Shown piece by piece: positions 1 through 64,000 of a stretch of DNA of 64,000 nucleotides. A program made the position numbers and the translations under genes. The stretch's first letter is position 1. Every line of letters begins with the position of its first letter. The notes under the pieces are model-generated. The model saw only the letters and a program-made list of their open reading frames with translations, ran no database searches and was not told where the DNA came from. Source of the stretch: an uncultured bacterium (GTDB lineage: Bacteria > Zhuqueibacterota > QNDG01 > DTFT01); NCBI GenBank assembly GCA_963736115.1, contig CAVTNR010000008.1, forward strand, positions 201,111-265,110. The letters are read 5' to 3'.

Positions 1-975
1 CTCGTCGGTCACCATCTCCAGGGTCAGCTCGTCGTGATTGCGAAGGAAAACGGCCCACTGGCAATTGGAGGGGATGTCCGGCGTCTGATCCAGGATGTCC
101 ACGATGGGGAAACGATCCTCCATCTGCAGGCTCATGAAAACGCGCGGCATGATCGGAAAATGGAAGGCCATCTGACATTCGTCTCCGCAGCCGAAATAAG
201 CGGCGGCGTCCTCCGGCCACTGATTGGCTTCGGCCAGGAGCATTCGGTCCGGAAATCCGGAATCGATGTGTCGACGCAGTTTCTTCAGGAATTCATGCGT
301 CTCGGGCAGATTCTCGCAATTGGTCCCTTCCCGCTCGAACAGATACGGAACCGCATCCAGCCGCAGGCCGTCCACGCCCAGATCCAGCCAGAAATCCGCG
401 ATTCTGAGTATCTCCTCCTGAACGTCGGGATTCTCGAAATTCAGATCCGGCTGGTGGGAATAAAAACGGTGCCAGAAATAGGCCTTGGCCCGCTCATCCC
501 AGGTCCAGTTCGATTGCTCGAAGTCCCCGAAAATGACGCGGGCGTCGGGATAGCGTTCGGGAGTGTCGCTCCATACGTAGTAATCGCGGTGATTGGAATG
601 CGGCTGCGCCCGGCGTGCCCTCTGAAACCAGGGATGCTGATCGGACGTATGGTTGATGACCAGTTCCGTAATGACGCGGAGTCCGCGATGATGGGCTTCC
701 CTCAGGAATTCCCTGAAATCCTTCAGTGTTCCGTACTTGGGATGAACGTCGTAATAGTCCGATATATCATAACCGTCATCCTTTAGAGGGGAGGGATAAA
801 AGGGAAGCAGCCAGATCGCCGATACGCCCAGGTTTTTCAGGTAATCCAGTTTTCGGGTCAGACCCCTGAAATCGCCGATTCCGTCGCCCGAACTGTCAAG
901 AAAGGTTTTAATATGCAGCTGGTAAATGACGGCGTCTTTATACCAGAGCGGGTCGTGTTCAGGAGGTGTATTCAT
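1..975 (-). CDS. treS: Trehalose synthase / maltose alpha-D-glucosyltransferase (GH13), 5' part; runs off the window start
   Basis: Not in the ORF track. Manual translation of the minus strand from ATG at 975 gives [39 protein letters not shown]...LRLDAVPYL...[11 protein letters not shown]...[16 protein letters not shown], with the GH13/TreS motifs. The 34..786 + ORF is its antisense shadow. Confidence 0.93.
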
Positions 976-1604
976 TGAATACATCGCATATTTCCCCGGT
1001 TGTCACAATCGAAGTTCTGCTCGGGTGATGACACCGGACGTCGTTCCGAACGAATCCGGCGCTTCCGGTTTTACCCGGATCCGGATGAACCGGATGTGAC
1101 TGGCCATTCATGCATCCGTTCCGGCCTGATTTTCCGCTGACCCGGCTTGTCCGCAGGCAGGCACGACGAACGCGTCCGTGTGAAACGGGAGGCCGGACCG
1201 GGGCGGGTCCTGTTTCGCTGATCCGCTATGGCCGTGAGCCGGAACGGGCGTTTCCCGCTGCCCGCCAGGCGAAAGCGGGTATTCCGGGCCGGTTGGCATA
1301 TGGAGAGCGGCGGCCCATTCTGTCCGTCCCGGGCCAGACACCGCCCGGGTGTCCTTCCCATTGCGGCTCCGCGAAGGATCCCGAAATTTCCAGCATTGGG
1401 ATCGCTCCGCTTAAAACAATACGACATCCAGGTTATAAAATCAAGCGGGAAATGAAACTACCGGCTGGGCGGCCGTCCCCGGAGAGGGCGCGCCCGTATC
1501 GTCCGCCGTTGAACGACGGGGACCCATCCACGCGTACTTGAACGCGTCCCGGTTCAGCCGCAACCCGCCGGAACGCCGTGCTTTCAAAGGTTCGGCCGCG
1601 TTCC

Positions 1605-3677
1605 TCACCACTCCGTCCTCACCCCGACCACCACGTCCCTCCCAGGCCCGTCCCACCACGTCACGCCGGACAGCGGGTCGCGCACGCTCCGGTCCATGAC
1701 ATTCCGCACGCTGAGAGACACGCGAAGCGGCATGCCTGCCGTGAACCTGCCCCGGAAAACGGATCCGAAATACAGGTCCAGCAATACGGCGCCCCCGGTT
1801 TGGAGCTCATTCTCGGCCGCGTCCTTCCGGTCCGCGGACAGGCGGAGATCCGCGCCCGCGGTCCATTCGAACGGCGCGCCGTTCAGACGGACGGAAAGCG
1901 TCCCCCTGAGAGGCGGAACGCCGGGAAGGGGCGCATCTTCCGTTTCGTCCCGGCCTTCCACCGCGGATACGATCAGGCCGAAGCGGGCATGACCGGACGC
2001 GGCCCAGGATGCGCCGGCTTCCCCGCCGGTCAGGAGCGCGCGGCCCACGTTCGCGTAAGCGAATGTGTCCCTGGCCGCGGTGAGCGTCCGCAGAACAATG
2101 AGCCGGTCAATGCGGTTCCGGAAGAGAGAAAATTCTCCTTCAACGCGGTCCGACTTCCATTTTACGCCCGCGTCCAGATTCAGGCTCGTTTCGGAGCGGA
2201 GTTCCGGATTGCCGATCACGAATCCGGCCTGGCCCGATCCGCGGAAATACCGCTCCTGCGGATCCGGTGAACGGAACGCGCGGCCGACATTGGCGAACAG
2301 GCGGAGAGGTCCGGCCGGCCTGCAGAGAACACCGGCATTTCCGGACCAGTTCGACTCCGATTCCCTGCGGTCCGATTCGACGAAGGTGCCGGCCGTTCCC
2401 CCGGCCCGGCTCAGGAAAAGGTCGGTCCGGCCGCCGGCTTGCACTGATATAAAGCGTGAGGCTGCGAGCTCGGCGTTGACGAAAACCCCCGCTCCGGACT
2501 GCGTGAGACGGGGCAGGGGAGGCGTCCGGTCAGGGGGAGGATCCTTCAGCACGGCGCCGGACGCGTTGCGGAGCAGGAGATCCGCGATCCGTTCGGAGAC
2601 GACCCGGTGCGTGAATGCCTCCCCTCCGGCGATCACGTAATGCGGGCCCAGCACCCAGTCGGACTGGCCGCTGAAGCCCGCGGCCCTCAGGCGCCGTTCC
2701 GCGTTCTGGGTTTGTTCAACGAACGCCGGGCCCTTCGGTTTTCCGGAAATCAAAGCCTCAAAACTCCGGTATTCCTTCTGACCGTAGGTCCGGACGCGGA
2801 CGCCTTTCCACGCGCCCTTCGGCCGACGTATTTCGAATTCCGCGGTGAGTCGGTCGCGGTCATAGGCGTTGAAACCGGCCCGGGCCGCGTACCGGTCCGC
2901 GGGCACGCCGACCTTGTCCATCCGGTCCGTTTGGCCGCGGAACGTCAGGCGCACGCCCCGGCCCGGTTTCAGGACCGCTTCGGCCTGAAACGCGTTGCCC
3001 CGGAAAGCCGTATTGGCCAGCCTGCCCATGGGCGTCCGGAGATCCTCGGCTGTGCGGCGGGCCGCATTCACGGATAGAGAAGCTCTGCGGCCGTCCGCGG
3101 CCAGGGATGCCGTACCGTTCCACTGGCTGTTCGCGGACAGGTATTGGACGCCGGACCGGCCTGACACACCTGAGGGCCGCGGCCCGGGCGTCGGCGCCGG
3201 TCCTGTGATGAGGTTCACGACCCCGGCCACCGCGTCCGATCCGTACAGGACCGAGGCCGGACCCCGGATCACCTCGATCCGGACGATCTGGTCCGCGTCC
3301 ACGAGAAAGGGGTGCTCGCCGTACCCGCGCAGGATGTCGAGGCGGAGCCCGTCCACGAGCAGGAGCACGCGCGAACCGGAAAGGCCGCGTATCGACCACC
3401 GGCCCGTCCATGGGCCGACGGACTGCGTTGCGGCGCCGGGAAGGATCGCGGCCGCGTCCGACGCGGTCGCGACACCGTCCGACCACAGGCGGTCCGCGGG
3501 TATGGCGGACAGGGGCCGGTTCGTTTCCATGGCGTCCGACTCGCGCCGGTTCGCTGTGACAAAGACTTCCGGCATCCGGTAACGCACGGAATCGGGGGGA
3601 GGCACGGATGCGGTCTGGCCGGACAGGGACACAGCCGCGGTCAGGAAGAGAATGAGGGAATGCGTTCGGGCGGACAT
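1605..3677 (-). CDS. TonB-dependent outer-membrane receptor
   Basis: Signal peptide, TonB-box-like EVFVTA, plug motif RIEVIRGPASVLYGSDAVAGVVNLIT, NPELRSE motif, C-terminal aromatic residue (W). Confidence 0.92.
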   Translation of the reverse strand: MSARTHSLILFLTAAVSLSGQTASVPPPDSVRYRMPEVFVTANRRESDAMETNRPLSAIPADRLWSDGVATASDAAAILPGAATQSVGPWTGRWSIRGLSGSRVLLLVDGLRLDILRGYGEHPFLVDADQIVRIEVIRGPASVLYGSDAVAGVVNLITGPAPTPGPRPSGVSGRSGVQYLSANSQWNGTASLAADGRRASLSVNAARRTAEDLRTPMGRLANTAFRGNAFQAEAVLKPGRGVRLTFRGQTDRMDKVGVPADRYAARAGFNAYDRDRLTAEFEIRRPKGAWKGVRVRTYGQKEYRSFEALISGKPKGPAFVEQTQNAERRLRAAGFSGQSDWVLGPHYVIAGGEAFTHRVVSERIADLLLRNASGAVLKDPPPDRTPPLPRLTQSGAGVFVNAELAASRFISVQAGGRTDLFLSRAGGTAGTFVESDRRESESNWSGNAGVLCRPAGPLRLFANVGRAFRSPDPQERYFRGSGQAGFVIGNPELRSETSLNLDAGVKWKSDRVEGEFSLFRNRIDRLIVLRTLTAARDTFAYANVGRALLTGGEAGASWAASGHARFGLIVSAVEGRDETEDAPLPGVPPLRGTLSVRLNGAPFEWTAGADLRLSADRKDAAENELQTGGAVLLDLYFGSVFRGRFTAGMPLRVSLSVRNVMDRSVRDPLSGVTWWDGPGRDVVVGVRTEW

Positions 3678-3692
3678 GGTTTGGTATTCTCA

Positions 3693-3716
3693 GTAGCCCA
3701 CGGTTTTAACCGTGGG
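3693..3716 (+). repeat. GTAG-type REP-like palindrome
   Basis: GTAG-CCCACGG-TTTTAA-CCGTGGG in the intergenic gap. Confidence 0.55.
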
Positions 3717-3762
3717 CGGCTTCAGCCGGGGGAGGTTTTAACCGTAGGTCGTCCGTATCGGT

Positions 3763-4899
3763 TCACTCCGTCGGAATCGGGCGCAGCACAACGGTGAACG
3801 TGCTTCCCCGGTCCGGTTCGCTTTCGACGGAGACGTCCCCGCCGTACATCAGCGCGAGTTTCTTCACGATGGCGAGGCCGAGGCCGGAGCCCAGGATGCT
3901 CCGGGTTTTCTCGTTCTTGATGCGGACGAACTCCCGGAACAGCATGGCGGTCTCCTCCGGGGTCAACCCGATGCCGGTGTCCCGGACCGTCAGCCGGGCG
4001 GTTCCGTTCTCGTCCGAGAGAAGGATGTCCACGCGGCCGCCGTCGCGGTTGTATTTCACAGCGTTGGTGATCAGGTTGTTGAGGATCATCTCGATCTCGC
4101 CCGCGTCGCAGCGGAACCGGAATGCCGCGGGCGCTTCCACGGCGATCGTGACGCCTTTTTCCCCGGCCTGCGGCAAAACGGTTTCGACGGCGGTTCTCAG
4201 GACGGACGTCAGGTCCTGTTCGGCGGCCTCGCGGCGCTTCGCCCCCGATTCGATGCGGGTCAGATCGAGCAGGTCGTGGATGATCTTGCGCATGCCCGTG
4301 AGGCGGAGGAGGCTGCGGTTCAGGGGCTCGTCGTAGTCGGACAGCGAGTCGCCCAGGGTCCGGTCGCGGATCATGTGGAGATACCCTTCCACCGCGTTCA
4401 GGGGCGCCTTCAGTTCGTGCCCGAGCACGGAGATGAACTGGAACCGCACCTTGCGCTGTTCCCGGGCGAGCTTTTTCACCTGCCGCGCGAGGAGGAGGTT
4501 CTGCGCGGCCTTGGTCAGCGTTTTGCGGAGTTCGTCCGGCGTGAAGGGCTTGGCGAGAAAATCGAAGGCGCCGCCCTTGATCGCGCTCACCGCGGTTTCG
4601 AGCGACGCGTAGGCGGTGATCATCAGCGTGACCGATTCGGACAGTTCCGGCCGGAACCGTTCCAGTATCTCCAGCCCGGTGGTATCCGGCAGTTTGTAGT
4701 CGAGCAGGAGGACGTCGGGCGCCGCGGACCGTATCTTTTCCCCGGCCTCGGCGCCGCTCTCCGCGGTTTCCACTTCGAAACCGAACGTCTCGTCCATGTC
4801 GGGGATGCGGAACTCGAACCGGTCCAGCGCGCGGCGAATGCCCTCGCGCATGCCGAGTTCATCATCGACGACCAGCGTGCGGAGCCGCTCCACGGTCAC
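3763..4899 (-). CDS. Hybrid receiver-domain / histidine kinase
   Basis: N-terminal REC (LVVDDE...LLDYKLP...KPF), HisKA H-box GHELKAPL, HATPase N/G boxes (NAVKYN, DTGIG, GSGLGL). The GTG start at 4899 overlaps the upstream stop (GTGA). Confidence 0.9.
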   Translation of the reverse strand: MTVERLRTLVVDDELGMREGIRRALDRFEFRIPDMDETFGFEVETAESGAEAGEKIRSAAPDVLLLDYKLPDTTGLEILERFRPELSESVTLMITAYASLETAVSAIKGGAFDFLAKPFTPDELRKTLTKAAQNLLLARQVKKLAREQRKVRFQFISVLGHELKAPLNAVEGYLHMIRDRTLGDSLSDYDEPLNRSLLRLTGMRKIIHDLLDLTRIESGAKRREAAEQDLTSVLRTAVETVLPQAGEKGVTIAVEAPAAFRFRCDAGEIEMILNNLITNAVKYNRDGGRVDILLSDENGTARLTVRDTGIGLTPEETAMLFREFVRIKNEKTRSILGSGLGLAIVKKLALMYGGDVSVESEPDRGSTFTVVLRPIPTE

Positions 4900-5291
4900 T
4901 TCCCCCCGAGCAGGCGGCGCATCTCGCGCTCCAGCTGTTCGAAGCGGACGGGTTTCGAGAGCAGGGCGTCGGCCTTGACCCATGACCGTTCCTCGTCCGT
5001 GGCCGCGTCGAATTCCATGCCCGTTTCGGCCGTCACGGCCGTCACGAGGATGACCGGAATCGAGGGGTCGGTCTTCTTGATGTGGTACGAAAGCGCGAAC
5101 CCGCCGTCCGTGTGCTCCATCATGAGGTCCACGACGGCGAGGTCGGGTTTCAGTTCGCGGAGCTTCTCCTCGGCCTCCCGCTGGCCGCCCGCGGTGACCA
5201 CCCGGTACCCGGCCCGCTTCAGCATGGTTTCCATCTGAAACAGAAAGTCGGGATCGTCGTCCACCACGAGAATGGTCTGATTTTCAGTCAT
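4896..5291 (-). CDS. Single-domain response regulator (REC)
   Basis: ILVVDDDPD...VVDLMME...VTAV...KPV receiver motifs. Confidence 0.9.
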   Translation of the reverse strand: MTENQTILVVDDDPDFLFQMETMLKRAGYRVVTAGGQREAEEKLRELKPDLAVVDLMMEHTDGGFALSYHIKKTDPSIPVILVTAVTAETGMEFDAATDEERSWVKADALLSKPVRFEQLEREMRRLLGGK

Positions 5292-5342
5292 GCGGTTCCC
5301 TTCGTTATTCATGTCTTGCGCGGCCGGATCGGGCCGTGCCGA

Positions 5343-7403
5343 TCACGCGGCCGGGATGTTTTCGTCCGGCCGGGCCGCGATGGTGCGGTCCACGGATTCG
5401 GCCTCCGGGGCCCGCGCGGGCAGGTCGATCGTGAAGCTCGATCCCGTCGGCCCCTGCGACGGATCGGCGTTGGACTCCACCCGGATGTCGCCCCGGTGCA
5501 TCTTCACGATGCCGTAGGCGATGGCGAGCCCGAGCCCCGTGCCGCGTCCGATCTGGCGCGTCGTAAAGAACGGCTCGAAGATTTTCTTGAGGTTCTCCCG
5601 GGGAATGCCCACGCCGGTGTCGGACACCCGGAACCGGACGCGCTCGCCCGACCGCTCCGTCCCCACGGTCAGCACGCCGCCGGCGGGCATGGCGGCGGCC
5701 GCGTTGTGGACCAGATTGTTGAGCACCTGGAGAATCTGGTCCCGGTCCAGATCGGCGACGGGGTCGTCGCCCCGGTGCGCGATCTCCGCCCGCACGTTCT
5801 CGGGCAGACGCAGGGGTTTCAGGCATTCTTCGGCGAGCGTCCGGACGTCGACCGGTTTGAGAAAAACCTTGTTCTGGCGCGCGAAATGGAGCAGGCCGGA
5901 CACGATTTTCTTGGCCCGGTCCGCGTGGTCCACGATCATCTTCAGGTCGTCGGTCATCTGCGAGGGCCGGTCGGCCGCGTCCTTGAGCAGGTGCGCGTAC
6001 ATCAGCACCACGCCGAGCGGGTTGTTGACCTCGTGCGCGATGCCCGCGGCCAGCTGGCCCATGCTGGCCATTTTCTCCGACTGGATGAGCGCCTCGCGGG
6101 TCTCGTCGAGCCGCCGGTTGGAGACATTCAGCTCGCGGATGGTGCTGTGCAGCTGCTCGATGGAGTAGGGCAGGCACATTTCCTCCTCGGCGTGGCCGCG
6201 GATGATGGCGGCGGCGTGCTCGCGGCAGGTGTCGTACCCGCAGGCGCCGCAGTTCAGCTCGTCCTCCCTGCGGAACTTCCCGATCGACGCGAGCACCTCG
6301 CGGATTTTCTCCTCGGGAGGCGGGGACACGCGCTGGTCGAAGGGGATGAAGCGGCGGCCCAGGTGGATGTCCGCGAACCGTTCCATGGCGTCCTGCCAGG
6401 CGGCTTTATCGCGGCGGCCGATGATGTCGCGCGCGTAGCGGCCGATCCGGCTGCGGCGCCGGAACGGGGGCGCCTCGGTCGTCATGCCCGGCCCCATGAT
6501 GCAGCCGTCGCAGCAGAGCACGTCGAGAAACCGGGCCTCCACGTCACCGGCCGAGAATTCCATCACCGCGTCGATGAAGATGGCCTTTCCGTTGGCGGAG
6601 ACGACCTTGCCGTCGATCAAATCCTCCTCGATGCCGGCGGCCTCGAGGAGCCCGCGGCCGACCGGAAAGAGCGACCCCTTGCCCGCGTGGGGCGGGTTGA
6701 AATCGCGCGGCGTGACCCCGCCTGGGGTGACGCCGTGTCGCTCGAACATGCCCCGGAGCTCCGAGAAGGTCAGCACTTCGTCCACTTCGCCGTCGACTTC
6801 CTCGCTCTCGGCCTCGATTTTCTTCGAAATGCAGGGGCCGATGAAGATGATGCGGATATCCGGCCCGTGCATCTCGTGCAGTACCCGGGCCGTGGCGATC
6901 ATGGGGGAGACCACGGGCGCCAGGTCGTCGAGGAGCTCGGGGTGGTACCGCTTGACGTAGCCGAACACGGCCGGGCAGGCGGTGGAGATGTACCGCTCCA
7001 CGCCGGGCGCGTCCAGGAGCTCGCGCATGCGGCGCGCCACCAGGTCCGCCCCGAACCCGACCTCGTGGACGAAGGAGAACCCGAGGGCCCGGATCATGCC
7101 GACGAGCCGTGTGTGGGCCATGTCCGGGAACTCCGCCGCGAAGCTGGGCGCGACGATGGCCGCGACGAGGTCGTCCGATTCGAGCAGGCGTTCGATCTCG
7201 GGAATGTTGTTCCGGACCCGCTTGGCGTTCTGGCTGCAGACGCGCACGCAGTTGCCGCACCCGATACAGCTGTCGGGTATGACCTGGGCCTGCCCTCCGG
7301 CGATCCGGATCGCCTTGGCGGGGCATTCCCGCACGCAGGTGTAGCAGACCCGGCACCGGTCGTAGATCGTGCTGACGAGAGGTTCTGTCTTTCTCAGCGG
7401 CAA
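5343..7403 (-). CDS. Putative sensory (group C) [FeFe]-hydrogenase fused to a histidine kinase
   Basis: N-terminal 2x[4Fe-4S] motifs (CRVCYTCVRECP, CIGCGNCVRVC); divergent H-cluster motifs ISTACP, GPCISKKIE, VLCCDGCIMGPG; FeS domain NCGACGYDTC; coiled coil; HisKA AHEVNNPL; HATPase. Confidence 0.88.
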   Translation of the reverse strand: MPLRKTEPLVSTIYDRCRVCYTCVRECPAKAIRIAGGQAQVIPDSCIGCGNCVRVCSQNAKRVRNNIPEIERLLESDDLVAAIVAPSFAAEFPDMAHTRLVGMIRALGFSFVHEVGFGADLVARRMRELLDAPGVERYISTACPAVFGYVKRYHPELLDDLAPVVSPMIATARVLHEMHGPDIRIIFIGPCISKKIEAESEEVDGEVDEVLTFSELRGMFERHGVTPGGVTPRDFNPPHAGKGSLFPVGRGLLEAAGIEEDLIDGKVVSANGKAIFIDAVMEFSAGDVEARFLDVLCCDGCIMGPGMTTEAPPFRRRSRIGRYARDIIGRRDKAAWQDAMERFADIHLGRRFIPFDQRVSPPPEEKIREVLASIGKFRREDELNCGACGYDTCREHAAAIIRGHAEEEMCLPYSIEQLHSTIRELNVSNRRLDETREALIQSEKMASMGQLAAGIAHEVNNPLGVVLMYAHLLKDAADRPSQMTDDLKMIVDHADRAKKIVSGLLHFARQNKVFLKPVDVRTLAEECLKPLRLPENVRAEIAHRGDDPVADLDRDQILQVLNNLVHNAAAAMPAGGVLTVGTERSGERVRFRVSDTGVGIPRENLKKIFEPFFTTRQIGRGTGLGLAIAYGIVKMHRGDIRVESNADPSQGPTGSSFTIDLPARAPEAESVDRTIAARPDENIPAA

Positions 7404-7458
7404 ATCCGTTCACCCTTTCCCCGGGCCGGCCGGATCCGGACGAGCGGCCGGCGGCGGG

Positions 7459-9182
7459 TCATTGCAGGACGTCCCGATCGTGGTAATGCGTGTGCAGCAG
7501 GCGGTGGCTCTTCTCGCCGAGGGGCTCGCCCAGGAATTCCTTGTACAGCCGGACGACGGAGGGGTTCCCGTGCGAGGTCCGGACGCGGGACGTTTCGTCG
7601 ATCTCGTACAGGGCCTTCATCCGGGCCCGGACGGCCGCCAGGTTGGCGCTCAGCGGCTGGCCGCCGCCCGCGATGCATCCCCCGGGGCAGGTCATGACCT
7701 CGATGAAGTGCAGGTCGTTCCGGCCGGTTTTGATCTCCTCGAGAAGGCGCCGCGCGTTGCCGAGGCCGGAGACCACGGCGAACCCCATGCGGATGCCGCC
7801 GACCTCGAGGTGGACCTGCTTGATCCCGTCCAGCCCGCGGAGCTCCTGGATTTTCGGCCGGTCGAGTTCCTTCCCGGTCAGGAGGAAATGGGCCGTCCGG
7901 ATGGCGGCCTCCATCACGCCGCCCGACACGCCGAAGAGCTTGCCCGCGCTGCTGCGTTCGCCGAAGGGCGAGTCGTCGGGCTCGGGCTCCAGGGCCTTCA
8001 GGTCGAGGCCGCGCATGCGGATCACGCGCGACAGTTCGCGCGTGGTCAGCACGGCGTCGACGTCTGCGACCTCGCCGCCGGTCATTTCGGAGCGCTCGCA
8101 CTCGAATTTCTTGGCGGTGCAGGGCATGACGGACACGCTGAAGATGTCTTCGGGCGACGCGCCTTCGCGTTCGGCGAAAGCGCTCTTGATCAGCGCGCCC
8201 ATCATCTGCTGGGGGCTCTTGCACGAGGAGAGGTTCTCCAGGAACTCCGGATAGAACTGCTCCACGAACTTGATCCATCCGGGCGAACAGCTGGTGAACA
8301 TGGGCAGGCGGCCGCCCGTCTGGACGCGCCGGATGAATTCCGCGGCCTCCTCCATGATGGTCAGGTCGGCCGAGAACGAGGTGTCGAAAACGCGGTCGAA
8401 CCCGAGCCGGCGGAACGCGGCGGCCATGATGCCCATCACGTCCGCGCCGGGCTTGAGGCCGAATTCCTCGCCGAGGGTGACCGATACGGCCGGCGCGTGC
8501 TGGACCACCACGAGCTTCTTCGGGTTCTGGATGGCGCTGATGACGCGCTTCAGGGCGCTCTGCTCCCGGAGGGCCCCGGTCGGGCAGACGACGACGCACT
8601 GACCGCAGTTGACGCAGCTCGAGACGTTCATGCCCTCGTCGAACGCCGTGCCCCACGACCGTTTTGCTGCCCCGGCCGATGAAGTCGATGGCCGACACGC
8701 CCTGCACCTCCTCGCAGACGCGGACGCACTTGCCGCAGAGGATGCACTTGTCCGGGTCGCGCTCGATGGCCGGGCTCGAGATGTCCATCTTGTGCTGGGA
8801 CTTGGCGCCCTGAAACCGGCGCTGTCGCACGCCCAGCTCCTGGGCCAGGTCCTGCAGGTCGCAGTTCCCCGTTGCGCACGCAGTAGAGGCAGTCGTCCGG
8901 ATGGTTGGCGAGCAGCAGTTCGATGATGGTCTTGCGCGAGCGGACCGCCTTGGGCGAATGGGTCCGGATCTTCTGGCCCGCCTGAACGGGGTACGCGCAG
9001 GAGGGGACCAGCCCCGGGACGCCGTCGATTTCGACGACGCACATGCGGCAGGCGCCGCTGGGGAAGAGCCCCTCCAGGTGGCAGAGCGTGGGCACCTTGA
9101 TGCCTTCGCGCTTGAGCGCCGTGAGGAGGGTCTCGCCTTCGTTGGCCTGGATCGGCCGGTTGTTGACTTCGATCTGTATCAC
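7459..9182 (-). CDS. hydA: [FeFe]-hydrogenase catalytic subunit, NADH-dependent/bifurcating group A3 type (two apparent frameshifts near 8865 and 8655)
   Basis: Joining three frames gives [13 protein letters not shown]...PTLCH...GACRMC...CLYC..., [25 protein letters not shown], and H-cluster motifs [36 protein letters not shown]. Confidence 0.9.
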
Positions 9183-9207
9183 GCGTTGGCTCCGTGTTCT
9201 GAGTTTT

Positions 9208-11204
9208 TCATTGCGCCGAGACCGCCCCGAACCTGCAGACCGTGACGCAGTTGCCGCATCCCACGCACTTGTCGGGGATGATGTAATGGGGCGTCTTGGG
9301 ATTGCCCAGGATGGCCTCGGCCGGGCAGTTCTTCGCGCACAGCGTGCATCCCGTGCATTTTTCCTTCTCGATCGTGTAGCTGCAGCAGCTCCGTGCACGC
9401 GCCCGCCGGACAGCGGCGCTCGTAGATGTGGGCCTCGTATTCGTCCTTGAACCAGCGCAGGGTCGAGAGCACCGGGTTCGGCGCCGACCGGCCGAGCCCG
9501 CACAGGCTCGTGTCGCGGATGACGCCGGCGAGCCGGTTCAGGTACATGACGCCCTGGAACCGCTCGAGCGCGTCGTTCTCCGTCTCGTTCGCCCGGCTCC
9601 GGGTGATCCGCTGGAGAATTTCCAGCATCCGGCGCGTGCCCTCGCGGCAGGGGATGCATTTGCCGCAGCTCTCCCGCTGGATGAAATCCATGAAGAACTT
9701 GGCCAGGTCGACCATGCAGGTGTCCTCGTCCATGACCACGAGGCCGCCCGATCCCATCATGGCGCCGACCCGGATCAGCGATTCGTAGTCGATGGCGATG
9801 TCCAGGTTCTGCTCGGAGATGCACCCGCCCGACGGACCGCCGATCTGCACGGCCTTGAATTTCTTGCCGTTCGGAATGCCGCCCCCGATGTCCTCGACGA
9901 TGCTGCGGAGCGTGACCCCCATGGCGACCTCGACGAGTCCGGTCCGCGCAATCTTGCCGGAAAGGGCGAAGACCTTGGTCCCCTTGCTGGTTTCCGTGCC
10001 CACCGAGGCGAACGCCTCGGCGCCGAGGGTGATGACGTCGGGCACGTTGGCGAGGGTTTCGACGTTGTTGATCACCGTGGGCTTGCCGAACAAACCGCTG
10101 GTCGTCGGGAAAGGGCGGCCGGGGCCGCGGCATTCCGCGCTTGCCCTCGATGGAGTGGATGAGGGCCGTCTCCTCGCCGCACACGAAGGCGCCGGCGCCC
10201 TTCTTGATGAGCACCTCGATCTTGAACCCGCTGTCCAGCACGTTGCCGCCGAGCAGGCCGTAGCGGCGCGCCTCGGAGATGGCGTGCTCCAGACGGCGGA
10301 TCGCCAGGGGGTATTCGGCGCGGATGTAGACATAGGCCTTGGTGGCGCCGATGGCGTAGGACGCGATCGCCAGTCCCTCCAGGAGCCGGTACGGGTCGCC
10401 CTCGATCACGGCCCGGTCCATGAAGGCGCCCGGATCGCCCTCGTCCGCGTTGCAGATGAAGTACTTCTGGTCCGCGGCCTGGTCCAGCGCCAGTTTCCAT
10501 TTCATGCCCGTGGAGAATCCGCCCCCGCCCCGGCCGCGGAGCCCGCTGTGATGGACGATCTCGCACACCTCGCGGGGCGTCCGGTCGTGGAGGATCGACG
10601 CCAGGGCGCGGTATCCGCCCGCGGCGATGTACGCCTCGAGGCTCGAGGGATCGAGCACGCCGCAGTTGGCCAGCACGCGGCGCGTCTGGGGCGCGAAAAA
10701 GGGGTGTTCGTCGAGAAAGGCAACGCCTTCCCACGGCTGAAGAGAAGCATGCCGGTGCTGGCCGATGCGGCCCCCGGCCGGCGCCGTTCCACCGAACACC
10801 GCGGACAGGATGGATTCGACTTTATCCTCAGTGGCTTTTCCGAAGGATAGCCGGCAGCGGCCGGGCATCTGGATGTCGACGATGGGCTCTTCGACGCACA
10901 GGCCGATGCAGCCCACCTCCACCACGTCGGCCTTTTGGCCTGCGGCCTCAATCCACGCGCGGATGCGGGCGAGCGTCTTGCCGGCGCCCGCGCCGAGTCC
11001 GCAGGTTCCGGTGCCGACAAAGATCATGGGAATGTCCAGGGCGTTCCGGGAGGCGGCGGCCCCGCGGCCGCGGCGGAATTCCACGCAGGCCGGGTCTTCG
11101 TGGCAGGCCTTGTCGTCCTGCAGGCAGGCGATGAGGTCGGGGCACGGCTTCACGGCCTCGTGGGTGCAGCGGTCGCAGCATTTCCAGGGATCAGTTTGCG
11201 GCAT
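9208..11204 (-). CDS. hydB: NuoF-like NADH/FMN-binding hydrogenase subunit with N-terminal thioredoxin-like 2Fe-2S and C-terminal 2x4Fe-4S (frameshifts near 10110 and 9380)
   Basis: [64 protein letters not shown]-terminal [12 protein letters not shown] and [11 protein letters not shown], spread across three frames. Confidence 0.9.
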
Positions 11205-11673
11205 CGTTCTTCTCTTCCTCTCGGCGGATCGACCGCAGCAGTTTCCGGGTCCCGTCCGGCGTCATGTTCGCGTGAAACTCCCCGTTGATCGAGATGACCG
11301 GCGCCAGGCCGCATGCGCCGATGCAGGCGACGACTTCCAGGCTGAAGAGCCCGTCCTTGGTGGCGGCGCCGGGTTCGATTTTAAGATCGCGCTTCAGCGC
11401 GTCCAGCACCTTGGCGGATCCCTTCACGTGGCAGGCCGTGCCCCGGCAGACCTGGATGTGGTGCTTTCCGTTCGACTGAAAGCGGAACTGGTTGTAGAAG
11501 GTGGCGACGCCGTAGATCTTGCTCGCGGGAAGCCGCAGATGACGGCCGATGCGGGCCACGGCCTCGCGGGACAGGAAACCCTCGCTCTCCTGGATTTCCT
11601 GGAGCAGGGGGATCAGCTGGTCCCGCCTCGCGTTTTTGTATTTTTCGAGTATGGTCTCGACCGCTGGGCTCAT
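11191..11673 (-). CDS. hydC: NuoE-like 2Fe-2S hydrogenase subunit
   Basis: YGVATFY, VCRGTACH and ACIGACGLAP motifs. Confidence 0.93.
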   Translation of the reverse strand: MSPAVETILEKYKNARRDQLIPLLQEIQESEGFLSREAVARIGRHLRLPASKIYGVATFYNQFRFQSNGKHHIQVCRGTACHVKGSAKVLDALKRDLKIEPGAATKDGLFSLEVVACIGACGLAPVISINGEFHANMTPDGTRKLLRSIRREEEKNDAAN

Positions 11674-12314
11674 CCCGTTTCCTTTCGCTGTCCGGTTTTC
11701 GGACCGGAGAAGTAAACCACTTTTTCGACGGCCATGATCATGTCCCGGTTCTCGACATACACGTCCGGCGGAACGATCAGACGGGTGGGGGCATAGTTCA
11801 GAATGCCGCGGACGCCGCCTTCGACGAAGGCGTCCGTCACGGTCTGGGCCGCTCCCGCGGGCACGCAGAGGATGCCGGTGCGGATGCTCCGGCCGCGGAT
11901 GATTTCGGAGAGCCGGTCAATGGGATAGCAACGGCATCCGTGTATCACGCGTTCCGTCTTTTCCGGGTCCGTATCGAATGCGGCCGTGATCTCCAGGAGA
12001 GTCGATCGTCCCTGAAAGTAGGCGAGTATGGCGCGGCCGATGGAGCCGATGCCCGCGAGAGCCACTTCCCGTTTTTCCCGCGGATCCACGAGCGCGCTGA
12101 TGCTTTGAATCAGCTTGGCTTTGTCGTAACCGCGCGCCGGAGAGCCGGTATAACCGACCTGCATCAGGTCTCGGCGGACCTGGGCGGGCGTGAAACCGGC
12201 CATGCGGCCGAGCTGGTGGGAATAGATACCTGTTTCGTTTTCAGCGGTTGCCTGTAAAAGCAATCCTCTGTACAGAATCAGGCGTTCAATTGTTTTTTCT
12301 GAAATTACGCTCAT
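11670..12314 (-). CDS. rex: Redox-sensing transcriptional repressor Rex
   Basis: ISEKTIERLILY, wHTH QVRRDL...G...GY, Rossmann GIGSIGRA, GILNYAP. Confidence 0.93.
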   Translation of the reverse strand: MSVISEKTIERLILYRGLLLQATAENETGIYSHQLGRMAGFTPAQVRRDLMQVGYTGSPARGYDKAKLIQSISALVDPREKREVALAGIGSIGRAILAYFQGRSTLLEITAAFDTDPEKTERVIHGCRCYPIDRLSEIIRGRSIRTGILCVPAGAAQTVTDAFVEGGVRGILNYAPTRLIVPPDVYVENRDMIMAVEKVVYFSGPKTGQRKETG

Positions 12315-12347
12315 TAGATTCGCTTGGTTGCTGTTACTGCAATAACA

Positions 12348-12365
12348 TTGTGAAAAATTTCACAG
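12348..12365. promoter_or_regulatory. Rex operator
   Basis: TTGTGAA-AAAT-TTCACAG matches the established Rex box TTGTGAA-N4-TTCACAA at 13 of 14 positions, about 34 bp upstream of the rex start. Confidence 0.88.
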
Positions 12366-12367
12366 TC

Positions 12368-12396
12368 AATATAAATAAAAGGTCTAGGAAAAGCAA
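12368..12396 (-). promoter_or_regulatory. Sigma70-type promoter of the rex-hyd operon
   Basis: Minus strand TTGCTT-17 bp-TATATT immediately upstream of the Rex box. Confidence 0.65.
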
Positions 12397-13116
12397 GTGA
12401 ATTTTCATTCATATTGTAATAAATAATTCAATTCCGGTCTTGCGACGGACTTGATCCTGTTCTCGGGACTGCAGGGATATATAATGTATAAATTCTTCAT
12501 TCCTGTGTGAGCCATGTTGCCACGCCCGGTGCTCAATCCAATTTTTTTATTCCTCTACATCCGTCTGACCCGATCCGGCATCCATTTGGTTTCCGCTTCG
12601 TCGGACCGATCATACGTTTCCCGTTCCGATTGAAGACGAATTATGGTTGGGCAATAAATTGGATTCCTCCGTCCGATCGGGCCGAATGTTCGGTCTTCCG
12701 CACTTTCCGTAACGGGTGAAGGTCGAGGTCATTTTTTAATTTTAGATTCGACTGATCAGGAAGGCCCGATTATCTTCTTCCGATTGCCGGGAAAGCGATG
12801 GTAACGATTGGATTCGGAGCCGGCCGGATGACAGAATAACCGGCGGCGTCACGCGGTCCGGGTGCGTTCAACCGGGCGTCCGGAAGCCTGGAATACTGGT
12901 TCCGGTTTTTCCGGATGATCGGTGATCAGGCTTCCGGCCGCTCCGTGAGTCTGATTTTCCGGTCGCGCGAAGTCTTCAATAATTGGCATCTGTTGGTTGA
13001 TCCCGCATAGCGGGACGGGGCTACGGCGTCCTTCATTTTACTGGACTTTCTTTTTTTAATAACGTAAATTGATTGAGTGACGTTGATTGCAATCCCAAAG
13101 GTTCCGGAGGACCCAC

Positions 13117-13503
13117 ATGCCCAAACGCATTCTGCTGATCGATGACGACCAGGATTTTGTGAGTATGAACCGGATGGCCCTGGAAAAGGCCGGATATCAG
13201 GTCCTGACCGCGTATGACGGAAAGGAAGGCCTCGAGAAAGCGGTCCGCGAAATGCCCGACTGCATCGTGCTGGACGTGATGATGACCGAGGAGACCGAGG
13301 GTTTCCACACCGCCAAGGCGATACGGGAACATGAAGCACTCAGCCGGACGCCGATTCTCATGCTGACCTCGATCCGAGAAGCCATGGATCTGCCTTTCAA
13401 GTACGAGCCGGACGAACAGTTTCTTCCGGTTACGGAATTCGTCGAGAAGCCCCTGCCGCCCGCCGAGCTGGTAGCCAAGGTAGCGAAGCTGACGGAAAAG
13501 TAG
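13117..13503 (+). CDS. Single-domain response regulator (REC)
   Basis: GGAGG RBS then MPKRILLIDDDQD...LDVMM...LTS...KP. Confidence 0.9.
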   Translation: MPKRILLIDDDQDFVSMNRMALEKAGYQVLTAYDGKEGLEKAVREMPDCIVLDVMMTEETEGFHTAKAIREHEALSRTPILMLTSIREAMDLPFKYEPDEQFLPVTEFVEKPLPPAELVAKVAKLTEK

Positions 13504-13535
13504 GTGACCGACCAAACGAGTGGAGGAGATGAAAG

Positions 13536-14324
13536 ATGAGAACCGGACGTTTTGTTCTGATCCTCGCCCTGGCGCCGGCTTTCCTCTTCGGCCAGGCCGC
13601 GAAGGAAAAAGGGAAAGTCTTCACTGTCAAATTGGGGCCGACTCATCAGTCCTCCCAGTTCGGACTTGCGGGGAAACGGCTTCAGCCGTATGCCGGTCTG
13701 GACTATGCTTCGGCCTCGTTCACGGCGGATATGGGCCTGCTCATGTGGGCCGAGAATCCATCGACCCTTGAACTCGTGAAGGCCATGAAAATCGGCGCGG
13801 TCGTGGAGGGCTCGGTTTCATTCTGGATGCCCCATGCCGGAGTCAAGTACTATCTGGCGGACGGCGAATCGCGGCCGTACGTGTTCGGAGGCGTGTATAA
13901 GAACTTTTCCTCGATCGACGCCGCGCTCGACCTGAAACTCCAGGGGTACGACGAGAACGGGGAGGACGCAGGCGACCCGATTTCGTCCGATACGGACCTG
14001 CTGGAGGACGATCTGAAGGAATTCGTCGAGAGTCTGCTCAACCACTGGGGCGTGCAGGCCGGGTTCGGGGTCGAGTGGCGCGTCAACAAGCATTTCGGCA
14101 TCGGCGGGGAATACGGGGTGAAACTGAATTTCAATTCGGCCGAACAGAAGTTCAATGACACCAGCGCGCTCGCCGTGCTGGGGCTTCTCCTCGGCGATAT
14201 GGGGACGAACCCGGAAGCGGGCACGGGCAGCCTGCTCGGGGCTGAACGGACCGATCTCGTCCTCGATCTTTCCGGCAAGTACATCACGAGCCAGGCGTCG
14301 GTGGTGTTCAACTTCTACTTTTAA
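13536..14324 (+). CDS. Outer-membrane beta-barrel protein (hypothetical)
   Basis: Signal peptide, alternating beta-strand pattern (RPYVFGG, GFGVEWRV...FGIGGEYG), C-terminal FNFYF. Confidence 0.7.
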   Translation: MRTGRFVLILALAPAFLFGQAAKEKGKVFTVKLGPTHQSSQFGLAGKRLQPYAGLDYASASFTADMGLLMWAENPSTLELVKAMKIGAVVEGSVSFWMPHAGVKYYLADGESRPYVFGGVYKNFSSIDAALDLKLQGYDENGEDAGDPISSDTDLLEDDLKEFVESLLNHWGVQAGFGVEWRVNKHFGIGGEYGVKLNFNSAEQKFNDTSALAVLGLLLGDMGTNPEAGTGSLLGAERTDLVLDLSGKYITSQASVVFNFYF

Positions 14325-14353
14325 TTTCTCCTGACATTTCGGTTTTTTTGTTC

Positions 14354-14384
14354 GGCCGGCTCCAGTGGGGGCCGGCTTTTTTTT
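14354..14384 (+). terminator. Intrinsic terminator
   Basis: GCCGGCTCC-AGTG-GGGGCCGGC hairpin followed by T8. Confidence 0.8.
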
Positions 14385-14385
14385 C

Positions 14386-14485
14386 AGTTCATAATTCATG
14401 GTTCATAGTTCATAGTTAACAAAACAGATATACAGCTTTTAAGTCACTTCCTTAACTATGAATCATGAACTATGAACCATGAACT
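14386..14485. repeat. Heptamer-arm inverted repeat, (RGTTCAT)n ... (ATGAACY)n
   Basis: 4-5 tandem heptamers, a unique loop, then the reverse-complement heptamers; the same family recurs at 20.3-21.7 kb and 37.6 kb. Confidence 0.85.
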
Positions 14486-14534
14486 TTTAATGATGAAATT
14501 CGGATTTTGTGATGAAATAGTAATAAAAATTTCC

Positions 14535-14588
14535 TTGACATTCCCGAAAAATCAGTTTACTTTATCCAGCCTGACGTTAACGTTAACG
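14535..14588 (+). promoter_or_regulatory. Sigma70 promoter plus LacI-type operator
   Basis: TTGACA(14535)-17 bp-TACTTT(14558), followed by the perfect palindrome CGTTAACGTTAACG (14575-14588) with a central CG, as typical of LacI-family operators. Confidence 0.78.
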
Positions 14589-14620
14589 CAAATTCCGCTC
14601 CCGGGGGGCCCCGCTGTCGC

Positions 14621-15739
14621 ATGGTCACCATCCGTGAAATCGCCCAGAAGGCCGGCGTCTCCATCGGCACCGTGGACCGGGCCCTGCACAACCGGGGCCG
14701 CGTGTCCAAGGCGACGCAGGAGCGGATCTCCCGGATCATCGCCGAGTGCCGGTACAAGCCCAATGTGTTCGCGAGCCATCTCTCCCTGGCCAAAAAGTAC
14801 ACGTTCGCGGTCCTGACCCCGGAGCCCGAGCAGGACGGCCGCTACTGGGAGCTCCCGATGCGGGGCATCCGCAAAGCCGCGGACGAACTGAAACCCTACC
14901 CGATCCGCATCTGGCCCGTCCATTACGACAAATACTCGGAATCATCCTTTTTCAAGGCGGGGGAGAAGATCCTGAAATCCAAGTCGGAAGTGGACGGCCT
15001 CGTCGTCGCGCCCGTGCTCTCCGCCGCCTCCGAAACCTTTGTCCGCAGAATCCCCCCGGCCCTGCCGTACGTGTTCATCGACTCATACGTGCCGGACACG
15101 TCCTGCCTGTCCCGCATCGCCCAGAACCCCTACCGGAGCGGCGCGCTCGGCGCCCGGCTCATGGATCTTCTCATCGGCGGAAAGGGCACGGTCGCGGTGT
15201 GCCGCATCGTCCCGCGCGATTACCACATTGACGACCGGGTCAACGGCTTCACCGAGGCCCTCCGGTTCCGGAAGGACGTGGAAATCGTATCCTTCGAGGC
15301 CGACCGGAGGACGGATGAGGCTGTTTTCTACCATCTGGCGGAGCGCATTCTGGCCGAACGGCCATCCTGCAACGGCATTTTCGTGCCCAATTCGCTGGGC
15401 CACCAGGTGGCGCAGCTGCTCAAGGAGCGGGTGCCGCCGGGCCGCATCCATCTCATCGGATATGACCTGGTCGAGCCGAACCTCCCGTTCCTGAAGGAGG
15501 GCTGGATCCGTTTCCTGATCAGCCAGAGGCCGGATGTGCAGGGGTACCAGGGCATTCAGCTTCTGGTTCAGCATCTCCTGCTGAAGAATCCCGTTCCGGC
15601 GGAGATGAATCTTCCCATCGACATCGTCACGGCCGAAAACCTGGACGAGCACGCCGGAACCGACCCGCAGGAACACCGTGGCCCGTCCGCTGAGACGCGT
15701 GAAACGCGCCAGGCCGGCCGAAAGGCTTATAAAAAATAA
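14621..15739 (+). CDS. LacI-family transcriptional regulator
   Basis: MVTIREIAQKAGVSIGTVDRALHNRGRVS HTH plus a periplasmic-binding-protein-like sensor domain. Confidence 0.93.
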   Translation: MVTIREIAQKAGVSIGTVDRALHNRGRVSKATQERISRIIAECRYKPNVFASHLSLAKKYTFAVLTPEPEQDGRYWELPMRGIRKAADELKPYPIRIWPVHYDKYSESSFFKAGEKILKSKSEVDGLVVAPVLSAASETFVRRIPPALPYVFIDSYVPDTSCLSRIAQNPYRSGALGARLMDLLIGGKGTVAVCRIVPRDYHIDDRVNGFTEALRFRKDVEIVSFEADRRTDEAVFYHLAERILAERPSCNGIFVPNSLGHQVAQLLKERVPPGRIHLIGYDLVEPNLPFLKEGWIRFLISQRPDVQGYQGIQLLVQHLLLKNPVPAEMNLPIDIVTAENLDEHAGTDPQEHRGPSAETRETRQAGRKAYKK

Positions 15740-15784
15740 CCTCACCGCGGCGTACGCCGCTTTCACCCCATCATGGGAGGCCGT

Positions 15785-16891
15785 ATGGCTTATCAGTTGA
15801 AGGACCTGCAGTACCAGAAGGCTGCGATCAGCCCCGAAAAGATGCTTGAGAACCTGAAGAAGGACCTGAAAATCCGGACATCAGTGGGGATCTGGTATTT
15901 CACGCCTGGCGGCGGCCGTTTCCATGACCGTTTCGTCAAGGAAGCTTCCGTTACGGAACGCCTGAAAATGGCCGAGGACCTGGCCAAATTCGGGGTCACC
16001 GGCATCGAGGCGCATTATCCGGACGAGGTGAACGAGGACAATCTGCACCTCTTTCAGCAGCTCGAGAAGAACGCGGGCATCAAACTCATCGGCGTCCCTT
16101 TCTCCCATTTCTACCACACGCGGTTCGAGTTCGGCAGTCTGTCGAGCCCGGATGCGGCCGTGCGCAAGGCGGCGAAGGACATCGCGGTGAAGGGGCTCCA
16201 GCTGGTCCAGGCCGCGGGCGCCGGGGCGGCGATTTCCTGGCCGGGCATGGACGGATACCGCTACATTCACGGCAAGCCCTACATGCAGATGTGGGACTGG
16301 TTCGAATCCTCCATGGCCGAGGCCCTGGACGAGGTTCCGGGCGTGCGCGTGGCCATCGAACCCAAGGGGTATGAGCCCGCGCCGAACAACATCTACCGCA
16401 CGACCGCGGAGGGCGTGCTCGCCTGCCAGCGCATCGAGGCGAAGCTGAAGAACCCGAAGAACGTCGAGCTGATCAAGAAGGGCGTGACCCTCATGGGTCT
16501 GAATCCCGAAATCGGCCACGTGAAAATGAGCTTCGAGATGCTGCCCGCGGCCTACGCCATGTGCATGATGGAAGGCCGGCTGGCGCACACCCACTGGAAC
16601 AGCCAGCCCGACGGCAATTACGATCAGGACAACAACGTGGGCGTGGTCAATTTCCCGGAAACCGAGGCCCTGCTGTACACGCTCTGGGCGCACGGGTATG
16701 ACGAGTACTTCGGCATCGATATCAACCCCGAGAATATGCCCTTCCAGAAGGCGGTTGAGATCAACGTCATGGCGATCAAGCGTCTCAAGGAGCGCGTCGC
16801 GCGCCTGCCGCACGAGAAGCTGATGGCCTGCCATCTCGATCCCGCCAATCACCGCGGCGAGCTCGAGGAAATTCTCATCAAAAACTGGTAG
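15785..16891 (+). CDS. Xylose isomerase-like TIM-barrel sugar isomerase
   Basis: Motifs EAHYP, WPGMDG, IEPK.YEP, NPEIGH, YDQD, GIDIN match xylose/rhamnose isomerase metal ligands; adjacent to xylulokinase. Confidence 0.8.
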   Translation: MAYQLKDLQYQKAAISPEKMLENLKKDLKIRTSVGIWYFTPGGGRFHDRFVKEASVTERLKMAEDLAKFGVTGIEAHYPDEVNEDNLHLFQQLEKNAGIKLIGVPFSHFYHTRFEFGSLSSPDAAVRKAAKDIAVKGLQLVQAAGAGAAISWPGMDGYRYIHGKPYMQMWDWFESSMAEALDEVPGVRVAIEPKGYEPAPNNIYRTTAEGVLACQRIEAKLKNPKNVELIKKGVTLMGLNPEIGHVKMSFEMLPAAYAMCMMEGRLAHTHWNSQPDGNYDQDNNVGVVNFPETEALLYTLWAHGYDEYFGIDINPENMPFQKAVEINVMAIKRLKERVARLPHEKLMACHLDPANHRGELEEILIKNW

Positions 16892-16900
16892 GAGCGGGCC

Positions 16901-18487
16901 ATGTCCGAATCGCTGTTCGCGGGCCTGGACGTCTCCACCCAGGGCACCAAGCTTGTAGTGATCGACCCCGCCGCCGCCGACGTCGTATTCGTCGCCGGGG
17001 TGAACTACGACGTCGACCTGCCGCAGTACGGCACGAAGGACGGCGTCATGCGCAACCGGGGGGAGGGCGCTTCCGAGTCCGATCCCCGCATGTGGATCGA
17101 GGCCGTTCGCTGCGTGTTCGCGGCCGCGAAATCCGCGGGTGTCGACTTCGGCCGGATCCGCTGCGTGTCCGTAAGCGGACAGCAGCACGGTCTCGTGTCG
17201 CTCGACGCCGCGGGCGAATTGACCCGCCCGGCCAGCAAGCTGTGGAACGACTTCTCCACGTCGGAGGAGTGCCGCATTCTGACGGAAAAACTGGGCGGCC
17301 TGAAGGCGGTGATCCGCGAGACCGGCAACAGCCAGCGGACCGGATACACGGCGGCCAAGATCTTCCACATGAAGCGGCATGAACCGCAGGCGTTCCGGAA
17401 AACCGCCACTTTCTTTCTGGTGCACAATTACATCAACTGGGTGCTGACCGGGGGCAAGGAAGGCGGCGTGCGAGTCATGGAGCCCGGCGACACTTCGGGC
17501 ATGGCGCTCTGGAACCCGAAAACCGGGCGCTGGTCCAAAAAGGCGCTCGCCGCGATCGATCCCTCACTGTCGAAGAAGATCCCGCCGGTGAAACCTTCGG
17601 ACGCGAGCATCGGCCGCATCGGCGCCGCGTTCGTCCGCGAATTCGGATTCCCGGCGGACTGCAGGATCGACGCGGGATGCGGCGACAACATGTACGGCGC
17701 GGTCGGCACCGGCAATGTCATGCCGGGCATCGTGACCGTCAGCCTCGGGACCAGCGGCACGGCGTACACGTTCATGAAAACGCCGTATGTGGACCCGACC
17801 GGCGAAATCGCCGCGTTCTGCGACAGCACGGGGCATTACCTGCCCCTGCTCTGCGTGTCCAACCTGGCGAACGGGTACAACGAGATCCTCCGCCTGCACG
17901 GCATCTCTCACGAGGCCTTCAACACGCTTGTGAAGAAAACGAAGCCGGGCAACGGCGGCCGTCTGCTCCTGCCCTGGTACATGGGCGAACGCACGCCGGA
18001 CCTGCCCTGGGCCACGCCGCTGTATTTCGGATTCGGGCTCGACGACTTCACGCCCGAAATTCTCAGCCGCGCCGTGCTGGAGGGCCACGTCCTGAATCTG
18101 TTCGAAGGGTTCTGCCGCATGCCGGTGAAGCCGAAAGAAATCCGGCTCACGGGCGGCATGTCCAAGTCCGAGGCCTGGTGCCAGACCATCGCCGACGTGT
18201 TTGAGGCGGAGACGGTGCCGGTCGAGGGCGAGGGCGCGGCGCTCGGCGCCGCTTTGCACGCGGCATGGGTGTGGAAGAAGGAGTGCGGAAAGGGCGGCAA
18301 GTCCGCCAAGCTTGCCGATGTGGTGAAGCCTTTCGTGAAGCTCGACGAGTCGCGCCGGAAGAAGCCGGTGGCCGAGAACGTCGCGGTGTATCGCGCGATG
18401 AAGCAGGCCTACTTCGCGCTTTCCGGACGCGTCCGCGGCAAGGGCGGTGAGGATCCGTTCGAGCTGAGAAGCAAAATGAGTTCATAG
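16901..18487 (+). CDS. xylB: Xylulokinase (FGGY family)
   Basis: GLDVSTQGTK, SGQQHG, LWND, GDN, SLGTSG, GERTP, LTGGMSKS. Confidence 0.85.
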   Translation: MSESLFAGLDVSTQGTKLVVIDPAAADVVFVAGVNYDVDLPQYGTKDGVMRNRGEGASESDPRMWIEAVRCVFAAAKSAGVDFGRIRCVSVSGQQHGLVSLDAAGELTRPASKLWNDFSTSEECRILTEKLGGLKAVIRETGNSQRTGYTAAKIFHMKRHEPQAFRKTATFFLVHNYINWVLTGGKEGGVRVMEPGDTSGMALWNPKTGRWSKKALAAIDPSLSKKIPPVKPSDASIGRIGAAFVREFGFPADCRIDAGCGDNMYGAVGTGNVMPGIVTVSLGTSGTAYTFMKTPYVDPTGEIAAFCDSTGHYLPLLCVSNLANGYNEILRLHGISHEAFNTLVKKTKPGNGGRLLLPWYMGERTPDLPWATPLYFGFGLDDFTPEILSRAVLEGHVLNLFEGFCRMPVKPKEIRLTGGMSKSEAWCQTIADVFEAETVPVEGEGAALGAALHAAWVWKKECGKGGKSAKLADVVKPFVKLDESRRKKPVAENVAVYRAMKQAYFALSGRVRGKGGEDPFELRSKMSS

Positions 18488-18550
18488 TTCATTGTTCTCA
18501 GAATACCGGTTCCGGGTTCCGAGTTGTTAAAATGTTCCGCGTTCCGGGTT

Positions 18551-18598
18551 GTAGGTCCGATATGCCGAGTCCCCGACGGGGACGAGGCTATCGGACAT
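18551..18598 (+). repeat. GTAG-family REP (GTAGGTCCGATATGCC...GGCTATCGGAC)
   Basis: Imperfect palindrome preceded by GTAG; homologous copies at 26272, 30148, 33005 and 33216. Confidence 0.85.
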
Positions 18599-18625
18599 AC
18601 ACCTGTTACGGTAGACAATCGGCAA

Positions 18626-18665
18626 TCGGGTATCCTCCATCTGGAGGATACCCGACTCTTTTTTT
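18626..18665 (+). terminator. Intrinsic terminator after the sugar operon
   Basis: TCGGGTATCCTCCA-TC-TGGAGGATACCCGA hairpin then CTC-T7. Confidence 0.7.
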
Positions 18666-18736
18666 GCCGGCCGGCCGGAGCGGGAACCGGTTTTCCCGGA
18701 TCACGTAAAACCTTCAAATGAACGATCGGAAGGGAT

Positions 18737-19894
18737 ATGAATTACAGGCCATTCGGTAATACGGACTGGAACGTCTCGGCTCTGGGATTCGGGGCCATGC
18801 GCCTGCCGGTCACGGACGGGAATCCGGGCGGACCGGCGGTGGATGAGGCGGAAAGCGTCCGCATGATCAGGGCGGCGATAGACGGCGGCGTGAACTACGT
18901 GGACACGGCATATCCCTATCACGGGGGTATGAGCGAAACCGTTGTCGGGAAGGCGCTGGCGGGCGGGTACCGGTCGAAAGTCCGTCTGACGACCAAGAGT
19001 CCGGTGTGGCTGATTCAGAAACCCGTTGATTTCGACCGGTATCTGAACGAACAGCTGAACCGCCTGGGTACGGATCGGATCGATTATTACCTGCTGCACG
19101 CGCTGGATGCCGGGCGGTGGAACGACGTCGTTCTCAGGCACGGGCTTCTGGAAAAAGGCGAAGCCGCTGTCGCGGACGGACGCATCGGATCCCTGGGCTT
19201 CTCTTTTCACGACGGGTTCGATACATTCATGCGCATTCTGGACGGAACTGACAAGTGGGGGATATGCCAGATCCAGTACAATTACCTGGACGTTGAAAAC
19301 CAGGCGGGGAAACGCGGTCTGGAGGAAGCAACCGCGAGGGGCATTCCCGTGGTTGTCATGGAACCCCTGCTCGGCGGAAGGCTTGCCCGTCCGCCCCTGA
19401 AGATCAGGAAGATGATCGAAGTCCATCCTTCGGGCCGGACTCCGGCGGAATGGGCCCTGGCCTGGCTGTGGGACCAGAGCGGCGTGTCCACGGTGCTGAG
19501 CGGCATGAGCGCCATGTCCGAGATCCGGGACAATCTTGCGTTCGCGGGCCGCGCTGAAACGGGGATGCTTGAAGCGGAGGACCGGGAAAGGATCGCGACG
19601 ATCCGGCAGGCCTACCAGGAATCGGCGCACATCCCGTGCACGAATTGCGGATACTGCATGCCCTGTCCGCACGGCGTCCTGATTCCGGCCAATTTCGGAT
19701 TATACAATGACATGTTCATGCACGAGAATCCCGGGGTGCCCCGTTTCAGCTACGCAAATTTCTTTCCGGACGCCGGCAAAGCTTCGGTCTGCGTGCAATG
19801 CGGTGAATGCCTGGACAAATGCCCTCAGAAAATCGACATCCCGGGATGGATGCCGAAAGTCCACGCAGAGCTCTCGGGGGAGGGGAAAGGATGA
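18737..19894 (+). CDS. Aldo/keto reductase with C-terminal 4Fe-4S dicluster
   Basis: SALGFGAMRLP, DTAYPY, LLHAL, GFSFH, MEPL; CTNCGYCMPCP and CVQCGECLDKCP. Confidence 0.92.
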   Translation: MNYRPFGNTDWNVSALGFGAMRLPVTDGNPGGPAVDEAESVRMIRAAIDGGVNYVDTAYPYHGGMSETVVGKALAGGYRSKVRLTTKSPVWLIQKPVDFDRYLNEQLNRLGTDRIDYYLLHALDAGRWNDVVLRHGLLEKGEAAVADGRIGSLGFSFHDGFDTFMRILDGTDKWGICQIQYNYLDVENQAGKRGLEEATARGIPVVVMEPLLGGRLARPPLKIRKMIEVHPSGRTPAEWALAWLWDQSGVSTVLSGMSAMSEIRDNLAFAGRAETGMLEAEDRERIATIRQAYQESAHIPCTNCGYCMPCPHGVLIPANFGLYNDMFMHENPGVPRFSYANFFPDAGKASVCVQCGECLDKCPQKIDIPGWMPKVHAELSGEGKG

Positions 19895-20065
19895 ACAAGG
19901 TTCCGGGTTGAAAACCATGGAGCGCTTCTAGATGGAAAACAGTTCTTTAACTCGGAACCCGGAACCCTGAACTCGGAACTCTTCTCGGGACAAATCCAGT
20001 AAAAAGAAAAGGATGGATCGGCTTTTGATCGTGGAATTGCCCGCAAGGCTATGAACAAAAAGAAT

Positions 20066-20094
20066 TTGACTTTTGAAATTCGTCTGGCTATATT
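20066..20094 (+). promoter_or_regulatory. Sigma70 promoter of the tRNA cluster
   Basis: TTGACT-17 bp-TATATT upstream of tRNA-Gln. Confidence 0.7.
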
Positions 20095-20128
20095 AAGTGC
20101 TCAATCCCGAAAAGGGAGAAACGGCCTT

Positions 20129-20202
20129 TGGGGAGTCGTCCAATGGTAGGACATGCGGCTCTGGACCGTAGTATCGGGGTTCGAATCCCTGCTCCCCAGC
20201 CA
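20129..20202 (+). tRNA. tRNA-Gln (CTG)
   Basis: Cloverleaf TGGGGAG...CTCCCCAG-CCA; anticodon loop CT-CTG-GA; TTCGAAT T-loop. Confidence 0.95.
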
Positions 20203-20208
20203 AGCGTT

Positions 20209-20282
20209 GCGCCCGTAGCTCAATTGGATAGAGCATCTGACTTCGGATCAGAGGGTTGTGGGTTCGAGTCCCTCCGGGCGTA
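20209..20282 (+). tRNA. tRNA-Arg (TCG)
   Basis: GCGCCCG...CGGGCGT-A; anticodon arm TCTGA-CT-TCG-GA-TCAGA. Confidence 0.95.
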
Positions 20283-20297
20283 CGGTTGAAAGAGAAA

Positions 20298-20397
20298 AGT
20301 TCATAGTTCATAGTTCATGGTTCATAGTTGAGAAGAAGGGGAAATAGTAAGCCTCGGCTCTTTTTTTCTATGAACTATGAACTATCAACCATGAACT
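20298..20397. repeat. Heptamer-arm inverted repeat
   Basis: (AGTTCAT/GGTTCAT) x4 ... (ATGAACT/ATGAACC) x4 between tRNAs. Confidence 0.85.
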
Positions 20398-20408
20398 GCT
20401 TTAAAAAT

Positions 20409-20481
20409 GGCGCGTTCGTCCAGAGGCCCAGGACGCCGGCCTCTCACGTCGGCAACACGGGTTCGAATCCCGTACGCGCTA
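20409..20481 (+). tRNA. tRNA-Glu (CTC)
   Basis: GGCGCGT...ACGCGCT-A; anticodon arm CCGGC-CT-CTC-AC-GTCGG. Confidence 0.94.
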
Positions 20482-20488
20482 CGACAAA

Positions 20489-20583
20489 AGTTCATGGTTC
20501 ATAGTTCAAAGTTCATAGTAAGAGAGGGCAACATCGGACCCCTTCGTTTTCCGCTATGAACCATGAACTATGAACCATGAACT
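20489..20583. repeat. Heptamer-arm inverted repeat
   Basis: Same family as 14386 and 20298. Confidence 0.85.
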
Positions 20584-20595
20584 GGTTTTTCTCTT

Positions 20596-20669
<74 letters not shown>

Positions 20670-20683
20670 CGGTTGGAAGAAAA

Positions 20684-20772
20684 AGTTCATAGTTCATGGT
20701 TTATAGTTCATAGTTAAAAAGAGTTTTTCAAATGTCTTTCCGACTATGAACCATGAACTATGAACTATGAAC
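20684..20772. repeat. Heptamer-arm inverted repeat, overlapping the predicted tadA start
   Basis: Same family; the right arm contains the ATG at 20760. Confidence 0.85.
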
Positions 20773-21284
20773 CTGCAAAAGAGTCGGAGTCCGCGGATTC
20801 CGACTCGGTGTGGATGCGCTGGGCGCTCCGGGAGGCGGAAAAGGCCTTCGAGGAAGGCGAGGTTCCGGTCGGGGCCGTGATCGTGTCCGAAAACCGGATC
20901 ATCGGACGGGCGCACAACCAGACGGAAACCCTGCAGGATCCGACGGCGCACGCCGAGATGATCGCCATTTCAGCCGCGGCCAATACGCTCGGATCCTGGC
21001 GGCTCGAGGGTTGCACGATGTACGTCACCCTGGAGCCGTGCGCGATGTGCGCGGGCGCGGTCGTTCTGTCGCGCATCCGGCGCGTGGTGTTCGGGGCTTT
21101 TGATCCGAAGGCCGGGGCATGCGGATCCCTGCGCAACCTGGTGCAGGACGCGAGACTGAACCACCGGGTCGAACTCACCTCCGGCGTTCTGGACGCGGAG
21201 GTTTCGAACCTGATGAAGGCGTTCTTTCACAATCTGCGCGATGTCAAACGAAGCCGCAGGCAGGCCGGCGGGGAAGAGAATTAG
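20760..21284 (+). CDS. tadA: tRNA adenosine(34) deaminase
   Basis: GEVPVGAV, DPTAHAEM, TLEPCAMCAGA, DPKAGACGS. The start is uncertain (20760 or 20814). Confidence 0.93.
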   Translation: MNYEPAKESESADSDSVWMRWALREAEKAFEEGEVPVGAVIVSENRIIGRAHNQTETLQDPTAHAEMIAISAAANTLGSWRLEGCTMYVTLEPCAMCAGAVVLSRIRRVVFGAFDPKAGACGSLRNLVQDARLNHRVELTSGVLDAEVSNLMKAFFHNLRDVKRSRRQAGGEEN

Positions 21285-21328
21285 TCCTTCCCGCGCGGAT
21301 GGAAACCCATCCGTCCGGTTCGTATTCC

Positions 21329-21416
21329 GGAGAGGTGCGAGAGTGGTTGAATCGGACGGTCTCGAAAACCGTTGTCCCTATAAACGGGACCGTGGGTTCG
21401 AATCCCACCCTCTCCG
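21329..21416 (+). tRNA. tRNA-Ser (CGA)
   Basis: GGAGAGG...CCTCTCC-G; long variable arm; anticodon arm ACGGT-CT-CGA-AA-ACCGT. Confidence 0.95.
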
Positions 21417-21425
21417 CTTGATCAA

Positions 21426-21512
21426 GTTCATAGTTCTGAATTCATAGTTCATAGTTTTTAAGATGTCATCCCCGCGAAACTTGTCCCGGACCTGATCCGG
21501 GAGCGGGGATCC
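21426..21512 (+). repeat. Heptamer half-array followed by a GTCATCCCCGC...GCGGGGATCCA palindromic repeat
   Basis: The same composite recurs at 21654-21745; the GTCAT(C/T)CCCG...GG(G/A)ATCC family is also at 32929, 44936 and 45058. Confidence 0.75.
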
Positions 21513-21560
21513 AGGGGAGCGGGCGGGGAGGAAGAAGTCAGGCGGATTTGACAGTAACCC

Positions 21561-21648
<88 letters not shown>

Positions 21649-21779
21649 AATACAGTTCATGGTTCATCGTTCATAGTTTATAGTTAAAAGAAGAGTCCTT
21701 TCAGCTTTGGGGATGTCATCCCCGCACTCTTCCAGAGGGGATCCGGGGCGGGGCGGAAAAAACACTCGACGTTTAAAAT

Positions 21780-21852
21780 GGGGCAGTAGCTCAGCTGGGA
21801 GAGCGGTACGTTCGCAACGTACAGGCCGGCGGTTCGATCCCGCTCTGCTCCA
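21780..21852 (+). tRNA. tRNA-Ala (CGC)
   Basis: GGGGCAG...CTGCTCC-A with G3:U70; anticodon arm GTACG-TT-CGC-AA-CGTAC. Confidence 0.95.
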
Positions 21853-21858
21853 CATCAT

Positions 21859-22135
21859 GAGGCCGTGCTAGACGGGGAGCCTAGCGGTGCCCTGTAACCC
21901 GCAATCCGCTCCAGCAGGGTCGAATTCCCTTCCAGAGACTGCGCAAGAACCACTCCCTGATGGCGCGCCGGCGTTGATGGTCCGAGCTCCTGCGCAATGG
22001 GAGGCCGCCGAACCCCGTCAGGACCGGAAGGTAGCAGCGGTAAGCGGTTTGAACATGTGCCGCGGAACCGCTTGGCCGGAGCCGGCCGCCACTGGGGATT
22101 GGCGCTTCAGGAATCGAAGGCGGGCGCACAGCCTC
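21859..22135 (+). ncRNA. ffs: Large (Alu-domain-containing) signal recognition particle RNA
   Basis: 5' GCCGTGCTAGACGGGGAG..TAGCGGTGCCCTGTAACCCGCAATCCGCT resembles the Bacillus scRNA 5' domain; helix 8 motif CAGGACCGGAAGGTAGCAG; termini pair (GAGGCCGTGC/GCACAGCCTC); located upstream of dnaX. Confidence 0.92.
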
Positions 22136-22162
22136 TTTCATCTCACCCGAAAGCGTGATCCC

Positions 22163-23917
<1,755 letters not shown>

Positions 23918-23937
23918 CCCCACGAAGGAGTTTTTGA

Positions 23938-24282
23938 ATGGCCAAACCCAACATGGCGGATCTTTTCAGGCAGGCGCAGAAACTCCAGGACGATCTCGCC
24001 CGTGCGCAGGACGCGATCGGGGAGATGACGGCCGAAGGAACGGCCGGCGGCGGCATCGTATCCGTGACCGTGAACGGAAAGCAGAAAGTCCTTTCCGTGA
24101 AGATAGACCCCGAGGTTTTTGAATCGAAGGACGCGGAGATGCTGGAGGACCTCGTCACCGCGGCCGCCAACCAGGCCATCGAACGGTCGCAGGAGATGGC
24201 CAAGGAGGAGCTCGGCAAGGTGGGCGGCGGAATGCTCGGGATGATGCCGGGCGGGATGAAACTGCCCGGGCTGGGCTTTTAG
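23938..24282 (+). CDS. ybaB: YbaB/EbfC nucleoid-associated protein
   Basis: QAQKLQ...GTAGGGIVSVTVNG...EMLEDLV; lies between dnaX and recR. Confidence 0.93.
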   Translation: MAKPNMADLFRQAQKLQDDLARAQDAIGEMTAEGTAGGGIVSVTVNGKQKVLSVKIDPEVFESKDAEMLEDLVTAAANQAIERSQEMAKEELGKVGGGMLGMMPGGMKLPGLGF

Positions 24283-24289
24283 GCGGAAC

Positions 24290-24889
24290 GTGAAATACCC
24301 GTCCGAAACACTGGCCCGGCTCATCGAGGCCTTCACCCGGCTCCCCGGCATCGGCGAGAAATCAGCGCAGCGGATCGCCCTGCACCTGCTCCGCGACGGC
24401 CGGGCCGACGTGGAAACCCTGTCCCGGGCCATCCTCGCGCTCAAGGAAAAAGTCGGCCGATGTTCGATTTGCTTCAACCTCGCGGAGGAGGACCCCTGCG
24501 CGATCTGCACGGACCCCCAGCGGGACCGGGGCGTGGTCTGCGTGGTGGAGGACCTGAAGGATCTCCTGGCCATTGAACGGGCGGGCGGGTACCGGGGCCT
24601 GTACCATATTCTCGGAGGCGTGCTGTCGCCCCTGGACGGCGTCGGCGAGGACGATCTCCGGATTCGGGAGCTTCTCGGCCGCGTTGGCCCCGGTCTGCGG
24701 GAAATCATCGTGGCGACCAACCCCACCATGGAGGGGGAGATGACGGCGGGGCACCTGCTGCCCCTGCTCAAGGCGAAGGGGATTCGGGTCACCCGCATCG
24801 CGCGGGGCATCCCCTTCGGCGGCGCGCTCGAGTTCAACGACGCGGTCACCGTGGCCAAGGCCATGGACGGCCGCGTGGAAATGGAGTAG
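24290..24889 (+). CDS. recR: Recombination mediator RecR
   Basis: LPGIGEKSAQR, CSICFN...CAIC, Toprim ATNPTMEGE, GTG start. Confidence 0.95.
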   Translation: MKYPSETLARLIEAFTRLPGIGEKSAQRIALHLLRDGRADVETLSRAILALKEKVGRCSICFNLAEEDPCAICTDPQRDRGVVCVVEDLKDLLAIERAGGYRGLYHILGGVLSPLDGVGEDDLRIRELLGRVGPGLREIIVATNPTMEGEMTAGHLLPLLKAKGIRVTRIARGIPFGGALEFNDAVTVAKAMDGRVEME

Positions 24890-25155
24890 CCCCGGCCGCG
24901 ACGGCGCGGAACCCGCCCGCGGACCCGGGAAGGCAGGGCGCATCCGCCCGCCGGTCCGGTCACCGGAATTTCTCAATCGGGCGGCCAGAAGCCTGTTCAT
25001 TCTGGTTCCAGTTATATTGGATGATCGGAGATCGGGCTTCTGGCCGCTCCGACGGGTCCGATTTAACGCCGCCTGCGGCGACGATCATCTAAATTCTCTG
25101 TGATACCTCGCAGCGGGCGGCGGTGTCCTTCTTCGGATAACGCAAGCGTGAAGCC

Positions 25156-25773
25156 ATGAATCTGCCGAACCAACTTTCCATCCTGCGCATTCTGCTCACG
25201 CCGATCTTCGTGTCGCTGCTCTTCGTGGAGCACCTGCCGTTCAAGATCGCCGCGTTTGTCGTATTCGTCGCGGCCACCCTCACGGATTACTACGACGGAT
25301 ACGCCGCGCGCAAATACAACATCATCACCATGACGGGCCAGTTCCTGGACCCGCTCGCCGACAAGATCCTTGTTTCCTCGAGCCTCATCAGCTTCAACGT
25401 GCTGGGCTATGTGCCGACGTGGATGGTGCTGGTCATCGTGATCCGGGACTTCGCCATCACCGGATTCCGTTCCTATGCCATTCTCAAGGCGAAACCCATT
25501 GTCACGCACCGGCTGGCCAAGGCCAAGACCTACATGCAGATGGTGGTCCTGTACGGGGTTTTCCTTTATCATCTGGCGGTTTGGCCGGAGCCCGCGTCCC
25601 GGTTCGAGCCTTTTCTCGTCAGGATCCAGGAGTGGAACGTGCTGTACAACCTCCTGCTCGGGGTCACGGCGCTGACCGTCATCACGGGCGGCCTGTATCT
25701 CGTCGAGAACCGCTCTCACATCAAGGCCATCGCGCGCAACATAGTCCGCATCTTTCTCCCCTCGGATGGCTGA
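25156..25773 (+). CDS. pgsA: CDP-diacylglycerol--glycerol-3-phosphate 3-phosphatidyltransferase
   Basis: MNLPNQLSILR; D-x2-DG-x2-AR-x8-G-x3-D-x3-D motif. Confidence 0.92.
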   Translation: MNLPNQLSILRILLTPIFVSLLFVEHLPFKIAAFVVFVAATLTDYYDGYAARKYNIITMTGQFLDPLADKILVSSSLISFNVLGYVPTWMVLVIVIRDFAITGFRSYAILKAKPIVTHRLAKAKTYMQMVVLYGVFLYHLAVWPEPASRFEPFLVRIQEWNVLYNLLLGVTALTVITGGLYLVENRSHIKAIARNIVRIFLPSDG

Positions 25774-26275
25774 GCATTCCCGCCTCATGAGCCGCATCGC
25801 CCGACTCGCGGCCACCACCTTCGGGACCGGGCTGTCGCCTGTCGCGCCCGGAACGGCCGGCAGTCTTGTCGCGGCCGCGGCATTGGCTTGGGCCGGAAGC
25901 GTGCGGCCGCTCCCGTCTTGCTCCGTTTGGCTGGCCGCGGTTCTCGTTCTTCTCTTTTTTGCGGGCAAATGGGCGTCGGACGTCGTGGAGGCGGATGAGG
26001 TGAGGGCCGGCCGGGGGAAGGACCCGTCCATGGTCAACATCGACGAGGCCTTCGGCATGGGCGTGTCCGCGCTGTTCTGGCCGAACGGCGCGTCCATCGC
26101 CTGGCTGATCCCGGCGTTCCTGCTGTTCCGGCTCTTCGACATCGTGAAGCCGTTTCCCGCGAACCGCAGCCAGTCTCTACCCGGCGGATGGGGCATCATG
26201 GTCGATGACCTGATCGCGGGAGTGTACGCCAATCTGGCACTGCAGATCGTCATGAGAATAATATTTAAGTTGTAG
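25766..26275 (+). CDS. pgpA: Phosphatidylglycerophosphatase A
   Basis: GLSPVAPGTAGS, DPSMVNIDE, FRLFDIVKP, GIMVDDLIAG. Confidence 0.92.
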   Translation: MAEHSRLMSRIARLAATTFGTGLSPVAPGTAGSLVAAAALAWAGSVRPLPSCSVWLAAVLVLLFFAGKWASDVVEADEVRAGRGKDPSMVNIDEAFGMGVSALFWPNGASIAWLIPAFLLFRLFDIVKPFPANRSQSLPGGWGIMVDDLIAGVYANLALQIVMRIIFKL

Positions 26276-26389
26276 GTCCGATATGCCTCGCGCATCGGCG
26301 CGAGGCTATCGGACATTCATAAATCGATGTCCGATGGCGGCAGATGTCCGAAAGCCTCGCTGAAAAGATGCGAGGCATTCCGGACATAC
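26272..26389. repeat. Inverted REP doublet (REPIN-like) of the GTAG family
   Basis: Forward copy 26272-26315 (its GTAG supplies the pgpA stop) and reverse copy 26345-26389. Confidence 0.8.
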
Positions 26390-26449
26390 ATGGTTCAATG
26401 GTAAATTGAAAAGCGTCCATCGTCGTTGTTTTGATTAATTCCATTCGAT

Positions 26450-27694
26450 ATGCCAATCACCGCTGAAATCATAACAATCGGTTCCGAACTTCTCACCGGC
26501 CTGACGGTGAACACCAATGCGGCGTTCATCGGCGAGCGCCTGACGGCCGCGGGAGTGGATGTCCGTGCGGTAGCGACCGTGGACGATGACGAATCCGGCA
26601 TACGGGCCGCCGTGGAAACCGCCCTGTCGCGGGCCGGTCTGGTCATCTGCACGGGCGGGCTCGGCCCCACGAACGACGACGTGACCAAAAAGGCCGTGGC
26701 CGCCTGCTTCGGCCGGGAGCTGGTCCTCTTGCCGGACGCAATGGCCCGTATCGAGGCGGCTTTCCGCGCCATGGGCCGCGACATGGCGCCGGCCAACCGC
26801 CTGCAGGCCCTGATACCCGAAGGCGCGGAGCCGGTCCCGAATCCGGTCGGCCAGGCGCCGGGCTTCATCCTTTTCCGGGACGGCCGTATGCTCATCGCGC
26901 TGCCCGGGGTTCCGTCCGAGATGCGGGCCATGATGGACGAAACCGTTGTCCCCAGGCTGAAGGCCCAAGGCGGAACCGCGTCCGCCGTGCTGGCGCTCCG
27001 CACTTCCGGCCTTCCGGAATCCGACGTCGGCCGCAAACTTGAGGATTTCCCCTCCCTGTTCCCGGATGTGCGCGTGGGGTTCTATCCGGACAGCACGGGC
27101 GTCACGGTGCGCCTGATGACTTTCGGATCTTCGGCCGAGGCCTGCGAAAACAGGGTCCGGCAGGCCGGAGAGACCGCGGCGGACCGGCTCGGACCGGCGG
27201 TGTACGGGACGGGAAGCGATTCCCTGGAATCCGTGATCGGACGCCTGCTGACGGAAAGCGGCCGTTCTCTGGCCGTGGCTGAGTCGTGCACCGGCGGGCT
27301 GATCAGCCACAGGATCACCAATGTGTCCGGCAGTTCCGCCTATTACGTGCGCGGCGTGGTGGCCTACCGTAACGATGTCAAGACCGCTTTACTCGGCGTG
27401 CCGCGGAACCTCCTGGAGAAGCACGGCGCGGTGAGCGCGGAATGCGCGGCCGCCATGGCCGAGGGCGTGCGATCCGCGGCAGGGACGGATTTCGGTCTTT
27501 CCGCCACAGGCATCGCAGGCCCTTCGGGCGGGAGCGCGGAAAAACCGGTGGGACTTGTTTTCATCAGCTGCGCGGATGCTTCCGGAACCGTGACGGAGAG
27601 GCACCGGTTTCTTCGCGACAGGCTGTGGAACAAGGAAAGGTCCGCGACAGCGGCCCTGGACCTGCTCCGCCGCCGTCTGCAGGGTTTTGTGTAA
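26450..27694 (+). CDS. cinA: Competence/damage-inducible protein CinA (MoCF domain plus NMN deamidase)
   Basis: IGSELLTG...NTN, TGGLGPTNDDVT, LPGVPSEM, AESCTGG, TGIAGP. Confidence 0.94.
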   Translation: MPITAEIITIGSELLTGLTVNTNAAFIGERLTAAGVDVRAVATVDDDESGIRAAVETALSRAGLVICTGGLGPTNDDVTKKAVAACFGRELVLLPDAMARIEAAFRAMGRDMAPANRLQALIPEGAEPVPNPVGQAPGFILFRDGRMLIALPGVPSEMRAMMDETVVPRLKAQGGTASAVLALRTSGLPESDVGRKLEDFPSLFPDVRVGFYPDSTGVTVRLMTFGSSAEACENRVRQAGETAADRLGPAVYGTGSDSLESVIGRLLTESGRSLAVAESCTGGLISHRITNVSGSSAYYVRGVVAYRNDVKTALLGVPRNLLEKHGAVSAECAAAMAEGVRSAAGTDFGLSATGIAGPSGGSAEKPVGLVFISCADASGTVTERHRFLRDRLWNKERSATAALDLLRRRLQGFV

Positions 27695-27792
27695 ATGCGG
27701 AACCCGGGAAAACCCTTTTCGCGGTGCCGATCCGTCCGAGCCGAGCCGGGGATTTGGGGCTTGCTTTTCACCCGTAAATTTATAAATTTTAG

Positions 27793-28377
27793 ATGAGTGT
27801 GCCTGACGTGAATGAATCGGTCCGGACCTTTATCGCGGTTCCCGTGCCGGATTCCGTACGCAGGAGCATCACGTCCCTTCTCGCGCCCCTGAAACGGCTG
27901 GATGCGGACGTGAAATGGGTGCGGCCGGAGAGCCTGCATCTGACGCTCAAGTTTCTCGGAGACGTTGAAACCGGCCGCGTCCCGGCAGTGGGGGACGGAG
28001 TGGCCGAAGCCGTCGCGGGAGAGCGGGCCTTCAGTCTTCAGCTCGGCGGGTCCGGATTCTTTCCGAACGCGAAACGGCCCGCCGTGATCTGGATCGGCGT
28101 GACCGAAGGAGCCGGCAGTTTAACGCGACTGGCGGAGGCGGTTGACGCCGCGGCCGTCCGATGCGGTTTCGAGGCCGAAGCCAGGCCGTTTTCCGCCCAC
28201 CTCACCGTTGGCCGGGTGCGCTCTCCCCGCGGAATGGACCGTCTCGTCCCGCTCCTGTCCGGGAGCCGGTACCAGAGCGAGCCGTTCCCCGTCGACGTCG
28301 TCCTGATCATGAAAAGCGATCTACAGCGCACCGGAGCGGTTTACACCCCGTATCGAACCATCCAATTGAAGGATTGA
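27793..28377 (+). CDS. thpR: RNA 2',3'-cyclic phosphodiesterase (2'-5' RNA ligase family)
   Basis: Two HxT motifs (LHLTLKFLG, AHLTVGR); RTFIA. Confidence 0.92.
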   Translation: MSVPDVNESVRTFIAVPVPDSVRRSITSLLAPLKRLDADVKWVRPESLHLTLKFLGDVETGRVPAVGDGVAEAVAGERAFSLQLGGSGFFPNAKRPAVIWIGVTEGAGSLTRLAEAVDAAAVRCGFEAEARPFSAHLTVGRVRSPRGMDRLVPLLSGSRYQSEPFPVDVVLIMKSDLQRTGAVYTPYRTIQLKD

Positions 28378-28380
28378 AAG

Positions 28381-29445
28381 ATGGCTGAAAACGCGAACAC
28401 CGAAAAACGCAAGGCGCTTGACCTGGCGCTCTCCCAGATCGACCGGCAGTTCGGCAAGGGGTCGATCATGCGGCTCGGAGAGAACTCCGGGACCATCCCC
28501 ATCGAGGTCATTCCGACCAGCTCCCTGGCGCTCGACGCGGCCCTGGGTGTGGGCGGCGTTCCCCGCGGCCGCATCATCGAAGTGTACGGCCCGGAATCAT
28601 CCGGCAAGACCACGCTTGCGCTGCACATCATCGCGGAGGCGCAGCATCTCGACGGCATCGCCGCGTTCATCGACGCGGAGCACGCCATGGACGCGAAATA
28701 CGCGAAGGCCCTGGGCGTGGACACCGACAACCTCCTGGTTTCCCAGCCCGACACCGGCGAGCAGGCGCTCGAAATCACCGAGACGCTCGTCCGCTCGGGC
28801 GCGCTGGATGTGGTCGTCATCGACTCGGTCGCGGCGCTGGTGCCTCGCGCGGAAATCGAGGGCGAAATGGGCGACGCACAGATGGGACTTCAGGCCCGCC
28901 TCATGTCGCAGGCCCTGCGCAAGCTCACGGGCGCGATCAGCAAGTCCAACACCTGCGTCGTGTTCATCAACCAGATTCGAGAGAAGATCGGGGTTATGTT
29001 CGGCAACCCCGAGACCACGACGGGAGGCCGCGCGCTCAAGTTCTATTCCTCGGTACGCCTCGAAATCCGCAAGGTCCAGCCCATCAAGGACGGCACGGAC
29101 ATCATCGGCAGCCGCACCAAGGTCAAGGTCGTCAAGAACAAGGTCGCGCCGCCGTTCAAGGAAATCGAATTCGACATCCTGTTCGGCCAGGGCATTTCGA
29201 AGACCGGCGAGCTGGTGGACATGGGGTCCGACCTGGGCGTTCTGGACAAGAGCGGCACGTGGTATTCCTTCGGTTCCGAGCGCATCGGCCAGGGCCGCGA
29301 CAATGTGCGGAAATTCCTCCTCCAGCCGGAAAACAAGGACATCCTGCAGAAGATCGAGTCTGCGGTGAAGGAAAAGCTCGGTCTCGCCGCGGCCCCTCCG
29401 CCGGAACCGGAGAAGGAGAAGCCCAAAGAGAAGGCGAAACCCTAG
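28381..29445 (+). CDS. recA: Recombinase RecA
   Basis: [34 protein letters not shown]. Confidence 0.98.
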
Positions 29446-29448
29446 GGC

Positions 29449-30120
29449 ATGGAAGAAGACGTTTTCCGCGTCACCGCGATTGAGCGGCAGAAGCGGAATC
29501 CATCCCGGGTCAGCGTGTACCTCGACGGCACGTTCGCGTTCGGAATCGACGACGAGGTGCTCTTTCGCCACCCGATACACGAGGGTGACGAACTCCGCGA
29601 GTCGTTCGTCGACGAGGTGCTCCTATCGGACGAGCGGGTTCGGGCCAAGGCCAAGGCCCTGCGATTGCTCGGCCGCCGCGCCCTGACCGCGGCGGAACTG
29701 CGGGACCGTCTCGAGGACAAGGATTTCTCGGACCGCGTCATCCGGCTCGTGATCGGGGATCTGTCGGCGGTCGGACTGCTGAATGACGCGGCCTTTGCTG
29801 AATCGTTCGTCCACGACCGGATGATGCTCAGGCCCTGCTCGAAACGGATGCTGGTGATCGAGCTGGTGCGGAAGGGTTTGGCCGAGGAGGAGGCCGGCCG
29901 CGTCGTGGACGCGTCCTACGGCCCGAAAAGCGAGGCGGAAGTGGCCGGTGACCTGGCGCGGAAAAAGGCGCGGTCCCTGACCGGGGAAGACCCCCGCCGC
30001 GTGCGGCAGAAGGTGGCGGATTTCCTGTTCCGCAGGGGTTTCGAATGGGACATCGCCTCGGAGGCGGTGCTCCGGGCCGTTGAGGAGACGACGGGCGGGG
30101 AACAGAACATGGACGATTGA
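29449..30120 (+). CDS. recX: Regulatory protein RecX
   Basis: Follows recA; ALRLLGRR...ELR, LLNDAAFA, FLFRRGF. Confidence 0.88.
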   Translation: MEEDVFRVTAIERQKRNPSRVSVYLDGTFAFGIDDEVLFRHPIHEGDELRESFVDEVLLSDERVRAKAKALRLLGRRALTAAELRDRLEDKDFSDRVIRLVIGDLSAVGLLNDAAFAESFVHDRMMLRPCSKRMLVIELVRKGLAEEEAGRVVDASYGPKSEAEVAGDLARKKARSLTGEDPRRVRQKVADFLFRRGFEWDIASEAVLRAVEETTGGEQNMDD

Positions 30121-30147
30121 AGATCGACGATTTTCGATTGTCGATTT

Positions 30148-30246
30148 GTAGGTCCGAAATGCCGAGCCCTCCGGGCGAGGCTTTCGGACATCGGTTCATA
30201 AACGTCCGATAGCCTCGCGCCCATGCGCGAGGCATATCGGACCTAC
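30148..30246. repeat. Inverted REP doublet (REPIN-like), GTAG...CTAC
   Basis: GTAGGTCCGAAATGCC...TCGGAC, a short spacer, then GTCCGATAGCC...GGCATATCGGACCTAC. Confidence 0.85.
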
Positions 30247-30299
30247 AATGGGATCGGTTTTTTCCTTGAACTTTGAACTTTGAACTGGATCATCCGACC

Positions 30300-32921
30300 A
30301 TGACCTCCCCTGAAATCCGCAAATCCTTTCTGGACTTCTTCGCCGAACGCGGCCATAAGATCGTGCCGAGCGCGCCCGTGGCGCCGCTGGACGATCCCAC
30401 CCTGCTGTTCACCAACGCGGGCATGAACCAGTTCAAGGACGTGTTCCTCGGCACCGGAACCCGGCCCTACAGGCGCGCGGCGGACTCGCAGAAATGCATA
30501 CGCGTGTCCGGCAAGCACAATGACCTCGAGGAAGTCGGATTCGACACCTACCACCACACGTTCTTCGAGATGCTGGGCAACTGGTCGTTCGGCGACTATT
30601 ACAAGGAGGAGGCCATACGCTGGGCCTGGGAGCTGGTGACCGGGGTCTGGGGTGTTCCCAAGTCGTCGCTCTGGACCACGGTGTTCCGCGAGGACGACGA
30701 GGCCGAGGCCCTGTGGAAGAAGGTCACGGATATCGGGTCAGGCCGCGTGCTCCGCTTCGCGGAGAAAGACAATTTCTGGGAAATGGGCGAGACCGGACCC
30801 TGCGGGCCCTGCTCCGAGATCCACATCGACCGGGGCGAGGGATATTGCGACAAAAAGGCCGTTCCCGGCCACGTCTGCGCCGTAAATGGGGGCTGTGCCC
30901 GGTACATCGAGCTCTGGAACCTCGTCTTCATCCAGTACAACCGGGACGCGTCCGGCGTGCTGAATCCACTGGCGTCGAAACACGTGGATACGGGCATGGG
31001 CTTCGAACGGGTCGTGGCCGTCCTGCAGGACAAAGCTTCGAATTACGAGACCGATGTGTTCACGCCCCTGATCAAGGCCGTGTCGGAGATCACCGGCGTC
31101 TCGCCCGAGGATCCGGAGCGCCTTCCGGCCTTCCGCGTGATCGCGGACCATATCCGGTCCCTCTGTTTCGCGGTGACGGACGGCGCGCTCCCGTCCAACG
31201 AGGGCCGGGGCTATGTGCTGAGGCGCCTTCTGCGGCGCGCGGCCCGGTACGGACGCACGCTGGGCATGAATGAACCGTTCATGCACGAGCTCGCTTCCGT
31301 TGTCGTGGACACCATGGCCGGCGCCTATCCGGAGCTCAGGACCATGGCCGGCCACACGGCCCATGTTATCCGCAGCGAGGAAGAACGGTTCAATGAAGTG
31401 CTGGACCGCGGCATCGAGATTTTCGAGACTGTCTCGTCCGACGTGCTGAAACGGGGCGGAAAAGCCGTTCCGGGCGCTGAGGCGTTCAGGCTGTACGACA
31501 CCTTCGGCTTCCCGCTCGATCTGACCCAGTTGATGGCCCGTGAAAAGGGCCTCTCGGTCGACGCGGAGGGTTTCGAACAGGAGATGGAGGCTCAGCGCTG
31601 CAGAGCCCGTGAAGGCCACAAGTTCGCGGCGGCCGAGGCCTGCGACTGGGATGAGCTGTCCGCGGGCCCGCATTCGGAATTCGTCGGGTATGAGACGCTC
31701 GAGGCCGAGGCCCGCATCCGCAGGATGAGCCGCGACGGCGAAGGCGTCCGGGTCGTGCTTGACCGCACCCCGTTCTACGCGGAATCGGGCGGACAGGCCG
31801 GGGATCAGGGCGTCATCACCGGCCAAGGTTTCCGGATCCGCGTGGACGATACGGTCCGGCAGGGTGACGCGATCGTTCATGTCGGCGTGTTCGAAGAAGC
31901 GTCCGGCAAATGCGACGGCTCCGTGACCGCAACCGTGAACCGGGATGACCGCATGGCCACGGCGCGGAACCACACATCCACGCACCTTTTGCACAAGGCG
32001 CTCCGCGAGGTTCTGGGGGCGCATGTCAACCAGGCCGGGTCCGCGGTGGATGCGGAGCGCATGCGCTTCGACTTCACGCATTTCGAGGCCATGACGGCTG
32101 AACAGGTCGACACAGTGGAAGAAATCGTCAACGCCAAAGTCCGGGAGAATCTGGCCGTTGATAAAATCAAGACGTCCCTGACCAAGGCGAAGGAAATGGG
32201 CGCCACGGCCCTGTTCGGAGAGAAGTACGGGGACGAGGTACGGGTCGTGAAAATCGCGGACTATTCCATGGAACTGTGCGGTGGCACGCACCTTGACGCC
32301 ACAGGTCAGATCGGGTATTTCCGCATCGCACGCGAGGAGGGTGTGGCCGCGGGCGTGCGGCGTATCGAGGCCGTGACCGGCGCCGCAGCCGACGCGCTGC
32401 TGCGGGGCGAGAAGCGCCTGCTTCGCGGCCTCGAGGCGACGCTCAAGGCCTCAGCGGCGGAATTGCCGAAGCGCATCGAATCCCTGCAGGAGGAGAAGAA
32501 GGAGCTCGAGCGGAGGCTGAAAAAGGCCCAGCAGTCTGGCGCGGGGTCCGAGATTGACAGGCTGGTACAGAATGCAGTGACGGTTGGCACATTCAAAGTA
32601 GCAGCCGGTCGCGTCGACGCCTCGGATGCGGATGAGCTTCGTACCATGGGGGACAATCTTCGCGCAAAGATCAAGTCCGGAGTAGGGGTTCTGTGCACTG
32701 ATTTGGGCGATAAAGGGTCCATAATTGCCGTCGTGACGGACGATTTGATCAAGTCGGGACAACTGAAAGCGGGCGATATCGTTAAGAAAGTCGCAGAGAT
32801 TGCAGGAGGAAGCGGGGGGGGCAAGCCTCATCTGGCATTGGCAGGATGTAAGGATACAACCAAGCTCGATGAGGCGATGGGGAAGGCTGTTGAAATTGTA
32901 CAGGGGATGATTAAGAAGTAA
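30300..32921 (+). CDS. alaS: Alanine--tRNA ligase
   Basis: LLFTNAGMNQFK, HHTFFEMLGNWSFGDYYK, DTGMGFER, editing HxxxH and ELCGGTH, C-terminal GGSGGG. Confidence 0.98.
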   Translation: MTSPEIRKSFLDFFAERGHKIVPSAPVAPLDDPTLLFTNAGMNQFKDVFLGTGTRPYRRAADSQKCIRVSGKHNDLEEVGFDTYHHTFFEMLGNWSFGDYYKEEAIRWAWELVTGVWGVPKSSLWTTVFREDDEAEALWKKVTDIGSGRVLRFAEKDNFWEMGETGPCGPCSEIHIDRGEGYCDKKAVPGHVCAVNGGCARYIELWNLVFIQYNRDASGVLNPLASKHVDTGMGFERVVAVLQDKASNYETDVFTPLIKAVSEITGVSPEDPERLPAFRVIADHIRSLCFAVTDGALPSNEGRGYVLRRLLRRAARYGRTLGMNEPFMHELASVVVDTMAGAYPELRTMAGHTAHVIRSEEERFNEVLDRGIEIFETVSSDVLKRGGKAVPGAEAFRLYDTFGFPLDLTQLMAREKGLSVDAEGFEQEMEAQRCRAREGHKFAAAEACDWDELSAGPHSEFVGYETLEAEARIRRMSRDGEGVRVVLDRTPFYAESGGQAGDQGVITGQGFRIRVDDTVRQGDAIVHVGVFEEASGKCDGSVTATVNRDDRMATARNHTSTHLLHKALREVLGAHVNQAGSAVDAERMRFDFTHFEAMTAEQVDTVEEIVNAKVRENLAVDKIKTSLTKAKEMGATALFGEKYGDEVRVVKIADYSMELCGGTHLDATGQIGYFRIAREEGVAAGVRRIEAVTGAAADALLRGEKRLLRGLEATLKASAAELPKRIESLQEEKKELERRLKKAQQSGAGSEIDRLVQNAVTVGTFKVAAGRVDASDADELRTMGDNLRAKIKSGVGVLCTDLGDKGSIIAVVTDDLIKSGQLKAGDIVKKVAEIAGGSGGGKPHLALAGCKDTTKLDEAMGKAVEIVQGMIKK

Positions 32922-32928
32922 TAATCAA

Positions 32929-33290
32929 TGTCATCCCCGCGCAAGTGTTTTTTTCATCCGCGTCAGCGGACGGGGATCCAGCCTTTCGAACGCCGGTTGA
33001 TAAATGTCCGATAGCCTCGCGCGAATGCGCTCGGCATATCGGACCTACATGAAGATGGATTATAAGGCTTTCGATAACGGATATAATATTTTTTGGAGTG
33101 CGGTGACATGTCACCGCTTTAATGGGCGCCGACATGTCGGCGCCGGTGTGAACCGCCGCTCCATGATAGCGGCGTCGCGACGCCGCACTCCGAAAAAGGA
33201 CATCGGTTGATAAACGTCCGATAGCCTCGCGTGAATGCGCTCGGCATATCGGACCTACAATGGATACTTATTCCTTTGAACTTTGAACTG
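32929..33290. repeat. Mosaic cluster of palindromic repeats
   Basis: GTCATCCCCGC element (32929-32981), GTAG REP reverse copies (33005-33048, 33216-33258), a GGAGTGCGG...CCGCACTCC element (33091-33196) and TTTGAAC heptamers. Confidence 0.8.
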
Positions 33291-33298
33291 AGTTTCCC

Positions 33299-34060
33299 AT
33301 GACCATCCACCAGAAACTCCTCGACATCGTCAAAACCCGCGGCGCGGGATACCTGGTCCTGCTCGACCCGGACCGCAAGTCCCCGGAATCCCTGGCCGCG
33401 TTCGCGCAAACCTGCGAAGCGCAGGGCGCGGACGGAATCCTCATCGGCGGCAGTCTTCTGCTGGACGACGGATTCGACCAATGCGTGGAGGCTGTCAAAA
33501 AGGCCGTCCGCGTCCCTGTCCTGCTTTTCCCCGGGAACGGACGTCAGCTATCCAGGCACGCGGACGCGGTGCTGTTCATGAGCCTGATCAGCGGCCGGAA
33601 TCCCCAATTCCTCATCGGCGAACAGGTGACTTCCGCGCCCGTCGTCCGGGCGATGGGTCTCGAACCTGTTTCCATGGCCTACCTGCTGGTGGAATCGGGC
33701 GAAACCACGGCCGCGGAATTCATGAGCGCCACGCGGCCGCTTCCCCGAAACAAGCCTGAAATCGCGGCCGCGCACGCGCTGGCCGCTGAATACCTGGGAA
33801 TGAAGCTCGTGTACCTCGAAGCCGGAAGCGGAGCGAAGCAGTCCGTTCCCGAAACCATGGTCGCGGCCGTGGCCAAAACCGTGTCCGTGCCCGTGATCGT
33901 GGGCGGCGGCATACGCACGCCGGAGGACGCGGCGGCCAAGGTGAAGGCGGGCGCGTCTTTTGTGGTGACCGGTAATGTTCTCGAGAAAGAGGGCGGTCCG
34001 GATCTGGTCCGGAGCCTCTCGGACGCGGTCCATGGTGCTGCGGGACGCGGGACTTTGTGA
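33299..34060 (+). CDS. Geranylgeranylglyceryl/heptaprenylglyceryl phosphate synthase (probably group II)
   Basis: VLLDPD, IGGS, LFPG, FMSLISGRNP, YLEAGSGA, VGGGIR, VTGN. Confidence 0.9.
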   Translation: MTIHQKLLDIVKTRGAGYLVLLDPDRKSPESLAAFAQTCEAQGADGILIGGSLLLDDGFDQCVEAVKKAVRVPVLLFPGNGRQLSRHADAVLFMSLISGRNPQFLIGEQVTSAPVVRAMGLEPVSMAYLLVESGETTAAEFMSATRPLPRNKPEIAAAHALAAEYLGMKLVYLEAGSGAKQSVPETMVAAVAKTVSVPVIVGGGIRTPEDAAAKVKAGASFVVTGNVLEKEGGPDLVRSLSDAVHGAAGRGTL

Positions 34061-34114
34061 CGCGGGCCCGCGGGAATCGGAAACCAGGCGTATCCTTCGG
34101 GAGTTCAATGACGG

Positions 34115-34879
34115 ATGATTGATCTGCATGCCCACATTCTGCCCGGAATGGACGACGGCCCGTCCGGCATCGAAGAGGCGCTCGCCATGATGGAAGCCGG
34201 CCGCAGGGACGGCATCACCGGCGCGGTTTGCAGTTCCCACGTGCTCGACCGGTTCGACGTCGCGACCGAGTCCCGGCTGGCCGATGCCTTTTCGGAACTC
34301 CGGAAGCGGGCCGCTCTGGCAGGGGTACGGATGGACCTCTGGCTCGGCGCCGAGATTCACATGAACGTGTCCCTCGATCCGGTGCCCCCGGCCGCGACGA
34401 TCGCAGGCGGCGGGAAATACCTTCTGCTCGAATTGCCCCTGAACGACATTCCGCATGACGCGGACGACAAGCTGTTCCAGCTCACGGTCGCGGGATACAG
34501 CCCGATACTGGCACACCCGGAGCGGAACGCCGTGCTCGTGGAGAAGCCCGAGCGCGCATACAATCTGGTCGAGCGCGGTGTGCTCATGCAGATCAACGCC
34601 GGGAGCCTGACGGGCGAATTCGGATACCGGATACGCAAGGCCGCGGAGACTTTGCTCGACCACGGGCTGGTACACTTCATCGGGTCCGACTGCCACAATC
34701 TGCGGTCCAGGCCCATGCGTCTGTCGGACGCGTTCAAGGCCGCGGCCCGCCGGGCGGGCGACGACACGGCCCGGGAACTGACCGAGGGCAATCCCCGCCG
34801 CGTCGTGACCGGGGCGCCGGTCTGGATGCCCCGGCCCGTTCCGTTCGCGGCGAAAAAAAGCTGGTTTCGTTTCCGATGA
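34115..34879 (+). CDS. CpsB/CapC-family PHP tyrosine-protein phosphatase
   Basis: MIDLHAHILPGMDDG, ILAHPERN, GSDCH. Confidence 0.9.
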   Translation: MIDLHAHILPGMDDGPSGIEEALAMMEAGRRDGITGAVCSSHVLDRFDVATESRLADAFSELRKRAALAGVRMDLWLGAEIHMNVSLDPVPPAATIAGGGKYLLLELPLNDIPHDADDKLFQLTVAGYSPILAHPERNAVLVEKPERAYNLVERGVLMQINAGSLTGEFGYRIRKAAETLLDHGLVHFIGSDCHNLRSRPMRLSDAFKAAARRAGDDTARELTEGNPRRVVTGAPVWMPRPVPFAAKKSWFRFR

Positions 34880-35484
34880 AATCCGGGAGGATCGTGAAAG
34901 ACCGTCTGCGGTACATCCGCGAACGCCTCGCCGAAAGCGCGGAAATCAAGAGACAGCTCGCGGAAAAGGGAGCGCAGGACATACTCGAAGCCGCGGACAT
35001 GGCCGTTGCATGCCTGAAGGCCGGCGGTAAAATCCTGTTCTGTGGAAACGGCGGCAGCGCGGCGGACAGCCAGCATCTGGCGGCCGAGATCGTCGGACGG
35101 TTCCGACTCAACCGCGCCGGTCTGGCCGCGGTTGCGCTGACCACGGACACCTCGATTCTCACGGCCATGGCCAATGACTACGGTTTCGAGGATGTGTTCC
35201 GCAGGCAGGTCGAAGCCCTCGGCCGCGATGGCGACCTGCTGGTGGCCCTGTCCACCAGCGGCCGTTCAGCCGGCGTGGTGAAGGCCGCGGAACAGGCCCG
35301 AAAAGCCGGCCTCAAGGTCATCGCCATGACAGGGGAGGACCCGGGGCCGCTGGGCGCGGTCTCGGACCTTGCCATCCGCGTTCCCTCCCGGGACACGGCC
35401 CGCATACAGGAATCGCACATCGCAGCCGGTCATCTGATATGCGATCTGGTCGAACGCGCGTTTTTCGAAACCGGCGCCGAATGA
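34876..35484 (+). CDS. gmhA: Phosphoheptose isomerase
   Basis: CGNGGSAADSQH, NDYGF, STSGRS, RIQESH. Confidence 0.93.
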   Translation: MKSGRIVKDRLRYIRERLAESAEIKRQLAEKGAQDILEAADMAVACLKAGGKILFCGNGGSAADSQHLAAEIVGRFRLNRAGLAAVALTTDTSILTAMANDYGFEDVFRRQVEALGRDGDLLVALSTSGRSAGVVKAAEQARKAGLKVIAMTGEDPGPLGAVSDLAIRVPSRDTARIQESHIAAGHLICDLVERAFFETGAE

Positions 35485-35560
35485 CCGAATCGGTTTCGGC
35501 CCGTATTCAATCGGGCCGATCCCGTGACTGCGGCCGCGACCGCGGTCGGGGCGGGTTTCC

Positions 35561-37609
35561 ATGATGCCGTCCTTCCTGCACGCGGCTGTGCTCGCCGGAC
35601 TCGCTGGCGTTCTCCTTCCGATTTTGATCCACCTTCTCGCCAGGCCCCGCCCCAGAACCGTGGTGTTCAGCCATCTGCGCTTTCTCCGGGCCGTGCAGGA
35701 GCAGAAGGCCCGCTCCTTCAAACTGCGTCGTTTCCTTCTGCTTCTGCTCCGCGTTCTCGCGGCCGCGTTTCTCGTGCTCGCGTTCAGCCGGCCCTTCATC
35801 CCCTCGGGCCGCGCCTCCGCGTCGAAGGGATTGTCCGCCTGGGTCGTGGACCGGTCGGTCAGCCTCATGGCCGAGGACGCATGGGCCGTCCTCCGAGGAC
35901 ATGCGGCCCGTTTGGCGGGTCTGTCTTCGGCCGGAGAGTCCGTGGCCCTGGAATGGACGCCGCGATCGGGCTCGTCCGGCGACTCCCTGACGGACGCGGC
36001 ATCGGCCGCGGCGGCCGTTGAAAAATCCGATCCTGTCTGGTCCGCCGGTGATGCGGCGGACGCGATCCGGAGAGCCGCAAGAAGAACCGGCCGCATGCCG
36101 GATGCGGATCCGGAAATCTTCCTGCTCACCGACGGACAGGCCTCGGGATTCCGGAACCGCAAACCGTCCGAAGAAATGGAAAAGTGGAAGGGCACGCTGT
36201 TCGTCCTGCCGTTCCGGAACGCGATGGACAACGCGGCCGTGACCGAGGCGGTGGTGGATCCGGCGCCGCTCCGCAGGGACGAACCGCTCCGTTTACGCGC
36301 CGTGATCCGGAATTTCGGAACCGCCGAAATCCGGAGCCGCATGATCCGGTTTTTCATCGGAGACGAGGCCGTGGCGCAGAAAACCGTGGACCTGAAGCCC
36401 GGCGCGTCGGCCATGGAATCCGTTCCGGTGATGGACGAAACAGCCGGTTTCATACGAGGCAAGGCGCAGTGCCAGGCGGACGCATTCCCGCAGGATGACG
36501 AGCGATTTTTCGCCGCCTACCACAGACCCTTATCCCGTGTCCTGCTGGTCGGCGGTCGGCCGGCCGATCTTTCCCGTTTCCGCTCCGCATTGGAGCCGCG
36601 GCCGGATTCGCCCTCGCGATTGATGACGGAAGCCCGGACGCCGGACCAGGCCTGGGCAGCAGAACTTGAAAAATCGGACGCGGTTTTCTTCGTCAACTGC
36701 CCGCTCCGGTCCGCGGCGGACGCGTCCAGCCTGCGCCGGTTCATCGAGTCCGGAGGCGGCGCCCTGTTCGTGCCGGGCCCGGATTCGGACCTGAGGCGGT
36801 GGAACGCATTTCTGTTCACGGCTGGTTGGGGAGATTCCCTGGTCCAGGCAGGAGCGTCCGGCGCCGGATCCGGTTACGTGACGCTCGGACCACCGGATCC
36901 GGACGAGCCTCTACTCGAAGGCGTGTTTGAACCCGGGTGGACGCCCCGCAGGCCGCCGAAGTTTTTCCGAACCATCCGGCCCGCGGCGGGCGGCCGGAAA
37001 GCGCCGCTGCGCTTCACGGACGGCCATCCCTTCCTGTCTGAATGGCCGCTGGGCCGCGGCAGGCTCATCGTCCTTTCGGGCGGAACGGATCCGGATTGGT
37101 CCGATTTTGCGACAAGCCCGCTCTTTCCCGCGCTTGCGGCGCGATGCGGCCAGGTGCTGAGCGCGCTCAGGGACGGGACCGCGGGCCGGGCCTTGACCGG
37201 GGACAGCCTGGTGTTCTTCTCCGACCCGGCCGGTTCCGGTGATCGGTTTCAGGTCGAGACACCTTCCGGTGAAAGGGTGTCCGTACTGCCCCGGCTCTCC
37301 GGCGGAAAACTCCGAGCCGTGCTGAAAACAGCGGACAGCCCGGGCCTGTACCGGTTCTTCCGGGACGATTCTATCGAAGCTGTGACCGCGGTTAATCTGG
37401 ACCCCGCGGAATCGGATTTCAGGACCATCGACGAAGCGGGCCTTAAAAAGCTCCTGCCATCGGCCCGCATCGTCATGCTGAACGCGAAAGAGCCCCTGGA
37501 AGACCAGATCCGCACCCGCCGCCGCGGTCGGGAGCTGTGGCGGGAGTTGCTCCTCGCGGCTCTTCTCTGTCTGATTGCTGAAACGATTGTCTCGGCGGTG
37601 TGGAAGTAA
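35561..37609 (+). CDS. BatA N-terminal double-TM / degenerate vWA membrane protein
   Basis: LPILIHLL...FSHLRFL...LLLRVLA; DRSVS and LTDG vWA remnants; NLDPAESD; C-terminal ELWR TM helix. Confidence 0.8.
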   Translation: MMPSFLHAAVLAGLAGVLLPILIHLLARPRPRTVVFSHLRFLRAVQEQKARSFKLRRFLLLLLRVLAAAFLVLAFSRPFIPSGRASASKGLSAWVVDRSVSLMAEDAWAVLRGHAARLAGLSSAGESVALEWTPRSGSSGDSLTDAASAAAAVEKSDPVWSAGDAADAIRRAARRTGRMPDADPEIFLLTDGQASGFRNRKPSEEMEKWKGTLFVLPFRNAMDNAAVTEAVVDPAPLRRDEPLRLRAVIRNFGTAEIRSRMIRFFIGDEAVAQKTVDLKPGASAMESVPVMDETAGFIRGKAQCQADAFPQDDERFFAAYHRPLSRVLLVGGRPADLSRFRSALEPRPDSPSRLMTEARTPDQAWAAELEKSDAVFFVNCPLRSAADASSLRRFIESGGGALFVPGPDSDLRRWNAFLFTAGWGDSLVQAGASGAGSGYVTLGPPDPDEPLLEGVFEPGWTPRRPPKFFRTIRPAAGGRKAPLRFTDGHPFLSEWPLGRGRLIVLSGGTDPDWSDFATSPLFPALAARCGQVLSALRDGTAGRALTGDSLVFFSDPAGSGDRFQVETPSGERVSVLPRLSGGKLRAVLKTADSPGLYRFFRDDSIEAVTAVNLDPAESDFRTIDEAGLKKLLPSARIVMLNAKEPLEDQIRTRRRGRELWRELLLAALLCLIAETIVSAVWK

Positions 37610-37614
37610 AAAAA

Positions 37615-37754
37615 AGTTCATAGTTCATGGTTCATAGTTCATAGAAACTGAATTCATGTTACAGTCTCAGAGAACATTCATTTTCAAGTTTTTTACCATC
37701 TTTTTTATTTGTATTTTTTCTGAACTATGGACCATGAACTATGAACTATGAACT
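37615..37754. repeat. Heptamer-arm inverted repeat
   Basis: (RGTTCAT) x4, an AT-rich loop, then (ATGAACY) x4-5. Confidence 0.85.
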
Positions 37755-37799
37755 CCAAGCATTAAACTTATAACTCAACAAGAACGGTACACTGATCGC

Positions 37800-39073
37800 A
37801 TGCAGCACATCACTCAAACGAATAAAAAAGAAAAAGCCATCCTCGTCGGCGTGGTTCTGCCCGGGCTGCGCCGCCACCAGGCCCTGGAGCATCTCGACGA
37901 GCTGGCCCTGCTCGCGGACACGGCAGGCGCCATTGTCGTGGGCCGCGAAATCCAGGAAATCAAGTCGCCGCACCCCGCGACCCTGATCGGCAAGGGCAAG
38001 GTCCAAACAGTCGCCCGGCTCGCCGAGGAACTGGAAGCGGACGTGGTGCTCTTTGACGAGGACCTGACGCCCGTGCAGGCCAAGAATCTCGAGAAGGAAA
38101 TCAAAAAGCGCATCGTGGACCGGAGCGGCCTCATTTTGGACATATTCGCCCGCCGGGCGCACACGGCCGAGGCCCAGGCCCAGGTCGCCCTGGCCCAGCT
38201 CCAATACCTCCTGCCCAGGCTGACGCGCCAGTGGTCGCATCTCGAGCGCCAGGAGGGCGCCATCGGCACGCGCGGGCCCGGTGAAACCCAGCTGGAGACC
38301 GACCGCAGGCTCATCCACAAGCGCATCGGACTGCTCAAGGATGAACTCGAGAAAATCAAGCTCCAGCGCGACGTGCGCCGCAGGCGGCGCGACGCTCTGC
38401 AGAAGGCCGCGCTGGTCGGATACACCAACGCGGGAAAGTCGAGCCTGCTCAACGCGCTGGCCGGTTCCGGGGTGCACGTCGAGGACCGGCTGTTCGCCAC
38501 GCTCGACGCCACGGTGCGCACCCTGGCCCTGTCGCGCAACGACAAGGTCCTGCTCATCGACACGGTCGGGTTCATCCGCAAGCTCCCCGCGCACCTGGTG
38601 GCGTCGTTCCGGTCCACGCTCGAAGAGGCCGCGGAAGCCGACGTCCTGCTCCACGTCATCGACGCGAGCCACCCGAACCTCGATGATCACGTGGGAACGG
38701 TGCAGCAGGTGCTGGACGAACTGGGCCTGGCGGACCGGCCGGTGATTCCGGTGTTCAACAAGATCGACCTGCTCGAGGACGGCCGCTTCATCGACACGCT
38801 GGCCAGGCGCTTTCCGGGAGCGGTGTTTGTGTCCGCGCTGAGGGGCATCGGGCTGGAAAAACTCCGCCGCGCGATCGCAGAACGCTTCGAAGCGGACCGC
38901 GAGATCATGAATATACGCATCCCGTTCACGCGGCCCGAACTGCTCGCGGCCGTGCACGGAATGGCCGAAATCCTCGAGAAGCGCTTCGAGGAGGACGGGG
39001 CCGTGCTGGTGCTCCGGGCGTCCGGGCCGAACGCGGAACGCATCCGCGAAATGCTCTCCGGGGAGGAGAAGCC

Positions 39074-39086
<13 letters not shown>
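37800..39086 (+). CDS. hflX: GTPase HflX
   Basis: LILDIFARRA, GPGETQLETDRR, GYTNAGKS, LFATLD, DTVG, NKID. Confidence 0.96.
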
Positions 39087-40432
<1,346 letters not shown>

Positions 40433-40434
40433 TA

Positions 40435-40483
40435 TGTGTTAAATCACCACAATGTGTTCATCCCCCTGTGTCTATTCGCCACA
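40435..40483. promoter_or_regulatory. Paired enhancer-like sites (putative bEBP UAS)
   Basis: TGTGT-N7-CCACA at 40435-40451 and 40467-40483, 32 bp apart, about 90-135 bp upstream of a sigma54 promoter. Confidence 0.6.
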
Positions 40484-40571
40484 CATTCATCTTCATTCAT
40501 TATTCACACCTACCGCCATAATTCAATATTTATCTTATCTTTAAACTCTTTTCTGCAAACCTGTTTTTCCA

Positions 40572-40586
40572 TGGTATGACGATTGC
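40572..40586 (+). promoter_or_regulatory. Sigma54 (-24/-12) promoter
   Basis: TGGTAT-GACGA-TTGC fits TGGCAC-N5-TTGC with exact GG-N10-GC spacing. Confidence 0.75.
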
Positions 40587-40637
40587 CTGATGCATGCCCG
40601 TGAGTATCCATTCCACCCCATGTTTCCGGAGGTCGCC

Positions 40638-41987
40638 ATGCAACGCAATGTGATGAAACAAGTGCTCTTCCTGGTTTTTCTGGCTGCCGTACTGGTTCTC
40701 CTGATGGGATTCTGGCTGGTGACAGCCGCGAATGCCGAACCGCCCCAGGCGCCTGCCCCGGGTGTCGGAAAAACCATTTTCACTGAAAACCTGATCCCCG
40801 GCCCGTGGAACGATTGGGAAGAGGATGAAGATGAAGACGCAGACCGGGATGACGGTTTCCGGAAGCGCCGCCGCGGGAAACAGGAGATGGCCGTCGATGT
40901 GAAATACAACCGCGTGGAGGGGCTCTATCTCGGCACCCGGCTCGACAGGGACGACGGCCGGAGCTGGGGGCGGCGGACCCGGCGGCCGAATCTGCTGTTC
41001 GGATCGTGGGGATACGCGTTCAAGGCCAAGGAATTCCTGTACCAGGCCGGTCTGGAAAAGGGATTCTTCGATGCCTTCCGTCTGGCCGTGGGCGGCGAAT
41101 ACCACCGGCAGATTCTCACGCCGGATCTGTGGATCATGCCCGAGGAGGAGAACACCGCGGCCGCCATTCTGATCAAGGAGGATTTCCACGATTTTTATAT
41201 GGCTGAGGGCGGGAGCGGCTGGATCAGCCAGAATGTCCTGCCCGATCTCAGGATTTCGGCGATTTACCTCAGCGAAAAGACGGACTCGCTGGAGGCGGTC
41301 GCGAACTGGGCGCTGTTCGGCGGCAAGAAGAAGTTCCGGGAGAATCCGGCCATGGACGCGGGCGAGTTCAAAACCCTCACCGGCCGCGTCGTCTGGGACA
41401 CGCGGAACAGTGTCCGGCGCACCACGCGCGGCTGGTACATCCAGGCGGAAGGCGAGCACGCGGGCGGAGGGCTGGGCGGCGACTTTGAATTCGACCGCTT
41501 TCTCGCGGACGTGCGCCGCTACCAGCCGCTGGGATACGGCGAGGGCGTGGATGCGCGGGTGCGCGTCGGCACTTCGAAGGGTGTTCTGCCCTGGGAGCGC
41601 GCTTTCTGGCTCGGCGGCGTGTCCACTTTACGCGGATTCAAACACAAGGCCTTCCCGGCCGGGTGGAAGAACCCGGGCGGAAACCGGATGTTCCTGGCCC
41701 AGCTCGAGTACCGGATGGGCAGTGAGGACCTGCCCGACGCGGTGGATCTCGGCCTGCTCGAGGAATTCAACCTGATCGCGTTCACGGACGCGGGCTGGGT
41801 GGGCCAGGCCGAATCGGAAGAAGGTCCGGCCGAAGGCTTCGAAGACCTGTCGATTAAAACCCTGAAGAACGATGTGGGCCTGGCCCTGGCCAATAGGAGC
41901 GGAAGCGTCCGGTTCGAGGTCGCACGCCGCACGGACACGTCGGAGAAGCCCTACAGCCTGTGGTTCCGGTTCAACCGGACGTTTTAG
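40638..41987 (+). CDS. Omp85/BamA-TamA-like surface-antigen beta-barrel protein
   Basis: GGAGG RBS, signal peptide, YNRVEGLYLG, WDTRNS, LGGVSTLRGF (VRGF-like loop), C-terminal FNRTF. Confidence 0.72.
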   Translation: MQRNVMKQVLFLVFLAAVLVLLMGFWLVTAANAEPPQAPAPGVGKTIFTENLIPGPWNDWEEDEDEDADRDDGFRKRRRGKQEMAVDVKYNRVEGLYLGTRLDRDDGRSWGRRTRRPNLLFGSWGYAFKAKEFLYQAGLEKGFFDAFRLAVGGEYHRQILTPDLWIMPEEENTAAAILIKEDFHDFYMAEGGSGWISQNVLPDLRISAIYLSEKTDSLEAVANWALFGGKKKFRENPAMDAGEFKTLTGRVVWDTRNSVRRTTRGWYIQAEGEHAGGGLGGDFEFDRFLADVRRYQPLGYGEGVDARVRVGTSKGVLPWERAFWLGGVSTLRGFKHKAFPAGWKNPGGNRMFLAQLEYRMGSEDLPDAVDLGLLEEFNLIAFTDAGWVGQAESEEGPAEGFEDLSIKTLKNDVGLALANRSGSVRFEVARRTDTSEKPYSLWFRFNRTF

Positions 41988-42104
41988 ATCCTCTGCAAGT
42001 GCGGCGCATCTTTAAGGTGCGTCGCACTTGTTTGAAACCCGGGCCTGTCCGGACCGTATACTCAGACACAAGATGCGCATTATTTCGTTATAAGGAGAGC
42101 CGCG

Positions 42105-42988
42105 ATGAAGAGGAGATGGATTCTGCTGATACTCGTTCCGCTATGCGTGGCGATTCCGGCGGCCGCGGATGACCCGGACGACCCGGATGACGGATATAAG
42201 CGCGATCGCCAGGCGATTTCCGCGGACGGCCTGAAACACCTGACCGTGGAAGTGGATGTCACCGTCGGCGAACTGGTGATCGAGCGGAACGACGGCTCCG
42301 ACAGCCTGATCGCGTTAATGGAATACAAGGGGAGGGATTACCGTTCGAAGATCGATCTGGACGCGGAAAAAGGCCGGGCTCTGATCCGGCTCAAGAAGAG
42401 GGACTGGCGGCACGGGAATTCGAACAGAGACGACAGGCCGTCGCCCCGCGTGACCGTCCTTCTGCCGGCGGGACCGGAAACCATTCTGGAAGCGCCGGCT
42501 GAAGGCGGGCGAGGCCGATCTCCAGCTGGGCGGGCTCCGTCTGCGCGAGACCGTGATCAGTATCTGGGCCGGCGAGCTCGAATGTGGATTTCGACAGGCC
42601 CAATCTCATTCCCATGGACTACCTGGAGATCAATCCGAAAATCGGCGAGGCCAGCCTGCGCAATCTGGCGAACGCGCGGAGCCGCGAGACCGACATCGAC
42701 GCGGGCATCGGTGAATTGACCGCGGATTTCAGGGGCTCCGCGGAGCCCGACAGCCGGGTCCGCATCGACCATGACATCGGCGAAACCACGGTGCTCCTGC
42801 CGGATTCCGCGGCGGTACGCTACGGCGTCGGAGGCGCCACGGGGTTCATGTCCCACAAGATGCTGCCTTCCGGATTCACGGACCGGGGCCGCTACCGGTA
42901 CAGCGACGATTTCGACCGGTTTACCAACCGTTCCACCTTCATTATCACACCCGGATTGGGCGAGCTCCGGGTGGACAGGAGTGAATGA
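42105..42988 (+). CDS. Exported DUF4097/LiaF-like beta-repeat protein (frameshifts near 42490-42580)
   Basis: Signal peptide; repeated x-G-E-(L/A) beta units across ORFs 42105..42719 and 42584..42988. Confidence 0.6.
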
Positions 42989-43989
42989 CCATGGACGGAC
43001 GGAAATCCATCATCCTGTGCCTCGTTGCCGGCGCCGCGATGTCTCTGAATGCGGGTGAATCGAGCCGGTCCGACGAGAAAACATTCGATCTGAAGCCTGG
43101 AGGCTCGGTCACGGTGCTGGCGGATGAGGGGGACGTGGTCGTGCGGGGCTGGGACCGCGAGGAAGCGAGGATCAGGACCCGGGTTACGGTCCGGGCCAGG
43201 CGCCGCGAGGACGCGGAGAATCTGCTGAAACGCATCAAGCCCGATATCCGCCTGGAAAACGGCCGCCTGATTCGTTCGGGAACCGGAGTTCGGCCGGGAC
43301 GGCGGTTCGGGTTTCTTCGATCTGCTGGACGGCGGGTTCGGGGACGGCGGAAGCGATTTCAGCATCGACTACAGCCTCGACGTGCCGGTGCCACGGACGT
43401 CCGCGTGGACGCGGACGAGGGCGACATCGACCTGTCGGGCCTGTCCGGCCGCATCGACGTGGTGGCCGACGAGGGCGACGTGAAGATCGAAAACCTGGAA
43501 CTGACCGGCGGCCGCATCGAGGCGGACGAAAGCAATTTGCGGATCCGGAACATCCGGCGTTCCGGCGAGGCCCGCCTGACGATCAGCGTGGACGAGGCCG
43601 ACATCCTGCTGGCCGACGTATCCGTGGCCTTCCTTGAAGCGGAAGCGGATGAGGGGAACGTGGTCCTGGAGAACGTGACTGCCGGGTCTTTCCGCCTGTC
43701 CGCGGACGAGGGCAATATCATCGCGGATTTCACGCCGGACGGCGAGGGCCCTTTCCACGCCGAGGCGGACGAAGGGGATGTGCGGCTGATGGTCCCGGAG
43801 GACGCGTCCCTGGACGTGGACTGCAGGAGCGACGAGGGCGATACGCGGTCTGATTTCGACCTCGATCGCAAGAGAACCGAGGAAGGGGGCAGGCTGCACG
43901 GCCGAATCGGAGGAGGACGAGCCCCGCTCCGCGTCATCGTATCCGAGGGCAATATCACTTTGATGCGCAGGACGGGAAACAACCGATAG
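42985..43989 (+). CDS. DUF4097-like beta-repeat protein (probable compensating frameshifts at 43270-43390)
   Basis: Signal peptide; about 10 repeats of ADEG(D/N)-like units; GDVVVRGWDR; C-terminal IGGG...SEGNITL. Confidence 0.75.
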   Translation: MTMDGRKSIILCLVAGAAMSLNAGESSRSDEKTFDLKPGGSVTVLADEGDVVVRGWDREEARIRTRVTVRARRREDAENLLKRIKPDIRLENGRLIRSGTGVRPGRRFGFLRSAGRRVRGRRKRFQHRLQPRRAGATDVRVDADEGDIDLSGLSGRIDVVADEGDVKIENLELTGGRIEADESNLRIRNIRRSGEARLTISVDEADILLADVSVAFLEAEADEGNVVLENVTAGSFRLSADEGNIIADFTPDGEGPFHAEADEGDVRLMVPEDASLDVDCRSDEGDTRSDFDLDRKRTEEGGRLHGRIGGGRAPLRVIVSEGNITLMRRTGNNR

Positions 43990-44091
43990 CCGCGGGCCTT
44001 CAATTATTCAATAAGATAATTGCTTGGTCCCTTGTGGACTTTAGTCCGCGCTTCTTCACATCTCAATTCAGGCAAAACGGAGGATCCATTT

Positions 44092-44898
44092 ATGAAACGA
44101 ACGGTATTGTCAATCCTGGCCCTGTCTCTCCTGTCCGCTGCCGCTCTCCCCGCGTCCGTACGGGAGAAGCGGACCTACGAGGAATCCTGCGGCTGGAAGG
44201 CCGGGGAAACCGTCATCGTGGAGAACGTCAACGGCAACATTTCGGTGGAAGCCTGGGACAAGGAAACCGTGGAAGCGGTCGCGGACGTTGAATTCCGCGG
44301 CAGGCGCGGGCGCACCGTCGAGGACGTCATCGAGGAAACGTCCCTGCGGGTCGAGCGCACGGCGGAAGGCATTCGCGTGCGGCTGTCCAGGCCGCGCGCC
44401 ACGGACGGCGCGTCCGATTTCTGGGGCTGGGTTTTCGGCGGCGGCTCGCGCGTGAACGTGAATGCGCAGTTCCGGGTTCGCGTGCCTGCGCCCGCGAATG
44501 TCGAAGCCGAGACCACGAACGGGAACTGTTCGGTGACCGGCGTGCGGGGTCAAGTTGACATCGGAACCACGAACGGAAACGCGGATGCGGACGATACGGC
44601 CGGATCCGTGGATGCGTCTTCCACCAACGGCGACATCCGCGTATCCGTCCGGTCATTGCCCGAAAAGGCACGTGTGTCGTGCCGCACCACCAACGGGAGC
44701 GTGCGCCTGTCCCTTCCCGCCAAAATCAACGCGGACGTGGATCTGTCCACGACCAACGGCCATGTGAAATCTTCCTACCCGATCACCATGGAAGGCGGGT
44801 TTTCGGGTAAGCACATCACCGGCCGGATCGGCGACGGCGGCGCGTCCATCCGCTGTTCCACGACCAATGGAAACGTGGATCTGACCGAAGGGCTGTAA
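44092..44898 (+). CDS. DUF4097-like beta-repeat protein
   Basis: GGAGG RBS, signal peptide, NGNISVEAWD, repeated TTNG units, IGDGG...TTNGNVDL. Confidence 0.82.
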   Translation: MKRTVLSILALSLLSAAALPASVREKRTYEESCGWKAGETVIVENVNGNISVEAWDKETVEAVADVEFRGRRGRTVEDVIEETSLRVERTAEGIRVRLSRPRATDGASDFWGWVFGGGSRVNVNAQFRVRVPAPANVEAETTNGNCSVTGVRGQVDIGTTNGNADADDTAGSVDASSTNGDIRVSVRSLPEKARVSCRTTNGSVRLSLPAKINADVDLSTTNGHVKSSYPITMEGGFSGKHITGRIGDGGASIRCSTTNGNVDLTEGL

Positions 44899-44935
44899 TT
44901 GAACCAGCCCCGAGATCGACAGAGATTATTATAAA

Positions 44936-45133
44936 TGTCATTCCCGCAATCTTTTAGCGGGAATCCAGGGGTGGGGTGGTCAAAATCTCGATAGCCATGA
45001 TCGCCCCGGGGCTCTGCTCCGGGGCGAATTCATATGTGCCGGTGCTCCGGAAGGGGGTGTCATTCCCGTAAAATGGACCAAGCAATCATATTTGCACATT
45101 ATTGAAGGCCCGCAATCTCTTAGCGGGAATCCA
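44936..45133 (+). repeat. Two GTCATTCCCG...GCGGGAATCCAGGGG palindromic repeats
   Basis: Copies at 44936-44970 and 45058-45137; the second has a long insert in its loop. Confidence 0.7.
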
Positions 45134-45201
45134 GGGGCGGAGTGGGCTGAAGATAATAATCGTCCTGGATTCTTTATCCCGGACGCACGAAAGGACACGC
45201 A

Positions 45202-47100
45202 TTGCGCTATATCCTGTTAATCACCGCCCTTCTATCAGCCCAGCTTCACGCGGCCTCGCAAAATGTCGTCACGAACGGCGGGTTCGAATCCGCATCCGCC
45301 GACTCTGCCAGGCCGCAATACTGGCAGATCGGATTCACGGACAGCCCCAGCCAGGTCCTGACCGGCGGACGCTGGTCCCCGGATGCCGGAATCCGGTCCG
45401 AGGGCAGTCAAAGCCTGAAACTGGAACCCCTGCTGGGCGGAGATTACGCTTTCTCCCAGATCCTGCACGTTCCGACCTATGACCTCAAGGGCCGGCTCAT
45501 CCGGCTCAGCGCGGACGTGCGTTCCGCCGGCCTTGCCGTACCCCCGGTGATCATGCTGCTCGCTCCGGACCTGTCCCTGTCCCCGGACCCGGATTTCGGA
45601 GTCGGGCTGGCAGTCAAAATCATCCTGATCGCGGACAGCGCGGAGGGCGTTTTCAGGTCCATTGAGGGACAGTTCACGGCTGAAGGCAATTCGAACTACA
45701 TGTTCGTGTACCTGTACGCGTCCGGCACCGAGGGGGCTGCCTGGTTCGACAAAGTGCGGGTCGAACTGGACGTGGACCCGGCAGGGCCCGATCCCGCTCC
45801 TGCGGTTCCGCCGTTCGAAAGACGGTCTTTCGACATGGGATTCGTGCAGGAGAATCCGCAGGATCTCAGCGAAAAGGCCATGGAGGAACTCCTGGATGCC
45901 GCGGCTTCGGCAGGGGAAACGATCAACCTGTTCTTTCACGTCCGCTGGTGCAGCCTGAACGGAGAGAATCCGGCCTGGGCGCACAGGCATCAGCTCTGGC
46001 AGGCGGCTTATGCGCGCAGGGCCGGGCTCAAGGTCGCGTTGAGCTTTGATTTCACGCATGACAATCCAGAGAGCATCGGGGACATCAACCCGAAGCCGGA
46101 CGGATCGCCCGTCGGTTCCCTGGCGACGCGGGCTGTGTCCAGGGCTTATCTGGATGAATTGTTTTTTCTGTGCGAAAAGGTGCGGCCTGAAATCGTCATC
46201 GTGGGAATAGAGATGGATATTTTCCACGACAAGCACCCGGAGCAGTGGCCGTCTTACGTTGCGATGTTCAAGGCCGCGGCCGACACTCTGACCCGGCGTT
46301 ACCCGGGGGTGCACGTCACGGCCTATTTCACTTTGCCCTGGATGACGGACACCGAGGGTCGCATTAACAGCAGCCATGCGGCGGACTGGAGACTGCTCCT
46401 GCCCCAGCTCCAGAGCGTGGCTTACAGCACTTACCCGTGCGTGCTCGGCCTGACCGGAATCGTGCCGGTGGAAGGCTATTTCCGAAAGCCCGCTGAGATC
46501 ATTCCCGAACTTCCGGTGGTGATTCCGGAGTTCGGCGTTCCGGGAGGGCCGGATGCCCAGTTATCCATGGACGAACAGGCGCTGTGGCTCAGCCGAATGC
46601 TCCGTGAGTTCAGCGAGGTGAATACCCGGCTCGTGTGCTGGTTCTCTATGTTCGACCAGTCCTATTTCGACATTCCCGCTTATTTCCGAGAGGCTTTCGC
46701 CAGGCTGGGCATGCATGATCGGAACGGAACAGCCAAGACTGCCTGGGCCCTCTGGAATGCGGTTTATCACGCTCCGATGACCGAAGTGCCGGAATCATGG
46801 CCCTCAGGCAGACCTGCGCCAGACAGTCCGCTCCTGGTCGGAAATTACCCGAATCCCTTCAACCCTGAAACTTGGATCCGGTTCAACTTGGGCAAGCCGT
46901 CCCGCGTACGAGTCGAAGTTGTGGACGTGACCGGCAGAAAGGTGAGAATTTTATTGGACGGAACCGAAAGCCAGGGAATCCATCAGATCAGATGGGACGC
47001 GTCCGACGATTCCGGCAACAGGGTTCCCGCAGGCGTATACCTCTGCCGCCTGACCTCAAGCGACCGTATCGAAGTCCGGAAAATGCTGCTGTTGAAGTGA
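45202..47100 (+). CDS. Secreted protein: CBM-like N-domain, GH-A-like TIM barrel, FlgD-Ig/T9SS-like C-terminal domain
   Basis: Signal peptide; NGGFE...WFDKV; candidate catalytic glutamates in VGIEMD and IPEFG; NYPNPFNP...WDASDDSGNRVPAGVY...KMLLLK. Confidence 0.72.
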   Translation: MRYILLITALLSAQLHAASQNVVTNGGFESASADSARPQYWQIGFTDSPSQVLTGGRWSPDAGIRSEGSQSLKLEPLLGGDYAFSQILHVPTYDLKGRLIRLSADVRSAGLAVPPVIMLLAPDLSLSPDPDFGVGLAVKIILIADSAEGVFRSIEGQFTAEGNSNYMFVYLYASGTEGAAWFDKVRVELDVDPAGPDPAPAVPPFERRSFDMGFVQENPQDLSEKAMEELLDAAASAGETINLFFHVRWCSLNGENPAWAHRHQLWQAAYARRAGLKVALSFDFTHDNPESIGDINPKPDGSPVGSLATRAVSRAYLDELFFLCEKVRPEIVIVGIEMDIFHDKHPEQWPSYVAMFKAAADTLTRRYPGVHVTAYFTLPWMTDTEGRINSSHAADWRLLLPQLQSVAYSTYPCVLGLTGIVPVEGYFRKPAEIIPELPVVIPEFGVPGGPDAQLSMDEQALWLSRMLREFSEVNTRLVCWFSMFDQSYFDIPAYFREAFARLGMHDRNGTAKTAWALWNAVYHAPMTEVPESWPSGRPAPDSPLLVGNYPNPFNPETWIRFNLGKPSRVRVEVVDVTGRKVRILLDGTESQGIHQIRWDASDDSGNRVPAGVYLCRLTSSDRIEVRKMLLLK

Positions 47101-47664
47101 CCTAAGTGACGATAACATTTTATTGATAGCCCGTAGTTTGCCAAATCCTAGTACAATTAATTGCAGGATTCAAACGAAATTCATTGGCTGCTTCAACTGA
47201 ACCTAAGCACCCATTAGGCAAAGCCAATCGGCAATAACGAGGTCCTATTCGGGGATTCTGAATCGTACAGATCAACGAGGAGAACAATGAGAGTTGCATC
47301 ATTCGGACGGGTGGCCTGTAAGTCGCGTGAAAAAAATGTGTGCCACAGACGGACGTGTGGTCCGGAGATTGTATTGAAAACCTGTGTGGCACGGCCCGCC
47401 GATCAAGTCGGGAGCAAGCCTTCGGGCTGTGTTTCTGATTTTGCACATAATCATATCATTGATAAACAATATATGAAAAAAAGTGTAGGTGGTACTGCAG
47501 ATTCAATACAGTAACTAATTTAAAGAAATAATGCACGGTCTTAAAGGCCGTACCACACTGAAAAGAAATATCAAGGCCGCCCGTCCGAGCCATTTCAAGA
47601 AACGGACAATACTTTACTACACGGCCGATACGATCCCGGACGGTCATTCAATTCAATCAATGAA

Positions 47665-48234
47665 ATGAAGGAGTACATGATGCGGTTGAAGGCATTCGTC
47701 CTGTTTTACCTGATTTTGATTGTATCGTTCGATATGATGGCACAAGAAGGTCCTTTCCTGAGATTCAGCCTGGGTCCTGGAATTATGAAAGAATTTAATA
47801 CAATCCATGAATCCGGCCTTACGATTATCGCAAAAAACCATGCCGTTGGATGGGGTTTTGCGGATAAATACGCCGTATCTTACAGCGAATTCGGCGGATT
47901 GATCAAGAAGGAAATCGGCGGGACCTATCGATATATAAACCTTGATGCTTATGGTATCGGGCTTGCCTATCGTACAACGAACCATGTCGGTTTTCATTTA
48001 TCCGGCGCTTATGGGACAGTGCATTTTTCCGATACCTGGAAGAGACAGGGTGATTATATGGAGGATGGGTATGCTGTAGGTCTTGGATCGAATAAACAGT
48101 GGTTACTGTCAAAAAGAATCGGTTTGGGAGCGGGTCCGCATGTATTTTACCTCAAAACCAATAACTATGTATTTACTAATGTCAGTTTCAATTTCTGGCT
48201 TGAATTTTATCTGTTTCCGCAACGTCAATTATGA
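47665..48234 (+). CDS. Small outer-membrane beta-barrel hypothetical protein (low GC)
   Basis: Signal peptide, alternating beta strands with Gly and aromatic residues. Confidence 0.6.
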   Translation: MKEYMMRLKAFVLFYLILIVSFDMMAQEGPFLRFSLGPGIMKEFNTIHESGLTIIAKNHAVGWGFADKYAVSYSEFGGLIKKEIGGTYRYINLDAYGIGLAYRTTNHVGFHLSGAYGTVHFSDTWKRQGDYMEDGYAVGLGSNKQWLLSKRIGLGAGPHVFYLKTNNYVFTNVSFNFWLEFYLFPQRQL

Positions 48235-48333
48235 TCAAACCGGCAATTTCTTTTCGAATGAAACGGCCAAATCATAAACGGATAAATGCGATTCCGTAAT
48301 TAGTAGACCATTCACATCCAGGCTGTAAAATGA

Positions 48334-48539
48334 TTGAAGCTCCCCGCCGCCCGCTGCGCGGGATCAAGCTATTATATTTGTGAATTATTGAAGACAAGCG
48401 GCGGGGAATCTTCTATCTGTAGAGAAGAGACATCTGATATTCGCTCGCTAACCCCGCGGCCCGCTGCGCGGGATCAAGCAATTATATTTGTGAATTGTTG
48501 AAGACAAGCCGCGGGGAATGCGCTCGCTGACAGATTCAA
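48334..48539 (+). mobile_element. Non-autonomous MITE/REP-like element, copy 1 (206 bp, two 45-bp inserts)
   Basis: TTGAA...TTCAA ends; two CCCCG...CGGGG hairpins; near-identical to the reverse complement of 60001-60161. Confidence 0.75.
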
Positions 48540-48688
48540 CCTGAACATGTCAGAAAATATTTAAAAAAATCATAGTTTCACTTTAAATGAAGACAAACAG
48601 AAAAAACAGTCCAAAAAACATGATTCACCCGACACAGATCTCCAATGAGCTGATATGAAGTTGCCCTTTAGCCCAACAGATTTAACGC

Positions 48689-48717
48689 TTGACATTTAAC
48701 GCAATCCGTTATAACTT
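48689..48717 (+). promoter_or_regulatory. higBA promoter with embedded palindromic operator
   Basis: TTGACA-17 bp-TAACTT, with TAACG-N5-CGTTA (48697-48711) in the spacer. Confidence 0.68.
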
Positions 48718-48722
48718 TCACT

Positions 48723-49004
48723 ATGATAAAATCATTTAAATCAAAAGAAGCTGAAAAGGTATTTTATCGGATTTATTCAACTAACTATTCAAAAGAAATT
48801 AATGAATTAACATTCAGAAAGTTGAGGATGTTAAATAGAGCTAATATAATCAATGATTTACTTGTGCCTCCGGGCAATAAATTGGAAAAATTAAAAGGAG
48901 ATAGAAAAGGTCAATATAGTATCAGGATCAATGATCAATATAGAATTTGTTTTAAATGGACAGGACAAGATGCAATCAATGTGGAAATAGTCGATTATCA
49001 TTAG
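48723..49004 (+). CDS. higB: HigB (RelE/ParE family) toxin
   Basis: MIKSFK...PPGNKLEKLKGDRKGQYSIRINDQYRICF...IVDYH; toxin-first order. Confidence 0.93.
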   Translation: MIKSFKSKEAEKVFYRIYSTNYSKEINELTFRKLRMLNRANIINDLLVPPGNKLEKLKGDRKGQYSIRINDQYRICFKWTGQDAINVEIVDYH

Positions 49005-49016
49005 GAGAAATCTATT

Positions 49017-49319
49017 ATGAATAAAAAAATTCCACCGATACATCCTGGTGAAATCCTGAATGAAGAATTTTTAAAACCATTGAGTTTGAGCCAGAACCGT
49101 TTGGCGATCGAAATTCGCGTTCCCGCAAGACGGATCAATGAAATTGTTCTCAAGAAACGGGGCATTTCACCTGATACCGCTTTAAGACTTGCGAAATTTT
49201 TCAATATGTCCCCTCAATTCTGGCTCGGGTTACAAATGGATTATGATTTGGACATTGCTGCAGATGAAGTATCAGATAAGATACAAAAAGAAGTTAACGA
49301 ATATAAGAAAGCCGGTTAA
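49017..49319 (+). CDS. higA: HigA antitoxin (HTH)
   Basis: PIHPGEILNEEFL, RINEIV, DTALRLAKFF, FWLGLQ. Confidence 0.94.
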   Translation: MNKKIPPIHPGEILNEEFLKPLSLSQNRLAIEIRVPARRINEIVLKKRGISPDTALRLAKFFNMSPQFWLGLQMDYDLDIAADEVSDKIQKEVNEYKKAG

Positions 49320-49771
49320 ACTCACGCTGGATAACCCAATCATTCTCGGGACGATGTCCTACTCAGGTTTGGCTTTTTATGTATCCATAAACTATAATGT
49401 TTCAGTCCCTCCAGAAATGACCCAATTCGTAAAGACCATTCCTATCTGCCGCTTCCAATCCCTTCCTCTTCAGATTGCACCCCCCATTCAACCATACACT
49501 CGGCATCATATTCAAAATCACCCTGAATATTCCCGGAAAAATCCGCATGACAATATAAAGTATATGGAAATCCCCGGGAAAAGCATCTTATAAATATAAC
49601 ATTCTTCATAATTAAACGCCTTGTCATGATCCAGCCCTGAGGCGGTACACTTTATCATCGCCAGTCGGGGATACCGTTTTTCCGCAGGGTTAGCAAGACC
49701 CTGCGATACGGGATCGACTGAAGATCGTTCCAGAAATCAATGCTTTGAACCATCCAGTATGGGGAGGGCGT

Positions 49772-52700
49772 ATGTCTTTCATACTGAAAGCGGGAAATAC
49801 TCATTATAATAGTTGTTCGACAACGTGGTGCTTCCTCGCGGTTTGGATACTGGCGGTAAGCGGCCGGGTAGCGGCGCAGTCAGAACCGGAAATTCAGATC
49901 ACGCGTATGGAGGCTTCGGGTTCGTACCGTGTCGATTCCGGTGCCATCCTCAAAAAAGAAGCAGCCGGTCAGTCCGAAATCAAGCCGCAAATGCGGTCGG
50001 GACGCAGAATCGTTCCTGTCCTGGACCTGAAACAACGCAAGCTGATCCGGATGGATACACTTCCCGAACCGGCCCGGATGAGACCCGAACCCCGAGTTAC
50101 CGCCGAAACAACGGCCCGAACCTGGACCACGGTCATGACCGAGGATTTCGAGGGCGAATGGCCTTCCGCGGGATGGGCACGGGGCGGGGACAAGCATTCA
50201 AACGGCGCGGAAATCACATGGGCACCCTGGGCCTACCATCCTGCGAGCGGAATGAAAAGCTGCTTCGCGCAGGGAACGGTGGTTGATCCTTCGAGCCAGT
50301 ACACCATCAAAGCGACTTGGGGCGAATTCATCGTATCGGACATGTGGTACGGCCCGATCAACCTCGAGGGAGTCACCGACGCCAGGATCATATTCAAGTT
50401 GTCGTACGAGTTGGGGAAATACATGGACATCATCGGCTGGGCCGCTTTCTCCGCCTCGGACACGTCCTCAGTGCTTTATGTCACCGGATATCCCGGAGGG
50501 GACGTCACCAATTGGCCCGATTATGACACTTACACGTACAATTTCAACACGGATCCGTATTACGGAAGCCTCTGCGGTCTGCGGGATGTTTATTTTCTTT
50601 TCACCTATCTGGCGGACGATTACCAGGACTATAACAAGGCGGCTTTTGTCGATGACGTCCGGCTGGAGATCAGCATGGATCCCCTTCCGCAGTTGTCCCT
50701 GGACATCAGCGAATGGTCCGTGCCGTCGGTCGGCGGCACGAGCGAAACCGTGCATGTGACCAGTTCGGACGAAACACTCGGTTATACGGTTTCGGATGAC
50801 GCGTTCTGGCTGACCTTGTCCGAATCGGGCGGTACGACACCGGGCGGTTTTACCATGACAACCGATGCCAACCAGACCGGACTGACGCGTAAGGCCAAGG
50901 TGACAGTAACCGCGGCGCCGCACGAAGCCGCGTCCGCCTCGCCCGCGATACTCAACGTGACGCAGATATCCACATCCGACTCGGGTTGGACCACGCTCAT
51001 GACCGAGGATTTTGAAGGCGAATGGCCGTCCGAAGGCTGGACCCTCGATTCAAACACACTCGACGAGGACGGCGGCCCGATCACATGGGATTCCGAAAAA
51101 TTTTTTAACGCCTGGGGAACCAGGAGCGCCCATCCGCACGGGTCTTCAATCGATCCCAGGGTCGATTATTCGGTCACCGCGGCCAGCGGGACGACTATTA
51201 CGTCGAGTATGCGTTATGGGCCTTTCAGCCTGCCGGAGTATTGCGATGCCCGGTTCCGGTTCAGAATGACCTATCAACTGGCCAAAGGAGATACATTGCG
51301 ATGGGGTGTCTCAGCAGGCGATCCCGATACAGCGGCTATCTTCCTGGTGGGGCTTACCAGAGTGAATTGTTTCCCCCAATGGTGGGTGGACACTTTCGAT
51401 CTGACCCGGGTTCCGTTTTACGGCAATCTGTGCGGAAGATCGGATGTCTATATTCATTTCCTTTATATCGCCGACGATATACAGGATAGAAACGAAGCCG
51501 CCTATATCGACGACATCTATCTTCAGGTCAGACCGTTTAAAGACCGGTTGATCCTGGACGCGGGCGAGTGGGAGGCTCCTCCGGCCGGAGGCGTCAGTGG
51601 AGCCATTCACGTGAACAGCACCGGGGAGGCGTTTCAATACGGGGTTCAGGCCAATACCGGCTGGTTGAGGGTGTCCTACCCCTGGTGGGGGATGACGCCC
51701 GGCGAATTTTTCCTGTCCGCGTTTGCCAATAATACGGGTTCGGCGCGAACAGCCGAGGTGAGGGTCTGGGCCACTATGCCGGAGGGGATCGCCGGTTCAC
51801 CCGCGACGATCATGGTCACACAGGGTCCGATACTGCCTCCGCGGATGTCCCTGAGCGACAGCACATGGTCCGCTCCGCCTGCGGGCGGGAAGAGCGATAC
51901 AATGCACGTCAGCAGTTCCGGGGGAACGGTTCTCTACACCGTGTCAGACGGCGCGGACTGGCTGACCCTGTCCGATTTCAATGGAACCACGCCGGGCGGG
52001 TTCACCCTGACCGCGGCTGCCAATGACGCGGACTCGGCGCGCACGGCCGCAGTGACGGTCAGGGCGGTTATTCCAGCGGAAGCGGCCGGTTCGCCCGCGA
52101 CGATCACGGTCACGCAGCCGAAGGCTCCGGTTCCCGCGAGCATCGGGCCGATCGCGCCGTCCGTGGTCATGCCGGGCGAGGAATTCCAGGTGGACATCCA
52201 TATCGGGGATCCGGTTGCCGTGAATGATCTCTTCAACATCCGGTTCGACCTGACGTTTTCGAACACATCGTATGTGGACTATGCGGCTGCGGAACCCGGT
52301 CCTTTTTTTGGAACAGACGCGGAACTCCTGCCGGTCTCTGATGATGCAGCCGGAAAAGTCAGCGTGGCCATATCCCGCAAACTGTCATCGGGAGGCGTCA
52401 GCGGCGCGGGAGTCGCGGTTTGCATCCGATTCCGCACGCTTCAGGACGCGCCTGAAAACGCGCGCGTGGATTTCACCCTTTCCGGCATCACGGCGGAAGA
52501 TGAGGCCGGGAATCCGGTTTCATTCACGGCATCCGGGAACGCGGCCACGGTGATGACGCATGTCGGAGACGGCGGGGATGCGGCTTCCAATCCGATTCCC
52601 GCGGCCTTCGAACTCTTCCAGAACTTTCCGAATCCATTCAACCCGGTGACGGAGATCCGGTTCGGCCTGCCCCATGCGGGGGAGGCGGAGCTGACGGTTT

Positions 52701-52864
52701 TTGACGGATCCGGCCGGGTCGTGGCAATCCTGTTCGAAGGATTCCGGCAGGCCGGATACCACTCCCTAATGTTCGACGCGTCAAAACTGCCGAGCGGTTC
52801 CTATACCTGCAGATTGCAGGCAGGAAGCCGCGTACTGACGCGGAAAATGGTGCTGGTCAAGTAG
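49772..52864 (+). CDS. Secreted multidomain protein: two jelly-roll-like repeats, three BACON-like domains, cohesin-like domain, C-terminal sorting domain
   Basis: Duplicated WTT(V/L)MTEDFEGEWPS(A/E)GW...(F/Y)(V/I)DD; three W-L-x-(L/V)-S...N...R(K/T)A-x-V BACON-like units; cohesin-like EFQVDI...FDLTF...GVSGAG; FQNFPNPFNP...RKMVLVK. Confidence 0.78.
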   Translation: MSFILKAGNTHYNSCSTTWCFLAVWILAVSGRVAAQSEPEIQITRMEASGSYRVDSGAILKKEAAGQSEIKPQMRSGRRIVPVLDLKQRKLIRMDTLPEPARMRPEPRVTAETTARTWTTVMTEDFEGEWPSAGWARGGDKHSNGAEITWAPWAYHPASGMKSCFAQGTVVDPSSQYTIKATWGEFIVSDMWYGPINLEGVTDARIIFKLSYELGKYMDIIGWAAFSASDTSSVLYVTGYPGGDVTNWPDYDTYTYNFNTDPYYGSLCGLRDVYFLFTYLADDYQDYNKAAFVDDVRLEISMDPLPQLSLDISEWSVPSVGGTSETVHVTSSDETLGYTVSDDAFWLTLSESGGTTPGGFTMTTDANQTGLTRKAKVTVTAAPHEAASASPAILNVTQISTSDSGWTTLMTEDFEGEWPSEGWTLDSNTLDEDGGPITWDSEKFFNAWGTRSAHPHGSSIDPRVDYSVTAASGTTITSSMRYGPFSLPEYCDARFRFRMTYQLAKGDTLRWGVSAGDPDTAAIFLVGLTRVNCFPQWWVDTFDLTRVPFYGNLCGRSDVYIHFLYIADDIQDRNEAAYIDDIYLQVRPFKDRLILDAGEWEAPPAGGVSGAIHVNSTGEAFQYGVQANTGWLRVSYPWWGMTPGEFFLSAFANNTGSARTAEVRVWATMPEGIAGSPATIMVTQGPILPPRMSLSDSTWSAPPAGGKSDTMHVSSSGGTVLYTVSDGADWLTLSDFNGTTPGGFTLTAAANDADSARTAAVTVRAVIPAEAAGSPATITVTQPKAPVPASIGPIAPSVVMPGEEFQVDIHIGDPVAVNDLFNIRFDLTFSNTSYVDYAAAEPGPFFGTDAELLPVSDDAAGKVSVAISRKLSSGGVSGAGVAVCIRFRTLQDAPENARVDFTLSGITAEDEAGNPVSFTASGNAATVMTHVGDGGDAASNPIPAAFELFQNFPNPFNPVTEIRFGLPHAGEAELTVFDGSGRVVAILFEGFRQAGYHSLMFDASKLPSGSYTCRLQAGSRVLTRKMVLVK

Positions 52865-52890
52865 CCGTCCTTATATGGCGGAATGGAGAA

Positions 52891-52922
52891 ACGACCCCGG
52901 GGTCCGGAGACCTCGGGGTCGT
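52891..52922. terminator. Hairpin, probable terminator
   Basis: ACGACCCCGGGGTC-CGGA-GACCTCGGGGTCGT; no clear T tail. Confidence 0.5.
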
Positions 52923-52993
52923 CGCTCATATCTTGATCGCCCCGGCCGGAGGTCCGTTCGGGGCATAGTCATACCTCTCTATTTCTTCTCGAC

Positions 52994-53022
52994 TTGACAA
53001 TAGCCCTCCATTTGTGTATATT
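52994..53022 (+). promoter_or_regulatory. Sigma70 promoter
   Basis: TTGACA-17 bp-TATATT, then GGAGG RBS before 53049. Confidence 0.75.
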
Positions 53023-53048
53023 TCTCGCGATACTAATGGAGGAAAACC

Positions 53049-53336
53049 ATGTCCGCTGACAAGAAGCAGAATAAACCGAGAAAAGAAGATCGGGTCTGGC
53101 CCTATACCCGCGTGAACGCCTATCTTGCCCTGGCCGCCATGGCCACTCTGATCGCCGGGTATGTGGCGCTCGGCGTCAAGCCCTGGAACAGCTGGGTATC
53201 GCTGAATGTGGCGCCCATTCTCCTGGTGATCGGGTACTGCGTCCTCGTTCCTGCCGCGATCATCTACCATAAACGGGAACCGAAACCCGCCAAACCGTCG
53301 GCACAGTCTCAGGCCGAGGCGCCAAAAGCGGGGTGA
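53049..53336 (+). CDS. Small 2-TM membrane protein (DUF3098-like)
   Basis: NAY...LIAGYVAL...SLNVAPILLVIGY...PAAI. Confidence 0.75.
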   Translation: MSADKKQNKPRKEDRVWPYTRVNAYLALAAMATLIAGYVALGVKPWNSWVSLNVAPILLVIGYCVLVPAAIIYHKREPKPAKPSAQSQAEAPKAG

Positions 53337-53460
53337 GGAGAGGCGGAGAAGCGGAGAGTAAGACCATTCATTGCTCCGTCTCTTCCCATCTCCGCATCAG
53401 CATCCCGAAGTGCACGACTTTCGGTTTTCGCGAGATTTTCAGGATAGAAGCGAAAGAAAA

Positions 53461-53535
53461 GGGCGATTAGCTCAGCTGGTTCAGAGCACTTGCCTTACAA
53501 GCAAGGGGTCACTGGTTCGAACCCAGTATCGCCCA
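53461..53535 (+). tRNA. tRNA-Val (TAC)
   Basis: GGGCGAT...ATCGCCC-A; anticodon arm CTTGC-CT-TAC-AA-GCAAG. Confidence 0.96.
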
Positions 53536-53676
53536 CGACACTCGGGTTCGTCATTCCTCAGGGCCGGGAGAATGACTGCCCTTTTTTATTATCTTCGAAC
53601 GGACCCGGCGGGAAATGAGCCGGCGGCTTGTGCCGCAGGACAGGGGCTCCGGTTTGCGTCGGAAAACGGATGACGG

Positions 53677-53974
53677 ATGTTCGATGATCTGAAAATGAAA
53701 GACCTGCCGATCCGTAATCCCGATCACGCTTCGCGGGAAGCGGATCAGGGCTGGACGGTTCTGGTGAACCTCGACAGCGCCGCCTCGGTCGCCTTGAACG
53801 AGACGGGCATGCTGTTATGGAACGCGGTCAACGGGTCCGCCACGATCGGCGGAAATCATCGATGCGGCCAAAGGTCATTTTGAGGACGCCCCGGCCGGCG
53901 CAGGGGATGACATGCTGGCTGTTCTGGAAACCCTGCGGGCCGCAGGCCTCATCGGCTTCGAGGTGAAAACATGA
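53677..53974 (+). CDS. PqqD-family RiPP recognition element 1 (frameshift near 53848)
   Basis: RNPD..SRE...VLVNLD...ALNETGMLLWNAVNG, then in the shifted frame AEIIDAAKGHFEDAP...DMLAVLETLRAAGLIG; the stop overlaps the next ATG. Confidence 0.8.
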
Positions 53975-54246
53975 AGCGCTATTCGGTCAATCCCGTGGTT
54001 TCTCTGAGAGAGGAGCCGGAAGGCGGTCTGCTGTACAACCCGGATACGGACGAAGTGGTACTCATCAACGAGACGGGCCGGATGATCTGGGGGACACTCG
54101 ACATGCCCCGCACCGCAGCGGAAATCGCCGCGGTCGTCGAGGCGGAAACCCTGGACGGGGAAAACGTCGCCGAAGATGTCGTTTCCTTCCTCGAATCCCT
54201 GCTTCCGGACTTCGTGACCCGGCATGGCGAACCCGCAGATTCCTGA
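53971..54246 (+). CDS. scmD: PqqD-family RiPP recognition element 2 (ScmD-like)
   Basis: NPVVSLREE..GGLLYNPDTD...INETGRMIW...DVVSFLESL. Confidence 0.82.
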   Translation: MKRYSVNPVVSLREEPEGGLLYNPDTDEVVLINETGRMIWGTLDMPRTAAEIAAVVEAETLDGENVAEDVVSFLESLLPDFVTRHGEPADS

Positions 54247-55356
54247 AAAAATCAGCAGGACTTTTCCCTCAGCGCCCGAGGAAATCGACGTCAGCCTGAC
54301 GGGAAAGTGCAACCTGGCCTGCAGATACTGCTTCTACGCGGACGAAATGGCCGCGCTGGACGATCTGCCGGGCCAACGCTGGATGGATTTTTTCGCGGAA
54401 GCGGGCGGCATCGGCGTTCAGCGTCTCACCCTCTCCGGAGGCGAGGTCTTCACCCGGCCGGATCTGTTCGTCCTCATCGACAGCCTCATCGAAAACCGGA
54501 TGCGGTACAGCATCCTCACCAACGGCACGCTAATCGATCAGAAAATCATCGCCGCATTTAACGTGGGGAAGCGACGCCTGCGTCTGGATTCGATTCAGGT
54601 CTCCATCGACGGTTCTACAGCGGCCGTTCACGACGCCAGCCGTCCGCCGGCCAGTTTCGACCGCGCCCTGCGGGGACTGCGCCTTCTGAAGGCCGAGGGA
54701 TTCCCGGTGACGGTGCGGGTCACCATCAACCGGCACAATGTCCACGATCTGTCGGCCATCGCGCGGCTTCTGCTGGACGACATCGGGCTGCGATCCTTCG
54801 GCACCAACAGCGCGGACCGGTTCGGCTCGGCCCGGTGTTACGGCCAGGACGTGGTCCTGAATCCGGAGGAATGGGATTCGGCTGTCCGTACCCTGAAGGA
54901 ACTGCTGAAACAATATCCGGGCCGCATCAACGCTTCGGCCGGACCGCTCGCGTTCGCGGAGGATATGGAACGGATAGAGAAAGCCATGGCTGAGGGCCTG
55001 ACCGGGTTTGCCGGGAAGGGGACGGCTCTCCGCCTGCGGCGGTGTTTTCAGCAAAATGGCCGTGCTCCATGACGGTTCCATGACGCCCTGCAACCTGCTA
55101 CCCGGCCTGGTCATGGGGAAAATCGGAGAAACGCCCCTTCAGGAGGCCTGGCTGTCACGGCCGCGCCATCCAGGAAATGCGCGAGCGGTATGAAACTCCG
55201 ATCACATCCATCCCCGGTTGTGAGGATTGCCGCTTCTCCGGATTCTGCACCGGCGGGTGCCCGGCCGTGGTATATGCTCAAAACGGCACGCTTCACGCCG
55301 TTGATCTGGAGCACTGCTGTCGCAACTATTTAGAGGGCCGGAATGACCCTGTGTGA
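54224..55356 (+). CDS. scmE: Radical SAM/SPASM enzyme, SynChlorMet ScmE-like (frameshifts near 55015 and 55160)
   Basis: CNLACRYC, SGGE, IQVSIDG, RINASAGPLA; SPASM CGG...DGSMTPC and CEDC...FCTGGC...C in shifted frames. Confidence 0.8.
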
Positions 55357-56512
55357 ACCCCTCATACCGCCCGAACCGCAGTCCGGTTCTCCGCAGCGGC
55401 TTCCCGATGGAGTGCCTCTTCTGCGCTCGTTCTACCTCTACCTGACCTCGGGATGCAATCTCGCCTGCCGCCACTGCTGGGTCAAACCGCGTTTCATCGA
55501 CGGCAGGCCCGACCCCCAGGAGTGCATCGACCCGGAGCGCCTATTCGCGGCGGTCACGGAGGCCAAGACGCTGGGGCTCACCCATGCGAAACTCACCGGA
55601 GGGGAGCCGCTGTTCCACCCCCGCTTCAGGGACATTGCAGCGGGACTGTCGGCGCAGGGAATCGAGATGGACATGGAGACCAACGGCGTTCTCCTGACTC
55701 CCGAACTGGCGTCGTTCATGAAGAACGAGACGAGAATCGGCTTCGTTTCATTGAGCCTGGACGACGATGATCCGGAGTCTCATGACGCTTTCCGCGGCGT
55801 CAAGGGAGCGTTCGACGCGACCCTCCGGGCGCTCGACGCGCTCCGGACGGCCGGGTATCGGAACACGCAGGTGATCATGAGCGTCCACAGGGGGAATGTC
55901 GGGAAAATGGAAGGTGTCGTCAGGCTGGCAGAGGCGCACGGAGCATCGAGCGTCAAGTTCAATCCTGTCACGGATTCAGGCCGGGGCAGGCAGATGACAG
56001 AACGCGGCGAAACGTTCGGAATACCGGAACTGCTGGATCTGGAAAAATTCGTTTACGGCCCGCTGAAGGAAAAAACCGCGATCAGGCGGCTGATTCTCAA
56101 TATCCCGCCGGCCCTTCGGTCTTTCCCGATTCTGATGGAAACGGGCGGATGCACGGGAGATTGCGGAGTGATCGGCATTCTCGGCATTCTGGGAACCGGA
56201 GAAATCGCAATGTGCGGCATCGGCCAGACCGTCCCTTCCCTGGTGTATGGCAGGCTTGGAGACCGTATCACCGATATCTGGCTCAAACACCCGAAGCTTC
56301 AGGCGCTCAGACGGGAGTTGGAAGACACGCGCCATTACCCCGGAATCTGCGGCGACTGCCTCATGGCCGCATCCTGCAGGACAGGCTGTGTCGCCAACAA
56401 TTACACGGAAGGCAGAGGCATGGTACGGTCCGGAAAGTTGTGCCGGGAGGCCGCGGATATGGGGCTCTTTCCCGCGCACCGCAGGAAGAGCTGGGAAAAG
56501 GATAAGGCCTGA
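55343..56512 (+). CDS. scmF: Radical SAM/SPASM enzyme, SynChlorMet ScmF-like
   Basis: YLYLTSGCNLACRHCW, KLTGGEP, SVKFNPV, CGVIGILGILGTGEIAMCGIG, CGDC...CRTGC...C. Confidence 0.85.
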   Translation: MTLCEPLIPPEPQSGSPQRLPDGVPLLRSFYLYLTSGCNLACRHCWVKPRFIDGRPDPQECIDPERLFAAVTEAKTLGLTHAKLTGGEPLFHPRFRDIAAGLSAQGIEMDMETNGVLLTPELASFMKNETRIGFVSLSLDDDDPESHDAFRGVKGAFDATLRALDALRTAGYRNTQVIMSVHRGNVGKMEGVVRLAEAHGASSVKFNPVTDSGRGRQMTERGETFGIPELLDLEKFVYGPLKEKTAIRRLILNIPPALRSFPILMETGGCTGDCGVIGILGILGTGEIAMCGIGQTVPSLVYGRLGDRITDIWLKHPKLQALRRELEDTRHYPGICGDCLMAASCRTGCVANNYTEGRGMVRSGKLCREAADMGLFPAHRRKSWEKDKA

Positions 56513-56521
56513 GAGGCGCGG

Positions 56522-57871
56522 ATGCATCCCTCCTATAAACTGACACTGGCGGACGGCTTCAGCCTGCAGATCACGGCGGAAGACGTGGATGCGGCGCCAG
56601 CGGTTGAAGCGCTGGCCAAGGCCATGCGGCTCGGGCCGGGCACGGCTGAAAACGTTCTGCGTGTCGTGACCGGAGAGACGGAAGCGCTCTATTCCGTTGA
56701 TTCGGGAGGGACGGTCTGCCGTATCCTCCGGTCGAAAAGCCGTGAAGAGGACGCTGTCCGGGCGCTTCAGATCAGCCTTGTCATTGCCCACATGGCGCAG
56801 AAGCGGGGCGGAATTCTGGTGCACGGCGGGCTGGCGGAATTTCATGGACAGGGGGTCATTCTGGCCGCCACGAGCGGCACGGGTAAAACGACCGCTTCGA
56901 AGCGCCTGACCGCGCCCTGGCGGTCGCTTTCAGACGATGCAGTATTGATCGTACGGAAAGGTGATCATATTTATTATGGCCATCCCTGGCCGACGTGGAG
57001 CCTCTTTTTCCCCGGAGGCCCGGGCGGTTCCTGGAATACAGAATGCGGCATCCCGCTGAAATCACTGCATTTCCTCTTTCAGTCCCCGGAAGACGCTCTG
57101 GCCCCGCTGAATTCCACGCAGGCCGCGGCCATGCTCCTGGAGTCCGCGGAACAGGCGAATGCCGCATTCGACAGGGATCAGTCCTCGGCCGATCTCCACC
57201 GGAATCACCTGGATCAATTTGCTGTCGTCTGCGCGATGACGGAAAGTCTTCCGGCATTCAGGTTGTCTTTGACCCTGAACGGAAATTTCTGGTCACTTCT
57301 TGAAGAATCATTGCGACGGCAGGCGGAACCGGTTCCGCCCTTTTCGGCGGGGAGGAGTCCGGGCGCAGCGTTTGACCCGGTCAAATTCATCGCGCCCGGC
57401 GTCGTCATTGCCGGCAACAGCATGGCCCCGACACTGGTTCCGCCGGGATATGTCGAAGTGCGGCCATATCAAAATGAAAAACCCTGTCGCGGCGATGTCG
57501 TTCATTTTTACTCGCCGGCACACGGGGCAATGGTGACCCATCGCGTGATGGAGGTGCGGCCCGAAGGGCTTGTCACGCGCGGAGACAACAACCTGAATAA
57601 CGACCCGGATTGCGTCCCTCATTCCGCGGTGGACGGTCAGGTGGTGGCGGTCCAGAGACATCCGGGGCAGCCGCTCTGTTCGCGGTGGTCCTGCCGGGAT
57701 GAGGGACTATGCATACGCGAGATTGTCCAATCAGATCCGGATGAACATGGATCGAATGATGCGCCGGCTTCCATTTCTGCGTTTCCGGCGGATGTACTGT
57801 TCAGATCTTTACCCGAAACGCAAGGATTTGAAAATCGTATTGTTCGGCCATCCGTCGCAGCAGCCATCTGA
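56522..57871 (+). CDS. scmC: ScmC-like HPr-kinase-type P-loop protein fused to an S24/S26 (signal peptidase-like) domain; 3' end probably frameshifted, true stop possibly near 58030
   Basis: VHGG, ATSGTGKTT, LSDD, HPWPTWS (ScmC-like); then GNSMAPTL, GDVVHF, THRV, TRGDNN (S26 Ser/His motifs). Confidence 0.75.
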   Translation: MHPSYKLTLADGFSLQITAEDVDAAPAVEALAKAMRLGPGTAENVLRVVTGETEALYSVDSGGTVCRILRSKSREEDAVRALQISLVIAHMAQKRGGILVHGGLAEFHGQGVILAATSGTGKTTASKRLTAPWRSLSDDAVLIVRKGDHIYYGHPWPTWSLFFPGGPGGSWNTECGIPLKSLHFLFQSPEDALAPLNSTQAAAMLLESAEQANAAFDRDQSSADLHRNHLDQFAVVCAMTESLPAFRLSLTLNGNFWSLLEESLRRQAEPVPPFSAGRSPGAAFDPVKFIAPGVVIAGNSMAPTLVPPGYVEVRPYQNEKPCRGDVVHFYSPAHGAMVTHRVMEVRPEGLVTRGDNNLNNDPDCVPHSAVDGQVVAVQRHPGQPLCSRWSCRDEGLCIREIVQSDPDEHGSNDAPASISAFPADVLFRSLPETQGFENRIVRPSVAAAI

Positions 57872-58090
57872 AGATCATGACGGGCCGAATCTGCGTGGGT
57901 TGTTATGAGCAGGGCGATTGGCGTATGGTGTATCCCCGGCGGTTTTGGATCGATCGAAGCAGACTCAGACAGGGCGGTCAGGCAGATGGAATTGAGAAAA
58001 GAGCAATGGATGATTCAGTCATTGACTGAACGGAACGGGAAATAATGAAAGCGGTTTGATCGAACTGTCAGCGGAATCCGGAATCGATCA

Positions 58091-58336
58091 TCATGCGTAT
58101 GAACCGGTACTGCATTTACCGCCGGGGGTGTTTCCAGGTTCACATTTAGTGCCAGCAGAATTCCCTGTTGCTGAACATTTGTTGAGGGCACCCGTGCCAT
58201 TAGCAGTACATTGATTGATGGAGCCGCCGCCGGTGTCCTGTGCGCCGCTGGAGCATAAACTGTAGGCCTGTTTTGAACTGCTCAGGCGAATGGCCGCAGG
58301 TTTGATGTATTTCTTTTTATTATTATTTTCCAGCAT
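58091..58336 (-). CDS. Putative RiPP precursor peptide (81 aa; leader plus five Cys-x2/3-Gly repeats)
   Basis: KKKYIKPAAIRL leader, then CSSG, CTANG, CSATG, CEPG, CSTG; convergent on the radical SAM cassette. Confidence 0.72.
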   Translation of the reverse strand: MLENNNKKKYIKPAAIRLSSSKQAYSLCSSGAQDTGGGSINQCTANGTGALNKCSATGNSAGTKCEPGNTPGGKCSTGSYA

Positions 58337-58637
58337 CAGTTCAGTCACTTTTATGAATGTTATATTCCAGCGTAAATAAAGTAAATCTCAATATTTTGAA
58401 TATTTAGAACAACCCGAGTCATGCTTGTGAGGTTGTCAATTTTTCTATCTTAGGATAAATTACTATTTTCCAGATTAAAAGTCAAGCAAAATTTCTGTCC
58501 TTAATTTTCTGCTAAATTATTAATTAATATACTCTTGTCGAATTTCAATGGGTTTGAATCGTTTAATTACTCCTCGGGGCTCCAAGTCCTATGTGCATAA
58601 ATTGTACCATCCTTTTTGAGGCAGGAGGCTCTTCGAG

Positions 58638-59561
58638 ATGATCAATGAAGGAGAAATCATGGAGCCCGGATGGATCGCGTACAACGAACTGGCCTGGACC
58701 GAAGACCTGCTGGCGGGTCCGGAGGAATGCGAGGACCAGGTCCGGTTTTTCATCGACCGGATTCTGGCCGCTTCGGAGAAACCGCCTGTCACGCTTCTGC
58801 ATCTGGGAAGCGGCGCGGGAAATCATGACATCCATTTCAAGGAGCATTTCAAGGTCACGGGCGTGGACATCAGCCGCGGCATGCTCGAAAAGGCCCGCGT
58901 CCTGCATCCGGATATCGAGTACATCGAAGGCGACATGCGGACGATCCGCCTGAACCGGACCTTCGACGCTGTGGCTGTTCCGGACAGCATCGACTACATG
59001 GCGACCGAGGACGATCTCAGGCAGGCCGTGCGGACCGCTGCGGAGCATCTCAAGCCGGGCGGCGTGCTTCTCGTGGCGGCCAAGCCGGCTGAAACTTTCC
59101 GGGACAACAATTTCGCGTACATCGGAGAGAAAGACGATGTGCACGTGACGGTTCTGGAGAACAATTACATCAACCCGTACAGGCCGGACACTTACGAAGC
59201 GACTCTCGTGTATCTGATCCGCAGCAGAGGCGAGCTGACCATGCGCACGGAACGCCAGATACTCGGGTTGTTTCCCCTGCCAGTTGGGAAAAGGTATTCG
59301 CGGACGAGGGACTCACGATGTCGCAAAACGACCTTGAACGGCGCCTATGACCGCTATCTCCTCAACGACGGGGAGTATGCGATCACGGTCTTTACCGGGA
59401 GTCAAGACCTGATTCAAGGCAGGCGTCTGGTTCAACGCATCCGGAAAGACCGTACGACAGATTATTATAAATTCCGGCGCGGAAAGCCACGGGGCCTTCA
59501 ATGCATTAAGATTAAAATAGATAGGTCCCGTGCCGATTCATCCAAACAGCAATGCCGATAA
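58638..59561 (+). CDS. Class I SAM-dependent methyltransferase (3' part probably frameshifted, true end near 59410)
   Basis: LLHLGSGAG, GVDISRGML, GDMR, FDAV, HLKPGG. Confidence 0.82.
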   Translation: MINEGEIMEPGWIAYNELAWTEDLLAGPEECEDQVRFFIDRILAASEKPPVTLLHLGSGAGNHDIHFKEHFKVTGVDISRGMLEKARVLHPDIEYIEGDMRTIRLNRTFDAVAVPDSIDYMATEDDLRQAVRTAAEHLKPGGVLLVAAKPAETFRDNNFAYIGEKDDVHVTVLENNYINPYRPDTYEATLVYLIRSRGELTMRTERQILGLFPLPVGKRYSRTRDSRCRKTTLNGAYDRYLLNDGEYAITVFTGSQDLIQGRRLVQRIRKDRTTDYYKFRRGKPRGLQCIKIKIDRSRADSSKQQCR

Positions 59562-60000
59562 TGGATATATTGTCGTCATTCTGTTGTTTTTACATCAAAA
59601 AATCAGTATATTCCTAAAATGAATTATGTTTCGGTGAGGAAAGGATTTATGGAGAAGGCTGGGTATTGGAAATACGGCACTGCGCAAAATCGGATACCGG
59701 GTGATGTCAGTGTTCTTTCGCTCGACCGGCAGACACGGTCAGGGGAGGGTGCGGCGATTTAACGAAAATCGATTGATCTGTATTGAAAGAGCAGAGCCCT
59801 CCCTGGTTGAATTGCCCTGGGGCCAGGCCCCAGGCGATTATTACTATCTCAAGATTATCCCAATCCATTTGACCCATACATAATGATTTCCGCTCATCAG
59901 CCGAAGGCCTGTTTCGTGAGGCTTCGCGTTTTTGATTTTCCGTGAAAAGCAGTGCCGCGCTGATTCGTGAGACCGGAGCGGCAGGTGAATGCCCGGCACT

Positions 60001-60161
60001 GTGAATCTGATAGCGAGCGCATTCCCCGGGGCTTGTCTTCAATAATTCGAAAATATAATTGCTTGATCCCGCGCAGCGGGCCCCGGGGTAAGCGAGCGAA
60101 TATCGGATGTCTCTTCTCTACAGATAGAAGATTCCCCGCCGCTTGCGGCGGGGAGCTTCAA
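60001..60161 (-). mobile_element. Non-autonomous MITE/REP-like element, copy 2 (161 bp, one 45-bp insert)
   Basis: Reverse complement aligns to 48334-48539 minus one 45-bp module. Confidence 0.75.
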
Positions 60162-60318
60162 TGGAGAGAGCCATGCGGCGGGTACGGGCTTCCCGCGCAT
60201 GAAAGCCGGTGATTCTTTCTCAGGCCCCGGACAGGAGTTTCCGGAATCCGGAACGCTGATTCCGCTGAAATCACAGGACGATCCGTTGCGTCCGTTCTCC
60301 TGATTGAAAGGAAAAACC

Positions 60319-63300
60319 ATGATTTCCAGATCATCCATTCGAATGCATGTTCTTGGAATGGTCCTGCTCTCGGCGCAGTTAACGGCCCAGAACTATCTTT
60401 CGGGCCGCGTCTACAGCGGGAACAAGCCGGACGAAAGCACGCCCATCGCGAACGTCACCGTCACATTATACGGATCCGCGAATCCGGATGAACTGGGCGC
60501 GCAGATCGGAACCACCACAACCCAGGCGGGGACCGGCTGGTATCAGTTGCTGGCGCCCGAGGGTTATGAGTATTATCATATCGTGGAAACCACGCCGTCC
60601 GGTTATTCTTCCACGGGTGTTTCTTCCGTGGATGGGGACGCAATCAGCAATGACCATATCCGATACTCCATCCTGAGCGAGCCCCTGGCCGATCAAACGC
60701 TCACCGGCAACAAATTCTGGGACAGGCCCTATGCGCCCGACATCGAGGTGCGTTACGGTTCCGTTGTCATACCCGACGGCAGTGCCGCGCCTCAGGTTTC
60801 CAGCGGCACGGATTTCGGGTCCGTGGATGTCGCCTCCGGATCGGTGAGCAGAACCTATACCATTGAAAACATCGGCACCGCGGCCCTGACCGTCACCGGC
60901 GTCACTCTATCCGGGTCGGGTGATTTCACCGTCACGTCACAGCCGGGTTCACCCGTGGCTGCGGGCGCCAGTACGACCTTTGTCGTCCGGTTCGATCCGA
61001 GCGCAGCGGGCCTGCGCTCAGCTACGGTGAATATCGCCAACAATACGGCCAAGAATCCCTATGATTTCGCGATTCAGGGCACGGGCACGACGACCTCCGT
61101 TCTGGTCCCGGAGATCGATGTCAGAGGCAACGGCATTTCCATTGCGGATGGCGATTTGACACCGGGCACGGCGGATGACACGGATATGGGGAGTGTGGAA
61201 ATCGGCGCCGGAGCCGTATCTTCGACGTTTCTCATCCACAACACCGGATCGGCAACGCTCCATATTACGGGTGTGGATGTCAATCCGGACAATTACGGGG
61301 CTGCTGCGTCTTTCGGTATCAAACCCGGATGGTCGGGACCGACTCCTTCAATCGCTCCGGGCAATTCCGTGTCACTGGGCGTCGAATGTTATCCTTTCGC
61401 CGCGGGGACCTATGTCACAACAGTGACCATCAGTAATGACGATGCCGATGAAAATCCCTACACCTTCTGTGTCCAGGGCACGGGGACTGAAACACCTGCG
61501 ACGTCTTATGACTTCGGCGACGCGCCCTATGATCCCTCACAGGGGTGGAACTACCCGACAAGGCTCGCTCAAAATGGGGCGCGTCATGACCACTATAACG
61601 TCGCGGGTGAAGTTCAGTTGGGTGCAAAGGGCTCTGATACGGAGCCCGATGGACAGGCGAATGCCGATGCAACAGGAGATGATGATGACGGTAATGACGA
61701 TGAAGATGGCGTCATCCTGCCGGCGTTTTTCGTCCAGGGTCAGGCCGCCGCACTGACCATTGAAGCAACGGGACAAGATGGAATGATTATGGCACCGGTA
61801 TCCATTCGAGGATGGTTCGACTTCGACCGGAGCGGCACGTGGGAGGATCCCGGTGAGCGATACATCGACGGTTTCCTGAACGGAAAAGCCGCATATTCAG
61901 TCAACGTCCCTCTGAACGCGTCCATCGGGACAAGTTTTGCCCGATTCAGGGTGGGCCTGAATGATAATCCGGCCGGACCGGACGGGTATGGCGGTTACGG
62001 TGAGGTTGAAGATTATCAGATTGAAATCATTGAAGCGCAACGCGATTATGGCGACGCGCCAAGCCCCTACCCGGAAGCCTATCATCTTTTGGGCGGGTCG
62101 TGGCTGGGGGACATGAACGACGCGCCGGATGCCGAAACGGGCATGCAGCGCGACCCTCATGCATTGGGTGACGACAATGACGGTAATGATGATGAGAACG
62201 GCTTTTCCGTGAAAAACGGCTTTTTTGTGAAAAAGAGCGGCGTCTTCAACTTTATATATGTGGATTTGATTCTGGCAAAAACCGGCAACAGCCAAAGTCA
62301 ATGTTGGATCGACTTTAACGGCGATAAAGATTGGGATGATGCAGATGAATATATCGGTTGCTTTGTCTATTCCACCAATACCCCCTTTCTTGTTGCGTGG
62401 TATGGTTATGGTTTTTCTGTACCCGCAAACGCCATCATTGGCAAGACCATGGCGCGTGTCCGCATATCGAACGATCCCCTTGTGGGAATTTGTATGATGT
62501 CCCCTTCAGGTCCAGGCGGTCCCGGAGAAGTTGAAGATTTTGAAATTGAAATCAGAGAAGATGGCCCTGGCTTTCCTTCAGGAGGAATTATTTTCGGTAG
62601 AAAATGGAACGATGCAAACGGGAACGGATCATGGGACGCTAACGAATCGCCGCTTGCGGGATGGACCATTTGGCTCGATTTAAACCATAACGGCATGAAA
62701 GATACCGGAGAGCCCGAGAGCCAAACGGATCCGCAGGGTTACTTTTTCTTCCCGGGTCTGCAGCCCGGCACTTATGATGTGCACGAAGAGCTTGTCGGCA
62801 GCTGGGTGCAGACTTTTCCGGGAAATCCAAATTTTCATACCGTGGATGTCGATCCGAATCAGCCAAGTCTGGCAATTTTATTCGGCAATATAAACAATGG
62901 CACAGCAGGCGAACTTGATTTTGGCGATTTACCCCTTCCCTATTCTCAATTTGAGTGCTTGTCCGTGAATCCAAGTTATAAGATTGGGCAATTAATTGAT
63001 CCGGAGAATTCTGCTCAACCTGATGTCCATGCATTAGGTGACGATCATAATGGAATCGATGATGAGGATGGCGTTTTGTTCTTAACTTCGTTGAAGCCCG
63101 GACAAACTGCTACAGTTCAAATTGATTTGACCGGCGTAAGCCAGAATGTATCCCCCTGGCTGTGGGTCTGGATCGATTTTAATAAAAACTACGACAGGAC
63201 AGACGCGGGTGAAATCGTTTTTTTTCAAACTGTCACAGGAGGTTCAGCGCAAATATTTTCATTTACTGTCCCACTTTCAGCGACCCCGGGAACGACTTTT

Positions 63301-64000
63301 GCCAGATTTTTACTTGTTGACGCTGGCCCTTTGCCGCCAAACGGTTACCCGTTCGGTGAAGTAGAAGATTATGAAATTACCATCGAAACTGGCGAGGATC
63401 AGGAAAAGCCCGTCAAATGGTCCCAGCCGCCGGTTTACGACCTCATGCTGGACGATACGACCTTTTACTGGGGATGGAACGAGACTTCCATTTACTCGCA
63501 GTCCTTTCTTGCGGACGACTGGTTCTGCCATGACCCCAGACCCGTGACCTGTATCCGCTGGTGGGGAGCATACGCGAAATGGGATTCGCTGTTCTCTCCC
63601 CCTGACGCGCCTGCCTCTTTCCAGATCGGCGTGTGGACCGATGTGTCCGATGATTTGGAAACCGGGTTCAGCCATCCGGGTGAAATGGTGCGCGAATGGA
63701 TTGTCAGCCGGCATGCTGTTCAGGAAACGATCGATAAAACATATTATTTCAACGAGTTTATGGAGGCACCGTCACCCTGTTTCCGGTATACATATAATAT
63801 CCCGAAGAATGACTGGTTTTATCAGGAAGGCGATTCCACGGTTTACTGGTTGTCCATCGCTCCGATTTACGATACCCTTCCTGATTCAAACTTCTGGGGC
63901 TGGCTGACAAGGGAGCATTACTTCAATGATGACGCGGTGCGTGTTATGCAGCCTGCCGAGCCGCATCCGGGACATGTGTATGAAAACGGAGCCATGGTCT
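60319..64000 (+). CDS. Large secreted/surface protein (two choice-of-anchor-D/Ig-like units, three GEVED domains, SdrD-B-like domain); runs off the window end
   Basis: Not in the ORF track. The frame is open from ATG 60319 (MISRSSIRMHVLGMVLLSAQLTAQ) to 64000; DFGSV...ENIG...NPYDFAIQGTG units; D(F/Y)GD...GDD...DDE(D/N)G...GEVED(Y/F) three times; WNDANGNGSWDANE. Confidence 0.85.
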   Translation, partial: MISRSSIRMHVLGMVLLSAQLTAQNYLSGRVYSGNKPDESTPIANVTVTLYGSANPDELGAQIGTTTTQAGTGWYQLLAPEGYEYYHIVETTPSGYSSTGVSSVDGDAISNDHIRYSILSEPLADQTLTGNKFWDRPYAPDIEVRYGSVVIPDGSAAPQVSSGTDFGSVDVASGSVSRTYTIENIGTAALTVTGVTLSGSGDFTVTSQPGSPVAAGASTTFVVRFDPSAAGLRSATVNIANNTAKNPYDFAIQGTGTTTSVLVPEIDVRGNGISIADGDLTPGTADDTDMGSVEIGAGAVSSTFLIHNTGSATLHITGVDVNPDNYGAAASFGIKPGWSGPTPSIAPGNSVSLGVECYPFAAGTYVTTVTISNDDADENPYTFCVQGTGTETPATSYDFGDAPYDPSQGWNYPTRLAQNGARHDHYNVAGEVQLGAKGSDTEPDGQANADATGDDDDGNDDEDGVILPAFFVQGQAAALTIEATGQDGMIMAPVSIRGWFDFDRSGTWEDPGERYIDGFLNGKAAYSVNVPLNASIGTSFARFRVGLNDNPAGPDGYGGYGEVEDYQIEIIEAQRDYGDAPSPYPEAYHLLGGSWLGDMNDAPDAETGMQRDPHALGDDNDGNDDENGFSVKNGFFVKKSGVFNFIYVDLILAKTGNSQSQCWIDFNGDKDWDDADEYIGCFVYSTNTPFLVAWYGYGFSVPANAIIGKTMARVRISNDPLVGICMMSPSGPGGPGEVEDFEIEIREDGPGFPSGGIIFGRKWNDANGNGSWDANESPLAGWTIWLDLNHNGMKDTGEPESQTDPQGYFFFPGLQPGTYDVHEELVGSWVQTFPGNPNFHTVDVDPNQPSLAILFGNINNGTAGELDFGDLPLPYSQFECLSVNPSYKIGQLIDPENSAQPDVHALGDDHNGIDDEDGVLFLTSLKPGQTATVQIDLTGVSQNVSPWLWVWIDFNKNYDRTDAGEIVFFQTVTGGSAQIFSFTVPLSATPGTTFARFLLVDAGPLPPNGYPFGEVEDYEITIETGEDQEKPVKWSQPPVYDLMLDDTTFYWGWNETSIYSQSFLADDWFCHDPRPVTCIRWWGAYAKWDSLFSPPDAPASFQIGVWTDVSDDLETGFSHPGEMVREWIVSRHAVQETIDKTYYFNEFMEAPSPCFRYTYNIPKNDWFYQEGDSTVYWLSIAPIYDTLPDSNFWGWLTREHYFNDDAVRVMQPAEPHPGHVYENGAMV

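Follow-up and report, generated by a model that had tools for sequence, protein, structure and literature searches.

A SynChlorMet-like radical SAM cassette with an adjacent candidate precursor peptide in an uncultured bacterium

SynChlorMet is a long-standing orphan among the radical SAM peptide systems. The family is defined by bioinformatics alone, through NCBIfam models with cut-offs of 400 bits for ScmF (TIGR04251), 400 for ScmE (TIGR04250), 100 for ScmD (TIGR04248), 125 for ScmC (TIGR04249) and 35 for the precursor, ScmA, which is thus already modelled (TIGR04252). These equivalog definitions are themselves uncharacterised. No experimental publication on the family, or on any Scm product, was found in the literature searched, which agrees with an earlier, sequence-only reading of the DNA described here, whose author knew of no characterised product of the cassette. 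In general, SynChlorMet genes are arranged in the order PqqD, ScmE, ScmF, small Cys/Gly peptide, ScmC and S26 peptidase, and the precursors combine an aromatic-x-x-P leader with C-x-x-G repeats.

Two other kinds of system are relevant to this locus. The first is LPP (linear polyphosphorylated peptides; LppA/B/K/S), which has been studied experimentally (PMC13381572, Nat Commun 2026). According to that report, an HprK-like kinase phosphorylates core Ser3, 18 residues past the leader Tyr, and a SipW-like peptidase then cuts off the leader, which it does poorly without phosphorylation. HprK-like kinases are also described there as tailoring enzymes in paeninodin-type lasso clusters. The second comprises the thioether-forming SPASM maturases that act on repeated Cys motifs, such as the CrpC/CrpA, PapB and CteB types; for instance, CrpC puts ranthionines on the repeats of CrpA (PMC13692751).

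The window, that is, the whole 64,000-nucleotide stretch that was analysed, carries the following features:

53461..53536, + strand: tRNA-Val (anticodon TAC, ARAGORN), the upstream edge of the cassette
53677..53974, + strand: PqqD-like RRE 1 (ScmD-like, 'PqqD1 type'), frame broken by one extra base near 53848
53971..54246, + strand: PqqD-like RRE 2, 91 aa, intact
54224..55356, + strand: ScmE-like radical SAM/SPASM enzyme (CNLACRYC), in three frames, with extra bases near 55002 and 55155
55343..56512, + strand: ScmF-like radical SAM/SPASM enzyme (CNLACRHC), 389 aa, intact
56522..58045, + strand: fusion of a ScmC P-loop protein, an S26 peptidase and a conserved C-terminal domain, with extra bases near 57652, 57861 and 57969; HprK-like P-loop kinase domain at about 56702-57313, Sec11/SipW-type S26 peptidase at about 57395-57655
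58091..58336, - strand: precursor peptide (ScmA-like), 81 aa, ATG start, convergent with the enzyme genes

The map bears out the layout proposed by the sequence-only reading: tRNA-Val, two PqqD-type proteins, two radical SAM/SPASM enzymes, a P-loop/peptidase fusion and a convergent Cys/Gly-repeat peptide. The enzyme genes are tightly packed, the stop of the first PqqD-like gene and the start of the second overlapping as ATGA, and 45 nt separate the stop of the fusion from the peptide gene, which has an alternative GTG start at 58348. The order small membrane ORF, tRNA, cassette, peptide and methyltransferase is common to the window and a same-genus relative (L019). On balance, we favour reading the locus as a SynChlorMet-like RiPP cassette with an adjacent 81-aa substrate gene and a four-step maturation pathway.

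How closely the cassette is related to SynChlorMet can be judged from the profile scores. Maps of the window and of 84 related loci show ScmC co-located with two PqqE-like SPASM enzymes, a PqqD homologue and a small precursor, and in the NCBIfam search the best match of each window enzyme is, by a wide margin, its SynChlorMet model. Nevertheless, only ScmC passes its Scm cut-off (150.7 bits, profile positions 89-292). ScmF reaches 318.8 bits (next family 107 bits); relatives from the same clade give 323-346 bits, and 11 of 16 other loci tested give 427-610. The three pieces of ScmE score 247.3, 41.1 and 36.9 bits at profile positions 2-250, 244-296 and 300-352, also below the cut-off; the intact ortholog in L019 reaches 329.7 bits, and those in L085 and L086 reach 567 and 602. 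Against the ScmD model, PqqD-like 2 scores 33 bits and the N-terminal piece of PqqD-like 1 scores 18.1, both short of the threshold, with 41.4 bits for the intact PqqD1 ortholog (L019:3962-4258) and 133 and 118 for L085 and L086. The window peptide matches neither TIGR04252 nor any other NCBIfam or Pfam model, and of 57 related peptides 14 give 9.7-25 bits on TIGR04252 and none reaches 35.

A ScmF tree of 85 rows places the window inside a 17-row clade (SH-aLRT 96; 13 rows with two PqqD genes) that is sister to the cassettes passing the TIGR04251 cut-off. In contrast to SynChlorMet itself, with which the window shares its parts and the plan of its precursor, this clade is marked by a pair of PqqD genes, by the fusion of kinase and peptidase, and by a convergent precursor whose leader tail differs. 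On profile scores and tree position, the cassette is therefore classed as Scm-like, in a sister clade, and not as a strict SynChlorMet member. Since the scores fall short for ScmA, D, E and F, the equivalog-defined function is not transferable. The SynChlorMet identity first proposed thus stands as to kinship, with every best match an Scm model and ScmC above its cut-off, and falls as to membership.

The peptide encoded beside the fusion has the sequence MLENNNKKKYIKPAAIRLSSSKQAYSLCSSGAQDTGGGSINQCTANGTGALNKCSATGNSAGTKCEPGNTPGGKCSTGSYA, with a leader motif Y10-x-x-P13 and five core Cys at positions 28, 43, 54, 65 and 75. Its lack of any NCBIfam or Pfam family match would be expected of a chance open frame that is no substrate, as would the result of a search around it for a promoter, a Shine-Dalgarno sequence and a terminator, none of which was recognisable. 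The related loci make this explanation very improbable. Among them 73 peptide ORFs were found, 72 within 1.5 kb of an Scm gene, covering 61 of the 84 loci; 48, in 44 loci, lie directly 3′ of ScmF on the same strand. A separate set of 8 metagenome loci has a homologous peptide in 5. No peptide was seen in 23 loci, about 9 of which have ample flanks. Across phyla a conserved leader precedes a hypervariable core, and among close relatives the leader K-Y-I-K-P-x-A-x-R-L is kept while the cores differ. A leader HMM made from related peptides has a single match, the window peptide, among the 65,847 stop-to-stop ORFs of the 3.3-Mb genome. Because such peptides lie beside Scm genes and share a YxxP leader and a C-x-x-G core, and the window peptide has a single genomic copy, the 81-aa peptide is, on comparative genomic grounds, the precursor of the cassette, as had been proposed from the letters.

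The related peptides consist of a basic Y-x-x-P leader and a core of roughly 10-residue C-x-x-G repeats. Over the 73 peptides, the leader aromatic with P at +3 is Y in 93% and W in 5%, and in 58 of them the first Cys lies 17-20 residues after Y. Spacing between successive Cys is 9-11 in 228 of 299 intervals, the residue at Cys+3 is Gly in 80%, and the last Cys is followed by 6-8 residues in 48 peptides. The repeat has no obvious conserved acceptor residue besides Cys and Gly.

The first step of the proposed pathway would be recognition of this leader by one or both of the discrete PqqD-type RREs, which are predicted to bind its K-rich Y-x-x-P-x-hydrophobic motif (Y10...P13), a class of motif bound by lasso and LPP RREs. 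Each RRE may serve one of the two radical SAM enzymes, as the sequence-only reading suggested. On Pfam PqqD, the N-terminal piece of PqqD-like 1 scores 19.1 bits and PqqD-like 2 scores 39.3. The best solved match of both profiles is LppB (9x8z, 9x8z_B; E 4.7e-8 for the first and 3.4e-8 for the second), and the lasso RREs TbiB1, PbaB1 and TfuB1 come next; the matched structures are complexes with YxxP or WxxP leaders. The resemblance to lasso systems extends to the leader, with its Y/W-x-x-P-x-hydrophobic motif, and two peptides of the family give near-threshold matches to the lasso leader model NF033521. By contrast, no lasso cyclase or B2 protease is present at this locus, and the lasso PqqD models, with cut-offs of 70-80 bits, give scores of 16-21.

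In the second step, the RRE would present the core to ScmE and ScmF, neither of which has an RRE of its own, and the Cys of the repeats would be modified. In ScmF, comparison with 50 homologues shows no variation at C38/C42/C45 or at seven C-terminal Cys. By analogy with other SPASM maturases, the products are probably Cys thioethers, most likely one small ring per Cys, possibly closed to the C-alpha of the Gly at +3. SPASM enzymes catalyse many reactions, and the present evidence does not single out thioether formation. It is unlikely, but a serious alternative, that the enzymes instead carry out epimerisation, C-C crosslinking or Cys oxidation, or that free Cys bind a metal or an Fe-S cluster. 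For instance, PqqE (C-C bond), anSME (Cys/Ser oxidation) and BlsE stand beside thioether formers among the nearest solved relatives of ScmF, none of which scores above the 106 bits of PqqE, the nearest; the second-best NCBIfam matches are heme b synthase and mycofactocin maturase, and the repeat offers no acceptor beyond the two residues named above. What tips the choice towards thioethers is that Cys is the sole invariant, periodic residue, that the Cys-repeat SPASM substrates studied to date receive thioethers, for example CrpA from CrpC (PMC13692751), and that a short ring closing downstream of each Cys would suit the 6-8 residues kept after the last one.

With thioethers as the favoured product, the locus can be set beside the known maturases. 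It shares with the CrpC/CrpA, PapB and CteB types SPASM enzymes with three Fe-S cluster motifs and a substrate in which repeats of a Cys motif come after a leader, and with CrpA (C-x-x-Q/D; PMC13692751) a Cys partner three residues on. Unlike in these types, the partner position here is Gly, which offers only C-alpha, the RRE is discrete and not fused, and there are two enzymes, not one. The window scores 52-84 bits on the PapB, StsB, AlbA and SkfB maturase models, against cut-offs of 340-850 (52 against 340 for PapB). Two radical SAM enzymes for one peptide family are also found in the sactipeptide systems thuricin CD and ruminococcin C; as far as the sources available on these go, their enzyme families and precursors differ from those of the window.

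The third and fourth steps would fall to the fusion, whose intact orthologs have 508-512 aa. Its ScmC part matches TIGR04352 at 23.9 bits and Pfam Hpr_kinase_C at 21.3 bits, both under the cut-offs, and hhalign comparison with the genome's own HprK family gives a probability of 92.4% (E 5e-7) and aligns both the P-loop and the DD motif. The peptidase profile matches the Sec11-type signal peptidases SEC11C/A (E 5e-15) and scores 45.9 bits on the archaeal-type signal peptidase I model TIGR02228, just under its cut-off of 51.85; the Ser, His and Asp motifs are conserved (G-x-S-M, H-R and G-D-x-N-x-x-x-D). Both guesses of the sequence-only reading, a possible kinase and a leader protease, gain support from these similarities as predicted roles. 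By analogy with LPP, the HprK-like domain may phosphorylate the peptide with ATP near the leader-core junction, after which the fused peptidase, using a Ser-His catalytic pair, would remove the leader, with a predicted cut after S26, two residues before the first Cys.

The kinase assignment has to be weighed against a rather doubtful alternative, in which ScmC is an ATP-dependent scaffold or chaperone, or an enzyme for another substrate, and the leader is removed independently of phosphorylation. The likeness to HprK is limited to the nucleotide-binding core, over only 86 columns; in the NCBIfam search, neither the first 90 or so residues of ScmC nor its C-terminal half matches a family; and among the 73 peptides no Ser/Thr position of the core is conserved to a degree that would point to a phosphorylation site. 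Nevertheless, both the P-loop and the DD motif are conserved, the latter aligning with D175-D176, which is invariant in HprK; Ser or Thr occurs within 6 residues of the first Cys in 71 of the 73 precursors; and in LPP the same three parts, RRE, HprK-like kinase and SipW-like peptidase, form a functioning module that first phosphorylates and then cleaves.

By sequence similarity, the window has a discrete RRE related to LppB, an HprK-like kinase domain and an archaeal/ER-type (SipW/Sec11-type) signal peptidase I, together with a YxxP leader, as LPP does, and the distance from Tyr to the modified position in LPP or to the first Cys in Scm is 18 in both. This link between the module and LPP appears to be new. 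In addition, the window has two SPASM enzymes and a Cys-repeat core. By contrast, as described in PMC13381572, LPP has an NTP transferase, an MsbA-type pump and non-Cys cores, has no radical SAM enzyme and occurs mostly in Bacillota. Neither an NTP transferase nor an MsbA-type exporter lies between 53300 and 59600; thus, the window contains an LPP-type module and not an LPP cluster.

Whether this organism makes a product depends on the six single extra bases listed above, which were detected by comparison with two same-genus relatives and match frame changes in the ORF list. They disrupt three of the five enzyme genes, so the claim that the pathway is potentially complete becomes uncertain. 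We consider assembly consensus errors the probable cause, in preference to recent decay. All six changes are +1 insertions, which is not expected of natural decay, and the sole deletion has a seventh insertion 27 nt from it that restores the frame, leaving no uncompensated deletion. The 1,464 frame-corrected codons contain no internal stop, and dN/dS on the window branch (0.04-0.31) does not exceed that of relatives. Both the precursor and ScmF are unbroken, as are the orthologs in L019, L111, L112 and L117. The less likely explanation is a recently inactivated pseudogene cluster, in which this organism does not make PqqD1, ScmE or the ScmC-peptidase and forms no product. The frame-breaking changes are confined to 4.4 kb within the cassette, while nine long ORFs of the window, together about 22.7 kb, are unbroken and 39 of its ORFs other than those of the cassette are full-length family matches or long open frames, with no split genes; uniform sequencing error does not explain this confinement, and real inactivation would. 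The extra bases do not lie in long homopolymers, and ScmC matches exceed the cut-off in only 5 of 61 related genomes, which indicates that the cassette is dispensable.

Beyond this organism, a ScmF search gives 229 sequence clusters at E <= 1e-30. Methanogens, syntrophs, sulfate reducers, green sulfur bacteria, anammox bacteria and Chloroflexota are among the groups represented in the 80 loci examined. A more speculative proposal, which we put forward as improbable but worth stating, is that Scm and Scm-like cassettes form a new RiPP class, found mainly in anaerobic groups, that joins a lasso/LPP-type recognition, phosphorylation and SipW-cleavage module to two SPASM enzymes stapling each roughly 10-residue repeat by a thioether from Cys-S to Gly-C-alpha (i to i+3), with phosphorylation gating leader removal. 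If true, the products would be chains of 2 to 14 minimal rings. What is gained for the family is a general precursor recogniser that covers peptides the current ScmA model misses; a precise anatomy comprising a leader motif, a leader of fixed length, a C-x-x-G unit of 10 residues and a predicted cleavage site; and a mechanistic bridge to LPP, characterised experimentally in 2026, from which testable roles for ScmC and the peptidase follow. With the recogniser, the anatomy and the bridge, an orphan pathway becomes directly testable.

The locus at 53677..58336 is a genuine RiPP cassette. It is of the SynChlorMet or Scm type, which is known but untouched by experiment, and belongs to an unmodelled sister clade of that family. 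From 53677, the plus strand carries five closely packed genes, which converge with a short ORF on the minus strand.

Features of the cassette and the adjacent tRNA gene
53461-53536: tRNA-Val (TAC), found with ARAGORN
53677-53974, plus strand: PqqD-like gene 1, whose TGA overlaps the ATG of PqqD-like gene 2
53971-54246, plus strand: PqqD-like gene 2
54224-55356, plus strand: radical SAM/SPASM gene, ScmE-like
55343-56512, plus strand: radical SAM/SPASM gene, ScmF-like
56522-58045, plus strand: one long gene with a P-loop domain and a signal-peptidase-like domain (the fusion)
58091-58336, minus strand: precursor ORF of 81 codons, 45 nt past the stop of the fusion gene

The sequence-only reading had described these genes, and the ORFs, NCBIfam and Pfam agree with it in every particular. 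The ScmC, ScmD, ScmE and ScmF models all match proteins of the window, ScmC alone above its cut-off. In NCBIfam, ScmF scores 318.8 bits (next family, 107), ScmE 247.3, 41.1 and 36.9 bits on three adjoining profile segments, ScmC 150.7 bits, and ScmD 33 and 18.1 bits; the window also has matches to archaeal-type signal peptidase I (45.9 bits) and HprK-related kinase A (23.9 bits). Pfam is concordant, with PqqD, two Radical_SAM, SPASM, and weak Hpr_kinase_C and Peptidase_S26 matches, and the precursor peptide matches nothing in either database. A literature search on the SynChlorMet cassette, its TIGR04248-51 models, or ScmA with radical SAM returned nothing on the Scm family. The spacer next to the precursor ORF is AT-rich (GC 0.365 at 58200-58599 and about 0.37 at 58349-58637). 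A scan for sigma-70 promoters and terminators gave counts no higher than in shuffled sequences, and shuffled versions of the convergent intergenic stretch 58030-58100 fold at least as well as the stretch itself (z +1.09).

Two flanking genes were considered as parts of the cassette and rejected. A SAM-dependent methyltransferase (Methyltransf_25; 58638-59561, plus strand) lies divergent from the precursor gene across the spacer 58349-58637, but it is conserved only within the genus, and beside other Scm loci there are only two weak, distant matches in 84 loci. It also weakly matches a daptide RiPP methyltransferase model (40 bits against a cut-off of 175). Similarly, a small membrane ORF at 53049-53336 is kept only in the same-genus relative. 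Further along, the gene at 60304-63999 (plus strand, running past the window end) encodes more than 1232 aa with GEVED, DUF7901, SdrD_B-like and DUF1573 domains, and its product is probably a large surface protein. Elsewhere in the window, the minus strand of 8628-12314 encodes an 858-aa fusion that combines Nuo51-type FMN-binding, 2Fe-2S and NADH-G-type Fe-S domains, followed by a thioredoxin-like 2Fe-2S ferredoxin and a Rex-like regulator (CoA_binding and Put_DNA-bind_N), and these genes fit an anaerobic NADH-linked redox complex. Two very long open frames overlap on opposite strands at 5082-7697 (plus, 871 aa) and 5343-7403 (minus, 686 aa), the 871-aa frame having no Pfam match.

Several genes of the cassette are interrupted by frameshifts, so that this copy is either mis-assembled or freshly broken. 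The reference for these sites was the counterpart cassettes of two same-genus relatives, L019 (genome G002) and L020 (G001), at 82% and 81% nucleotide identity. Relative to both, the window carries single extra bases near 53848, 55002, 55155, 57652, 57861 and 57969. These six sites match the frame changes of the ORF list exactly (one in PqqD-like gene 1, two in ScmE, three in the fusion's 3′ portion); none is within a long homopolymer, and inspection by eye revealed no sequence motif shared among the six. A deletion-insertion pair at 57785/57812, 27 nt apart in a poorly conserved stretch, leaves the net frame unchanged. In L019 and in three metagenome contigs (ScmF identity 73-77%), each ortholog is an uninterrupted reading frame. 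A same-species copy was not found in metagenomes (best ScmF identity, 77%). Other signs of decay are lacking, as there are no uncompensated deletions, no internal stops in 1,464 frame-corrected codons, and a dN/dS on the window's own branch (0.04-0.31) no higher than on its relatives' branches (0.13-0.49). Read in the corrected frame, the first four genes share 0.83-0.87 amino-acid identity with those of G002, and the fusion shares 0.55. Outside the cassette, nine long ORFs totaling about 22.7 kb are all open, none of 39 other window ORFs scanned seemed split, and ORFs with family matches, RecA, AlaRS, DnaX and CinA among them, covered their profiles nearly end to end. The insertions are thus restricted to 4.4 kb within an otherwise clean 64-kb window. 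Because the damage is local, one-directional and without other decay signs, a patch of insertion-type consensus error is the probable reading, and a pseudogene is the distinctly less likely one. Nevertheless, no explanation covers both the direction and the localization of the insertions.

The position of the cassette within its family is seen both in model scores and in phylogeny. Cassettes of some other loci, L085, L086, L100 and L075 among them, exceed all cut-offs tested. Among the window's relatives, ScmF scores 323-346 bits in L019, L024, L034, L036 and L044, and ScmE scores 330 in L019; the cut-off of both models is 400 bits. A quick maximum-likelihood ScmF tree of 85 sequences separates a canonical half (42 rows, support 99) from a second half, where the window lies inside a 17-row clade (support 96). 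Two PqqD genes are present in 13 of the 17 rows, the other four being on truncated contigs. The usual gene order is PqqD, ScmE, ScmF, precursor, ScmC and S26 peptidase, with the peptidase in 57 and ScmC in 49 of 84 loci. The window's closest non-kin neighbors in the tree are Smithella, Syntrophorhabdaceae and related MAGs. Upstream of the cassette, the gene at 49745-52864 (plus strand) encodes a protein of 1039 aa, whose BACON domains and C-terminal T9SS sorting domain suggest a Bacteroidota-like host; the two halves of this protein resemble internal duplicates, and the gene is preceded by a low-GC stretch (48600-49400, 0.31-0.40). The ScmF sequences nearest to the window's come from Thermodesulfobacteriota MAGs, and, taken together with the Bacteroidota-like signs of the host, they hint at possible lateral transfer.

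The sequence-only reading had also proposed the small Cys/Gly peptide as the substrate, and the comparison among loci bears this out. The peptide has one copy in the 3.34-Mb genome (31 contigs, 87% complete), and in a whole-genome control of 65,847 ORFs the leader model matches only the window's own peptide. Similar peptides lie beside the cassette in three of four other related genomes with ScmC above its cut-off, the fourth contig being too short. The peptide gene is convergent in L019, as in the window; in another relative (L021) it shares the strand of ScmF and ScmC and sits between these two genes, and a third (L022) has two copies. For a wider survey, a 50-sequence ScmF alignment served to collect 80 loci from contigs representing one genome per species, and these were joined with three relatives and the window (84 loci); peptide HMMs were built from 39 motif-selected peptides. 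One carrier, with locus L080, is a cultured organism, Methanogenium sp. MK-MG. They match at E <= 1e-3 in 63 of the 84. Under stricter rules, there are 73 peptide ORFs, 72 of them within 1.5 kb of an Scm gene, in 61 loci, and 48, in 44 loci, are directly downstream of ScmF; in about 14 of the 23 loci without a peptide, the contig stops no more than about 620 bp from the Scm genes. Metagenome loci carry the peptide in five of eight cases, two close relatives among them sharing the convergent arrangement. A direct peptide search of 5.8 billion proteins found one relative, sharing its leader but not its core, and a profile search of the same set gave 32 matches, 28 nameless and four named, all "hypothetical protein". 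RiPP precursors are recognized by a conserved leader and a hypervariable core, always beside the enzymes. Since the peptides of this family have such a leader and core and always adjoin the enzymes, the ORF is firmly assigned, on comparative grounds, as the cassette's predicted precursor.

A precursor of the family is already modeled in NCBIfam, which the sequence-only reading did not mention: TIGR04252, "SCM_precur_ScmA", is 49 positions long, with its cut-off at 35 bits. Of 57 family peptides, 14 score 9.7-25 bits with this model, all 57 stay below 35, and the window's peptide does not match. Two family peptides come near the threshold of a model for lasso leaders. Several related loci have, in tandem, more than one precursor gene or Scm enzyme set, and therefore one cassette may process several cores. 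For instance, three precursors each are present in L050, L052 and L083 and two in L111, and two ScmF genes each in L041, L048, L081 and L083.

In the leaders of the 73 peptides, the aromatic residue after a basic stretch is Y in 93% and W in 5%. P occupies +3 in 100% by construction, as this motif was used to pick the peptides; +5/+6 is hydrophobic, and +8 is L in 63%. W-x-x-P leaders are found in L056, L086, L094 and L103, from Chlorobium and Desulfobacterales MAGs. In 58 of 73 peptides, the first Cys is at +17 to +20 relative to the aromatic residue (at +18 or +19 in 43). Gly or Ala is at -2 from this Cys in 72% and at -4 in 52%, which fits a putative signal-peptidase P1/P3 pair. Cores contain 2-14 Cys (median 5), spaced 9-11 apart in 228 of 299 intervals, with Gly at Cys+3 in 80%, Ala at +6 in 38%, and mostly small residues elsewhere. 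The tail past the last Cys has 6-8 residues in 48 of 73. The window's peptide conforms, with Y10 and P13 in its leader and Cys residues 28, 43, 54, 65 and 75, and its A24-Y25-S26 triplet suggests a predicted cut after S26.

How the leader may be recognized can be judged from the enzymes. In both radical SAM enzymes, CxxxCxxC starts near residue 30-38, so neither has room for an N-terminal RRE (the PqqD-type leader-binding domain), which leaves both dependent on the separate PqqD proteins. The best solved relative of both PqqD-type profiles is 9x8z chain B (E 3.4e-8 and 4.7e-8), followed by TbiB1, 9x90 and TfuB1. According to PMC13381572 (Nat Commun 2026), 9x8z is the complex of LppB and the LppA leader, 9x90 that of PbaB1 and its lasso leader, binding to the RRE requires the YxxP motif, and the Y/W difference in the leader decides which RRE binds. 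RRE-leader binding in Scm would thus be predicted from homology to solved RRE-leader complexes. Profile searches likewise underlie the probable kinase and peptidase identities of the fusion. A 25-sequence ScmC alignment was compared by hhalign with 11 genuine HprK sequences from this genome and its relatives, each scoring 338-374 bits on TIGR00679, and aligned at 92.4% probability (E 5e-7, 86 columns), with H-G...G-x-G-V...G-x-x-G-x-G-K-[ST] and the D-D motif in register. The peptidase profile matches SEC11C at 5e-15 and SEC11A at 9e-14, bacterial signal peptidases only at about 1e-5, and the Scm-linked enzyme retains G-x-S-M, H-R and G-D-x-N-x-x-x-D. Fused or free, Scm S26 peptidases have a common conserved C-terminal domain of about 100 residues (columns about 530-660 of the peptidase alignment, A5), consisting of a basic stretch followed by [IV]-G-[RK]-Y...W...P-[FW]-R-L and matching no family.

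A comparable set of proteins is described in PMC13381572 for "linear polyphosphorylated peptide" (LPP) clusters. There, the kinase adds one to four phosphates to core Ser3, and the peptidase removes a 27-residue leader, a step that goes poorly if the kinase is deleted; by the authors' account, peptidases of this sort were previously undescribed in RiPP pathways. The Scm cassette has the same trio of RRE, HprK-like kinase and SipW-like peptidase, and LPP Ser3 lies 18 residues after the leader Tyr, which is also the modal place of the first Cys in Scm precursors. By analogy, the RRE would guide phosphorylation and then leader cleavage, and the two SPASM enzymes might act on the Cys repeats of the core. 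This last action is the weakest step of the proposal. Substrates with Cys repeats most commonly receive thioethers, an example being the action of CrpC on CrpA, whose repeats carry C-x-x-Q/D (PMC13692751). Conservation of Gly at +3 and the short tail past the last Cys would suggest one small ring per repeat. The nearest solved relatives of ScmF are all at or below 106 bits, and some have other chemistries. In effect, a testable mechanism for the Scm cassette can be borrowed from LPP.
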